Part shown: one piece after another, positions 1-64,000 of the stretch | How positions within the stretch are numbered: position 1 is the stretch's first letter | Layout: each line of letters begins with the position of its first letter | Source: Octopus vulgaris | Lineage: Eukaryota | Reading direction: 5' to 3' | Assembly (NCBI GenBank): GCA_951406725.2 | Contig: OX597826.1 | Span: 70,308,001-70,372,000 of the forward strand | DNA length: 64,000 nt | Program-made: the position numbers and the translations under genes | The notes under the pieces: generated by a model | Seen by the model: the letters and a program-made list of their open reading frames with translations, nothing else | Told to the model about the DNA's origin: nothing | Databases searched by the model: none

Positions 1-722
1 TTTGCCCAAGATGCCACGCAGTGGGAGTGAACCCGGAACCATGTGGTTAGTCAGGAAGCTACTTACCACACAGCCACTCCTGCATGTGTAATATTAGTGC
101 ACATGAACACCAATGCACAAATGGGTCAAGAGAAGAACTGAGCATAAGAGAAATTGAGTGTAGAACACAAGAGAAAGTGCTATGCTAGTGCAGGCATGTG
201 ATGCATGTAGAGGATGATTTCTGCATAAGACCTGAGCATTCCAAATTATTGGAATCTTGGAACAAAGTGATGGAGACTGATCTGAAGATGCTGCAGCTCA
301 CAGAAGAGATGACAAAGGAATTTACTGGTTAGATGCATGTGGTGCATTCACGAAGACAAGTACATGAGGGTAGTATTTAGGAACCTACATTGACGGTCCC
401 CTCACTTTGTATCCTTAAATAAGCATGACTTAGTGGTTAGGGTGTTGAACTCATGATTGTATGGTCGTGGTTTCGATTCCTGGACTGGGTGACGCGTTGT
501 GTTCTTGAGCAAAACACTTCATTTCACGTTGCTCCAGTCCACTCAGCTGGCAAAAATAAGTAATCCTGCGATGGAGCAGGTCCTGTCCAGGTGGGGAATT
601 TCTACACCACTGAAACCAGGAAACTGGCCCTTATGAGCTTGGCATGGCTCGAGAAGGAACATTGTTGCACTCACTCTGTTTTTGTCTATCTATTGCTCTT
701 TTTCCAATTTCTTTGTCACACA

Positions 723-789
<67 letters not shown>

Positions 790-1778
790 TCACCATTCCC
801 TGTGCTGACAGCATCAGAGCATCATCATCCCTCTATCACACTTTACCATCTCTAGACAAACTAAGAAACTGCATCAAGCCATCTGTAGACAATACATGTA
901 TGTATGTGTATGTGTATGTGTGTGTGTGTGTGTGTGTGTATGCGCATGTCATGTAAAGCACGCACAAATCTCATCCAACCTGTCTCCTCCACACTCCCTC
1001 GTCTTCCATCATCTCTGCAACACAGTTTTCTTTTTCCCAAGGTTTCTGCTTTTCGACAACTGTTGCACATATGTTCAACAAGGTCTCTCTCTCCTCTTCC
1101 CTTTAACCACATACTGGTTCTTATTCAAAAAGTTCGTTTCAAAACATTGATGTACGACTTTGTTTTTTCTTCACCAATAACATCCTTTGAACTTAAGCCC
1201 AAGAAGTCGGATGGTATCTCTTAATAATGGTATATTTGCATTGGCGTTTGGAAGGGCATCCAGCTGTAGAAACTCTGCCAGATCAGATTGGAGCCTGGTG
1301 CAGCCATCTGGTTCGCCAGTCCTCAGTCAAAATCGTCCAACCCATGCTAGCATTGAAAGCAGACGTTAAATGATGATGATGTTGCACTTAAGATCCATCC
1401 ATCCTTTCATCTATACATATTCATATACACACACAGAGTACCGAGATGCCTGGCACCATACTGTGCTCAAGAAGACCTGTACTGTGCAACAGAAATGTTA
1501 AGACCACTTCCTCTGGTGGTGTAAAACACTTGTGGCAGTGCCACATAAAAGCACCCGAGTGGTGCCACATAAAGTGCCCGTATGGTGCCACATAAAAGCT
1601 CCCGTGCAGTGTCACATATAAAAGCACCCAGCCCTCGCTGTAAAGTGGTTGGCATTAGGAAGCACATTCAGCCGTAGAAACCATGCCAAACCAGACTGGG
1701 GTCTGACGCAGGTCCCCAGCTTGCCAACTCTGGTTAAAACAGTCCAACTCTCATGCCTGCATGGGCAGCAAATATTAA

Positions 1779-1810
1779 ATGATGACGATGACAACGACGA
1801 CGACAACAAC

Positions 1811-1842
<32 letters not shown>

Positions 1843-2031
1843 CGATGATGATGAAGACAATGACGATGATGATGATGATGACGATGACGACGACGATGAT
1901 GATGACAACGATGATGATGATGATGACGATGACAACGATGATGACGATGACGACGATGATGACGTCGACGACGACGATGATGACGATGACGATGATGATG
2001 ATGACAACGACGACGATGATGATGACGATGA
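1779..2031. repeat. (GAT/GAC)n compound microsatellite
   Basis: direct reading. Confidence 0.95.
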
Positions 2032-2710
2032 CACACATTTATATATATGATGTGATTCATTTATTTCACGTCTGGTTTACCATTCTAGCATGGGTCAGAC
2101 GAATGTATATTACTATCAAGGCATATCTTACAATTGGATGCACTTCCTGTCATTAAACCTTACCTGTTTATCGAACAAGGGATATTATATTTAGCACATC
2201 TTGAAAGATGTGAAACGAACAGACAATTCATTGACAACTAATGTGATGGCAACACACTGATGCCCCATGGCTTCTGACTTTTGCCAAGACACAAACGTAA
2301 ACAAAACGAAAAAACACACACACAAACAAACAAAAAAATGTGCTTTTTTATTTTTTATTTTGGTTGGCACAAAGCTGGTCTACTACAAAACCAAGTAACT
2401 GGGAAATGAATTTCTTAACCATGGGACCATACCTGTGCTTAATAATATATCTTCATCATCATCATCATTGTTTTAATGTCCACCTTCTCCATGCTTCCAT
2501 GGATCATACAAAATTCTTTGAGGTAGATTTTTCTATGGCCATATACTCTTCCTTTCATCAACTCTTACCTGTTTCCAAGCAAGGTAATATTTCCCTTCGT
2601 CCTTAGAATACAGGTGAGCAAAAGGTTTTACACTAATTGTAAAACATTGGAGTTAATTTAGAATTAGCTTGCAATGTGAAAGACAAAGAGATACACACAC
2701 ACGTGTGTGT

Positions 2711-2750
<40 letters not shown>

Positions 2751-3007
2751 CATGACTATATTTATTATATATGTGTATGTATACAGATACACATACACAA
2801 GTGCACACACTCATATACACGTGTGTGTAGCATTGTAGATGTGTGTATGTATGCATGTAGATATACATCCATACACATATATGCACACATATATACATAT
2901 ACATATATATATATATATATATATATGAGTATATATATATATACTTATATGTATATATAAACTTGTGTGTGTGTATATATATATATGTGTGTGTGTATGT
3001 ATATATA

Positions 3008-3123
<116 letters not shown>

Positions 3124-3361
3124 TGAGTGTGTAAGACGCCATACTTCGTGTTCTGTGTTTGTGTAAACACATTTCAGATAAAGTCTACAATCACCTCTTC
3201 CTTGTCTCCCTCCCTCCCTCTCTTTCCCCTCTGAACTTGTCTCTAGGCAACAATTTACATTCTTTGCTACCCCACCACTACCACCACCACTACCACCACC
3301 TCTCTTTCTACTTTTGTCCACATTGACTTGAGGACAGCTGGGAATACAGTATGGTTGTTTC

Positions 3362-3558
3362 TGGTGGTGGTGGTGGTGGTGGTGGTGGTATTGGTGGTTG
3401 TGTTGGTTGTGTTGGTAGTGGTAGTAGTATTGTTAGCAGAGGTGGTGTTTAGTAATAGTTCTTATAGTAATGGCAGTAGTTGTGGTGATGGTGGTAATGG
3501 TGACAGAAGTAGTAGTAGTAGTGGTGGTGGTGGTGGTGGTAGTAGTAGTAGTAGTAGC

Positions 3559-3596
<38 letters not shown>

Positions 3597-3952
3597 CAGT
3601 AGTAGTAGTAGTAGTGGTGGTGATACTAGTGGCAGTGGTGCTGACAGTTTTAGTAGTATTGGTGGTGGTGGTGGTACTGACAGTCGTGTAAGTAGTAGCA
3701 GCAGCAGCAGCAGTAACAGTAGTAGTAGTAGTAGTAGTAGTAGTAATGGTGGTGGTGGTGGTGGTTGTGGTAGTAGTAGTAGTAGTAGTAGTAGTAGTAA
3801 TGGTGGTGGTGGTGGTGGTTGTGGTAGTAGTAGTAGTAGCTGTTCTGCTGTTCTTTTTGTTTACTTTAAAAAGGAGACATTCAGTGTTGACTTTGTTGTG
3901 AGATTATGGTGTTGGTGGTGGTGGTGGTGGTGGTGGTAGTGGTGGTGGTGGT
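3362..3952. repeat. (GGT/AGT)n compound microsatellite
   Basis: direct reading. Confidence 0.9.
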
Positions 3953-4251
3953 GTGAGAGGTTTTGAGGGTGAAAGTAGACCGTTTGCTGGTGCTATAATA
4001 ATAATGATAATCTTTTATCCTGCAGGCACTGAAATTTGGTGGGGGGGCGGGTGATTAGGGGAGGGGGGGATAGTCGATTACATCGGTGGTGGGGAAGGGG
4101 AGGGAATGGGTCAGTGTTTAACTGCTGCTTATTTTATTGGCCCCTTCGCATCCCCTGGAAGGATGATAAACAATGTCTGCCCTCAGCACGATTTGAACAC
4201 AAGATGCAAGGACAAACTAAATGTTGCCAAGCAATTTGCACACTATACACA

Positions 4252-4650
4252 GGCGCAGGAGTAGTTGTGTGGTAAGTAGCTTGTTTACCAACCACATGGT
4301 TCCGGGTTCAGTCCCACTGCGTGGCACCTTGGGCAAATGTCTTCTACTATAGCCTCGGGCCGACCAAAGCCTTGTGAGTGGATTTGGTAGACGGAAACTG
4401 AAAGAAGCCCATCGTATATATGTATGCGTGTGTGTGTTTGTGTGTCTGTGTTTGTCCCCCTAGCATTGCTTGACAACCAATGCTGGTGTGTTTATGTCCC
4501 CGTTACTTAGCGGTTCGGCAAAAGAGTCCGATAGAATAAGTACTGGGCTTACAAAAGAATAAGTCCCTGGGTCGAGTTGCTCGATTAAAGGTGGTGCTCC
4601 AGCATGGCCGCAGTCAAATGACTGAAACAAGTAAAAGAATAAAAGACTAA
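4252..4650 (+). mobile_element. tRNA-derived SINE family 1 (about 400 bp, internal TA/TG microsatellite, TAAAAGA-type tail), sense copy
   Basis: A-box-like TAGTTGTGTGG, B-box-like GGTTCAGTCCC; many near-identical copies in the window; 5'-truncated copy follows at about 4695..4995. Confidence 0.85.
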
Positions 4651-5847
4651 AAGATTCTGCTAACTCGTTATCTGAATGGTAATTATTATAGTAAAACCTT
4701 GTGAGTGGATTTGGTAGACGGAAACTGAAAGAAGCCCGTCATATATATATGTATATACACATATGTATGTGTGTGTGTGTATATGTTTGGGTATCTGTGT
4801 TTGTCCCCCACCAACATCGTTTGACAACTGATGCTGGTGTGTTTATGCCCCCGTAACTTAGCGGTTCAGCAAAATAGACCGATAGAATAAGTACTAGGCT
4901 TACAAAGAATAATAAGTCCTGGGGTCGATTTGCTCAACTAAAAGGCGGTGCTCCAGCATGGCCACAGTCAAATGACTGAAACAAGTAAAAGAGTAAATAA
5001 AAAATAATGTTAACTTTCAATGGAAGTAAGTCAATCGCAAAGGGGGAGATGTTGTGGCAAGAGTCATTGACACCCCCTGGGGGAATTGGAACAATGGGAC
5101 TAGCCGAACTCTTATAAAGAGTAGAGGTTGATAATATTCGGAGAGAGCATTTTGGTAGTTTCGCGAAGTACGTTGTGTGAACACATCGGTTAAACCTCTG
5201 CCACATATTTTATCAATAACAACCTGTGGCAGGATATAAAACTTTCTCATATTTTCCCCTCTATTCCACCACTCCGACCGAGCACAGCTAGTGCTTTTCT
5301 TTCTTCTTCTATTTCATATTCTCATAACTTGAATGAACATGTTTGAAACCATCAAACAACAAACGTAGGGACACATGACTTGGCCTTTCATATATGGAGA
5401 TGTGTGTGGACATATAACTTAGCTTTTTTTTTTTTTTTGTTTTTTTCATGCAGCAGGTGTCCCTGATTTTTCATCCTTCCCAAACACTTTTTTTCTTCCT
5501 ATAAATATTCATGTTCTCTTCTGGTTTTCATTATTTGAAGTCTTCCTGTAAGGAAGGAGCTGCTTTCTATACAAAGATACAAAGCTCCGTCGTTGGAATG
5601 TAGATAAAATAAACAATATCACGTTGTGAACTTGAGAAAAGTCTTGCATATTTTTGCTGTTCCGCTTACAGGTTGTATTAGTAAGGTGTGTGTTAGCTGG
5701 GTGATTTCCTTTTCTGAAAAACATAGCTTTTCCAGATTGTGTGTGTGTGTGTACGTGCACACACATGCTTAGCAAAATGAAATAGAAATTCTTCATTTCA
5801 ATGCACTTTTTTAAAACTCGGTAACTTCAATATTAATATCACCTACG

Positions 5848-6447
5848 AAGGCGGCAAGCTGACAGAAACGTTAGCACACCGGACAAAATGCTTAGCAGTA
5901 TTTCATCTGCCGTTACGTTCTGAGTTCAAATTCCGCCGAGGTCAACTTTGCCTTTCATCCTTTCGGGGTCGATAAATTAAGTACCAGTTACGCACTGGGG
6001 TCGATGTAATCGTCTTAATCCCTTTGTCTGTCCTTGTTTGTCCTCTCTGTGTTTAGCCCCTTGTGGGTAGTAAAGAAAGAGGTATTTCGTCTGCCGTTAC
6101 GTTCTGAGTTCAAATTCCGCCGAGGTCAACTTTGCCTTTCATGCTTTCGGGGTCGATAAATTAAGTACCAGTTACGCACTGGGGTCGATGTAATCGTCTT
6201 AATCCCTTTGTCTGTCCTTGTTTGTCCTCTCTGTGTTTAGCTCCTTGTGGGTAGTAAAGAAAGAGGTATTTCGTCTGCCGTTACGTTCTGAGTTCAAATT
6301 CCGCTGAGGTCAACTTTGCCTTTCATGCTTTTGGGGTTGATAAATTAAGTACCAGTTACACACTGGGGTTGATGTAATCGACTTAATCCCTTTGTCTGTC
6401 CTTGTTTGTCCTCTCTATGTTTAGCCCCTTGTGGGCAATAAAGAAAT
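5848..6447 (+). mobile_element. SINE family 3: one head plus three tandem bodies of about 185 bp (other copies 29030..29460, 30997..31205, 43694..44060, 48320..48440 minus, 54038..54230, 54893..55100)
   Basis: GAAGGCGGCAAGCTGACAGA head, GAGTTCAAATTC B box, conserved GGTCRACTTTGCCTTTCATCCTTTCGGGGTCGATAAA core. Confidence 0.85.
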
Positions 6448-7056
6448 AATATTAATATCGTCCACACACACTTATCCACCCACACATACAGAGAAATGTA
6501 ATCACACTGCAGATTAAAAATATTTAACGCCCAATAACCAAGGAACGTTAATGAAGTATGTATATGTGTATGTAAGTGTGCATGTGTGTGTGTTTGAATG
6601 TCAACCCAAGGGGAGGGGCAGGAAAGAGAATACTCATGACATATGACAGATGATGAATATTCCATGTTGTCATAACAGTTTCAATTCTCCATCACTTCCT
6701 TGTCATGGTGTTGGTAGGTGTAGGGACACTGTTCACTGTTTCAAATTCGAGGGGTGACAGGAACTGGGCAGGGAGGTGGCGAAGGCGGGGAATGTCCCAG
6801 CGTTAGGACGAGAGCAGGGAAGGCAAAAGTTGCTTTCTCGTAATATATTCTGCAGTAATTTTTCATAATCATTAGAGAAGATTGAAAATTTTTATTTTCA
6901 GGCGTGGCTGTGTGGTAAGAAGTTTGCTTCCCAAGATCAGGGTTCCAGGTTCAGTTCTACCACATAGCACCTTGGGCAAATGTCTTCTGTTTTAGCTTCA
7001 GGCTAATCATAGCTTTATGAGAGGATTTCGTAGATGGAAACTGAAATAAAATTGTG

Positions 7057-7093
<37 letters not shown>

Positions 7094-7504
7094 GGTGTAG
7101 GAGTGGCTGTGTGGTAAGTAGCTTGCTTACAAACCACATGGTTCCGGGTTCACTTCTTATTAAACTAATACATCTGTTTGTTGTCTACACCACCTGTCTT
7201 TGTCTTTTGTTTTTTTGCATGAATTCTCCCTATATATATATATATATATACATACACATACACACATATACATATGTATGGAAACTAGTCTCAAAGCAGT
7301 GCTCCAGCATGACCAGAATCCAATGACTGAAACAAGTAAAAGTGTGTGTATGTGTATGTATGTATATATATATAAACTAGCGTATCCTCTCTAGCATGTA
7401 TTGAGTGCTCCTTTCTCGTTTGTCCAAAATAAAGCATCATACATATATATATATATCTATGAAATATTTTATAACCACATTTATTTCTTTTATTTCATTT
7501 ACAG

Positions 7505-7819
7505 GGACAATCCGTACAGCTCAAGTCCTCGACAGGGAAACAGTGTCCCATTACTGGCTCACTGTCTACGCTCAGGATAAAGGACTGGTCCCCCTGTACG
7601 GCCATCAGGAAGTCTTAATCCGTATCAATGACACGAACGACAATGTCCCACAGACCGAGGAACCTCTTTATAATGCATCCATTCCAGAAAACAGTGGCTC
7701 TGGCATTGGCATAATAAGAATTCAGGCGTACGACCTCGACACTAGTCTCAAACAGAACCTAACATTTGCAATCACCGGTGGAAATTCTGAGCGTTACTTC
7801 AGCATAGATTCGTTAACAG
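7505..7819 (+). CDS. Fat-like exon A (315 nt, phase 1-1): [12 protein letters not shown]...FSIDSLT
   Basis: tttacag|GG ... ACAG|gttagt; one full cadherin repeat unit. Confidence 0.95.
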
Positions 7820-8142
7820 GTTAGTGCTGCATTTTTAATTGTTTGTTTGCGAATTGATCAATTTATTTATTGCTCGTTAAAATTTCTTTTTAGTGTGGTG
7901 GTTTTAGCAGAATCATTTAAGTGTTAAATTAAATGCATTTCAATATTGAGTTGTGCTCCTTTATGTGGTGGGTTCAAATCCTGGAGAGAGTTTATCTGCC
8001 ATCTTTCTTTGGCTGTACCTCTTGTGCATTGAGGTAAATATGTTTGGTAGCATTTTTCTCCCTAGATTTATGTCTCAGAATTTGACCCAACTGGACCAGA
8101 ATTTCAATTCATGGCAGCACAGAAGACTGACATTAAATTACG

Positions 8143-8193
<51 letters not shown>

Positions 8194-11100
8194 ATATCAA
8201 AATATAAGTGTGTGTGTGTGTGCATACATTTTTTTTTTTGTATATCAGCGCTGCCTTGACTATGCCAGTGCCGCCTTGACTTGCTTCTGTGCCAGTGGCA
8301 CGTAAAAAGCACCAACCGAACTTGGCCACTGCCAGCCTCCTCTGGCACTTGTGCCGGTGGCACATAAAAAGCATCCACTACACGTTAGGAAGGGCATCCA
8401 GCTGTAGAAAAAAGCCACCTTTTATCAATTCAACAATGAAAACATTAAATTATACCATTTAGAAAAAATTACATCTTATAGAAAAATTAAATATAAAACA
8501 TATACCAATGATTAAGTAATGTGCAAAATAATAACATAAAACGTATATATTTGGTAGAATATATATGTATTATATATGCATGCAGATATATGTGTGTGTA
8601 TAACCCATGCCAGCATGGACAACAGACATTAGATGATGAAGATGATGATGATGATGTGTGTGTGTGTGTATAGATTTGATTAATGAGAAAGATGGAAGAT
8701 ACAAGAATGTCTATTGATCAAATACCCGATGAACACTGAGTAGGTGAACGTGCTTTATTGGTAAACTACCAAGTTTATATCATCCGATTTATTAACTAAT
8801 ATAGATATATATGTGTTTGTGAGTGTGTGTGTGTAGTTGTATATGTATCCATACATACATATATATCTATATGTGTGTGTGTGGTGCGGGGTTACCTGCA
8901 TTGTTTGAAATTAAGATGTTCTATTCAATATATAGCACTTGAAGACGAGATATACAATAAAATCACCTGTTCACATTTCTTAGGTATTCTGTCGATGATT
9001 GAGTTTATTTCAGACAACTTGTGAAACAAAATGTTCTCACTAAATTGGCAAGATGCCGAATGTAATCTTGAACTACACGCAATCAAAATGAAGAGAATAT
9101 TTGATTATTAAGTTCCTGCCAGCTGAGCACAATACTTTTATAGTTCCCACCTCTATTTTGGACCGTGACAAAGAACACAAGAGATGCTCATAATATTTTG
9201 GCTACCATCCTGGATGTCTCGGACAGTTTCCATAAGGTTTGGTACAGCATAAGGGATGCCAAAACAGCTTTGTATCAGATCACGGTTGTCTGTCTGTTAG
9301 AAATCTGTGTTAGCGTTGGAAAGCGTTTTTGATGGCTGAACGAACGTTGCTCAAGTCGACTGTGACACGACGGTGTATGAGGAGAACAGGGCAATGATTT
9401 CTTAAGTGCAATGTTTGAGACAATGTGTCAAAGTAAGAAGTGGTCTTTTTCTCTTACGAAAATTGCTCTGTGCAATTCAAAGTGTCATTCAAATTTAGAT
9501 TACCGCTATAAATAGAAGACTAAAAGAATTGCAATGGCCACCATCATCATCATCATCATCATCATTCTTTTAACCCTTTGATATTCAGATTTTTCTGTTG
9601 GATGAAATGCTTACTTATTCACATTGCTCTGAGTTAATCATGCATTATGGGCACAGGCTTGACAGTGTGGTAAGAAGTTTGCTTTCCAACCACATGGTTC
9701 TGGGTTCAATCCCACTGTATGGGACCATGAGCAAGCATCTTCTGCTATATCCCATGGCTGAACAAAGGCTTTTGGGGGGATTTGGTAGATAAGAATAGAA
9801 TGAAGCTTGTTGTATGTATATATATATATATTTATGTGTATATATATATATATTTATGTGTATATATATATATATTTATGTGTATATATATACTCTTTTA
9901 CTCTTTTACTTGTTTCAGTCATTTGACTGCGGCCATGCTGGAGCACCGCCTTTAATCAAGCAACTCGACCCCAGGACTTATTCTTTTGTAAGCCCAGTAC
10001 TTATTCTATCGGTCTCTTTTGCCGAACCGCTAAGTGACGGGGACATAAACACACCAGCATCGGTTGTCAAGCAATGCTAGGGGGACAAACACAGACACAC
10101 AAACACACACACACATATACATATATATACATATATACGACGGGCTTCTTTCTGTTTCCGTCTACCAAATCTACTCACAAGGCTTTGGTCGGCCCGAGGC
10201 TATAGTAGAAGACACTTGCCAAAGGTGTCACGCAGTGGGACTGAACCCGGAACCATGTGGTTGGTAAACAATCTACTTACCACACAGCCACTCCTGCCCC
10301 TATATATATATTTATGTATATATACTTATATATACTTATGTGTGTGTGTGTGTATCATCGTTGTTGTTTAACGTTCGCTTTCCATCCTGGCATGGGTTAG
10401 ACGGTTTGACTCGCGAACATATAACAATACAAACCATAAACTGTATCATTCAGTCTGCTGTAATGAATCCATAAACACATATAAAATATCCAAGGGTATA
10501 TATTTTTTCACCTCTGAAGATATTATGCTCAGGTCATATAAATATAACTTTAACATTAATACGCATGCAGGCATACATGCATATATACATACATACATGC
10601 AGACAGACTTTCATTGTACAAACATACACACACACACTCATACATACATACACACATACATGCATACATACATGCATACATACATACATATATACATACA
10701 TACTAGGGAGAGATTGCAACTCCTTAATTCATATGCTACAAATGATCACAGTATCTGGAACAATAAAAATCTACAAGATCTTCTTAAGATTTAAAGGATA
10801 ATGGAACAAAATAAGATGCTTTCCTTCACAACCTTTGCTACGAAGCAGGTGGTCAGTCAGAAACTCTGAATTTGAAAGAGAAAGAGAATGCATATAAAAA
10901 AAATATATACACTCACATAATGTGTGTGTGTGTTTGAATATATATATATATATATAAAATAGTGTACATTTAAACACATTAAGAGGTTTCCATCGTAGAA
11001 ATCCCTTATGCTAGAAGGAACAGCTAAAGTCCAAACACACTAATTAGGGATAAATTCTAGAAGGGAATGAAAAATAAAAATATTTACCATCTATTTCCTG

Positions 11101-11450
11101 AACCAATGGTTTCTGACTTATTTTTAGCAAATAAAATAAAATAATTTGCTAGCAAAATATTTTATTTTTTTGCTAAAATGTTTTTATGTTTCATTCCCTT
11201 CGAGAATTTATCCCTAATTAGTGGTTTGGACTGTAGCTGTTCCTTCTAGCGTAAGGGATTCCTATGATGGAAACCTCTTAATGTGTTTAAACGTACACTG
11301 TATTTTATATGAATAAGATATAGCCTATTGACTAATTTTTCTATACGCTAGGCCACTGGTAGTAAAAATTTCTAAAATCTTTATTACCCTATTATGAATT
11401 ATATATATACCTATATAAAAATACACACACACATATATATATATATATAT

Positions 11451-11481
<31 letters not shown>

Positions 11482-11492
11482 TATATATTTAT

Positions 11493-11551
<59 letters not shown>

Positions 11552-11625
11552 TATATTCAAACATATAAGGGACGGCCATAATAGGACATCCAACTCACTA
11601 GAAAGAGCAGCCAAACTCCAAACCA

Positions 11626-11675
<50 letters not shown>

Positions 11676-11881
11676 TATATGTATAATTTTGAATTGATTG
11701 GGAATTATAATTTCGCCTTGTCAGCTTCTACAAACAGTCAAGCCAATAAGGCAAAACTTGAATTGCCAGTCAAGTCAAAATTATCGATAAGACTCTACTA
11801 CAAAGAGTATAGAGTCCTGCTATCAATAAACGTTTTGTTATCATTAAATACCACCAAATACTACATATACACACACACACG

Positions 11882-11917
<36 letters not shown>

Positions 11918-12405
11918 AAGATAGATAGATTAGATAGATAGATAAGTGTAAAATATGTATGTATATCGAATATCATTATATATATATATCTTATATATCC
12001 TGTATGTGTATAGAGATGTATGAAAAGGTGTGTGTGTTTGTGTGTCCCACTTACACAGGGCCACACTCACTACCTGTCAGAAGCAGTAACTCAACTCCAA
12101 ACGAGGTCAACACTGACTTTATCAATCGTCGAAATTTGCATATATCACCTCAATGACCTCTCCCAGTGACAATAACTCAATCACCTCAATCTGTTACACT
12201 CAATGAATTTGGCTTACTCCGCCTACCTCTTGCAGTTTTTTTTTTATGTATTTTTTTTATGATTGTTGCTGTTGTTGTTCTGGACATTCTTAGTTGTTCA
12301 CCTCTTATGAATAGGTGGATTTGCAGTGCTGTTTCCATGGTAAATTAACATTCATTTCCAATTGTATAGGATTTCATATATATGTACTCATGTATGTACG
12401 TATGT

Positions 12406-12457
<52 letters not shown>

Positions 12458-12483
12458 CTGTGTGTGTGTGCATATATATGTAC

Positions 12484-12514
<31 letters not shown>

Positions 12515-13007
12515 GTGGAGGTGCAATGGCCCAGTGGGTAGGGCAGTGGACTCGTGGTCGGAGGATCACAGTTTCGATTCCCAGACCGGGCGTTGTGTAA
12601 GTTTATTGAGCGAAAACACCTAAAGCTCAACGAGCTCCAGTACGGGGTGGCGGCGACTCCTGTTGTACTCTTTCGCACCAACTTTCTCTCACTCTCTCTT
12701 CCTGCTTCTTGAGTAACGCTGCGATGGACTGGCGTCCCGTCCAGCTGGGGGGAACACATACGCCACAGAAACTGGGAGACTGGGCACATGAGCCTGGCTA
12801 GGCTTGAAAAGGGCACATAAATAATAATAATAATATATATATATATATAGGTGCAGGCATGGCTGTGTGGTAAGAAGTTAGCTTCTCAACCACAAGGTTC
12901 TGAGTTCAGTCCCACTGTGTAGCACCTTGAGCAGGTGTCATCTGCTATAGCCTCAAGTCAACCTAAACCTTGTGAGTGGATTTGGTACAGAAACTGAAAG
13001 ATGCTTG

Positions 13008-13047
<40 letters not shown>

Positions 13048-14579
13048 TCATCATCATCATCATTGTTTAATGTCCGCTTTCCATGCTAGCATGGGTTGGT
13101 CGATTTGACTGACTGGTGAACCAGGTGGCTGCACCAGGCTCCAATCTTGATCTGGCAGAGTTTGTACAGCTGGATGCCCTTCCTAATGCCAACCACTCCG
13201 AGAGTGTAGTGGGTGCTTTTACCCGTCACAAGGGCCAGTCAAGCAGTACTGGTGACAGCCACAAAAAAATTGTGTTTTTTAATTTTTACATGTCACCTGC
13301 ACACCATCACAAGTGCCAGTAAGGCGACACTGGTAACGATCACACTGAAATGGTGCTTTTTACGTGCCACCAGCGCAAATGCAGGTTAGCAGCTCTGGCA
13401 ATGATCATGCTTAGATGGTGCTCTTAGCACTCCACTAGCACGGATGCCAGTCATCGAATTTGATTTTGATTTCAATTTCATTTGCCTCAACAGGTTTTCG
13501 CAAGCAGTGTCCAATGAAGGGAAGGTAGGCATATGTGGGCTGGTTACACCCCTGGCATAGGCCACCATGTTATGGTCTCACTTGAGCTTGCCGAGTCTTC
13601 TCAAGCACAGCATATTTCCAAAAGTCTCAGTCACTGGTCATATATATATGAATGTGTGTGTGTGTGTGTGTGCATGCATATTATTATATATATATATATA
13701 CTCTTACTCTTTTACTTGTTTCAGTCATTTGACTGCAGCCATGCTGGAGCACCGCCTTTAATCGAACAACTCAACCCCGGGACTTATTCTTTTGTAAGCC
13801 CAGTACTTATTCTATCGGTCTCTTTTGCCGAACCGCTAAGTAACGGGGACATAAACACACCAGCATCGGTTGTCAAGCAATGCTAGGGGGACAAACACAG
13901 ACACACAAACACACACACGCATATATATATACATATATACGACGGGCTTCTTTCAGTTTCTGTCTACCAAATCCACTCACAAGGCTTTGGTCGGCCCGAG
14001 GCTATAGTAGAAGACAGTTGCCCAAGATGCCACGCAGTGGGACTGAACCCGGAACCGTGTGGTTGGTAAACAAGCTACTTACCACACAGCCACTCTTAGT
14101 GGGACTGAACCCGGAACCATGTGGTTGGTAAACAAGCTACTTACCACACAGCCACTCCTGCACCTATATATATATATTTTATATATATATGATGACGTGT
14201 GGCTTAGTGGTTAGGGCAATAGGCTCAGGATCGTAAGTCAAGACAATCACAATCACATCAACAAAATCTTAAAGCTATGAGATAATTCATAACTAATTCA
14301 AAACGATGCGAAGAAATAATCATTACATTCGACAGAAGGAACCAAAAGCTAAAGAGTTAAACTGGCAGAAACTCACTTCCACCCAACCACCCAATGTTTC
14401 CATGCCTTTTTCTTTTCAGCATCCAGTGAGGCTAAGTGCACTACTAGCATTATTTTTATGTGCATCTCTTACTGCACACTGACATTTGTCTTTGGGATAC
14501 ACAGCCACTTTAGACTATATAATTCAATAATTGGCAGTTCCGTTGATGGTGCAATTGACAAACTTATAATATGCGAATT

Positions 14580-14612
<33 letters not shown>

Positions 14613-14778
14613 CATATATATTTGCATACAAGAATTTGTGTATGTTAGTGTGTGTGTATACACATATATATTTGAATATATATATATATGGGTATATAGA
14701 TAGATAGATACACACATACATACATAGATACATAGCTAGATAGATAGACATACAGACAGAGATAGATAGATAGATACA

Positions 14779-14812
<34 letters not shown>

Positions 14813-15497
14813 CATAGATAGTTAACACAGACAGACAGACAGAGAGACATAGACAAACATAAATAAGCAGACAGACAGACAGGTAAAAAGATAGATAGAT
14901 AGATATGTAGATAGATAGATAGATAGATAGATAGTTAGACAGGCCGACAGACAGACAGATAGATAGATAGATGGGTGTATACACATGTGTAATATGTGTA
15001 TTCATATATGTGTATGTATGTGTGTGTGTGTATATATATACACACACACATGCACACACACATACATATACATTCTATATTTTATGGATCTGAGTCATTG
15101 GACTGCAGCCAGCTGGTGATCCACCTTTTGGAGTACAGTATGATCAGTTGCATCAATTCTCATCTTTATTCCTCTGACTTAACATAAAATGGATCTGGGC
15201 AGGACATAGCAAAATACCACAAGGCAGTGAGTGGGCGTGTGCACGCATGTGTGAGTGCATTACCATTTCTGTAATATATCTGCTGTTAAAAAACACATCG
15301 TGTTTAGGACACGGACACACTCACCACACACACATACTCATAACATTTTTAGATGGAAGTGTGTATGTCTGTATGTGCATGTACATGTTTGTGTGTATAT
15401 ATGTGTATGTGTGTGTGTATGTCTGTATATGTATATATATCTATATATACATGTATATTGTGCATATATATGTGTGTGTATATATATATATGTATAT

Positions 15498-15528
<31 letters not shown>

Positions 15529-15811
15529 ATATATATATATATTATGTGTGTTGTATATATATATATATATGTGTGTATATATATATATATGTGTTTATAT
15601 ATATATATGTATTTATATATATATATATATTATCAAAATGACTCTTAAGTGATTCTGTATTAGGTTTTTTTTCTGTTTTTTTATTGCCATATATTTTTCA
15701 TGCCAACCATATTTTTTCTTTATGCTATTACATCCTAAATGGCAAAGACATTTCTATCTTTCTAAGCATTAACCTAATACATTAACTTTTATCTTTCCTG
15801 TTGTTATTTTA

Positions 15812-15862
<51 letters not shown>

Positions 15863-16912
15863 TTACACACACACACACATGTACACACACGTACACACAT
15901 GTGTGAATGCATATATGGTATTGAAAAAATCTTTTAAACTGTATCATATGAAGTTGCCTTACATTTTCATGCTTTTAAATTTTGCTAATAAAGCAATTTA
16001 CAGCATGTTCTAGTTAAGCAGAGCCCCCATTATTCAATCTTGTCTTATCTTTCAGGTCAAATCTTCACTGCAAGCCGCAAACTGAACCGCGAATCGAAAG
16101 AGGAGCATATACTGACGGTGAGAATTGAACTAGGATACTCCCGGTTTCTTTTGTGTTGTTACAGATGTCGCTTTTGTGTTTTTTGTACGTTTGTGTCATT
16201 GTTTAGCCTCTCTCAGTCCTGATCCTACACCCATGAAGATGTTTCTTGGCCACAAGTATCCCAAAAATTTTTCAGGCCAAAGTGTCTGCTTGAAGAACAT
16301 CAATGATTATGAATTGGCTGTTATTTCTAACAGTTCATCTGACCACATAGGGGCTTTGTTGTCGGCTCAAAGTATACATACATACATACGTACAGAGGTT
16401 TATCATTTAAATATATATGAGCATGTCTAGATAATGCAACTATATGCATGAGAATATATAGATAAAGCAAAACATATATATATATATATATATATATATT
16501 GTGGAAGTGCAATGGCCCAGTGGTTAGGGCAGCGGACTCGCAGTTGTAGGATCGGGGTTTTGATTCCCAGACCGGGTGTTGTGAATGTTTATTGAACGAA
16601 AACACCCAAAGTTCCACGAGGCTCTGGCAGGGGGTGGTGGTGATCCCTGCTGTACTCTTTCGCCGCAACTTTCTCTCACTCTTTCTTCTGTTGGCCTGCT
16701 CGCTTAGCCAGCGGGGTGGCGTCATTTGAAGGCTAAAACAATGCGAAGCGCATTGTGACTAGCGATGTGTAGCAACATCTGATAGCCTGGTCGATCACGG
16801 TGATATATATATTATCCATGCAACAACACATGCTTTTCTCCAAACTATTTGCATGGAAGGCTGACGTGGAACAATGATCATCATCATCATGTTTGTGAGA
16901 GAGAGAGAGAGA

Positions 16913-16962
<50 letters not shown>

Positions 16963-17508
16963 GTACATATGGTTATATGGCTGTGCTATGTACATTCAAA
17001 CGTAGGCATGCATTTAAACATGTTTAAGCATGTATGAATGCATACATGATAGGGGTTTATGAATGTGCATGTGTACACATCTGTAGATTCAAGCATGTAT
17101 GTATATACACATATACATACATATATATACACATAGATGTATGTGCATAAGCATGTATAGGCTTGTGCATTTATATATAGTTTACTTTTATTCAAATGCA
17201 CACATACAAATACATAATACGCGTATGTAAGCTGTAAACTGTAGTGGACCATGTGATCGTAGTGCCTGGCTATTATACAAAAGGTCACTGGTTCAATATT
17301 CGCCTCCTCCCCCCCATCACTATCACTCCTCTGTATCCATGGATACAGCAATTGATCTCTTTGTCTTTGTGGATATGTTCCATAAGGGAAAACTGCGAAG
17401 TGTTTCTGCACAATAGATGCAAACAAGACATGTATAATGTATGAATGTGTGTGTGTGTTTATGTATCTGTGTTTGTTTATGTATAAATATGTGTGTTTGT
17501 GTATGTGT

Positions 17509-17546
<38 letters not shown>

Positions 17547-20500
17547 TTAAAGTAATCACCAAAAAGAAATTTATCAATAGATGCAGTTCTTTATTGTGAT
17601 TATTTCAATGATTCTATTTTTAAAAAAATACTTTTTTTTTTATTTTTATTTATTTTATTTTATTTTATTTTATTTTATTTTTTTATATTTTGTAAAAACC
17701 ATGTCTCCGGATGAAAATATTTCAAAATCTGTGTTTGAAGAAATGGCTTTATAAGAAAATATAATTTTTTTTTTCACTTTATAAGCAAATAATTATTTGA
17801 GATCAAAATCATCGTCGTTATCATCATCATCATTACCATCACCATCACCATCATCATCATCATGATTGTGTGCTGATATCTGTTTCTTATATATGCACAC
17901 ACTCACATACCCACGCTCACATGCACACGCTCTCATACACACACAAGCACACACAAACACATACACATGCTGACATGCATGCCAACACACATGCATACAC
18001 ATGCATACACATGCATAAACAGGTACACACAGACATTCACAAAAGTATAAGTGCAAAGACACACATCGATGACACATACACACTTATATACATCAACTGA
18101 CACACATACACACACAAACACACACATACTCACACATACACACACATACACACACATACTCACACATACACACACAAACTCATACATACCACACATACAC
18201 ATACTCACACGTACACATACTCACACACACACATACTCACACATACACACACACACATACACATACATACACATACACACACATACACACACTCCCTCCA
18301 CTGTTATCTATTTACTTATTTATTTATTTGTCCAATTCTTGACCAGGTCACAGTGAAAGACAACGGGGTCCCCAACTTGAGCTCATCAACCCAAGTCATC
18401 GTTCACATTGAAGACGAGAATGACCATGCCCCAGAATTTATCAACAGCCCTTACCGTCTTCAGGTGCCTGCTTCTCCAAAGGGTACCAAACTGTTCCGTG
18501 TGATGGCCAAAGACATCGATGTGGGCAACAATGCAGAAATCACTTACTCCATAAAGAAGCGGAAAGTACAGCGCTTCATGATTGACCCAACAACTGGTAT
18601 AATTTCATGTCAGGAAGACCTCATAGCTGGATCCAATTTTGAATTTATTGTGAGTTTTTTAAATTTTTTTATATCATCTTTTATTATCATCTTCATCATC
18701 ATAATTTAACATCTGTTTCCCATGCTGACATGGGTCGGATGATTTGATAGTTTTAGGCATTTTTTTTTTTTAATATTTTTCCCAACCACATGGTTCCAGA
18801 TTCAGTATCACAACGTGAAACCTCAGACAAGTGTCTTCTACTATGCCCTCGGGCTGACCGAAACCTTGTGAGGGATTTGATAGAGGGAAACTGAAAGAAG
18901 ATCAACGTATGTATGTGTGTATATATACATATGAGAATTAGTCAAAAAGTAATGCCATTGTGTTTAGAACAGGTAGAACAGGTATAATAACCAACACAGG
19001 AACATGTATCATACATCAAAATGAAGCTGGTCCTCTGTGGATCACATCCCTACTTCTCAACATAGTCACTGTTTCTCTCAAAAGCAATGTTCCACCTTTG
19101 AATGAGAGCATGTATCCCTCTCCAGTAAAGTTGGCCTGCTGGAGAGCTGCCTGGGTTACATTTATTTGTTTTGGCATGGTTTCTATGACTGGATGCCCTT
19201 CCTAATGCCAACCACCTTACAGAGTGTACTGGGTGCTTTAGTTTTGGCATTGGCACGGGTGCTGTTATGCAGCACCGGCACCTATGAATCCACAAGACTA
19301 CGCTCTCTCAGCTAAGAGAGGGACATAGAGAACATGCCTATATACATGGACAGCCATGATCAATATGTATTCATCATCATCATCATCGTTTAATGTCCGC
19401 TTTCCATGCTAGCATGGGTTGGATGATTGACTGAGGGCTGGCAAACCAGATGGCTTCACCAGGCTTCAATCTTGATCTAGCAGAGTTTCTACAGCTGGAT
19501 GCCCTTCCTAACGCCAACCACTCCAAGAGTGTAGTGGGTGCTTTTACGAGCCACCGGCATGGGGCCAGTCAGGCAGTACTGGCAACAGCCTCACTCGAAT
19601 CAGTAAGGCGATGCTGGTAAAGCATGGAAAACCACCAGAAGTCTTGTTCAGGACCGAAGGGGTTGTATTTTTGAAGTGGCACCAGCACCTATGAGCTTGC
19701 ACGCTAAGAGAAAGAAGTAGGGGACATGCTTATATACAAAGACAGCCATGATCAGTATGTCTTCTCAAGTATAGAAAACCACCAGAAGTTTTGGTCAGGA
19801 CAGAAGGAGTTGTGTTTTTGAAATAACTCTTAACCCATTTGCATTTAAACTGGCTATGTCCAGTCCAGCTATTCTACCCATTTTATGTTCGTACCAGCCA
19901 GATCTATCCTCTCACACCTACTCTACAATGTCATTCTAAAAGTAAATAAATCGCATCATCAAAATCTCAAAGGTACAAGATAATGTATGTTTAATTAACA
20001 GCATAATGAATGATTAATTCAAAACAATGTTAATAAGCATATTGTTTGACAGAATACTTTGAATGCTTATTTTTTTGTTGTTTTTGTTATTTGTGTTTTA
20101 CAAAAGAGTACTGAATGCCAGAGGGTAGAGTGTGTAGTGTGTAATTCCTTAGTCTTAAAAATTATAGACAGTATCCCATCCAGTACCTTGGGTTTCCTGC
20201 TAGTAGAGTAAGTCTATTGACATTCTGCAGTTAGCTTGTTAAAAAATATCTATGAACAACAGAGGCAGTAATAATAATGAGAGGTAATATTTATCCTTGC
20301 TTTGAACCTGGATGTTCTGCTAGAACATAGTGTAGTTTGTTCTAACAAAACATCGATGTTTAAGTGAGGAGAAATATTACCTATTTGTCAATTGACAGAG
20401 GAATTGACTGATAGCTACATGTATGTTGTGTGTGTGTGTGTGTGACTATATCCTGTCACCACTACCATCACCAGAATGCCTCTACTACCTACATCTGCAT

Positions 20501-22790
20501 CCTATTTCCAGGTAAAAGCAACAGATCATGGGAGTCCAGCCTTGAAGTCTACTACAAAAGTAAAGATCAAAGTGGTCAAAGTGAAGAAGTACTCAACAAA
20601 CCCGCCATTGTTTAATAAGAAGCATCTGTCTGAGGAAATTATGGAGAATGACCGAGTTGGCAAATGGATTGTGCTAGTCCAGGCCTTTGATATGGATAGG
20701 GACAAGATTTGGTATTCTATCGAGGGTAAGTTTGATGGGTGGCGCTTTTATAGTATTTCTTATTTTGTTTTATTTGTCTGTTTTTGTGGGAGGTTTATTT
20801 TTCATCTGAATTATGTCATTGTTGAGGGCAAAGAAAGATGAGCTGTTGTGATAGTTTTAGGTATTTTGTTTTTTTTTTAATATTTTTCCCAACCACATGG
20901 TTCCAGATTCAGTATCACAACGGGAATCCTCAGACAAGTGTCTTCTTCTATGCCCTCGGGCTGACCAAGACCTTGTGAGTGGATTTGGTAGAGGGAAACT
21001 GAAAGAAGTGTGTATATGTTTGTGTGTCCGTGTTTGTCCCCGCAAATATTTATTTTTCTCTAACTATTACAGATGGTAATGAAGACCACACATTCAGCAT
21101 TGGCCCAGAAGATGGCATGATATTTATAGCCCGTAAACTAAACTGGGAGGTAAAGAATCACTACAATTTGACCATTAAAGCTACAGATGGACAGCACCAG
21201 GACTTTGCATGGGTAAGTAAGAATAAACTAGGATATCTAAATGGGGGTGACTATGGTGAGAATGGCAGAGGTGATGGGTAATGAACTCATACCACCACCC
21301 TCCTCTTCCTCTCTCCTTCCTCCCTCTCCCCCCTCTCTCCTTCACTTCACCCCCAGCAATAATCAAGGCTTTTGGTTCTTCTTTCTTCCCCACACGTCTT
21401 TCCTGTCGTTGTTGAAGTGCAACGGTTTAAGCTAAGCATTAATCACTAATCCAGCTAATCCCACCAGAACCTGAAGTCCTGCAGTGGTCATTCATACAAT
21501 CCTTTCCTCCAAACCAAACCAAACAAAGCAAAAAAAAATAGATAAATGAAAATATGGCAGTTGGGGGTGGTGTTGAGTTGTGCTGGGTGGCGGTGGTGGG
21601 TATAGTCTTGGGGTGGTGGTAATGGTGGAGTAGGATTGAGTGGTGGAGGTGGTGGCGTGGTGTTAGTATGATATTCTAGATAGGAAAGACTGTGCATGTT
21701 GGTTACTGTAGGGGCCTAGGAGAAAAGAAATATTACTGCAACCCACCACTACACCATTCCTTCAACACTTCATTCCGTCAACATACCATTCCTCCAACAT
21801 CCTATTCCTCCAATGCACCATTCCAGCGGCATGTTATTCTTCAAACACATTATTCCTCCAGTGCATCATTCCTCCAATGGGCCATTTGTCCACCATACCA
21901 TACCATACCATACCTCCACCGTACTATACCTCCAACAAGTCATATTTCCTACAAGCCATACTTCCAACAATCCATACCTCTACCACACGATTCCTCCACC
22001 ACATCATTCCTCCAAGATGCCATTCCTCTAAGATGCCATTCCTCCAAGATGCCATTCCTCCAACACACCATTCCTCCAACATGTCAATCCTCCAACACAC
22101 CATTCCTCCAACATGCCAATCCTCCAACAGACCATTCCTCCAACATGTCATTCCTCCAACATACCACTCCTCCAACACATCATCTCTTCTATGCACAAGT
22201 CCTCAATCCATCACTCTTCTAATAACTCACCAACTCACCAACCCTCTACTCCTTCAACCATCCCAATCCACCGTCCTCCAGCCTCCACAATCTACCAATC
22301 TTACAGCCTATTATTCCTCCAGCCCACCAGTCTCCCCCACGCATTTAACCTCCAACCATCTTTACTTCTATCGCAGCTTGAAATCAAGGTCCTGGATGTA
22401 AACGACAATCCACCAATATTTGACAAGAAAGAATATATTGGCCAAGTTTATGAATCTGTCGCTATTGGTAAACAGGTTCTGCAAGTGTCTGCTACTGACC
22501 AAGATAATGGTAGACTCTTCTATTCCTTGTCTTCAGCAACAAACCCTGCAAGCAAGTCGAAATTCCACATCGATTCAGAAACTGGTTAGTATCATCATTG
22601 TCTTACTTAATTACGTAACCAACCTACTACTACTACTACTACTACTATTACTACTGCTACTTACTACTACTACGGCTACTATTACGACTACTACCACTAC
22701 TACTACGACAACTACTACTACTACGATTACTACTACTACTACGACTACTACTAACTACTACTACTATTAATTACTACTAACTACTACTAC

Positions 22791-22823
<33 letters not shown>

Positions 22824-23001
22824 AGTTTTCTGTTCCCTTTTCCATTCTGTTTTTGTATTTTACTGTTCTATTTGCTCCTTTCTCCTCTCTCTTGTTCTCA
22901 CTCTCTCTCTCTTTCTCTCTCTCTTCACTCTCTTCCCATACCCCACCACCTCACACACACATGCTTACACACAAATATATAAATGTATGTATATATATAT
23001 A

Positions 23002-23032
<31 letters not shown>

Positions 23033-23055
23033 GAATTATGTGTGTATCTGTGTGT

Positions 23056-23137
<82 letters not shown>

Positions 23138-26100
23138 CATTCTATGTTTGACTTTTGCCTTATGTCTGTACAAGTTGGCTCCAAGTCTCACCCAGAGACC
23201 TCAAGAGACAACAGATTGGAAGTTATTATTATTATTATCATCATTATTATTATTATTATTAATATTCAGTAGACTTGCTCAAGGGTTGAGAGTTTGTACA
23301 TTGACACTTCTCCAGCCATTGCATGAAACTCTCAGCCCTTGGGTTACTCTGTAACTGCTACTAATTATTATTATTAATAATAATAACAATCATAATAATG
23401 ATATGTGTGTGTGTGTATGTATTCTTGTCTTTAGTTCTACTTACCTATTTTAATCAGCATACGTATATGTAAATGAGTATGGGCTTGTGTATATATATAT
23501 AGAGCTATAATTCTACCGTTGTTTATTTGTAGGTGTAATACGAGTGAAGGAGAAATTGGATCGTGAAGTCCTGGCTCGGCACGAGTTGGTAGTGATGGTG
23601 AGAGACCAAGGATTACGTTCCAAACGCAACATGTGCCGTGCTGTCATCATGGTACTCGACAACAATGACCACAGCCCAGAGTTTTTATCTGACATATTTG
23701 AAGGCCGAGTATTCGAGACCGCAGCTATAGGCACTTCCGTCCTCCAAGTCGTAGCTGCTGACCAGGACAAAGGAATTAATGCAGAGATACGCTACAGCAT
23801 TTTATCAGGTAGCCTGTTGTTGCAGTTAATGTTGTAGTTGTTGAAAATTATAGCAAATAGTGTCCATGTACCCGAACATGAATATTTGTGCAGACATAAA
23901 GTACCATAAAAGATTTCTAGTTGATCCGGTCAACGGAACAGCCTGCTCATAAAATTAACATGCAAGTGGCTGAGTACTCCACAGACATGCGTACCCTTAA
24001 CATAGTTCTCAGGGTGGTTCAGTATGACACAGAATGTGACAAAGCCGGCCCTTTAAATTACAAGTACAACATATTTTTGCCAGATGAGCAGACTTGAGCA
24101 ATGTGAAATAAAATGTCTTGCTGAAGGACACGATGCACCGGCAGGAATCGAACTCACGACCTTACAATCATGAGCCGATTACCCTAACCACTAAACCATG
24201 CACCTTCACATGATTTAACACAGCTTATACACACACCACATAGTCTAGCATATAGCAAAGTACAAATCAAGTTTCGATTAGGGAGCAAATATTTAAGAAA
24301 AAGTGGAAGGGGATTAGTAGCACAATTAGAAAAGACACACCAAATGTAGCGAAAAGTGCTTTACAGTGGAATCCGTATGGATATAGAAAGAAAGGTAGGC
24401 TTAAGAACTCGTGGTGGAGATCAACACAAAAGGAACTAGAAAAAGGGGAACATTCATGGCAGAGTATAAGTACAGAAGGGAAAAATTATGCGACATGGAA
24501 TTCAACTATAAGTGGCCTATACTCCGCGTTGGAGGGTTAAAGGCAGGAAAGACTAATATTCTAATGTAATAACATAAGACACAAGGCATGCTTTTTTTTT
24601 CTATTTTTTGTCTATTTTGTAATGTAGAAATATTCTAAATGTATCTTTCAATACATCTCAATGTTCCTAAAGCAAACTCTGCTTGTTTACTTTCATCATA
24701 ATTTGAATTTGACAGCATCTTATAAAGCTAAATTTTTAAGTTCAAAAATTGCAAATTAATTTGTCAGTGGGCAGTTAGGCTTAATGGCAAAGCACTGTGA
24801 CCAGTAATCACAGGGATGTGAGCTCGAGTCTCATGGCTGGCTGCTGGCAAATTTTTCTGCAATAATACGGATATTTTATCCTGTTCTTGCTATTCTGTTA
24901 GTATTTTTCCCTGTTTGAGAATTAGTTATTTCTGTATCTAAATGTTTTGTTTTATCTTTATTACGCAGGGAATACAGGAGGTGCTTTTGCCATTGATGAT
25001 ACCATGGGAACTATAACTGTGGCGAAACAGTTGGACCGAGAGGGTCAGTCTGATTATGTTCTGTCTGTGCTGGCCACTGACTTCGGTTCTCCACAACTCA
25101 GCAGTACTGGAACTGTCCACGTATCGGTGACTATTTCAAATAACGCACCCCCAAAGTTCCCTCACAAGGAGTACGTGAAAGAAATCCCTGAGAACGAACC
25201 CGTTGGAGTGATTGTGTCGACAGTGGTCGCCGACAGCAGGTCGTCTGTCGTGTACTCAATCACCAGCGGAGATCCAAAGGAGATGTTTAGGATCAATCCC
25301 AACTCAGGAGTTTTATCAACCAACAAAGTCTGTGACTATGAGGAGCAAATCTTTTATAACCTGACAGTAACTGCCATGAACATCATTGGTCGGTCAACCA
25401 GCTGTTCCGTTCTGATTCACATCATTGACAAGAATGACAACAATCCAGTCTTTGAGAAAGAACTTCACCACGGATTTATCATAGAACAAGCACCGGTTGG
25501 TTCTATAGTTCTCAACGAAGATAGGTTTCCACTCGTCATCAAAGCGACTGATGCTGATAGCGGCATGAACTCACTTCTACAGTACGAAATTGTTGAAAAC
25601 AAGATACAGTCCGTTTTTTCAGTCGACAGTAACACCGGAGCCATTCGAACAGCAAGCTTACTCGACCACGAGGTGTTGGCCGACTATGAGTTCACGGTGC
25701 GTGCTTTTGACCTCGGCAGACCTCACCTTCTAGCCTTGGAATCGTCCCGGGTTAAAATCCACGTTCTCGATACAAACGACTCACCACCCAAATTCTCTCA
25801 GGATGTCTACAATGTCTCTCTGCTTCTACCAACATTCAGAGAAGTTGCTGTTCTCGCGTTGAATGCCACCGACCCAGACACCGAGGTCGGCAGCAAACTG
25901 ACGTACAAGATAGACGAGGGTAATGAGGATGGCACATTCGAACTTCAGCCAGACACTGGGGTACTTTATGTCACTAATGACACCGACATCGGCAGCGTGT
26001 ACGACTTGACCGTCTCTGTCAGTGATGGAGTGTACGAAACATCCGCTGAGATCTTCATAACAGTCCTACGAAGCAACGAAACTAGTTTGGTGTTTACGAA

Positions 26101-27129
26101 AAACGATTACCAGGTGGAAGTGATGGAAAACGTTGCCACAAACCAGTCTCTAACAGTTCTACAGTTGACCGGCTTGATTCTCAACCAGCATATCACCTTC
26201 AAGTTGTTAAACCCCAACAGTATGTTCACGATTGGTGCCACCTCCGGTGTGCTACACACAATAGGCAAGCCTTTTGACCGAGAGAAGCGATCAAGCTATA
26301 GATTAGTGGTCGAAGCTCGAGATTCTCAACAAGAACCAAGATATGCTCGTGCCATTGTCCATGTAGAAATTGCTGACCAGAATGACAATCCCCCTATCTT
26401 TGTGAACCAACCATACAATTCTGTGATTTCAGTCGAGTCAAAGATAGGAGACCTCATCAAACAGGTAAATTTTTGAAAACTTTTCTACATATTTTTATAT
26501 ATGTATATCTATCTAAATATATATCTATCTATCTATCTATATATATATATATATATATATATGTAAGTTCAGTAAAATTTAGATTCAGTTGAATATGGTA
26601 CTTAAGTTAAAGGCACCAGAATTTGGTATGGTATTATCCATATAATTCAAAATGGGGTGATTACAGTCAAAATAAGGATATCCTCTGGATATCCTTGTTG
26701 CTTATTTTCACTATATATGTGTGTGTGTTTTTTTGTTTCAGTCATTTGACTGTGGCCATGCTGGAGCACCGCCTTTAGTCGAGCAAATCGACCCCAGGAC
26801 TTTTTCTTTGTGGGCCTAGTACTTATTCTAGCAGTCTCTCTCTTGCCAAACCGCTAAGTGGCGGGGACATAAACATACTAGCATCAGTTGTCAAGTGATG
26901 TTGTGGGGACAAACACAGACACACAAACATATACATACATGCATACATATATATATATATATACGACGGGCTTCTTTCAGTTTCCATCTACCAAATCTCA
27001 CAAGGCTTTGGTTGGCTCGAGGCTATAGTAGAAGACACTTGCCTAAAGTGCCACGTAGTGGGACTGAACCCACAACCATGTGGTTGGTAAGCAAGCTACT
27101 TACCACACAACCACTCCTGCACCTATATA

Positions 27130-27171
<42 letters not shown>

Positions 27172-30100
27172 TACAAAATATGGGGGTTGAGTTCACAGGT
27201 GTTCTAAACGATTGACGGAATATCTATAACTCTGGAATATCCCAGAAACAGCTGTAAGGCTTTGAATTTTTTTCCAATAATAATAATGTATGTGACTTGA
27301 GATGTTTGTCTTGCCTTTACATTTGTTGTCCTCTTTAACAATATGTATATGTGTGACATTGTCACATATTGAGCACCCAATATACATTGTAAAGTAACTG
27401 GTATTAGAAAGGGCATCCAGCCATACAAACCATGGCACACTGGCTCCTGTCACAGGCGTGCTTACGCGAATACTATGAACATTTTTACCCCCTTACTTTA
27501 CTCTCTCCCCTTACTTAGCGGTCATTCGAATAGCTCTTTGGTCTTAATAATGGTCAATCACATAGTAATTTCCCTTTGTATAACGGTCATTTTCCATAGC
27601 ATTTTTCCGATGGCTGGATAACTGAAGAGATGGCGGCGTGGATTTCCACCTCGGCATCCGAAACTCGGAGTTTTATCATTGCTACCGAATAATTGTCACC
27701 TATTACATTTACAGATATATATATATATATATACATATCAATTCCTATATACAACCAATCTTACCTTATTTCACAGATTTCAGCAGTGGACAAAGATATT
27801 GGCAGAAACAAAGAGCTGTCCTTCAGAATCGTTGCCGGTAACAACCAGAGCCTCTTCACCATCAATAATGTCACAGGACACATCAGAGTCAACAAAATCT
27901 TAAAAGACTATGAAAATCAAGAATTCCGGTTGATAGTTGAAGCAGCAGATAATGGTAAGTGTTACGATAGAGTGGTGGTATTGTGATGTGGGAGATTGTT
28001 ATTGATGTAGTGTATGGTATTGGTATCCAGTGGTGGTCTGCAATAATGTGTTGTAGTGTTGTAGTATGATAATCTGGTTGTATGTGGAGGCACATGGCCT
28101 AGTGGTTAGAGCAGTGGACTCGCGGTCGAGGGATCGTGGGTTCGAATCTCAGACCGGGCGATGTGTGTGTTTATGAGCAAAACGCCTAAGCTCCACACGG
28201 CTCCGACAGAAGGTAATGGCGAACCTCTGCTGACACAACTTTCTCTCACTCTTTCCTCCTGCATCTGGCAGCTCACCTGAGACGGACCGGCATCCCATCC
28301 AGGTGGGGAACCTATATGCCAAGTAAACCGGGAAGCCGGCCCTTATGAGCCAGGTGTTGCTCGAGAAGGAACAAAGAAGGAATCTGGCTGTATGACAGTA
28401 TAGCAACTATAGTAGAATGCCAGTGTAATACTGTGGCTACGTGGTACTGTAGTGTGAAGGTGCATTACCTAGTGCTTAGGTTGTGGTTTCAATTCCCAGA
28501 TCAGGTTGCAGTGTGTTGTGTTCTTGAGGAAAACGCTTCATTCCATATTGCTTTGATCCACTAAGCTGCAAGCAAAACAACAACATCAGCTGAGGCCTAA
28601 CCCTGCAGTGGACAATGAAGTGGCATGTTGGTTATTTGGAAGTATTGTACTGTCGGTCACTTATATGCCATGGGAACCAAAATAATCTCCAGTCTAATTC
28701 GCCTGTTAGCTCATAACAGACCCCAAAACCTATAATTTGTAGTGTTGCAGTATGTAATGTGATTGTGCAGTAATGTAGCCTGATAGTGTGGTAGTGTCAG
28801 TGGTGATGTAATTTCCTGGTAAGCCAAGTGTGCACTATATGATCCATTCCTGGCTGAGTTTAGTAAACATGCATATGAACTCAAGTCCAATACTGACCCC
28901 AGCAATCAGTGCCATCTACTAACAGAACATAAACCACAACCTAAAACTCTTCCCTCAGTCCCCACTCCTAAATCTATCGTCCACTTTTTCTAAAATCAAC
29001 CTCTGACCTCCTGACTAGATTTCATATTTCAGAGCATGCCAGGTGAAATGCTTAGCAGTATTTCGTCTGCCTTTACATTCTGAGTTCAAATTCCGCCAAG
29101 GTCGACTTTGCCTTTCATCCCTTCGGGGTCGATAAATTAAGTAGCAGTTATGCACTGGGGTTGATGCAATCGATTTAATCCCTTTATCTCTTCTTGTTTG
29201 TCCCCTCTATGTTTAGCCTCTTGTGGGCAATAAAGAAATAAGAAACGTTAGCACGCTGGGCGAAATGCTTAGCAGTATTTCATCTGCCGTTACGTTCTGA
29301 GTTCAAATTCCGCCAAGGTCGACTTTGCCTTTCATCCCTTCGGGGGTCGATAAATTAAGTAGCAGTTATGCACTGGGGTTGATGCAATCGATTTAATCCC
29401 TTTATCTCTTATTGTTTGTCCCCTCTATGTTTAGTCCCTTGTGGGCTGTAAAGAAATAAGATTCTTTCCTAAAGATGGTATTTGCATGCATATGTAGAAT
29501 CCACTCCAAAGCAGTGGGCTGGCAGAATCATTAGAGGAATGGACAAAATGTCTTATGACATTTGCCCCAATTCTTCACATTCCCAGTTCAATTTCTGTCA
29601 AAATCAATTTTACTTTCCATCCTACCAAGATTTCTAAAATCAATTGGCCTATAAATACCAAGGTCAATTTAATCAATTGCTAATTTGTGACAACTTGCAA
29701 TGTGTTAGCATAGTACAAGAGAACCCAAACTCTTAACTGTTGTCATGTAATTTTATTTTAGTCATTTTTCTTATTTCTTAATTCCAGGTGAAATTCAGCA
29801 GATTTCACGCTGCAAGGTGCCTATCAAGATCATAACAAAGGCAACTCCATTATTTGAGAAACAATTCTATAACATCACGGTTCCAGAAAACATTGAACTT
29901 CACTCTCCAATTCTCAGTCTACAGGCCGTTAGTCCAAATGGGCAAAAGTTGGTCTATTCCATCACAGGTGGAGATGTCTTCCATGAATTTACAGTAGATT
30001 TCAACACAGGTAAGAGATGTATTTATATTATTATATGATGTTATCTATTCCCAGGTTTGTCTTGAATGAACAAACCTATCATCAAAGACATCCCAGCTGT

Positions 30101-31721
30101 GACCATCTCATCAGTGTTGTAGATTTATGGCTACATTATCTACATCATTTCCTTGTTAAGGTAGTAAGGTGTGATTTGAAAGATAATTAGCTGTTATTTC
30201 TAGCTGGTATTTCTGTTTTGTCTACAATGAAACTCTATCATTAACATTTTAGTTTACAGGTAGGCATGTAACAAGAATTGTTTCAAGTGTCATTTCCTTA
30301 TCTCTAAGTCTGCCTTCAGAAATGAGGGAAGCTGAAAAATGCATCATCTCAGATTTTCAAACTGTGAACACAGATGTGTGTTTCTGTGCACATGCACATG
30401 CACTCACTGAGCAAAATAAATAAAGCAACACAAGCTGGAAAATTTTTGACAAATGTATGACTTTAATGCTTAAAATGAAGGGAAATAGTTTTGACATTTC
30501 GGACACTAGTCCGTCATCAGAAAAGAAATAAAAGAATGAGAACAGGTAATTCTTTGCAACTGTGAAATCGAGGTTATTATTTTAAAATTAGTTTGAGAAT
30601 AACAACAGAGCATTTTCTGATGTGGTGAATGGAAGGGACTCGGGGATACAATCGAATTTATTATAAATTTCATATTGACTGGGAGTTTTAGTTTCACCAC
30701 TTGGCGCATTGAATCATTCCTGCAAAGACTAAATACCAACTCTGATTACTGATTAAATCTTTGACTAAATCTAACACATTCTACTCAATGTGTCATATTT
30801 TCTTAGTATCCCTACTATATCTAATATATACTTGATATATTATAGAATGGGTGATATATTTCACCATTATCTGATTTTTTAATTATAAGCTCTTCTATTG
30901 TACACCTTCTTGATTATCTGAAAAAAGAAAAGCTTACTAGCTGTAGTAGCTATTTTTAAAGTTGGTCATAGACTATGTAACAGAACTATGATATTAAGGC
31001 GGCGAGCTGGCAGAAATGTTAGCACACCAGATGAAGTGCTTTGCGGTGTTTCGTCTACCGTTACGTTCTGAGTTCAAATTCTGCCGAGGTCGACTTTACC
31101 TTTCATCCTTTAGGGGTCGATAAACTAAGTACCAGTTACGCACCTTTGTCTAACCTTGTTTGTCCCCTCTATGTTTAGTCCCTTGTGGGCAATAACGAAA
31201 TAAGAAGTATGATAGCCCTGTGTTATTATCATACTTCCTTTAATGTAATCCGCATTGAATATTTGCAACACGGTGCCAAAATCGTAAAGGCCCAAAAAAT
31301 TGAAGTTTCTTCCATATCAGCCACCTGTCTTACAACAAGTGTTTCTGGATCCAGTTATAGTATTTCAGCGTCCATTGTATGATTCCGATCCAAAATCGCC
31401 CAAAGAAAATTACTCTTGACAAAAACTTCACTATTACATCATTCTTTACCTCTGTACAAATTTCGCATTTCATATATTCCAAAAGACGATACTCTGTTTT
31501 TAACTTGAAGAGAAACAAATGAGCAGGGTGGAAGTGATGTTGAGAGGGGGGGCGTCTTGTAAGGGAAACAACAATGATAGTAGTGTTAGAGTTATTCCCC
31601 TTCAGTACACGCGCTGTGTATTTGCATTTATGTATGTGTAGCTATACGTGTCCTGTTGACATTGTATATAAAGAAACTGCATGCGGGTTTAAACATAAAT
31701 ATGTGTTAGTATATACATACA

Positions 31722-31767
<46 letters not shown>

Positions 31768-34700
31768 TATGTGTCCGTATGTGAGTATATACACATTCAC
31801 ACATATATATATATAAATATATGTGTGTGTGAGTATATATATGTATATATACAAAATTTAAAGGACTGACCACTAAAAGTGGACGGTCAACATGCTAGAT
31901 ATAGACGTCAAATCGCTATTTTCCACAAAGAATATGTTCTCAAATAAAAAAACTCAGCACAAAACCAAAGCATTAAAAATAAGCAAGACGAATGAAAATA
32001 TACGAAATAAAAATGATTACCCATGTACAGATCAGTTTCGATTATTGATATCCGCAAGGATAAACTGTAATCTCGTCAGCATGGTCTGTCATATAGAAAT
32101 ACAATTTGCAGGACTAGATGCAAAAACGTTTGACCGGAGTCTCGCATGCATGGAGTCCAACCGATTATATTTTTGTGTATCTTTCAAATGCCTTCACTTT
32201 GGCGCACTGAGATCGGAAAAAACCACCCTGCAGCTAATAAATAGCAGCAGTCAATTTACCGGTTTGAGAACATATTTATTTAATTTAAAATTCAATAAGG
32301 GTAGAAATTGATATTAATCAATTAAAACCAGTGGCCCAGCATATTAAAAAAAATCCGAAGATTAAAATATTTTTTACATACAAAATCTAAAGGACTGACC
32401 ACTAAAAGTGGACGGTCAACATGCTAGATATAGACGTCAAAACTCTTCCTGATATATTTTCACTTCTTAACCACACATATTCTACTCCCTTTCACAGACA
32501 TGGAAGTTCTAGGCCCGTGTAAGTATTGAAACCGCAACACCTTCTTCTGTCTAGCATGTCGTGTAACCTCGTAACCTCTTCTTTCCATATAGCAGTGTCT
32601 CAGTCGGTTGCCGTCTGTTTTGTTTTTTTGCTTTGTTTTGTTCTTGTTTCTTTTGTGGGTTTTTTTATAGTTGTTGTTGTCGTCGTCATCGTTGTTGTTT
32701 TGTTTATTTATATTTTTATTTTGTAACATTTAGCTTGATTTTATTTTGCTTGGGAATGAAATTATGGTAATTGCCTTTAACATTAGTATATGTGTATGTA
32801 TGTATGTATGTATGGATACATAGGATATATGCATACATGTATGTATGTATATAAATATATGTATATATATAAATATATGTATATAAATATATGTATGTAT
32901 ATAAATATCTCTACGTATGTATTATATATGTGTGTTTATATATATGCATGTATATAAATAAATGTATGTATATAAATATGTATGTGTATGTAGTGTATAT
33001 ACATGTGTGTGTGTATATATATGTGTGTGTGTATATTTACGCACATACGCTCATGTACATGCACACATGCCCAGTCAACTTTATATTATTTTATTATTTA
33101 TTTTTTTAATATATATCTATGTTACCTCTGTATGTTTGATGAATGTGGCATTACATCATATTTGTATCCAAATATTTGCTAAAACAAACCCACCCCACTT
33201 TATTCAAACCTCTATAGCCACCACCTTCTTTTGTTCAAACTTCTGTAGCTACCACCCTATTTACTTCCATCCTGTGTAGTTACTACCCTATGTTATCCAA
33301 ACCTTTGAAGCTACCACCCTATTTTGTCCGAGTCCCTGTCCCTGCACTCAACAGAAGGAAAAACCAGCATTGCCGGTAAAGAATTTCTTCAAATGCAGTC
33401 ACTGTATGCATGACTGCTGCTTCTGTGTGGGCTTCTACAGCTACAGCCATTGCTGCACCACGATCAGTAGCTGAAACAATTTCATCAGGCACATCCATCG
33501 GTCTCTTCAGAGACCGATGGATGCCTACTACCAAACTATGGATCTTTATCTTTTGACCTACAGATATAACTTTATAAACATAAACATTTTTCAAAAACGC
33601 TAAGAGTAAAAGGTGTTTTATATGACACATTCTACAAGTATACGACGTTTGAAAGTGTTTAGTTACAAAAATTATTTTTTAAATCTGTCGGTCAAAAGGT
33701 AAAAGATCCCCAAACTACTGTATTCAGATCCCTGTTGCTACCACTCTATATGACAAAATAGTAATCTTAGTCTATTTGTAGTATCTTATTACGTATTGTC
33801 TCAAGTGAAATGCTAATACACAAATCCAACTTTACATACATTTTTCACGTCCACTAAATATTTCCTGTACTCCCAGTGCATCAAGCAACTTGCCCTGTGT
33901 ACTCATAATAGTCCAGGCATGTTTCTGACAAGCATCAACCAATAAGCCTTCAATATATTTCCTATTTTAAAAGCAATAATTATATCAACATAACTGTTAT
34001 AGAAAGGCATAATTTCCTTTGTTTGTTTTATATTAGAATAATGTAAAAGAACTATATTATATTGTAGTTGTTCTCCTTTGTATTCAGTCCCAGGTCAGCT
34101 CTGATCATGCAGAGGTGTTACAATCGTAACCGATTGGTACTTTTCTTCAGATACATCGTCATCATCATTGTTTAATGCCCACTTTCCATGCTGGCATGGG
34201 TTGGACGGTTTGACTGAGGACTGGTGAGCCAGCTGGCCACACTAGGCTCTGATCTGATCTGGCAGAGTTTCTACAGCTGGATGCCTTTCCTAACGCCATA
34301 TACGATATACCTAAAATCACATAGCCTGATGTATCTACTTTTTCTCTCCTCAGACACTAGTGTAGTATCTGTTTATAGCAAGACATTCAAACTGAATACA
34401 CGTTTTGTGTATTATAACATAATAGCATGAAACTGTGAAAGAGGATCAATATAGTCACATGCAACATATTATATGAGATCCTGGCATTTGTGTTTGTTTT
34501 TTTTTGCATGGCATGTAAATATCATGTAGCTTCGTTTAATGTAGTGTGCTGTGTAATAAGATAATTTGGCTTCATGTGTTTCATTGTAATAACTGCTGAA
34601 TGTAACCAAGCTCCATCATGCCTACATGTTGATTTTGAAATATACTCTGAGTTGACTTTGTCTTTCAGTACCTCTTGGCTCAATAAAATAGATTCTAGGC

Positions 34701-35670
34701 AAGCACTTGTAGGAAGTGGAGGCGCAATGGCCCAGTGGTTTGGGCAGCAGGTTTGCGGTCGGATGATCGTGGTTTCGATTCCCAGACCGGGCATTGTGTG
34801 TGTTTATTGAGCGAAAACACCTAAAAGCTCCACGAAGCTCCGGTAGTGGGTGGTGGCGACCCCCTGTTGTACTCTTTCGCCACAACTTTCTCTCACTCTC
34901 TCTTCCTGTTTCTTGAGTAACGCTGCGATGGACTGGCGTCCCGTCCAGCAGGGTGGGGAACACATGCCCCACAGAAACCGGGAAACCGGGCCCATGAGCC
35001 TGGCTAGGCTTGAAAAATGCGATAAGAATAAGAAAAGACTTGTAGGAAAGGCATGTAGATCATTACACCCTTCCTTAATCCATTGACTCCAAAACAGAGT
35101 AGCATGCTTAATCATCAGTCCATGGAGACGTACCACTATACGTGTCATGTCAAGCATCTAAATTTACTAATTGCTATGGATGTGGTTGTTGCTGCTATTA
35201 TTGTTGCTGTTGTTGTTGTTTATAGTCTTGTCAGTTTTGGTTAAGTAGACCTATGATCAAATGCATTACGACCATGACCATCTCGCCTTATTTTCAGATA
35301 CAGCACATAAACATATGCAGATACATACATACACACATACATACACACACATACACACACACACATACACACACATACATACACACACATACATACATAC
35401 ATACATATATACATACATATACACATACATACACACACACATACATATATACATACATACATACACACATACACACACACATACATACACACATACACAC
35501 ACACACACATACATACATACATATATACATACATACACACACATACATACACATACATACATACATACATATACACATACATACACACACACATACATAT
35601 ATACATACATACACACACACATACATACACACATACACACACACATACACACACACATACATACATACAT

Positions 35671-35703
<33 letters not shown>

Positions 35704-38700
35704 TATATACATACATACATACACACATACACACACACATACATACACACATACACACACACATACACACACACATACATATATACATACATACATACAT
35801 ACATACACACATACATACATACATATATACATACATACATACATACACACACATACATACATACATACATATACACATACATACACACACACATACATAT
35901 ATACATACATACACACACACATACACACACACATACACACACACATACATACATACATACATACATACATACATACACACACATACATACATACACGCAT
36001 ACATACATACATTTACACATACATACACACATACATACACGCATACATACATTTACACATACATACACACATACATACACGCATACATACATACATTTAC
36101 ACATACATACACACATACATACACACATACATACACACAAAATGCTTATGCATACACAAATACATACTAAATTATACCTTTTGTCTCTTTTAACTCACTT
36201 CTTTGTTAATCAGTGTTTGCGGCGATCGGTGTTTCACGTCCTACATTTGATTTCAGTTTTTGTCAAGGGCTCTACACCATTTGTTTTATTTTCAACAATT
36301 TTGTGGTCATAATAAAATTGAACAAATGTAAAATAGAATTCAGAAAAGAAACAAAAAAAGGAAAAAAAGTTCGTTGGACGGAGCGGAAGGGATGCTTCTC
36401 TCCCTTGATCGATTGGGAATTACCTCCCTTAGATACATAAATATCAAAAAGTGAACAAATGTGATTAATAATTCCGCAAACCTAACAGGAGACACACATA
36501 CACAAACATACACAAGCGCACATCCACATACGCACACACGTGCATACATACACACGCGCACACATGGATACACACGTACGCACACACACACAAGGGCACA
36601 TCCACATACGCACACACGTGCATACATACACACGCGCACACATGGATACACACGTACGCGCACACACACAAGGGCACATCCACATACGCACACACATGCA
36701 TACATACACACGCGCACACACACACACACGCGCGTTGAATGTGACGAGAGCCAAAAGCACGGTTTTTCATTTTCTTTCGTTGTTGTTGTTGTTGCAGGCG
36801 TTGTGTCAGTGATTGATGTTCTGGACTACGAGAAGATCAACCAGTACAACTTGACCGTCCGAGCTGCTGATGTACTCACTGGTGTATATACGGAAGCTTT
36901 CATTTCTATCAACATAATGGTATGGGTTTTTTTTTTTTTTCCACACTACCCCCCTCTCTCTCTCTCTCTCATCCTCATCCTCTCCTTCTTCATCATCATT
37001 ATCGTCATCATTCTTATCCTCACCACCATCATTTACCATCAGTAACAGCCATCATCTCCGTCATTGTCCTGGTAAAATTTTCTCTACACAAATTGTCTTT
37101 GAGTTTTCTGCTAGCTTTGCCATCATCATCATCATCATCATCATCATCATGCGTCCGCTTTCCATGCTAGCATGGGTTGGACGATTTGACTGAGGACTGG
37201 CGAACCATATGGCTGTTCTGGCAGAGTTTCTACAGTTGGATGCCCTTCCTAACCACCATATGATCAGCTTAACAACTATGTCAATTACAAGTGAAGAGGG
37301 AGCTCTCTGGAGGTCCCTAACCAGCAATAAATAGCAACCTAATCTTCCTTGTATTCTATCCTACCATCTCAAAGAAATGAGGAAACATTGGATAATGTAG
37401 TCCTAGGCACACTATGCCTATTATTGAGCATAGATCTGTTTAGTCAAAGCTGATGTGGTATTAACCACTTAGCATTCAGATTACTGTGAAATGCTTTAAA
37501 TTAATCCTGCATTGTCTCATAGCTTTGAGATTTCAATGATATTATTGTTTCATCATCATCATCGGCATTTAATGTCCGCTTTCCATGCTAGCATGGGTTG
37601 GACGATTTGACCGAAGACAGGTGAACCAGATGGCTGCACCAGGCTCCAATCTGTTCTGGCAGAGTCTCTACAGCTGGATGCCCTTCCTAACGCCAACCAC
37701 TCTGAGAGTGTAGTGGGTGCTTTTACGTGCCACCGGCACGAGGGCCAGTCAGGCAGTAACAGCAACGGCCATGCTCAAATGGTATTTTTTATGTGCCGCC
37801 TGCACAGGAGTCAGTACAGCGGCAACGACCTCGCTTGAATGTTTTGTTCATGCGCCACTGGCACAAGTGTCAGTGAGGCGACGCTGGTAATGATCACACT
37901 CAAATGGTGCTTTTTACGTGCCACCGACACGGAAGCCAGACAGCAGCTCTGGCAATGATCTCGCTCAGATGGAGCAGTTAGCGCACCACTGGCACGAGTG
38001 CCAGTCATCGAATTTGTTGTTTCAAATTCGATTTCACTTGGCTCAACAGGTTTTCGCAAGCAGAGTTTAGTGTCCAATGAAGGAAATGTATACATAAGTG
38101 GGCTTGGCATGGGTGCCAGTCGTCGAATTTGGTTCGATTTCAATTTTCTCAAAGTTTCTCACATGATGTAGTGAGCGGATGGGGGAGAGTATATACCAAT
38201 AACATGTTTTATACCAGTTATAACTCAGGTTAGCCAGCCCTAATTTCATGACCCTTTTTTTCTATTTCATTAGGATGTCAACGACTGTAACCCAGAATTT
38301 GTCAGTGAAGTGTACAGTGTTTCTGTATCAGAAGCCATTCTGATAGGGAGTTCCGTGGTTCAAGTCAAAGCCAAGGACGATGATAGTGGCATCAACAAGA
38401 TGATATTTTATCGCCTTGCTCCAGCCGTTGGTGTAGAAGACGACACAAAATACTTCCAGATCAATCCAGGCTCTGGTATCATTCACACAGTACTCCAGCT
38501 TGACCATGAGATCAAACCTGTCTATAGAGTGTCCGCAGTGGCCACAGACAGTGGCAACCCAGCACGCAGTTCTTCGGTACTGATCAACATCCGTGTACTG
38601 GACCTCAACGACAATGCTCCTACTTTCCCACAGTATTACTACGATGTAACAATCTCTGACCAATCTTCAAGGAACCAGTTCGTGACTAAACTTCACGCCA

Positions 38701-39804
38701 ATGACCCGGACAGTTCCAACGCTAATTTGCTCCGCTATGCCATCGCAGGCGGCAATCACAGACAGACGTTTCAAATCGATGCTAAGTCGGGCATTCTACG
38801 CCTCTCTCCAAACCGGTCACCAAGGCTGGAATCCTTCTACGACCTCAGTATCTCTGTGATGGATGGCGTGTTCACGAGTTACACCCAGGTGAGAATCAAC
38901 GTGAAGAACAGCAACAACCACGCTCCATACTTCCCACAACAGTTCTACTCCTTCAAATTCCCTGAAAACTACCCGATTGAGGTTCTAATTGGGACCTTAA
39001 CTGCAGTTGACCAAGATACTGGTTATTATGGCCAGCTCAGCTATTCCATTATTAGTCAGTCGGCCCAAAAGAATTTCAGAATCGATGCTGACACAGGTAA
39101 GTACAATTATTTTATCAATAAATTGATGACATTTTATGTGTGTGTATATGCGTGTATACTTGTGTTTGTGTGCTTGCAAGTGCTGTGCATATTTTTGGAA
39201 GTTTGTGTGTTTTTGTAGCATAACTTGATAAACTATAAGAAATGTGGTATAAAGATATGATGTATATTACTGTACAGAGTAGTGCAGAGCTGTATAATCA
39301 TGTATGGCTAATATAGTATTATACGCTACAGGATATATATACATATATATATGTGTGTTGTATATATATATATACATACACATACACACACACAAACACA
39401 CACACACATACATACATAAATATACCATAAATCCTTGAGTATGGTCTGCATTTTTTTCCCAAAATTTAAATTTTATTCAATTTATTCAATGGTTTTTCAT
39501 AGCGTCCATTGCCCATTAGTAGCCAACGAGAATGTATCATAAGCTCTTTGCTCCAACATTCGAGACTACAAGTGCTATAATGACAGTCTTTTACTGTTTG
39601 TTCTAATTTATAACATATATATTTATTTACATATATATATATGAATTACAAAAACAACAAAAGATGAAGACACGTGGTTTACAAAACAAACAGATGTATT
39701 AGTATAACGCTCAGGAATAGAAAAAGTCTTTTACGTTTCGAAATTGAATTTCTTCTACAGAAAGGGACACAGAAAAGACCATATTGAGATTATTATTATT
39801 ATTA

Positions 39805-39835
<31 letters not shown>

Positions 39836-42800
39836 CGTCACTGTATCGTATATTCGAAAAAGAAGCACACTCCAAAGACTAGAGCAATAATGTATTCATA
39901 TGCAGTTAAGTATATATCCAGTCATAGTGACCATTGGTCATTCTATGACTGGACATATACTTAACTATATACAGATGTGTGTGTGTGTGTGTGTGTGGAG
40001 AGATTGAGATGAGTGTGGTATGGTGTATGATGTTCACCAATTCTCATTTCCCTTTCGTTTCCTCTATCAAACAGGAGAATTGTTTTCTTTGATCCAATTT
40101 GACCGTGAAAAAGAATCTAAATACATGATTCCTGTAGCTGCTGAAGACAGTGGTGGTAGAATGGGCTTTACCACCGTCTATGTACATATTAGCGACCAAA
40201 ATGATAATCTACCTCAGTTCTACATTCGTGACTACAAAGCTTCAGTTTATGCCAATTCTTCCATCGGAACCAGCATCGTCCAGGTGAGACGTTTCTCTCT
40301 TCTCCTCCCCCTCCTTCTCTTGTTTCATTCAATTTTCTTATTTCGTATTCTTCTGACTTTATTTTTGCCTTTCTCATGTCGTTATACCACACCTTTGCAC
40401 CAAGCAAAGGTAAACGTTTATGAGAAATAGACCACACAAGACATGGCTCGTCACTAGGTGGGCTGCTCTACTAAAAAAAAATTCTAGGTAATTTTTTTGT
40501 TAGGTGAACCATTCAGAAAGCCCTGCAACTGTAGTTTGCCCATGACATGTCTACATCATGTTAACTGTACAACAGAACTACACTACAGCATTACTTTATG
40601 ACTGGACAACAAGAATCTCCACCTGCCGAACACCTTTCCATTCTCTAATTTCTGTTCTGTTTTTTTCTCCAATTTCTGTATCCAGGTAAAAGCTCTTGAT
40701 CCAGATGAAGGTAAAAATGGCGAGGTTGTCTACTCTTTATACCTAGAAGATGACAATGAGGTGATGCAGTTGTTTGCTATTGACAACAGAACTGGGGTTT
40801 TAACTGTCAAGGGCAGCATACGAGAAAAAGGTAAGTTGTCAGCTTTTTTGTTTGTTTATAGTAAATACTCACATACACGCTTACATGTGAATGTGATTGT
40901 GTACATTTGTGTGTTCATGTATGTGTATATACACATACATACATACATACATATATATATATATATGTATATATATGTATATGATCATCATCATCATTGT
41001 TTAATGTCCGCTTTCCATGCTAGCATGGGTTGGACGGTTTGACTGAGGGCTGGCAAACTAGTAGGCTGCACCAGGCTGCAATCTGATCTGGCAAGGGTTC
41101 TACAGCCGGATGTCCTTCCTAATGCCAACCAGTCCGACAGTGTACTGGGCACTCTTTACATGCCAGTCGGGGGGCACTAGCATTGACCACGTTCCGATGG
41201 TGCTTTTTACATGCCACTGGCATGAGGACCAGTCAGGGGGCAGTATTACATATGTCTGAATGTATATATAATAAGTGTGTGCATATATATATACACACAC
41301 ACACACATATATATTTATATATAATATAAATGAGTGAGTTTAGCAATGGAAACTAATGTTACACTGTAATACTCATTGAGAACCTATGAGAGCTCAGCAA
41401 ATTTAATTAGTATTAATTACCTTAAGTGAACTTTATTATTCCTCTTTGATTTTGACTTATTTCGTTTTTCTCTCTCTGTTTCCAGCAAACCAAGTCTACC
41501 AGTTTTTTGTGTCTGCCACAGACCAAGGGGCATTGAGCCTTGAGAATAACGTTCCAGTAGAAGTTGTTATCATGGGTGATAAGGACATCCCTCCACGCTT
41601 CCAGTCCAAGTCACATTCACCGCAGGTTTACCACATCAACGAGGTGGAGAACCTTTCCGATGCTGTGTGCGTAGTTGAAGCAGAGGGACCCGAAGTGATC
41701 GATTACAAGATGAACTCTGGTTACACGGAGAAAACCAACAACCCACCCACCTTTGCCATCACCAGCGAAGGCCGAGTGCGTCTCATTCGATCACTGGACC
41801 GTGAAAGATCCAAGGATTATATAATTACTGTGCAGGCCATGACAACAACAACTCCACTCTTAGTTGACCAAACTGAAGTACAGATACATGTTGTTGATAT
41901 CAACGACAATGCACCGCAGTTTGACTCAAAGCCATATAGCATTCGAGTGGCCGAGGATACAAAACCAGGTTCAGTCCTCATCCAAGTACATGCTGTAGAC
42001 AAGGATGATGGCCTAAATGGTGAGATCATCTACAGATTCGCTGATGAAAACCCCGTGTGGGTCTCACAATACTTCACCATCGACGCGGACACTGGTCAGC
42101 TGATGCTCGTGTCCAGATTGGATCGGGAGACACAAGACCGGTACAACCTAACGATAGTTGCCGAGGACAAGGGCGAGAAACCGTTGTCCTCCCACAGCTA
42201 CATCAAGGTGGAAGTTACCGACGTCAACGATGAACCACCCCGCTTCAAACAGAAGAAATACCTGGCCTCAGTTAACGAGGACGCAGCCCCTGGTACTGTG
42301 ATTTTTGCTGTCAACGCTACCGACAGTGACATAGAAGACAACAGCCGTCTGACCTTCCACATCACCGCTGATGACCCGCTCGGACAGTTCCGTATCAGTA
42401 GCACTGGTGACATCATTGTTAATAAGATGCTGGACCGAGAAACGAAATCTCGTTATGTCCTGGTTGTTACGGTCACCGATGGCAAGTTTGTCTCCCATGT
42501 CAAGGTCAGAGTTGACATTCTCGATGCGAATGATAACGACCCCATATGTTCAAAGGTAATACTATAGGCTCTTACTCTCTTTGTTTCTCACTCTCTCTCT
42601 CTCTTTCCTTTCCCCTTCTCCCCGTATCCCCCTTTCTTTCACTCTCTCCTTCCTCTCCCACTCTCCCCCTTTCTTTCTCTTTGTTCATCCTCTCTCTGAT
42701 TTCCTTTTCATCACTTTCTCTTAATTTCTCACTGTTTGTCTGTATATTTTTCACTTGTTCTTGTCTCATCACTGTTATCATCATCATCATCATCATCATC

Positions 42801-43030
42801 ATCATCGTCATCATCATCATCATGTTTATTATCAACTACGGTAACAGATCAATACCACTGCTACAACACCACCACCTTATAACACTACCTGTCACCACCA
42901 CATTTCACAACCTCCACCACTTCATATCACCACCACCACCATCATCATTGTCATCAAAGGTGTTTTATTGTCAGCATCAACACCACTAACATCATCACTA
43001 CCATCACTTTCTTTGCCACAACTACCATTG

Positions 43031-43084
<54 letters not shown>

Positions 43085-44219
43085 CCTCCACTATCTTCAT
43101 CATCACTCAACATCAACACAAACAACATTATATTTAACACCATATTACAACTACTACTACCACTACCACCAACACCGACACCATTATTATTATCAAACTG
43201 ATCACCATTACCTCTACCACCATCAGGACCACCACCAATATCACAACCACTGCCGTCACTTTCACCATCATCTTGGGTTTTCTAATTCTGATCTATGTTT
43301 GTATCTTTCACACAGATGTTTGTAGCAATCTTTATCAAAGAAGACGACGCCCCATCCACATTCCTCAAATTGTTCCGGGCCCACGACAAAGATGAGAAAA
43401 ACACCAGAAACTCCAGAATCCAATACCATCTGAGTGGCATGAACTCAGATATGTTTAGCATGGGTGTCCATACAGGTAGGTGAACATTCCACTCATATTC
43501 ACAGACAAAGAATAAGCCCAGGGGTCGATTTGTTTGACTAAAGGCGGTGCTCCTGCATGGCCACAGTCAAATGACTAAAACAAGTAAAAGAGTAATATCT
43601 CAAAGAACACAAAACTATAAATGACAGCATGTAAATATTGGGGTGGAAAACCCTTTGGTATAATATCTACATGTTATTATTTATATCTTTATGAAGGCGG
43701 CGAGCTGACAGAATCGTTAGCACACCTGATGAAATGCTTATTGGTATTTTATCTGCCGTTACGTTGTGAGTTCAAATTCTCCCGAGGTTGACTTTGCCTT
43801 TCATCCTTTCGGGGTCGATTAAATAAGTACAAGTTACACACTGGAGTCGATGTAATCGACTTAACCCCTTTGTCTGTCCTTGTTTGTCCTCTCTGTGTTT
43901 AGCCCCTTGTGGGTAGTAAAGAAATAGGTATTTCGTCTACCGTTACGTTCTGAGTTCAAATTCCGTCGAGGTTGACTTTGCCTTTCATCCTTTCAGGGTC
44001 GATGAAATAAGTACCGTTTATGCACTGGGGTTGATGTAATCGACTTGTCCCCTTCCCCACCAAATTTTCAAGGTCTTGTACCTAGAGTAGAAATAATTAT
44101 GAAGGGCATCCAGCCATAGAGACCAAGCCCAGACTGATGACAGGAACTTGGTGCAGCTCTCAAGCTTGCCAATTCCTGTCAAACTGTCGAGCATGAAAAA
44201 TGGACATTAAATGATGATG

Positions 44220-44251
<32 letters not shown>

Positions 44252-44510
44252 ATATAATAAATAAATGTGCCCTTTTAAAGCCTAGCCAGTTTTATGGGCC
44301 CTGTTTCCCAGTTTCAATGGCGTATGTGTTCCCCAGCTGGACAAAACGCCAGTCCATTGCAGCGTTACTCATTTTTGCCAGCTGAGTGGAGTGGAGCAAC
44401 GTGAAATGAAGTGTTTTGCTCAAGAAGACAACGCGTCGCCCGATCCAGGAATCGAAACTACAATCTTATGATCATTATGCTGACATCCTAACCACTAAGC
44501 CACGTGTCTC

Positions 44511-44541
<31 letters not shown>

Positions 44542-47028
44542 GTACATACACATATACACACTCACACACTCTCTCTTTCTTTTACAGGTGTACTGACCAT
44601 CAGGAGTCCACTTGACCGAGAACAACAAGATGAATACCATCTTACAGTCCATGCAGTAGATGGTGGTGGCCGTTCTTGTACCACTGATGTTTTAATCAGT
44701 GTCCAAGACATCAACGATAATGCCCCACAATTTTCCATACCTCTCAGGAATGTCTCTATCCCTGAAGACGCCCAAATCAATACTTTGATAACGCGTCTAA
44801 CAGCAACTGACCAAGATGCTGGTAAGTATGGCAATACTCTGCTCTGCTGATTCTTACTATTTCGCTTCCAGATATTTTCAAATCTTTCTCTATCTATCTA
44901 TCTATTCTTTTCTTTTCTTTTCTTTTTTCCCTTTCTATGGTCCCTTTTGATGGAAAAACAAACCCCACCTTTTTTTTTTTTTTTTTCTCTCCCCAAAAGA
45001 AAAGCTCTACTTTGTAATTTGTCCCGTCTGTGTCCAGCCCTGTGAGGCTAATAAAGAAACATATAAATGGAAAAAAAAAATGAAACGAAAAATGGGACCC
45101 GCTTGCTGTAATGTGCTTTCTTTTTGCATGACACTATTGCCCAAAGTTCCCATGGTCTTTTCCGTAGGCTTTTCTATCCACAGATAAACCTAATCTGTTT
45201 TCCCTTTTTACATTGACATTTCTGTGATACACAATCCCTATTGATCGTCCCCCTTTTTTTATTTTTACGATCATTTTTGATCAGAATTCGACCCTTTTTT
45301 TTCCTTCTCTTCTTCCCAAAAAGAAAAGCTCTATTTTGTATTTTGTCTCTTCTGCGTTCAGCCCTGCATGGCCAATAAAGAAATCTATCTATCTATCTGT
45401 CTGTCTGTCTATCTCCTCCTCCTCCTCCTCCCTGTTTATGTGTATGAGCATATTTGCATATTTTGAATTATGTTTTTGCACAGAGGTAAAGTTTTCGTGT
45501 CAGTTGGGTTCAATCAATATATTGTACTCTCTCTCTCTTTCTCTCCACATTTCTGTATAAACATGCATGCGAGTGTGTATGTGTGTTTGCCTCCAGTGCC
45601 GAAAAGCACTATCGCTAATCCAGGTTCTTATTTCCAATCAACCAACAGCTGCATCATCCAATCATCTCATACTCCTTGCCATTTTTGTTAATCTTTATCT
45701 CTTCCGTGTGGTTCAGCATCCTCAGATTATCTTTTCCCTCTTCTGCCCATGTCTTCTTCGATTTTACTCTTTCACAGTTTTCTTCCTCTTCAATACCCTA
45801 ACTCCTCCTTACCCTTCTCTTATCCTTCCTCTGCACCGCATGTCTATACCAATGCACTCTTCAAATCATTGTTCCTCTTATACTTTATTTGTCTCTCAAC
45901 TCATCTGTCCTACATCGTTTATGCATGCTAATATTACACATCCAGTAAATCCGTTGCTTGTTTCTTTTCTCCTAAACCATCATGTGTCTTTTATTTATTT
46001 ATATGTGTGTGTGTGTATACATTACTTGCCATTCTCTGCTGTAGGTGTTAGTAAAGAAATCAAGTTCCGTCTGAAGAATCCTGAAGACGATTTTCTCAAC
46101 ATCGATGAGAAATCTGGGATTATCAGCCTTGCTAAGACTCTGGATCGAGAGGTGAAAGACTTCTACAGCGTTGCTGTTATAGCTTATGACAAGGTAAGTG
46201 TATTTGCCTGTCATCATCATCATTATCATTGTCAACATCATCCTCACCTTCATCATCATCATCATCATCATCGTTTAACGTCCGTTTTCTATGCTAGCAT
46301 GGATTGGACAGTTCGACCGGGGTCTGGGAAGCCAGGAGGCTGCACCAGGCTACAGTCTGATCTGGCAGTGTTTCTACAGCTGGATGCCCTTCCTGATGCC
46401 AACCACTCCGTGAGTGTAGTGGGTGCTTTTTACATGCCACCAGCACAGCGGCCAGGGGAGGCTGGCAAAACATCAGAAAGTAATGCAGTTTTTAAAACTC
46501 TGACTTATCCTTAAGTAATGTACCACAAGCTGATGGCACATGACCTAGTGATTAGAGCAGCAGAGTCACGGTCAAGGGATCATGAGTTCGAATCTCAGAC
46601 CAGGCAATGTGTGTGTTTATGAGCAAAATACCTCAGCTCCACGCAGCTCCAGCAGAAGGTAACGGCAAACTTCTGCTGAGTCTTTCACCACGACTTTCTC
46701 TCACTCTTTCCTGTTGCATCTAGCAGCTCACCTGTGACAGACCAGCATCCCATCCAGGTAGAGAACCTATATGCCAATGAAACCGGGAAACTGGCGCTCA
46801 TGAGCCAGGCATGGCTCGATAAGGAACAAACAACAACAACAACAATGTACCACAACAGGGTGACATTTACATTATTTACATTATTTACATTTGACGGACA
46901 TTTGTCCTCATCTTGTTTGTTGTTAACACAACGTTTCGGCTGATATACCCTCCAGCCTTCACCAGGTATCTTGGGGAAATTTTGAACCTGGGTTCTCATT
47001 CCTAAGGTATTTTTCAATGATGTTGTTG

Positions 47029-47068
<40 letters not shown>

Positions 47069-50000
47069 GAATCAGGTGTAGAAGTGCAATGGCCCAGTGG
47101 TTAGGGCAGCGGACTCGTGGTCGGAGGATCACGGTTTCAATTTCCAGACCAGGCGTTGTGTGTGTTTATTGAGCAAAAACACCTAAAGCTCCACGAGGCT
47201 CCGGGCAGGGAGTGGTGGTGACCCCTGTTGTACTCTTTTGCCCCAATTTTCTCTCACTCTTTCTTCCTGCTTCTTGAGTAACGCCGCGATGGACTGACAT
47301 CCTGTCCATCTGAGGGAAACACATACGCCACAGAAACCGGGAAACCAGGCCCATGATCCTGGCTAGGCTTGAAAAGGGCATACAAATAAATAAATAAATA
47401 TTAATCAGGTCACTGCCTGGAATCGAACTTGGAATATTGGGGTTAGTAGCCCACGCTCTTAACCACTACACCATATGCCCATGACATTTGTTTACAAATA
47501 GTTTCTCAATCGTTCTTTTACTTAGTACCCGCAATTCAGCCCCACACCAAATGTGCTCAGACTGTACAACCCTTCTCTCCCTTTCATTGCAGGGATTCCC
47601 TCGTATGTCTTCTACTGCTACCCTCAACATCCATTTACTCGACGTGAATGACAACCCCCCAGAATTCGAGCACACCATGTACAAAGGCGAGGTCCGTGAA
47701 GACATTGGCATTGGCAGAGTATTGCAGGTGCTTGCTGCAAGCAAAGATGTCGGTGTGAATGCAGAAATATCTTACTACATCATCGCAGGCAACGAACAAC
47801 ATCGGTTCAAGATTGACAAAACCACAGGTACGTGTATGCCCCCACTTGGCTTTCTACTACTACTACTACTAGTACTGGTACTACTATTACTACCACCACC
47901 ACCATCACTACTACTACCACTACCATCACCACCACCCCTATTACAACTACTACCAGCACTACTACTACCACCACTGCTACCACCACCACCACTATTACTA
48001 CTACCACCACCACTACTACTACTACACTACCATCACCACCACCACCTATTACTACTACTATCACCACCACTACTACTACCACCACCACTGCTACCACCAC
48101 CTCTACTACTATTACTATTACTACGACCACTACCACTACTATTACCACCACCACTACTAGTACCACCACCACTACTACTTCTACCACTAATACTGCTGCT
48201 GGATTGGATTGCCCTACTTCAGTGCACTACTGGATGAAGGCCTCAGCACGTTCCCTCCACCAACCATATACTAGGAACTTTTCTACTCTCAGCACAAGGC
48301 TCAGTTTGATCGATGCCAGTACGCAACTGGTACTTAATTTATCAACCCCAAAAGGATGAAAGGCGAAGTGGACCTCGGCGGAATTTGAACTCAGACCATA
48401 AAGACAGATGAAATATCGCTAAGCATTTCGCCTGGCAGCTTGCAGCCTTGTTATTCTAGGAACTTTTAAGCATTGAATGATTATGGGAGTCCAATAGAGT
48501 CAAATACCAATCAAAAGATGTCTATAATTTTTTAAAATGGCCAAGAAGCACTGATTTAAATCATTCATTTAAAACCTACAAGTGTTTAATAACATGCATA
48601 AATTAAGTCTGTGGTGTTGATAAAATTGTGTATTTTATTTGTAATTAGACAGGTTGATGCCATAACTTTTGTAAAATAAACTTACACAGCACTTACTTTA
48701 AATTCTACACAAAACCAAGAATATCTATCATCATCATCATCATTGTTTAACGTCTGCCTTCCATGCTAGCATGGGTTGGACGGTTTGACAGGGGCCTGCA
48801 TGAGACTTCTGTGTCTGTTTTGGCAGAGTTCTTACAGCTGGCTGCTTTTCCTAACATCAGCCACCCAGCAGAGTGGACTGGGTGCTTTTTTTACGTAGCA
48901 CAAGCACAGTCAAGTTCAGTTTTGGCAAGGTTTTTACAGCTGGATGCCCTTCCAAAATGCCGACCACTTTACAGTGTGGACTGGATGTTTTTTATAATTC
49001 AAAAACAAATTATGGGGTTTTATTGTCGTTACAGTTTAGCTCCAAATTGGCCCTTAATTCAGCAGACCTATTATCAAGCATGTTATAGCTTTGACTGCCT
49101 TATTTAGACATTAGTGTATCTAGGACTACATTATCTAATGTGTCCAAAACAAGGCCTTTCATCATAGGTCTGTTTGATATGAGCTGGACTGGGGTTAAAC
49201 AACAAGTATTCTCACTCACATGCATGCACAAACACATGTACACATATGCACACACACAGATATGGGGTGTGGAGGCACATGGCCTAGTGGTTAGAGCAAC
49301 GGACTCGCAGTCGAGGGATCGCAGTTTCGAATCTCAGACCAGGCGATGTGTGTATTTATGAGCAAAACACCTAAGCTCCACGCGGCTCCGACAGAAGGTA
49401 ATGGCGAACTTCTGCTGACTCTTTTGCCTCAACTTTCTCTCACTCTTTCCTCCTGCATCTTGCAGCTCACCTGCGACAGACCGGTATCCTGTCCAGGTGG
49501 GGAACCTATATGCCAAGGAAACCGGGAAACCGGCCCTTATGAGCCAGGCATGGCTCGAGAAGGAACAAAAAATAGATATGGGGTATGAGTGAAAGAAACA
49601 AGGCTCAAGTCAACCTTTGAAAACTTTGTATGAGAAAACTAATTGTCTTTTTTTTTTGTACTCTTTCTTCCTCACTTTTATTAGTTCCAGAATTTTAATC
49701 TAATGTTTAATTTAGTTGATTTTGCTGGAAATAACATAATTTAATGAATTTTATTTTATTTTATTTTGCTTTGTTTTTTTAGGCGTCTTATATGTCAACA
49801 AACCTCTTGACCATGAACTAACTCGAGAATATTTCTTGACAATCGAGGCCCGAGACGGAGGAACGCCATCGTTAAGCAATACGGCAGTGGCAGCAATCAA
49901 CGTCACTGACATCAACGACTGCCCTCCACACTTCTCGCAAGACGTCTATTCCATCCGACTTCTTGAGTCTGAACCTGTTGGTAACACAAGCCTGAGAATC

Positions 50001-53000
50001 GTGGCAGCTGATGCAGATAGTGAACCAAACGCTATGATTACCTACATTATCAACAGTGGGGACATAGCTGACCAGTTTGACATAGAGCAGACCTTTGGAT
50101 ACCTGAGCATCAAATCTGCATTGGACAGAGAGAAAGTAAGTCTTTAGCGATCTCTCTTTTACTCTCATTTACTCTCTTTTACTTGTTTCAGTCATTTGAC
50201 TGCAGCCATGCTGGAGCACCACCTTTTGTTGAGCAAATTGACCCCGGGACTTATTCTTTGTAAGCCTAGTACTTATTCTAGCGGTCTCTTTTTGCCGAAC
50301 CGCTAAGTTACGGGAATGTAAACACACCAACATCGGTTGTCAAACGATGTTGTGGGGAACAAACACAGACACACATACACACATACATATCATTACTGAG
50401 TCCCTATAATGCACATCCCTTTCTCCCAGTCCCACAACGAAAACTTTATCGTAGTCTCCTCTCTCACTCTCACATTCTCTTTATTTCAGATTTCCAGCTA
50501 CAACCTCGAAGTCCTTGCTGTGGACAGTGGCTATCCTCAGTTGACCGGTACAACAACACTCTCTATTGAAATACAAGACATTAATGATTGTCCACCACGT
50601 TTTAGCCAGCCTGCATATTCTGTAGCTGTTCAGGTAAGAGGAGTCCTTGCCTTTATAAATTGTGCTCTATTGTTTGTGTGAGCAGTTTACATGACTCTAA
50701 GGAATTAAAAGGCTTATATATATTTATATATATATAAAGTAAACACAAATGCTATTTAAAATTTATAAAAGCTGCTTCAGTAGAATATTATTTATTCAAT
50801 GCAGTCATAATAGAGTACATCAGAATATATAATCCACTATCATCAGACACAATTTCTAGCCGTTTGTGGGGTCCTACAAGTTGATGTACTTTGATTTTTA
50901 TGAATCCTTATAACAAAATTATACACATTACATATATATACATATATATAGTTCTAGCTCTAAGGAATTAAAAGGTTTATATATATTTATATATATAAAA
51001 TAAACACAAATGCTATTTAAAATTTATAAAGGCTGTTTCAGTAAAATATTATTTATTCAATGCAGTTATAATAGAGTACATCAGAATATAAAATCCACTA
51101 TCATCAGACACAATTTCTAGCATTTGTGGGGCCCTACAAGTTGATCTACTTTAATTTTTATGAAGCCTTATAACAAAATTATACACATACATATATATAT
51201 ATATATATACATATATATAGTTCTGCACATAGGTTTACTTTCACTGTGCAAGTAGTGTATATATGTGGGATGGTAGCTAAACGTATATGAAAGTGAACTG
51301 GTCATTTTGTTGTCTTCTTCTTCACCATACCACGCACTCTTCAAATATACATTCTTTCTCTCGTCACACTACTTCACGGCATGTTCTCACTGCCACGCTA
51401 CCGTTCACGCTGCCACATGACCGAGTAATATGTTAAGACTACCACACCGCAGCACTTTATACAACATATCATCACTGCTACACTGCATTTTACACTGCCA
51501 CATCTTCACACAGTACTACCCACTCTGGTACTCTGTACTGCCACAAAACACGTCCACACTGTAAGACATGTCCACTCTCCCTCTCCTACACTACACTTCC
51601 GTGCAACATCACACATGAACACATGCTACATCACCAAACATCTATACTTAACCCCTTGACGCCGGTATTGTAGGATAGGTTTGAGAGGTCAGATCTGGCC
51701 CCTTTTAACATAAAACAGGTTGGCTATTTTGGATGGATATGGCCAGTTTAAATGCTAAAGGCTATCCAACTTTTTCTACTACACCCTCTCCTCACACATG
51801 TCCTAACAACACCACAGTACACACTATACAAGCCAATGAGGGAACTTCTATACCAGGGGTTCTCGACAGGGATCCATATGGCTACTGAGGGTCCCTATAA
51901 GATTTTGCAGGGGTCCACACAGCAGAATAGTAAATTGGAGATCCACAATAGAATTTTAAAGGACCCTGAAAAAATTTCGTTATAGATGAGCCTCACATTG
52001 GGCTCCACAGAGACAATGTGGTCAATGCTGGTGTCGACAAACAACCCCTGCAATAACAACAACAAACCGCATAATACAGGAGTTCTCAATTACTTTCCAG
52101 TGATTCTGTTTATTACTCCAAGAAGCACGAAAATGTGAGCCTTCCAGACCAAGATTTGATCCCTATAATTACAAGTTACATATATACTCTTTTACTCTTT
52201 TACTTGTTTCAGTCATTTGACTGCGGCCATGCTGGAGCACCGCCTTTAATCGAGCAACTCAACCCCGGGACTTATTCTTTGTAAGCCCAGTACTTATTCT
52301 ATCGGTCTCTTTTGCCGAACCGCTAAGTGATGGGGACATAAACACACCAGCATTGGTTGTCAAGCAATGCTAGGGGGACAAACACAGACACACAAACACA
52401 CACACACACATATATATATACATATATACGACGGGCTTCTTTCAGTTTCCGTCTACCAAATCCACTCACAAGGCTCTGGTCGGCCTGAGGCTATAGTAGA
52501 AGACACTTTCCCAAGGTGCCACGCAGTGGGACTGAACCTGGAACCATGTGGTTGGCAAAGCAAGCTACTTACCACACAGCCACTCCTGCGCCTATATCTT
52601 CGTCTGGAACTGACATGTTACCATATAACTGTCTGTTTATCACTCAGTTCTCACTGGACCACTGCCTCTCCTCTCTTTCTCTTTCTTTCTTTCTTTGAGA
52701 AAACGCTCTTTGATATTGCAAGCAGTGACCCTCCCTTTCCACAGAATTAAAAGATCCTATTTCATTGGTAGTCTGTCTCATGATCTGAGGTTTGGGAAAA
52801 TCTTAGTGGAATACGAGGACTATGTAGCTATTTGTGGGTGGAGGGGCATCCTTATTACATCATTGAATGTGTGTGCGTATAAATGTAAACTTCATATGTA
52901 TATATATATATATGTATGTATTTATATATATGTACATATATATATATGATCAAAATATATATGATCAAAATAAGCAACAAGGATATCCAAGGTAGTGTAG

Positions 53001-55118
53001 TACAATCGTTTCATGCTACTTCATTTAATTAAACAATGTAAGTATTACTAACATTGTTTAATTAAATGAAGTAGCATGAAACGATTGTACTATGCTACTT
53101 TGGATATCCTTGTTGCGTATTTTGATTATAATCACCACATTTGATTTATATGGATAATACCATACCAAATTTAACTTAAGTACCATATTCATCTGAATCT
53201 AAATTTTGCTGAACTTATATATGTATGTATATATGTATGTATGCAAATGTATGTTTATATCTACAGTTTTATTCATGAGAACCAATGTAAATATCTACAT
53301 CTGCGTAAATACACTCACACACATCTACAACTTTCCTCTCAAGTACATCGAATGCAAAAATGATGGCTATAATAAGGTCCACAGTGTATATATTATATAT
53401 CTGTTCAAATATACATAGATGTCCATAGCTGTCAAACATGTGTTTATATCGTGTCCATTGCTATCAAATATATGTATATTTTGTCCAGAGCTGTCAAGTG
53501 TGTGTATGTGTCCATTGCTGTCAGATGTGTATATATATATTGCTCATTGCCATCATATGTGTGTATATATTGACCATTGCTATTAAATGTGTGTACTTTG
53601 TCCATTGCCATTTAAGATGTATGTATATATATTTGTCGAATAAAATGTTTGTCATATATCTCTTATGTGGATTGGTCAGTTCTGAGGTCTAAAGTCCAGC
53701 TTCTTTCTCATGCCTGTCTGTGTTTGGCAAAAACCCTTTCATTGATGCATTTACCGAAATCTAAGCTTATCATTGTATATAAGGACACAGGAAAAATGTG
53801 TCAAAGCCATCAGGAGGCGTCAATGTTTCCTAGGGCTAAACAGCGTTAGTGTACCCCCCTACTGTCACGTTCGTGTTAGATTGACAGTATACAGCCATTC
53901 TATCGCCCCACCACCGTACATGTCTCTACGAGAGATTTAGAAATTTAGTATTTCTAAGCTTATCATTGAATCAGTGAAAACCTAACAAGGTTTTTATTCA
54001 AGAGAACTTAACTTTCCAGTTATAATTATTATCATTAGGCGGCGAGCTGGCAGAATCATTAGCACACTGGGCGAAATGCATAGCAGTATTTTATCTGTCG
54101 CTACATTCTGAGTTCAAATTCAGCCGAGGTCGACTCTGCCTTTTATCCTTTCGGGGTCGATAAATTAAATACCAGTTACACACTGGGGTTGGTGTAATCA
54201 ACTAAACCCCTCTCCTTGTGCCTTTAGTAAAAAGGATTATTATTGTTGTTGTTTGGAGGTGGTGAGTTAGCAGAACCGTAACAGTATCAGAACAAATGCT
54301 TTGTAGCATCTATTTTGGCCCTTTAAATTTTGAGTTAAAATCCCAACTTTGCCTTGCACCCTTACAGCGTCGATCTCTTAAATATTTCTTTGTCTTGTGC
54401 CTAACCTTTTAGCATTCAGATTACTTTGTCAACTGGAATGCTTATCTATTCACCATGCTTCAAATCATTCAAGCATTTTCTCACAGCTTCAAGATTTTGA
54501 TGACGTGCTTGTTTATAATTAGAATGACATTGTTGGGTAAATGTGAGATGCTGGATCTGGATGATTTGAACATAAAACAAGTCAGATATTTTGGTTGGAC
54601 ATGACTTGTTTAAATGCTAAACAGTTAAATTAAAAGCAATTGTTGTTATCAAGGGTAATAATTGACAGAACTGTTAGTGGGTTGGACAAAAATACTATGT
54701 GGTATTTCTTCTGACTCTTTACATTCTGGGTTCAAATCCTGACTAAATTAACTTTGCCTTTTATCCCTTCAAGATCAATAAAATAGGTACCAGGCGTGCA
54801 TTGAGATCAATGTAATCAACATACCCCATGCCCTAAAACTGCTGGCATTGTGCTAAAATTTGAAACCATTATTAATAATATTACTGTTATTAAGGCAGCG
54901 AGATGGCAGAATCATTAGCACGCCAGGCATAATACCTAGTGGCATTTCGTCCGTCTTTACATTCTGAGTTCAAATTCTGCTGAGGTCGACTTTGCCTATC
55001 ATCCTTTCAGGGTCGATAAATTAAGTACCAGTTGCGCATTGGGGTTGATATAGTCGACTCATCTCTTCCCCCTAAATTGCTTCCGTTGTGGAAAAATTTG
55101 AAACCATCATCATTATTA

Positions 55119-55156
<38 letters not shown>

Positions 55157-55724
55157 TATCATCATCATCATCATCATTATTACAGTCTTTTTTTCTCTGT
55201 TATTACACCAAGCACAGCTCTCCGGGTGCCTTGGGTATGAGTAATGTTTTGTTTTTGTTTGTTTGTGGGTTCTTTTCGTTTTCTATTGTACTGAGCGTTT
55301 TTCTATATATATGTATATATATATATATTCATTTGTGCCGTGTCTGGTTTTCTGTGACTTACGTATGATGTCTTATTCTGTGGTACTCTACATAATATGT
55401 ATGTATATCACTTACTTGTAATATTTTCTGTATATTACATATTTGTGTGTGTCTTACCCCCTCGGGTACCCTACACAGTATTTGTGTAGGGCATAGTTGT
55501 ACAACTTTCTCTGTGTGTGTGTGTGGGTAATTTTTTTTGGTGTTTTAGTCCTACATTCGTCTCCTTTGTCACTGTCATCCTCCAGATATGTAATCTATAA
55601 GGGGTTTATTTCTATTTTCTGTCCCCAGATTCTAGGTAGCAAATATATGCAAGAATTTTTTTAAATATTTTTGATAGATTTCTCCATTCAATTCTAATTG
55701 TTGTTGATCTTGTTGTTGTTATTA

Positions 55725-55755
<31 letters not shown>

Positions 55756-55924
55756 AAATTGATGAAGATTGACGTAACTCGTTCAGAAGGTAAATACACA
55801 ATTAAAAGAGTGTGAACCAGATGTCGTCAGTCATATTATCAACATACTGTTCATTTTAATAAGCAAAGTCAATCTGTTTTTCATTATATATCACATCACG
55901 CTCTTCTAATTGTGATTATTATTA

Positions 55925-55967
<43 letters not shown>

Positions 55968-55978
55968 CATTATCATCA

Positions 55979-56018
<40 letters not shown>

Positions 56019-56077
56019 CATCATCATTATCATTATTATTATCATTATCATTATTATTATTGTTATTATTATTATTA

Positions 56078-56114
<37 letters not shown>

Positions 56115-56307
56115 CATTAATATTATTATCATTAGTATTATTATTATCATTATTATCATTATTATTATCATTATTATTATTATTATCATTAATATCATTA
56201 TTATTATTATTATCATTAATATCATTATCATTAATATTATTATTATCATTATTATCATTATTATTATCATTATTATTATTATTATTACCATTATCATTAT
56301 TATTATT

Positions 56308-56381
<74 letters not shown>

Positions 56382-56388
56382 CATTATT

Positions 56389-56429
<41 letters not shown>

Positions 56430-57133
56430 CATCATTATTATTATTATTTTCATTATTCGCTAAGTGATCATGTATCTTAAGGTATTATGCATATATATAT
56501 ATATATATATCATATCCCTCATAGATTTATAAATATAAAGTATATATAAAGTAGAAAACTATTTGAATTTTGGTGAATGTGAGGGTGTCAATATGCATGT
56601 ATGTATGTATGTACGTATGTATATATATATATTTATATGTACACATATATAAATATTGTGTATGCATATATTTGATATTTTCTATTTCATATTCAGAAAA
56701 ACTCTTTGGTCGTAAGTGTGAAGCTCCAATTTTGCATGCTTCCTCCTCCTCCTCTTGTGTCATCTTCAGTTTGGACATGTTTAACCTTGACCATGACCTC
56801 AACCATGACCTTTCGTTGCTCACCCTCTATCTATTCTCTATCTCTCTCTCCACCCCCACCACCACATTTACACTTCTAGATTTTGCAGTTTGATTTTTTT
56901 TTTTGTCATTTTTTGCCTATTCAGTACATTTGATTTCACCTTCAACACTAAACTGTTTTATTTGTGTCGAAATGCATTGTGCATCGGTGTTTTGCATTCC
57001 TGCACTATATTGTTGCACCTCTGTGCAAATTCATATATATATATATGTGTGTGTGTTTGTGTTTATTATGTATGTGTATGTGTGTTTGTGTGTGCGCACA
57101 TATTTACTCACATGCATATGCATATATGCATAC

Positions 57134-57192
<59 letters not shown>

Positions 57193-57689
57193 TACATAGA
57201 TATATATTATATCCATATATATGTATATATACACATTTACCATCCACTACAAATCTATATATATATACATGTGTGAAGAAACAATGTATGCATGGGTGTA
57301 TATATATACTTACCTATATATATATATATACATACATATACACACAGGCACACATACATTTGTATCATGTAAAATGACCGGCCAAGTACACATGTACTTG
57401 TATACATGCAATATAAACTACTATATATTATACATGTGTGTATATATGTATAATATATATATATATACACACACACAGAGACACACACAAATGCATATGT
57501 AACATTGATGGTTATTCTGATTGTCCAGCATATTCATCTTCAATGTAACCAATGTAAGTAAGCCTTGTTTGGTTTAATTAAAGACCATATTGTGGGTGGA
57601 CATGTCCAAAAGAAATTTTCCTCTTGAGAATATATTTTTTATAATTGCTGTTGTTATTGTGTTTATTGTTGTTATTATTGTTTTTTGTT

Positions 57690-57730
<41 letters not shown>

Positions 57731-57778
57731 CATTATTGTAAATTTACTGTGTGGCTCTCTTAATTTTTACCTTGTTAT

Positions 57779-57843
<65 letters not shown>

Positions 57844-58222
57844 TATATATATATATACACATATATATATTTGTTGTTTAACATTTTTAAAACTATTTTA
57901 TGTGTAACTTTGAAACATCTGCTATTTCCCTTTAATTTTGCATTTGTTTAATCTCCAGTTTGTTGTTTCATATCTTAATTTTTATACCTTTTCATGACTA
58001 GTTTAGTTATATTGTGATTCAGTTCTTTCTATAACATTTTTACACCACATTTGCTGTGCTTTATAAACAGTTCAAACATCTCATGTTTTCAGTTTCTTGT
58101 ATTTTTCTGTTATTTTTTTTCCCCCTTTTTTTATCTTTTCAGCCTCTGTCGTCCTATTTGTGGCTCTGTTATGTTAATGTTATAGATAGTTAGACCTTTA
58201 TCACACTGCTGTTACATCCCTG

Positions 58223-58256
<34 letters not shown>

Positions 58257-61200
58257 TCTTCTTGTAGTTGTGGGTCTCATCGTTCTTCCATATTTGTGTC
58301 ACACACGTGTTACATGCCAACAACAATTTTCAATTTTCTTTTCCTTATTATGCAGATGGCATATCTCTGTTACCGTATTTATTGCTTTGGTTATCTTGAA
58401 AGCCTTTCCACATGCCCCTGTGTCACATACATGTGTCACATCCCTGCTACATTACTCCTTGTTACACCTCCCCACTACAGTCTGTTTTGGAGAAATTGTT
58501 GTCACACTTCTGTCACACTGATGCTAGAGTTTCTGTTGTTCTGGTTATTGTTACAGCCCTAATTACTATTCTGTTATTACACCAGTTCTTATTGCAGTGT
58601 TGGTACATATGTTACCATCTTCTTACATAACTTTCAGAATTCTTCCACATGAAGGCGGTGAGCTGGCAGAAACGTTAGCACATCGAGCGAAATGCTTAGC
58701 GGTATTTCGTCTGCTGTTATGTTCTGAGTTCAAATTCCACCAAGGTCGACTTTGCCGTTCATTCGTTTGAGGTTGATAAATTAAGTACCTATTTCTTTAG
58801 TACCCACAAGGGGCTAAACACAGAGGGGACAAACAAGGACAGACAAACAGATTAAGTCGATTACATTGACCCCAGTGCGTAACTGGTGCTTAATTTATCG
58901 ACCCCAAAAGGATGAAAGGCAAAGTCTACCTTAGCGGAATTTGAACTCAGAACATATTGGCAGACGAAATAACGGCTACGCATTTCGCCCTGCATGCTGA
59001 CGTTTCTGCCAGCTCGCCACCAAATTAAGTACCAGTTATGCGCTGGAGTCGATGTAATCGACTTAATCCCTTTGTCTGTCCTTGTTTGTCCCCTCTGTAT
59101 TTAGCCCCTTGTGGGTAATAAAGAAATAAGTATTCTTCCACATGTGTCTTGACTCATGGCAGATTTTTACCTGTATGTCACAGGCCTGATACATGCTTTC
59201 CATTGTTCTTCCCAAAGTATCTCCATTCTTGACACATTTCTGTCGTACATGTCACGGCCTTGTTACATACATGAATATTTCATTTATCACAAAAATCTTT
59301 ATACTGGTTACTTCAAATAAATATTTACATCATGTAATAACCTATTTATGACGGCATGCCTATATTATTAATAGATAAATAATTAACACTTTTACTGCAG
59401 AAATCAACCAGCTCCACTCAAAATTTCATTACCCGTAACTGCAGATGGTAGTTTTACATACCAATTTGTCTTTTGTTGAGGAATTCATGTTTGGAATTAT
59501 TTCTTGTTGAAATATGCCAAGTCTAGTGTGGCAATTGTGGAGGCGCAATGGCCCAGTGGTTAGGGCAGCGGACTCGCGGTCGTAGGATCGCAGTTTCGAT
59601 TCCCAGACCGGGCGTTGTGAGTGTTTATTGAGCGAAAACACCTAAAGCTCCATGAGGTTCCGGCAGGGGACGGTGGTGATCTCTGCTGTACTCTTTCACC
59701 ACAACTTTCTCTCACTCTTACTTCCTGTTTCTGTTGTACCTGTATTTCAAAGGGCCGGCCTTGTCACTCTCTGTGTCACGCTGAAGATCCCCGAGAACTA
59801 CGTTAAGGGTACACGTGTCTGTGGAATGCTCAGCCACTTACACGTTAATTTCACGAGCAGGCTGTTCCGTTGATTCGGATCAACTGGAACCCTCGTCGTC
59901 GTAACCGACGGAGTGCTTCCATCCAGTGTGGCAATGAGATTTCCAGAAAATACCAATGCCATTTCTTGGTAGATGTTTAGCATCATTTTTAGAATAATCT
60001 TGGAATCTTATATCAACAGTGAAAGGCTTAAATATTGAATTTTATGTCATAACTTTTTTGGTTTTTTTTTTTTATTAATTAGTTTGTTGTATGATTAACA
60101 TCTATTCACTGATTTCTTAAACTATTTTTAATCGCTTTTCAGGAGGATCGTCCAACAGGTTTTGACATCTTAAAATTCGAACTCACCGATGATGATTTGC
60201 CACCAAATGGCGCCCCGTTCTCGTTTGACATTATTTCAGGTGTTGGTAAGGAGAGGTTTCGAGTGGACAATGAAGGCAAGCTGCTAACTGTCCGAGACCT
60301 CAACCAGAGCATTAAGGACCGCTATGAACTGACTATTAGAGCCTTTGACAGTGGAAGCCCTCCTTTGTACTCCGATGCAACTGTGACCATTGAGGTAACT
60401 GAGGAGAGTACAGTGCCTCCCAAGATATCCAACCTGAAAATCTCAATCAACTCCTATCAAGACAAATTCCCTGGTGGGATCATTGGCAAAGTTTCCGCTG
60501 AAGACCCAGACATTCATGATTCCCTTAAGTATAGTATTGTCTCTTCGAATCTTCATCTATTTGATATTCATGAGAACGATGGCCGTATTATTGCGAAGCC
60601 AGGTCTAGATGCCGGCCGGTATGTCATTGATGTGAAAGTCTCAGATGGTAGGTATGATTCTTATGGCCAAGCTAACGTCGACGTCAGCGTTACCACTGAT
60701 GAAATGGTCAAGAATGCTGTAACCATTCGTCTTGGTAATATCCAAGCTGATGATTTTTTGAGGCAGCAGTCTAGAAACTTCATCAAGGTCTTGAAGAACG
60801 AATTATCTGTTCGGGCTAGAGACATTGAAATAATCAGCCTGCAACCCGCTGACATCAGTACAGGTGCACAGAGCAGGCGTAAGAGGTCTACATCCGAAGA
60901 TCTTGATGTTTTGTTTGCTGTGAGGATGTCTCATAATAGTTTCATCCGTGTTAACACACTACGAAGGAAAGTTCAGAATGCTACCCCTAAAATACAGTCA
61001 GCGCTCAACCTGAAAGTCATGAAAGTATTTAGTGATGTCTGTGAGAAGGACACATGTGATACGGGATCGTGCATTGGCTTTGTGGACTTTGACAAGGAAA
61101 ATCCTATTGTTACTGAGATTGGCGAACAAAGTTTTGTCTCACTGAAGTACCGGTACACTTATGAGTGTAAATGTCTTGATAGTAAGTTCTCATTTTACCA

Positions 61201-62655
61201 TTTCCTTCTTTGTTCAAACCTCATTATCTTTACTACAGTTCTTTCTTCACTAAATTAGCGAATCCTTGTGTGACATAGACATGTTTTGTATTATATGCAA
61301 ATGAATATACGTTTCTCTTTGTGATTTAATTAAGATCTTCTTAATGGAGTTCAAGCTGGTCCCTAACGAACTGATGGGATCTTTTGAATTAAGGCAATTC
61401 CTGAAGTTTGTAAATGTGTGGTTGAGTTTGTGTGTGCGTATGTGTAAAGGGTATGCACTTGCAGTTATAGTCTGTGTGTTTGTGTCTCTATAGTACTTCG
61501 ATGTCTGCGTACAAGAGTGTGCATGTGTGTGTGTGAGTGTGTGTCTGAAAGAGAGAGAGAGAGCAAGAGAGTGTATAGATTGATAGACAATCAGAGAAAG
61601 CATGTATAATCAACATTTCCTGTCTATTTTTGCAGACAAATGTATATGGGACCCAGACCCCTGTATTGGTCACCAATGTCCACACTACAAAGTGTGTAAA
61701 GCTTCTGATGTGTCTGGGCCACAGTGTGCCTGCCCAGAGGGCAAGACTGGGCTGTACTGTGACAAGGACTTACCCCCAGACTGTGCTCAACATGGATGTT
61801 ATCATGGTACGTGCTATCTTATTCTGGTCGCTCTTCTACAATCACACCACAAAGTCCCCACCACCACCACCCACCCACCCACATACACATCATCATCATC
61901 ACCATCATCATACATCATTATTTCAACATTCCATTTTTTCATGTTTCCATGGATCAAACGAAATTTACCAAAGCAGACTTTCTACAGCCAAATGCTCACC
62001 TTGTCCCCATGTGTGTGTGTGTGTGTATGTACATAGGAGGCGCAATGGCCCAGTGGTTAGGGCAGCGGACTCGCGGTCATAGGATCGCGGTTTCGATTCC
62101 CAGACCGGGCGTTGTGAGTGTTTATTGAGCGAAAACACCTAAAAGCTCCACGAGGCTCCGGCAGGGGATGGTGGTGATCCCTGCTGTACTCTTTCACCAC
62201 AACTTTCTCTCACTCTTACTTCCTGTTTCTGTTGTACCTGTATTTCAAGGGGCCAGCCTTGTCACTCATTGTGTCACGCTGAATATCCCCCGAGAACTAC
62301 GTTAAGGGTGCACGTGTCTGTGGAGTGCTCAGCCACTTACACATTAATTTCACGAGCAGGCTGTTCCGTTGATTCGGTTCAACCGGAATCCTCGTCGTCA
62401 TAACCGACGGAGTGCTTCCATCCATAGTAGTGTATGTACACAAGTTTCTAATGTGCTACAGTTGTTCACGATTGTTGTTTATTTTTTGCAGATAATAAAC
62501 CTTTAACATTTGCTGGCCGTAGCTTTGCTCGATGGACGTTGGTGGACAAACACGGCTTTGAAAACAGATTAAGTGTTTCATTGAGGATAAAGACTCACCA
62601 GAAAAATGCCAACCTCATGTTTGCTAGTGGTTCTGTGGATTATAGTATTCTTGAG
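7505..62655 (+). CDS. FAT1: Fat-like giant cadherin (FAT1/2/3 co-orthologue, Drosophila kugelei/fat2 type), internal multi-exon portion; both ends outside the window
   Basis: 24 exons with AG/GT boundaries join in one open frame (8432 nt). Repeated cadherin motifs (xE, LDRE/LDYE, DxNDNxP, AxDxD) are followed by [13 protein letters not shown], a Cys-rich EGF-like region and a LamG start ending DYSILE, as I recall in vertebrate FAT1/3 rather than FAT4. The symbol denotes the subfamily, not 1:1 orthology. Confidence 0.93.
9201..9248 (+). pseudogene. Degraded LINE reverse-transcriptase fragment
   Basis: [16 protein letters not shown] resembles the CR1/Jockey-type LDISKAFDKVWH motif; flanks are disrupted. 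Confidence 0.4.
9891..10300 (-). mobile_element. SINE family 1, full-length antisense copy
   Basis: reverse complement of 4252..4650. Confidence 0.85.
10952..11400. mobile_element. Foldback element between (TA)n tracts with inverted arms of about 135 bp
   Basis: 10952..11085 is the reverse complement of 11175..11310 with scattered mismatches. Confidence 0.8.
12514..12830 (+). mobile_element. tRNA-derived SINE family 2, tail type A (also 34716..35015, 47078..47402)
   Basis: head with TGGCCCAGTGG A box and GTTTCGATTCC B box; shared body and tail. Confidence 0.85.
13700..14163 (-). mobile_element. SINE family 1 copy with tandemly duplicated head
   Basis: 14036..14095 repeated at 14098..14157. 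Confidence 0.85.
16056..16117 (+). CDS. Fat-like exon B (62 nt): [21 protein letters not shown]
   Basis: ctttcag|GT ... ACG|gtgaga; phase 1-0 fits neighbours. Confidence 0.92.
16501..16804 (+). mobile_element. SINE family 2, tail type B
   Basis: same head and body; different sequence after ACTTTCTCTCACTCTT. Confidence 0.8.
18347..18649 (+). CDS. Fat-like exon C (303 nt): VTVKDNG...NFEFI
   Basis: gaccag|GTC ... ATT|gtgagt; DENDHAP motif. Confidence 0.95.
18929..19135 (-). mobile_element. Tc1/mariner transposon 3' remnant
   Basis: minus-strand [26 protein letters not shown] resembles the mariner transposase C-terminus (GIxxLxxRWxKCxxxxGDYVEK); TIR-like end near 18929..18957. Confidence 0.7.
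20512..20725 (+). CDS. Fat-like exon D (214 nt): VKATDHG...WYSIE
   Basis: ttccag|GTA ... GAGG|gtaagt. Confidence 0.95.
21073..21212 (+). CDS. Fat-like exon E (140 nt): DGNEDHTF...QDFAW
   Basis: ttacag|AT ... TGG|gtaagt. Confidence 0.95.
21750..22190. repeat. Degenerate minisatellite of about 20-bp period with core CCATTCCTCCAA
   Basis: core recurs many times. Confidence 0.85.
22377..22584 (+). CDS. Fat-like exon F (208 nt): [13 protein letters not shown]...IDSET
   Basis: tcgcag|CTT ... ACTG|gttagt. Confidence 0.95.
23533..23808 (+). CDS. Fat-like exon G (276 nt): [12 protein letters not shown]...YSILS
   Basis: ttgtag|GT ... TCAG|gtagcc. Confidence 0.95.
24969..26464 (+). CDS. Fat-like exon H (1496 nt), about 5 cadherin repeats
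   Basis: acgcag|GG ... CAG|gtaaat; lies in ORF 24947..26476. Confidence 0.97.
26733..27123 (-). mobile_element. SINE family 1 copy
   Basis: matches family 1 over its length. Confidence 0.85.
27777..27954 (+). CDS. Fat-like exon I (178 nt): ISAVDKD...EAADN
   Basis: tcacag|ATT ... AATG|gtaagt. Confidence 0.95.
28084..28375 (+). mobile_element. SINE family 2 variant, tail type C (also 46533..46845, 49268..49568)
   Basis: related head TGGCCTAGTGG...GTTCGAATCTC; tail ends GCTCGAGAAGGAACAA. Confidence 0.8.
29788..30009 (+). CDS. Fat-like exon J (222 nt): GEIQQ...EFTVDFNT
   Basis: ttccag|GT ... ACAG|gtaaga. Confidence 0.95.
30489..30524 (-). ncRNA. Minimal hammerhead ribozyme motif (Penelope-type)
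   Basis: TTTT-CTGATGA-C-GGAC tagt GTCC-GAAA-TG-TC-AAAA. Confidence 0.65.
31849..32441 (-). mobile_element. Retrozyme/Penelope-type non-autonomous element: 529-bp monomer plus 64-bp terminal direct repeat, containing the HHR
   Basis: 31849..31912 repeats at 32378..32441 with 1 mismatch; abuts a (TA)n tract. Confidence 0.75.
32021..32084 (-). ncRNA. Type I hammerhead ribozyme with intact core
   Basis: minus strand CCATG-CTGACGA-GATTA(...TATCC ttgc GGATA...)TAATC-GAAA-C tgatct G-TA^CATGG; all three stems pair; GUA cleavage triplet. Confidence 0.88.
32498..32518 (+). CDS. Candidate alternative microexon mA (21 nt, phase 1-1); gives [15 protein letters not shown]
   Basis: branch-like CTTAAC 32466..32471, polypyrimidine tract, cacag|ACATGGAAGTTCTAGGCCCGT|gtaagt, GCATG at 32554. 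Confidence 0.8.
33355..33375 (+). CDS. Candidate alternative microexon mB (21 nt, phase 1-1); gives [15 protein letters not shown]
   Basis: tccctgtccctgcactcaacag|AAGGAAAAACCAGCATTGCCG|gtaaag; TGC just upstream of the acceptor; TGCATG at 33407. Confidence 0.62.
33539..33710. mobile_element. MITE of about 172 bp with TIRs of about 27 bp
   Basis: ggatctttatcttttgacctacagat ... atctgtcggtcaaaaggtaaaagatcc; caaacta duplicated at 33532..33538 and 33711..33717. Confidence 0.75.
35322..36138. repeat. (CA/TACA)n compound microsatellite, about 820 bp
   Basis: direct reading. Confidence 0.95.
36518..36730. repeat. 78-bp tandem repeat, about 2.7 copies, just upstream of exon K
   Basis: units start at 36518, 36596 and 36674. 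Confidence 0.85.
36798..36919 (+). CDS. Fat-like exon K (122 nt): [12 protein letters not shown]...SINIM
   Basis: ttgcag|GC ... ATG|gtatgg. Confidence 0.95.
37550..38150 (-). mobile_element. (GAT)n-tailed non-LTR retroelement family 4 (other copies 1241..1380, 1530..1790, 8250..8410, 13045..13640, 19375..19620, 34160..34295, 40985..41245, 46255..46465, 48730..48985)
   Basis: shared GGCGTTAGGAAGGGCATCCAGCTGTAGA...AACCCATGCTAGCATGGAAAGCGGAC 3' region, variably 5'-truncated. Confidence 0.8.
38274..39096 (+). CDS. Fat-like exon L (823 nt): DVNDCNP...IDADT
   Basis: cattag|GAT ... ACAG|gtaagt. Confidence 0.96.
39728..39764 (-). ncRNA. Minimal hammerhead-like motif with variant core (CTGTAGA)
   Basis: CTTT-CTGTAGA-A-GAAAT tca ATTTC-GAAA-CG-TA-AAAG. 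Confidence 0.55.
40075..40283 (+). CDS. Fat-like exon M (209 nt): [12 protein letters not shown]...TSIVQ
   Basis: aaacag|GA ... CAG|gtgaga. Confidence 0.95.
40686..40830 (+). CDS. Fat-like exon N (145 nt): VKALDPDEG...SIREK
   Basis: atccag|GTA ... AAAG|gtaagt. Confidence 0.95.
41486..42555 (+). CDS. Fat-like exon O (1070 nt): ANQVYQFFV...DPICSK
   Basis: ttccag|CA ... AAG|gtaata. Confidence 0.96.
43316..43475 (+). CDS. Fat-like exon P (160 nt): [10 protein letters not shown]...MGVHT
   Basis: acacag|ATG ... ACAG|gtaggt. Confidence 0.93.
44588..44821 (+). CDS. Fat-like exon Q (234 nt): [12 protein letters not shown]...TDQDA
   Basis: ttacag|GT ... GCTG|gtaagt. Confidence 0.95.
46045..46193 (+). 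CDS. Fat-like exon R (149 nt): GVSKEIKF...IAYDK
   Basis: ctgtag|GT ... AAG|gtaagt. Confidence 0.94.
46869..47481 (-). mobile_element. tRNA-headed SINE-like element carrying a hammerhead motif (46925..46970), interrupted by another SINE
   Basis: Pol III A and B boxes at 47407..47480, (AAT)n spacer, HHR, (AATGTAAAT)n tail; TGACATTT duplicated at 46861..46868 and 47482..47489. Confidence 0.72.
47593..47827 (+). CDS. Fat-like exon S (235 nt): GFPRMSST...IDKTT
   Basis: ttgcag|GGA ... ACAG|gtacgt. Confidence 0.95.
47854..48190. repeat. (ACT/ACC)n compound microsatellite
   Basis: direct reading. Confidence 0.9.
49783..50135 (+). CDS. Fat-like exon T (353 nt): [12 protein letters not shown]...LDREK
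   Basis: ttttag|GC ... AAA|gtaagt. Confidence 0.95.
50490..50633 (+). CDS. Fat-like exon U (144 nt): ISSYNLEV...SVAVQ
   Basis: tttcag|ATT ... CAG|gtaaga. Confidence 0.95.
50695..51224 (-). repeat. Tandem dimer of about 263 bp, each unit with a degenerate hammerhead-like motif
   Basis: units start 50695 and 50958; CTGATGA at 50840..50846 and 51101..51107 on the minus strand. Confidence 0.7.
52186..52592 (-). mobile_element. SINE family 1 copy (further copies or fragments at 1..82, 6900..7060, 12850..13010, 20885..21040, 50160..50390, 62693..63131)
   Basis: matches family 1. Confidence 0.85.
52960..53217. mobile_element. Foldback element between (TA)n tracts with inverted arms of about 80 bp; second, collapsed copy at 26563..26712
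   Basis: 52960..53039 pairs with 53051..53130; the unique tail matches 26563..26670 in reverse. Confidence 0.8.
54402..54628. mobile_element. MITE-like repeat with TTTAGCATT...AATGCTAAA termini and TTAA-like flanks (second copy about 19830..20070)
   Basis: short TIRs; fragments recur near 9570, 14240, 37460 and 51650. Confidence 0.55.
55915..56457. repeat. (ATT/ATC)n microsatellite, about 540 bp
   Basis: direct reading. Confidence 0.95.
56697..56711 (+). CDS. Candidate alternative microexon mD (15 nt, phase 0-0); gives VAVQ-KNSLV-EDRP
   Basis: ttttctatttcatattcag|AAAAACTCTTTGGTC|gtaagt; TGCATG at 56733. Confidence 0.68.
58651..59130. mobile_element. SINE family 3 copy with an inverted family 3 copy (58790..59021) nested inside it
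   Basis: 12-bp duplication AAATTAAGTACC at 58778..58789 and 59022..59033. Confidence 0.85.
59537..59924 (+). mobile_element. SINE family 2, tail type D (also 62035..62424)
   Basis: two near-identical copies of about 390 bp ending GGAGTGCTTCCATCCA. Confidence 0.85.
60143..61181 (+). CDS. Fat-like exon V (1039 nt): last cadherin repeats, linker with RRKR, start of Cys-rich region
   Basis: tttcag|GAG ... GATA|gtaagt; overlaps ORF 60197..61258. Confidence 0.96.
61636..61806 (+). CDS. Fat-like exon W (171 nt): EGF-like domain (DPCIGHQC...[12 protein letters not shown])
   Basis: ttgcag|AC ... CATG|gtacgt; EGF-type Cys spacing. Confidence 0.94.
62492..62655 (+). CDS. Fat-like exon X (164 nt): start of laminin-G domain (PLTFAGRSF...DYSILE)
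   Basis: ttgcag|AT ... GAG|gtaaat. Confidence 0.94.
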
Positions 62656-63176
62656 GTAAATGACTTCTTTTTTTTTTCATCCTTTTTTTTTATCTTTTAC
62701 TTGTTTCAGTCAGCGACTATGGCCATACTGGAGCACTGCCTTGAAAAGTTTGGTCAAGCAAATCAACCCCAGTATTTTTTTCCTTTTTTTTTTTTGAGTT
62801 TGGTTCTTATTTCGGTCATCTTTTGCTGAACTGCCAAGTCATAGAGCTGTAAACAAGCCAGCACCAACTGTCGGGCACTTGTGGTGGGTTGGGTGACAAA
62901 CAAGAACACAAAGACACATGTGTATTAACACACACACGCATACATTCATATACATATATATGACAGGCTTCCACCTAGTTTCCATCTACCAAATTCTTTC
63001 ACAAGGCATTTGTCAGCCTTTTGCTATAATAGAAGCTATTTATTTGCACAAGATACTACCAAGTGGGACTGAACTTGAAATTACTTGGTTACAAAGTTAC
63101 AAAGCAAGCTTCTTGACCACACAGCCATGCCTTCATCATTAATCAGAATTTGTAATTAGTGACTAATGTTATGGGG

Positions 63177-63232
<56 letters not shown>

Positions 63233-63634
63233 TAATGGAACATCCCTCCCACATGACAAGTGGTATGTGCTAGTCATTATGAATACTGTGATGTAGGAAG
63301 TTGAGAAGTCAGCAAAGTTGGTCATAGATAGTCATGTCTAACTGCACAGCTATACTAGAGTGGATGTTATAACAGTCTGACATTGAATTACAACAACTAT
63401 TGCTTGACTTTAACCACTTGAGCAAGTCCCTTAGTGGTTGACAATATGTACATCTCTGATCACGAGCAGGAGTAACTGGGATGCTTCATAGCCATATGTT
63501 GAGGGATTCTTTGAGGTTTGAATAAACGTAACAAAAGCAAAGTTTGAAGGAAATACTAGCCATTTTACATACTTTCTAGGAATAAGTAAATAGGAAATAA
63601 CAGTTGCTACCGAAGGACGGTGTAATTAGTGTTA

Positions 63635-63848
63635 TACTCTTTTACTTGTTTCAGTCATTTGACTGCGGCCATGCTGGAGCACCACCTTTAATCGAGCAAC
63701 TCGACCCCAGGACTTATTCTTTGTAAGCCCAGTACTTATTCTATCGGTCTCTTTTGCCGAACCGCTAAGTGACGGGGACATAAAGACACCAGCATCGGTT
63801 GTCAAGCAATGCTAGAGGGACAAACACAGACACACAAACACACACACG

Positions 63849-63894
<46 letters not shown>

Positions 63895-64000
63895 CATATA
63901 TATATATACGACGGGCTTCTTTCAGTTTCCGTCTATCAAATCCACTCACAAGGCTTTGGTCGGCCCGAGGCTATAGTAGAAGACACTTGCCCCAAGGTGC
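63635..64000 (-). mobile_element. SINE family 1 copy running off the window end
   Basis: matches family 1. Confidence 0.85.

Follow-up and report, generated by a model that had tools for sequence, protein, structure and literature searches.

An intron of a Fat-like cadherin gene of Octopus vulgaris raises the question of whether two 21-nt microexons can be made mutually exclusive by a stop codon that arises only where the two are joined, as an earlier note on this DNA had proposed. The gene lies in the window, i.e., the whole stretch of 64,000 nt that was analysed, and is a Fat1/2/3-type (Fat-like) protocadherin: 22 exon matches are collinear with O. sinensis Fat1 X1 at 84–100% identity, and the best protein matches are Fat1/3 and Fat-like proteins, with orthology over many cadherin repeats. 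The collinear matches bear out the attribution to a Fat-like cadherin. The features around the first segment, here called mA, and the two flanking exons are the following.

29788..30009, plus strand: exon J of the protocadherin Fat1-like gene, ending in phase 1 (...AACACAG/GTAAGA)
32434..32497, plus strand: acceptor region of mA, with a 62-nt AG-free zone, a TTAAC branch-point-like motif at 32467 and a pyrimidine tract
32498..32518, plus strand: mA, a cassette microexon of 21 nt (CAG/..CGT/GTAAGT)
32554..32558, plus strand: GCATG, 36 nt 3' of mA, weak alone as one of 14 GCATG in the same intron
36798..36919, plus strand: exon K, whose first two bases, GC, complete a Gly codon when mA is skipped or a Cys codon when mA is included

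Exon J is 100% identical to the Octopus Fat1 proteins (O. vulgaris and O. sinensis) and ends inside the D-E hairpin (DFNT-G) of one cadherin repeat, estimated as about EC21 from the DxND linkers counted in P0304; as a fragment it matches positions 1–49 of Pfam Cadherin under the curated cut-off. Within the J-K intron of 6,788 nt, the two AG/GT-bounded segments of 21 nt have the coordinates and frames that had been claimed for them. The skipped form (FNT-G-VVSV), the mA form and the mB form (16 protein letters each, not shown) are all open on translation, and mA joined to mB gives an in-frame TAA. The second segment, mB, also has a tandem acceptor (CAG/AAG/) that had been missed, and use of the distal acceptor after mA gives TGA, likewise a stop. 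As for the (T)GCATG reported 32–36 nt past both exon ends, the positions stand (GCATG 36 nt after mA, TGCATG 32 nt after mB), the mA copy reading AGCATG and not TGCATG.

By a crude splice-site score, with untrained weights, mA ranks third and mB sixth among the 851 AG..GT segments of 3–51 nt in the intron. Open segments of a length divisible by three with both sites at mB level number five on the plus strand of the window, mA and mB included, and one on the minus strand. Judged on its letters alone, the pair stands out somewhat. Splice-site scoring alone was rejected as a discriminator, mA and mB not being separable by it; the top crude score of the intron belongs to a 6-nt AG..GT segment at 34088-34093 that keeps the frame (VPG) and is absent from all the proteins compared.

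Transcript contigs and protein isoforms both identify mA as an alternatively spliced microexon. Exon J is carried by 20 runs, none on record as RNA, and in the four examined (one contig per run, covering exon J end to end) J-mA-K is joined in three (X1, X2 and X3; studies P1, P2 and P3) and J-K directly, with mA skipped, in one (X6; study P4). These contigs were collected by exon J only, the stretches that include mA and mB together containing tandem arrays, and they are spliced at both ends of exon J, which marks them as transcript-derived; short transcript fragments containing exon J were also sought, and none of 14 candidates passed. Among the 15 Octopus proteins listed, 14 include mA and one skips it. 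mA is a real cassette microexon, both of whose isoforms exist as spliced transcripts. Its inclusion inserts DMEVLGP and replaces the Gly with a Cys, whose codon takes its T from the end of mA and its GC from the start of exon K. The mA region has no second copy in the genome. We take the GCATG downstream of it to be a putative Rbfox-type motif, and inclusion may well be tissue-regulated, possibly neural. Like the neural microexons that depend on eMIC/Srrm234, mA has a length divisible by three, a long AG-free zone, a branch-point-like motif and a pyrimidine tract, but unlike them it lacks an acceptor-proximal UGC, the final 30 nt containing none, so that the code is matched in part, as far as it is laid out in the accessible text of bioRxiv 10.1101/2021.02.24.432780; the main text of this survey, as accessible, does not name kug, fat2 or cadherin.

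The segment mB has a different setting.

33343..33540, plus strand, sense to the gene: 3' end of a 5'-truncated RTE-like LINE, with an ORF end carrying a Cys/His knuckle, a 3' hairpin and a short TAC tail
33355..33375, plus strand: mB, an exon-like segment of 21 nt inside the LINE remnant (CAG/..CCG/GTAAAG)
33407..33412, plus strand: TGCATG 3' of mB, forming part of Cys-Met-His codons that belong to the LINE; found in 22 of 39 other copies

Positions 33343-33531 match at least 39 other genomic places at 74–83% identity (40 of 229 candidates scored), and longer copies reach at least 800 bases further 5' into decayed reverse-transcriptase-like frames. One of three decayed fragments scanned has an RVT_1 match (E 0.011, 15.9 bits, below the cut-off of 29.6), and searching the PDB with the RT-like sequence yielded no informative hit. 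The copy in the window reads 20 residues (not shown) and then a stop, in a frame other than that of the cadherin; the Cys/His ORF end occurs in 19 and a TAC/CTA tail in 27 of the 39 scored copies. By these motifs the host of mB appears to be a 5'-truncated, RTE-like LINE, the label RTE being a provisional one based on motifs. RTE-clade LINEs of octopus encode a reverse transcriptase and a zinc finger and occur in many copies, and the host resembles them in its RT-like frames, Cys/His knuckle and many genomic copies; it differs from RTE-2_OV, whose 3' UTR measures about 600 nt (accessible part of PMC9115989), in that its ORF stop is followed by about 60 nt, and is probably of another family. 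The 3' hairpin of the window copy (33487-33526; near-perfect arms, −30 kcal/mol, z −6.95) is more perfect than in the aligned copies, possibly through arm-to-arm conversion. A 31-bp minisatellite of 4.4 copies (33190-33324) lies directly upstream of the LINE, and its last unit runs into the pyrimidine tract of mB.

Aligned with 36 other copies, mB has the commonest letter at 18 of its 21 places, its AG is present in 11, its GT in 15 and both in two, and its first two places are AA in 35 and AA, AG or GA in all 36. These figures weaken the argument that shared length, phase and TGCATG speak against chance: unrelated LINE copies also have the TGCATG and the initial AA, and a minority of them the AG or GT. 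Two readings of mB were rejected accordingly, namely its TGCATG as a selected Rbfox site, the motif being element-borne, and mB as a duplicate of mA, the sequences and the peptides being unrelated, mA unique and mB LINE-derived.

The claim that mB is a second microexon is not supported. Its inclusion is seen in none of the four runs, a weak test on exon-J contigs, which drop minor forms, and an mB insert in none of 567 proteins, among them 15 of the 27 Octopus cluster members; conservation fares no better, the proteins compared from Argonauta, Sepia and other taxa having no related insert. The acceptor has a UGC at −12; a CTAAY branch motif is absent from 65 nt, the AG-free zone spans just 20 nt, and the pyrimidine tract is supplied by the DNA flanking the LINE; with this tract and both AG and GT, the window copy is better placed for exonisation than most. 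A recent exon of LINE origin that octopus would use in place of mA, with double inclusion removed by NMD through the junction stop, would have in its favour the open frame in mA's length and phase, the rare combination of both splice dinucleotides, the UGC, the fact that both tandem acceptors give a stop after mA, and at least 12 exon matches downstream, so that NMD would apply. Yet neither the four runs nor the 567 proteins contain it, no species examined has two different microexon inserts, the motif and first bases are the LINE's own, and the branch motif and a long AG-free zone are missing; we consider such an exon, and with it the three-state switch that had been proposed, very improbable, J-mA-K and J-K being the forms seen. 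It is unlikely, too, that mB is a functionless cryptic exon spliced at noise level, with the stop removing most of the transcripts in which mA is present too: the splice sites are plausible, and the mA form was assembled in three of four runs, so that stray mB would often fall on mA transcripts and be degraded, but the sites are weak. mB is likely not a used exon, and gives a clear case of transposon-derived sequence mimicking a regulated microexon.

What, then, of the stop? Since all 36 aligned copies begin with AA, AG or GA, any copy of the LINE placed after a T yields one, and random AG-started segments of a length divisible by three do so in 21–29% of cases. The T belongs to the codon of the mA isoform's invariant Cys and the AA are letters of the LINE; the stop is likely a by-product of a Cys-coding T meeting transposon letters and, even with mB used, needs no selection to explain it. 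Mutually exclusive exons separated by NMD are known, joint inclusion producing a premature stop via a frameshift (PMC5740500, accessible part). The mA-mB pair is like them in its premature stop on joint inclusion; however, as described in the same part of PMC5740500, each exon of such a pair is backed by junction reads, and the two specify one and the same structural region. With mA and mB, by contrast, the stop would fall in a codon formed at the junction, no reads support mB and the sequences are unrelated. Among the exon-J contigs of the four runs, a weak test, junctions to the flanking exons are seen for mA and none for mB, and the similarity that tandem duplication leaves between exons is lacking. 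A junction-codon stop would be a variant of NMD exclusion, but the mA-mB pair fails the tests run, and the stop as a mechanism of exclusion finds no support. Mutual exclusion by a junction-only stop most likely falls; what stands is a Cys-adding microexon with two states that apparently extends across protostomes.

Its distribution follows from the 309 proteins, of the 567 fetched, that contain the orthologous site: 200 are without an insert, 99 bear one of 7–8 residues, five have an insert starting with Gly and five end at the site. Cys is the last residue in all 99 inserts of 7–8 residues; these often come from several isoforms of a single species and are mostly annotation products, so that they are not independent. 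The insert is present in molluscs, an annelid, a nemertean, chelicerates, crustaceans and insects, and reads as follows.

Octopus and Argonauta: DMEVLGP-C
Sepia: DMNVLGP-C
Chiton: DMDVLGP-C
Biomphalaria: DMEALGP-C
Owenia: DMNVLDG-C
Tubulanus: DMTKFGP-C
Ixodes: DPAHSNGP-C
Protein clustered with a scorpion: DPVHSIGP-C
Spider: EQRLNAEP-C
Daphnia: AHNSENGP-C
Artemia: AHGTGNTP-C
Damselflies: APDSNNGP-C
Cotesia: APDNNNGP-C
Mosquitoes: APDSTNGP-C

Included and skipped forms are both found in 12 taxa (Octopus sinensis, chiton, Biomphalaria, Owenia, Ixodes, spider, Daphnia, Artemia, damselfly, Cotesia, Aedes and Anopheles). No insert is found in 11 Drosophila proteins, nor among deuterostomes in five hemichordate, one amphioxus and three hagfish proteins or in the jawed-vertebrate Fat1/2/3 proteins. 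It is likewise absent from six Patella proteins, one Lottia and one Argopecten protein, and on the protein sequences compared is patchy or under-annotated in molluscs. The five Gly-starting inserts look like intron read-through or another prediction; Ixodes GES..LLP, a Drosophila insert of 20 residues and that of Anopheles merus were rejected as second microexons, as their start with the donor Gly marks them as read-throughs. The read-through of 20 residues at the insert site of P0299 (Drosophila erecta) suggests that the Drosophila intron is very short here, too short for a microexon. A different insert of six residues without Cys (GSYAGT-S) occurs at the same site in the MetaClust protein P0242.

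The shared site, the first residues D, A and E, which all fit a phase-1 G, and the shared P-C or G-C end lead us to infer that the spiralian 21-nt and arthropod 24-nt exons descend from one protostome exon, lost in Drosophila. Microexons that arose separately at the same old intron in the two groups and converged on a terminal Cys would fit the difference in length (7 versus 8 residues) and the N-terminal parts, which do not align between spiralians and arthropods; but site and phase are identical, the GP-C end occurs in both groups and chelicerate inserts start with D as the spiralian ones do, so that separate origin appears quite improbable. The usual base at the −1 place of a donor is G, from which T departs, and the constancy of the last T in spite of the weaker donor would point to selection for the Cys.

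What this Cys does may be approached from its place in the protein. The calcium motif DxND is missing from the linker before the repeat with the mA site in 269 of 269 proteins, and in cadherin topology the D-E loop faces the preceding linker, which puts the insert at a predicted hinge. In an AlphaFold model of three repeats, made for the included form only (mean pLDDT 91.7, pTM 0.70), the insert is an extended D-E loop and Cys167 opens strand E. Modelled domains 2–3 fit straight cadherin pairs at 2.1–2.7 Å, all three domains differ from straight arrays by about 17–24 Å, and the three-domain model fits Drosophila N-cadherin EC1-4 (3ubh) at 7.4 Å (Z 19.6, 298 aligned), figures that carry inter-domain angles which AlphaFold predicts unreliably at flexible linkers. 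The EC2-EC3 linker of Drosophila N-cadherin is reported to be calcium-free and bent (PMC8325961, accessible part). No second Cys is conserved across lineages within 190 residues in 21 proteins, of which that of Owenia has none at all, and nearby Cys are lineage-specific (insects at −156, −70 and +54; Octopus at −65 and +53). A dimer prediction for the three-repeat fragment scored 0.00, evidence neither way.

Taken together, these results favour, at a probability of roughly three in four, a joint reading in which one optional microexon, mA, adds a seven-residue loop and a Gly-to-Cys change beside the predicted calcium-free hinge, the Cys likely cross-linking or re-shaping the ectodomain, mB being likely unused and the stop likely a by-product. 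The lack of a conserved partner within 190 residues suggests that the Cys, in the oxidising extracellular space, could form an intermolecular disulfide (Fat-Fat or Fat-partner), the splice choice then turning a covalent link on or off. This is the mechanism that we favour, while holding it a little short of even odds; next comes a loop that would alter the bend of the hinge, which we regard as doubtful.

It is quite conceivable, if short of probable, that mA instead forms a hinge or binding-specificity loop without any intermolecular link, its Cys pairing within a folded-back Fat at a distant repeat or being buried. Such a role would suit an insert at the end of a repeat facing a linker without calcium ligands, where the model bends, and the Cys near the site in some lineages (insects and Octopus); for Drosophila N-cadherin and for non-classical cadherins, bending at linkers of this kind has been reported (PMC8325961, accessible part). 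Against it, the nearby Cys are not common to the lineages and the junction Cys is invariant, and one strictly kept Cys in a variable loop would fit a disulfide better than packing. The disulfide mechanism leads to a broader proposal, which we advance only tentatively, that a microexon which predates the divergence of molluscs and arthropods builds a junction Cys and thereby switches a giant Fat cadherin between non-covalent and disulfide-linked states at a calcium-free hinge, i.e., a splice-controlled covalent adhesion. It would have been missed because both model systems, Drosophila and vertebrates, are without the exon.

Ectodomain mini-exons that insert a few residues by regulated splicing, and are thought to change binding, occur in the LAR-RPTP (meA/meB), neurexins and teneurins, and mA is like them in adding a few residues to an extracellular domain; no ectodomain mini-exon with a key Cys built across a splice junction is known to us. 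Within the Fat family, mouse has the alternative exon 5.1 of Fat3 and exons 24.1 and 24.2 of Fat1/Fat3, short, frame-keeping and developmentally regulated (PMC5082931, accessible part). They resemble mA as short frame-keeping alternatives in a Fat1/2/3-type cadherin, 5.1 being in the ectodomain too; by the same account, however, 5.1 adjoins the 11th repeat and 24.x are cytoplasmic, whereas the mA site lies at about EC21 and has no insert in the deuterostome proteins compared. A junction-made Cys goes unmentioned for the mouse exons in the accessible text of PMC5082931. Literature searches, supplementary exon tables of microexon surveys aside, found no paper on the mA exon, and the accessible text of an Anopheles cadherin paper (PMC2447487) does not mention it; mA is already in public annotations as unnamed isoforms, with no description found in the literature.

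The gene makes further splice choices. A second optional microexon of 15 nt in phase 0 (56697-56711, plus strand) encodes KNSLV near the last cadherin repeats; it is skipped in two of eight Octopus isoforms compared, has a GTAAGT donor and a TGCATG about 22 nt downstream, and has an optional counterpart of six residues, KINLLV, in Biomphalaria. Outside the window, at about residue 4450–4510, an optional basic insert of seven residues lies in the cytoplasmic part (VNRDKRK in Octopus, VKRGKKK in chiton, WRSKRKA in Biomphalaria and AKRWRRK in Patella; P0424, P0433, P0449 and P0462), which from these protein sequences would be another conserved splice choice of molluscs.

The Fat family steers cell migration and neural wiring. 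At the mA site, a single residue that only splicing produces has persisted in molluscs, annelids, nemerteans and arthropods even though it weakens the donor. The Fat-like ectodomain has been studied mostly in fly and mouse, both without the insert in the proteins seen, and an isoform switch that most protostomes have, among them mosquitoes, may have escaped study.

Follow-up and report, generated by a model that had tools for sequence, protein, structure and literature searches.

A KNSLV-encoding microexon beside a non-canonical calcium linker in a Fat-like cadherin of Octopus vulgaris

The window analyzed here, a stretch of 64,000 nucleotides of Octopus vulgaris DNA, contains a cadherin gene in which a 9509-nt phase 0 intron (its length when the microexon is skipped) encloses 15 nucleotides that could be read in frame, and this raises the question of whether they constitute an exon and, if so, what five additional residues might do immediately ahead of a calcium-binding motif of cadherin repeat (EC) 33. 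An initial annotation of this DNA had described these nucleotides as a microexon encoding KNSLV and had pointed to its splice sites and to a TGCATG hexamer downstream; when the sequence was read again, the coordinates, the frame, the splice sites and the hexamer were all as described. The elements from which the question is approached are as follows.

50490 to 50633, forward strand: upstream constitutive exon (U), encoding the end of EC32, the EC32-33 linker DINDCPP and EC33 strand A as far as YSVAVQ.
50634 to 56696, forward strand: upstream intron, 6063 nt, phase 0, second in length among the 25 mapped introns (median 1223).
56667 to 56696, forward strand: T-rich tract and CAG acceptor of the microexon, 10.9 bits, inside the range of the gene's other acceptors.
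56697 to 56711, forward strand: microexon, 15 nt, phase 0, AAA AAC TCT TTG GTC (KNSLV), in EC33 just ahead of the xE motif.
56712 to 56717, forward strand: gtaagt donor of the microexon, consensus in its intronic part, weak as a whole site (2.5 bits).
56712 to 60142, forward strand: downstream intron, 3431 nt, phase 0.
60143 to 61181, forward strand: downstream constitutive exon (V), encoding the rest of EC33 from the xE Glu (60143 to 60145), EC34 and a membrane-adjacent module.

A full-length search identifies the protein as P0224, listed by NCBI as "protocadherin Fat 1 isoform X3 [Octopus vulgaris]", which reads YSVAVQ-KNSLV-EDRP, with KNSLV as residues 3473-3477; the exon is already in the NCBI annotation, and gene models such as isoform X3 are normally built on transcript alignments. 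The window encodes residues 1113-3935 of P0224 exactly, and all 25 exon junctions fall at unique GT-AG sites. The protein has 34 cadherin repeats together with LamG and EGF domains (Pfam), the matches obtained with exon V as query are Fat-like cadherins, and the named matches for residues 3575-4060 are Fat 1-like, fat-like, kugelei and Fat1/Fat3 proteins, with two that carry a UniRef Fat 4 label. By its repeat number, its LamG and EGF domains and these named matches, the gene is assigned to the Fat1/2/3-type (kugelei) cadherins.

Exon V also encodes the sequence RRKR (P0224 residues 3722-3725), which we take to be a furin-like basic site, in a length-variable loop of the membrane-adjacent module after EC34. 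The longest mapped intron is 7820-16055 (8236 nt, phase 1), at whose junction no recurrent insert is found among 63 protostome proteins. A long ATT-type microsatellite extends over approximately 55900-56450 and ends about 250 nt upstream of the microexon, and at least two dispersed repeats recur many times in the introns, with copies on both strands, such as those near 52330-52750, 59550-59900 and 62040-62430.

Exon U ends at 50633 in GTTCAG/gtaaga, exon V begins at 60143 (cag/GAGGAT), and the bases before the microexon are ttcatattcag. When its exonic GTC is taken into account, the microexon donor scores lower than any of the 23 training donors, which makes it the gene's weakest; its agreement with the consensus is confined to the intronic half. 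As a control for chance, splice-site matrices were derived from the other 23 donors and 23 acceptors of the gene, and both strands of the 64 kb were scanned for frame-keeping pseudo-exons of 3-30 nt scoring at least as high as the microexon. Three matches were obtained on the forward strand: the KNSLV exon, whose inclusion follows from the way the threshold was set, a 3-nt fragment at a true acceptor, and a 21-nt exon at 32498. The minus strand gave none of equal score, and with the thresholds raised to the 25th percentile neither strand retains any candidate, not even the KNSLV exon. Among 25 AG..GT candidates of up to 60 nt in the U-V intron, 53489-53503 is the only other stop-free, in-frame candidate of 30 nt or less, and it lies below the score thresholds. 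A chance pseudo-exon is ruled out by the lack of any equal on the minus strand together with the presence of KNSLV in the annotated protein, and we regard the exon as real with near certainty. Its description as a genuine in-frame microexon lying directly before the xE motif, close to the last cadherin repeats, holds, the repeat being number 33 of 34.

The distribution of inserts at this position was examined in an alignment of 94 orthologues, comprising 84 of the 103 matches of one search (7 unnamed sequences and 12 redundant vertebrate isoforms being left out) and 10 named matches of the full-length search. An insert occurs at the identical Q/E junction of EC33 in 14 of the 94, representing 12 mollusc and chelicerate species: it is present in 1 of 4 cephalopod, 9 of 12 bivalve (7 of 9 species), 2 of 13 gastropod and 2 of 12 chelicerate sequences. 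None is found in the 20 pancrustacean, 2 annelid, 1 chiton and 30 chordate and cnidarian representatives, but it should be noted that most rows are one isoform per cluster, so that absence of the insert is weak evidence. The doubt attached to the exon in the initial annotation, that it might prove unsupported and unconserved, is answered by an O. vulgaris isoform that includes it and by 11 other species with an insert at the same junction. A novelty specific to Octopus is ruled out by these inserts in other molluscs and in chelicerates. Two bivalve-like genomic open reading frames begin their homology at Q/E, which supports an intron position common to octopus and at least the bivalves; two insect-like open reading frames, on contigs of 35-49 kb, run through Q/E uninterrupted, which suggests that the intron was lost in those insect-like genomes.

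The EC33 inserts are of 5-10 residues and poorly similar, and the flanking Q and E are kept in 91 and 90 of the 94 orthologues, respectively. Divergent mollusc inserts include RPPPGL, RPREGN and MNFKK; a loose resemblance can be seen between KNSLV of Octopus, MNSLLS of Ruditapes and KINLLV of Biomphalaria, with the pattern [K/M/R]-x(0-1)-[N/D]-x-L. Selection appears to bear on the presence of a few extra residues at this site and not on their exact sequence, and, given the poor similarity, the inserts may have originated independently. In a further invertebrate-like set, in which a few rows aligned to another repeat, at least one 13-residue insert is present at the EC33 site among the matches listed (28 of 30 representatives, from 145 screened), and this may reflect read-through in a gene model.

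The initial annotation had treated the exon as a cassette, and this behavior is borne out in at least one mollusc, Argopecten, at the level of gene models: four isoforms differ only in the EC33 insert, which is present in three of the four, in an insert in EC21 and in one cytoplasmic insert. Among cephalopods, skipped forms are represented by Argonauta isoform X5 and two cephalopod-like assemblies, and the single Octopus protein that was compared includes KNSLV. It is very likely that the exon is alternative in Octopus also. Outside the window, P0224 has a 21-residue cytoplasmic segment before YHWD (residues ~4464-4484) that Argonauta X5 does not have and where the Argopecten isoforms vary; it is probably encoded by a third alternative exon. 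The splice isoforms of FAT1 that Braun reported in 2007 are said to be cytoplasmic.

In the cadherin topology the xE Glu of each repeat is turned toward the linker that joins this repeat to the following one, and the Glu next to the insert, kept in 90 of the 94 orthologues, faces the EC33-34 linker. Two further sites in exon V bear on the calcium binding capacity of this linker.

60299 to 60310, forward strand: LNQS, where EC33 would be expected to carry the LDRE calcium motif.
60401 to 60409, forward strand: EES, where the EC33-34 linker would otherwise have its DxNDN motif.

Canonical cadherin linkers are characterized, in the available text of PMC7547225, by the motifs XEX, DXD, D(R/Y)(D/E), XDX and DXNDN. 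In the octopus EC33-34 linker DRE is replaced by NQS and DxNDN by EESTV, and the commonest residues across the 94 orthologues restore neither motif. The three Asp ligands on the EC34 side (DxD and xDx, site 3) are each present in 94 of 94, and the ligands of the preceding EC32-33 linker are conserved in 92-94 of 94. A canonical three-calcium linker between EC33 and EC34 is ruled out by the loss of DRE and DxNDN, although xEx, DxD and xDx are present. The pattern suggests that site 1 has been lost and site 3 retained, and that site 2 could still be formed through the Glu and the conserved EES, so that EC33-34 is probably a partly calcium-free hinge in Fat1/2/3-type orthologues even when the insert is absent. 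Thus, the earlier proposal that the insert precedes a calcium-ligating Glu stands with respect to conservation of the residue but not with respect to the linker that it faces, which is not canonical; the Glu can contribute no more than a ligand to a degenerate site 2. If only site 3 were occupied, the Glu would bind no calcium and the insert could not act through it.

Linkers of PCDH15 with losses of this kind hold two ions (EC2-3) or one (EC5-6), and EC5-6 is flexible, according to the portion of PMC7547225 available; the non-canonical CADH5-6 linker of CELSR1 is described as a hinge in simulations in the accessible part of PMC12038025. The 51 PDB sequence matches include no Fat1/2/3 entry for the region, and the best of them, CELSR1 8vy2, leaves CADH1-8 unresolved, as stated in the same part of PMC12038025. 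Along the P0224 ectodomain, 9 of the 33 linkers are without DxN[D/E] (EC2-3, 6-7, 12-13, 15-16, 18-19, 20-21, 23-24, 25-26 and 33-34), and these nine provide a map of probable bends.

The 21-nt candidate from the chance scan proves to be a second exon of this kind.

32498 to 32518, forward strand: another microexon of this gene, 21 nt long and in phase 1, which adds the seven residues MEVLGPC in EC21.

Inserts at this position are found in 3 of 4 cephalopods, 7 of 12 bivalves, 5 of 12 gastropods, the 1 chiton, both of 2 annelids, 8 of 11 chelicerates and 10 of 20 pancrustaceans, and in none of 29 chordate and cnidarian representatives. They mostly carry a GPC motif, with its added cysteine, and the exon is alternative, both forms being present in the Argopecten models. 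By its distribution among the aligned proteins, the EC21 microexon is more deeply conserved than the KNSLV exon. From general cadherin topology its insert presumably faces the EC20-21 linker, which is also without DxND; the location of both microexons beside linkers of this type, which make up 9 of 33, has a probability of about 0.07 by chance and is suggestive only.

These observations are consistent with a mechanism in which KNSLV would extend the end of EC33 strand A by a short loop, immediately in front of the Glu that is directed toward the EC33-34 linker, a placement that we take from general cadherin topology. The linker would bind one or two calcium ions, not three, and would serve as a hinge connecting the long rod of cadherin repeats to the unit formed by EC34 and the membrane-adjacent module. 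The insert would bulge outward and leave EC33 folded, in the manner of PCDH15 exon 12a, and would shift the Glu or weaken the remaining calcium at site 2, so that the hinge is loosened or re-angled. Because EC33-34 appears to be degenerate already, the insert would act on an existing hinge by the membrane-adjacent module and not on a rigid linker. A regulated cassette that loosens or re-angles the EC33-34 hinge is, on this comparison of linkers and inserts, the most likely reading, and we hold it with modest confidence; whether the insert acts mainly through hinge geometry or calcium occupancy is, in our judgment, an even matter. Splicing of KNSLV may in this way tune how Fat bends or binds. 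Two other roles were rejected: the insert creates an N-glycosylation sequon in none of the 12 species, and it supplies no acidic ligands in Octopus, or in 6 of the 12 inserts.

Rather unlikely, but the strongest of the alternatives, is an effect in which the hinge is unchanged and the insert provides or masks a binding surface for partners in cis or trans, which could be another Fat, a receptor of the Lar type or the membrane-adjacent module of the protein itself. The loose pattern common to several inserts would be in keeping with such a surface, as would the general tendency of microexons to modulate protein-protein interactions, described in the available text of PMC4317164 and of bioRxiv 10.64898/2026.09.05.749416; however, the EC33 insert varies in sequence and length across molluscs, unlike the GPC of EC21, and no EC33 partner emerged from the literature search. 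The exon could also be real but nearly neutral, tolerated in a permissive loop and a long intron, with low or unregulated inclusion and possibly several origins. The poor sequence conservation, the absence of the insert from 3 of 4 cephalopod representatives and the weak donor would all fit this account, as would the recurrent gain of exons in the same genes that the accessible part of bioRxiv 10.64898/2026.09.05.749416 reports as common. We nevertheless consider it improbable, since 12 species from two phyla have inserts that preserve the frame at one and the same junction and, in a reading of the variable sites of 63 protostome proteins, only the EC33 and EC21 sites are all-or-none and scattered across clades, whereas the others follow lineage. 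A formerly alternative exon that is now always included in Octopus, leaving no switch in this species, would agree with the one Octopus protein compared but is highly improbable in view of the weakest donor in the gene, the forms without the exon in Argonauta isoform X5 and the two cephalopod-like assemblies, and the occurrence of both forms in Argopecten.

For the preferred reading, a regulated cassette at the EC33-34 hinge, two intronic elements are candidates for control of inclusion.

56733 to 56738, forward strand: TGCATG, 21 nt after the microexon, a candidate downstream Rbfox enhancer.
56663 to 56665, forward strand: TGC, 34 nt before the microexon and inside a 111-nt AG-free zone, a possible Srrm234/eMIC element.

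It is probable that inclusion differs between tissues (neural or muscle) under the control of an enhancer in the intron, Rbfox acting at the downstream UGCAUG being the leading candidate. There are 35 copies of TGCATG on the forward strand of the window, another of them 103 nt upstream; 2 of the 25 donors have one, and the chance of one lying within 100 nt of a donor is approximately 3-5%. A contribution of Rbfox to inclusion, for which a single motif speaks, is accordingly put forward tentatively, at somewhat below an even chance. The AG-free zone at the microexon acceptor is the second longest among 25 acceptors. A TGC within 50 nt is found at 6 of the 25 and is therefore not distinctive; the one at -34 is the only such element of the microexon acceptor, the score of which is ordinary. 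In order of length, the four introns flanking the microexons take places 2 to 5 among the 25.

A more far-reaching interpretation would make the two exons an ancient, regulated pair in protostome Fat-like cadherins, one in EC21 with GPC and a new cysteine and the other in EC33, located at two calcium-poor hinges and combined by neurons to set bend and reach: a splicing-based shape code maintained for more than 500 million years, which chordates lack and from which insects have lost the EC33 exon. We think it unlikely that this holds in its entirety.

Previously known are the exon itself, through the NCBI annotation, and the existence of microexons beside atypical cadherin linkers, through PCDH15. 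A literature search, with most subscription papers outside its reach, found neither ectodomain microexon described; a preprint on eMIC in the fly (bioRxiv 10.1101/2021.02.24.432780) contains no occurrence of "kug" or "cadherin", and the main text of a survey of splicing in 20 species (bioRxiv 10.64898/2026.09.05.749416) contains none of FAT1, kug or cadherin. The supplementary datasets of that survey, according to its available text, include O. bimaculoides and may list both exons. Relative to the literature found, the new observations are an optional insert at one junction across molluscs and chelicerates and a GPC-bearing EC21 microexon common to molluscs, annelids and arthropods. Few microexons are deeply conserved; only two neural microexons ancestral to bilaterians were found with confidence in the survey, as its available text states. 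Fat-like cadherins organize axon terminals and collective migration in flies, in the partly accessible accounts of their function, and the two exons offer a small and direct handle on how such proteins change shape or partners.

The octopus protein resembles the Fat1/2/3-type atypical cadherins, such as Drosophila kugelei/Fat2, in having 34 cadherin repeats, LamG and EGF domains, but differs from members of this group in its ectodomain inserts: none of 29 chordate and cnidarian representatives has that of EC21, and none of 30 has that of EC33. With the neural microexons controlled by SRRM3/4 and Srrm234-eMIC, as presented in the available text of bioRxiv 10.1101/2021.02.24.432780 and 10.1101/2024.09.17.613571, the KNSLV exon has in common its short length, a long AG exclusion zone and an upstream UGC; however, in octopus the UGC lies 34 nt from the exon, on the 5' side of the pyrimidine tract, the acceptor is of ordinary strength, and the fly eMIC exons have short introns (bioRxiv 10.1101/2021.02.24.432780). 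The likeness to RBFOX-enhanced micro-exons extends to a very short, frame-keeping exon, a weak splice site, introns that are long on both sides and a TGCATG downstream, features given for the human exons in the accessible text of PMC4317164, although these were defined in human and mouse by CLIP and RNA-seq and the octopus exon by one motif read in the DNA. In PCDH15, a vertebrate tip-link protocadherin, the insert encoded by exon 12a is in the BC loop at the top of EC4, whereas that of the octopus Fat-like cadherin precedes xE at the bottom of EC33; the effect of the former has been seen in a crystal structure, in which a 7-residue loop projects outward with the fold unaltered and may affect calcium affinity or flexibility at an atypical linker (PMC7547225 and bioRxiv 10.1101/695502, in their available parts), whereas the octopus insert is described at the level of sequence. 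Exon 12a is nonetheless the closest precedent, being a short, in-frame, alternative exon that adds a loop beside an under-occupied calcium linker.
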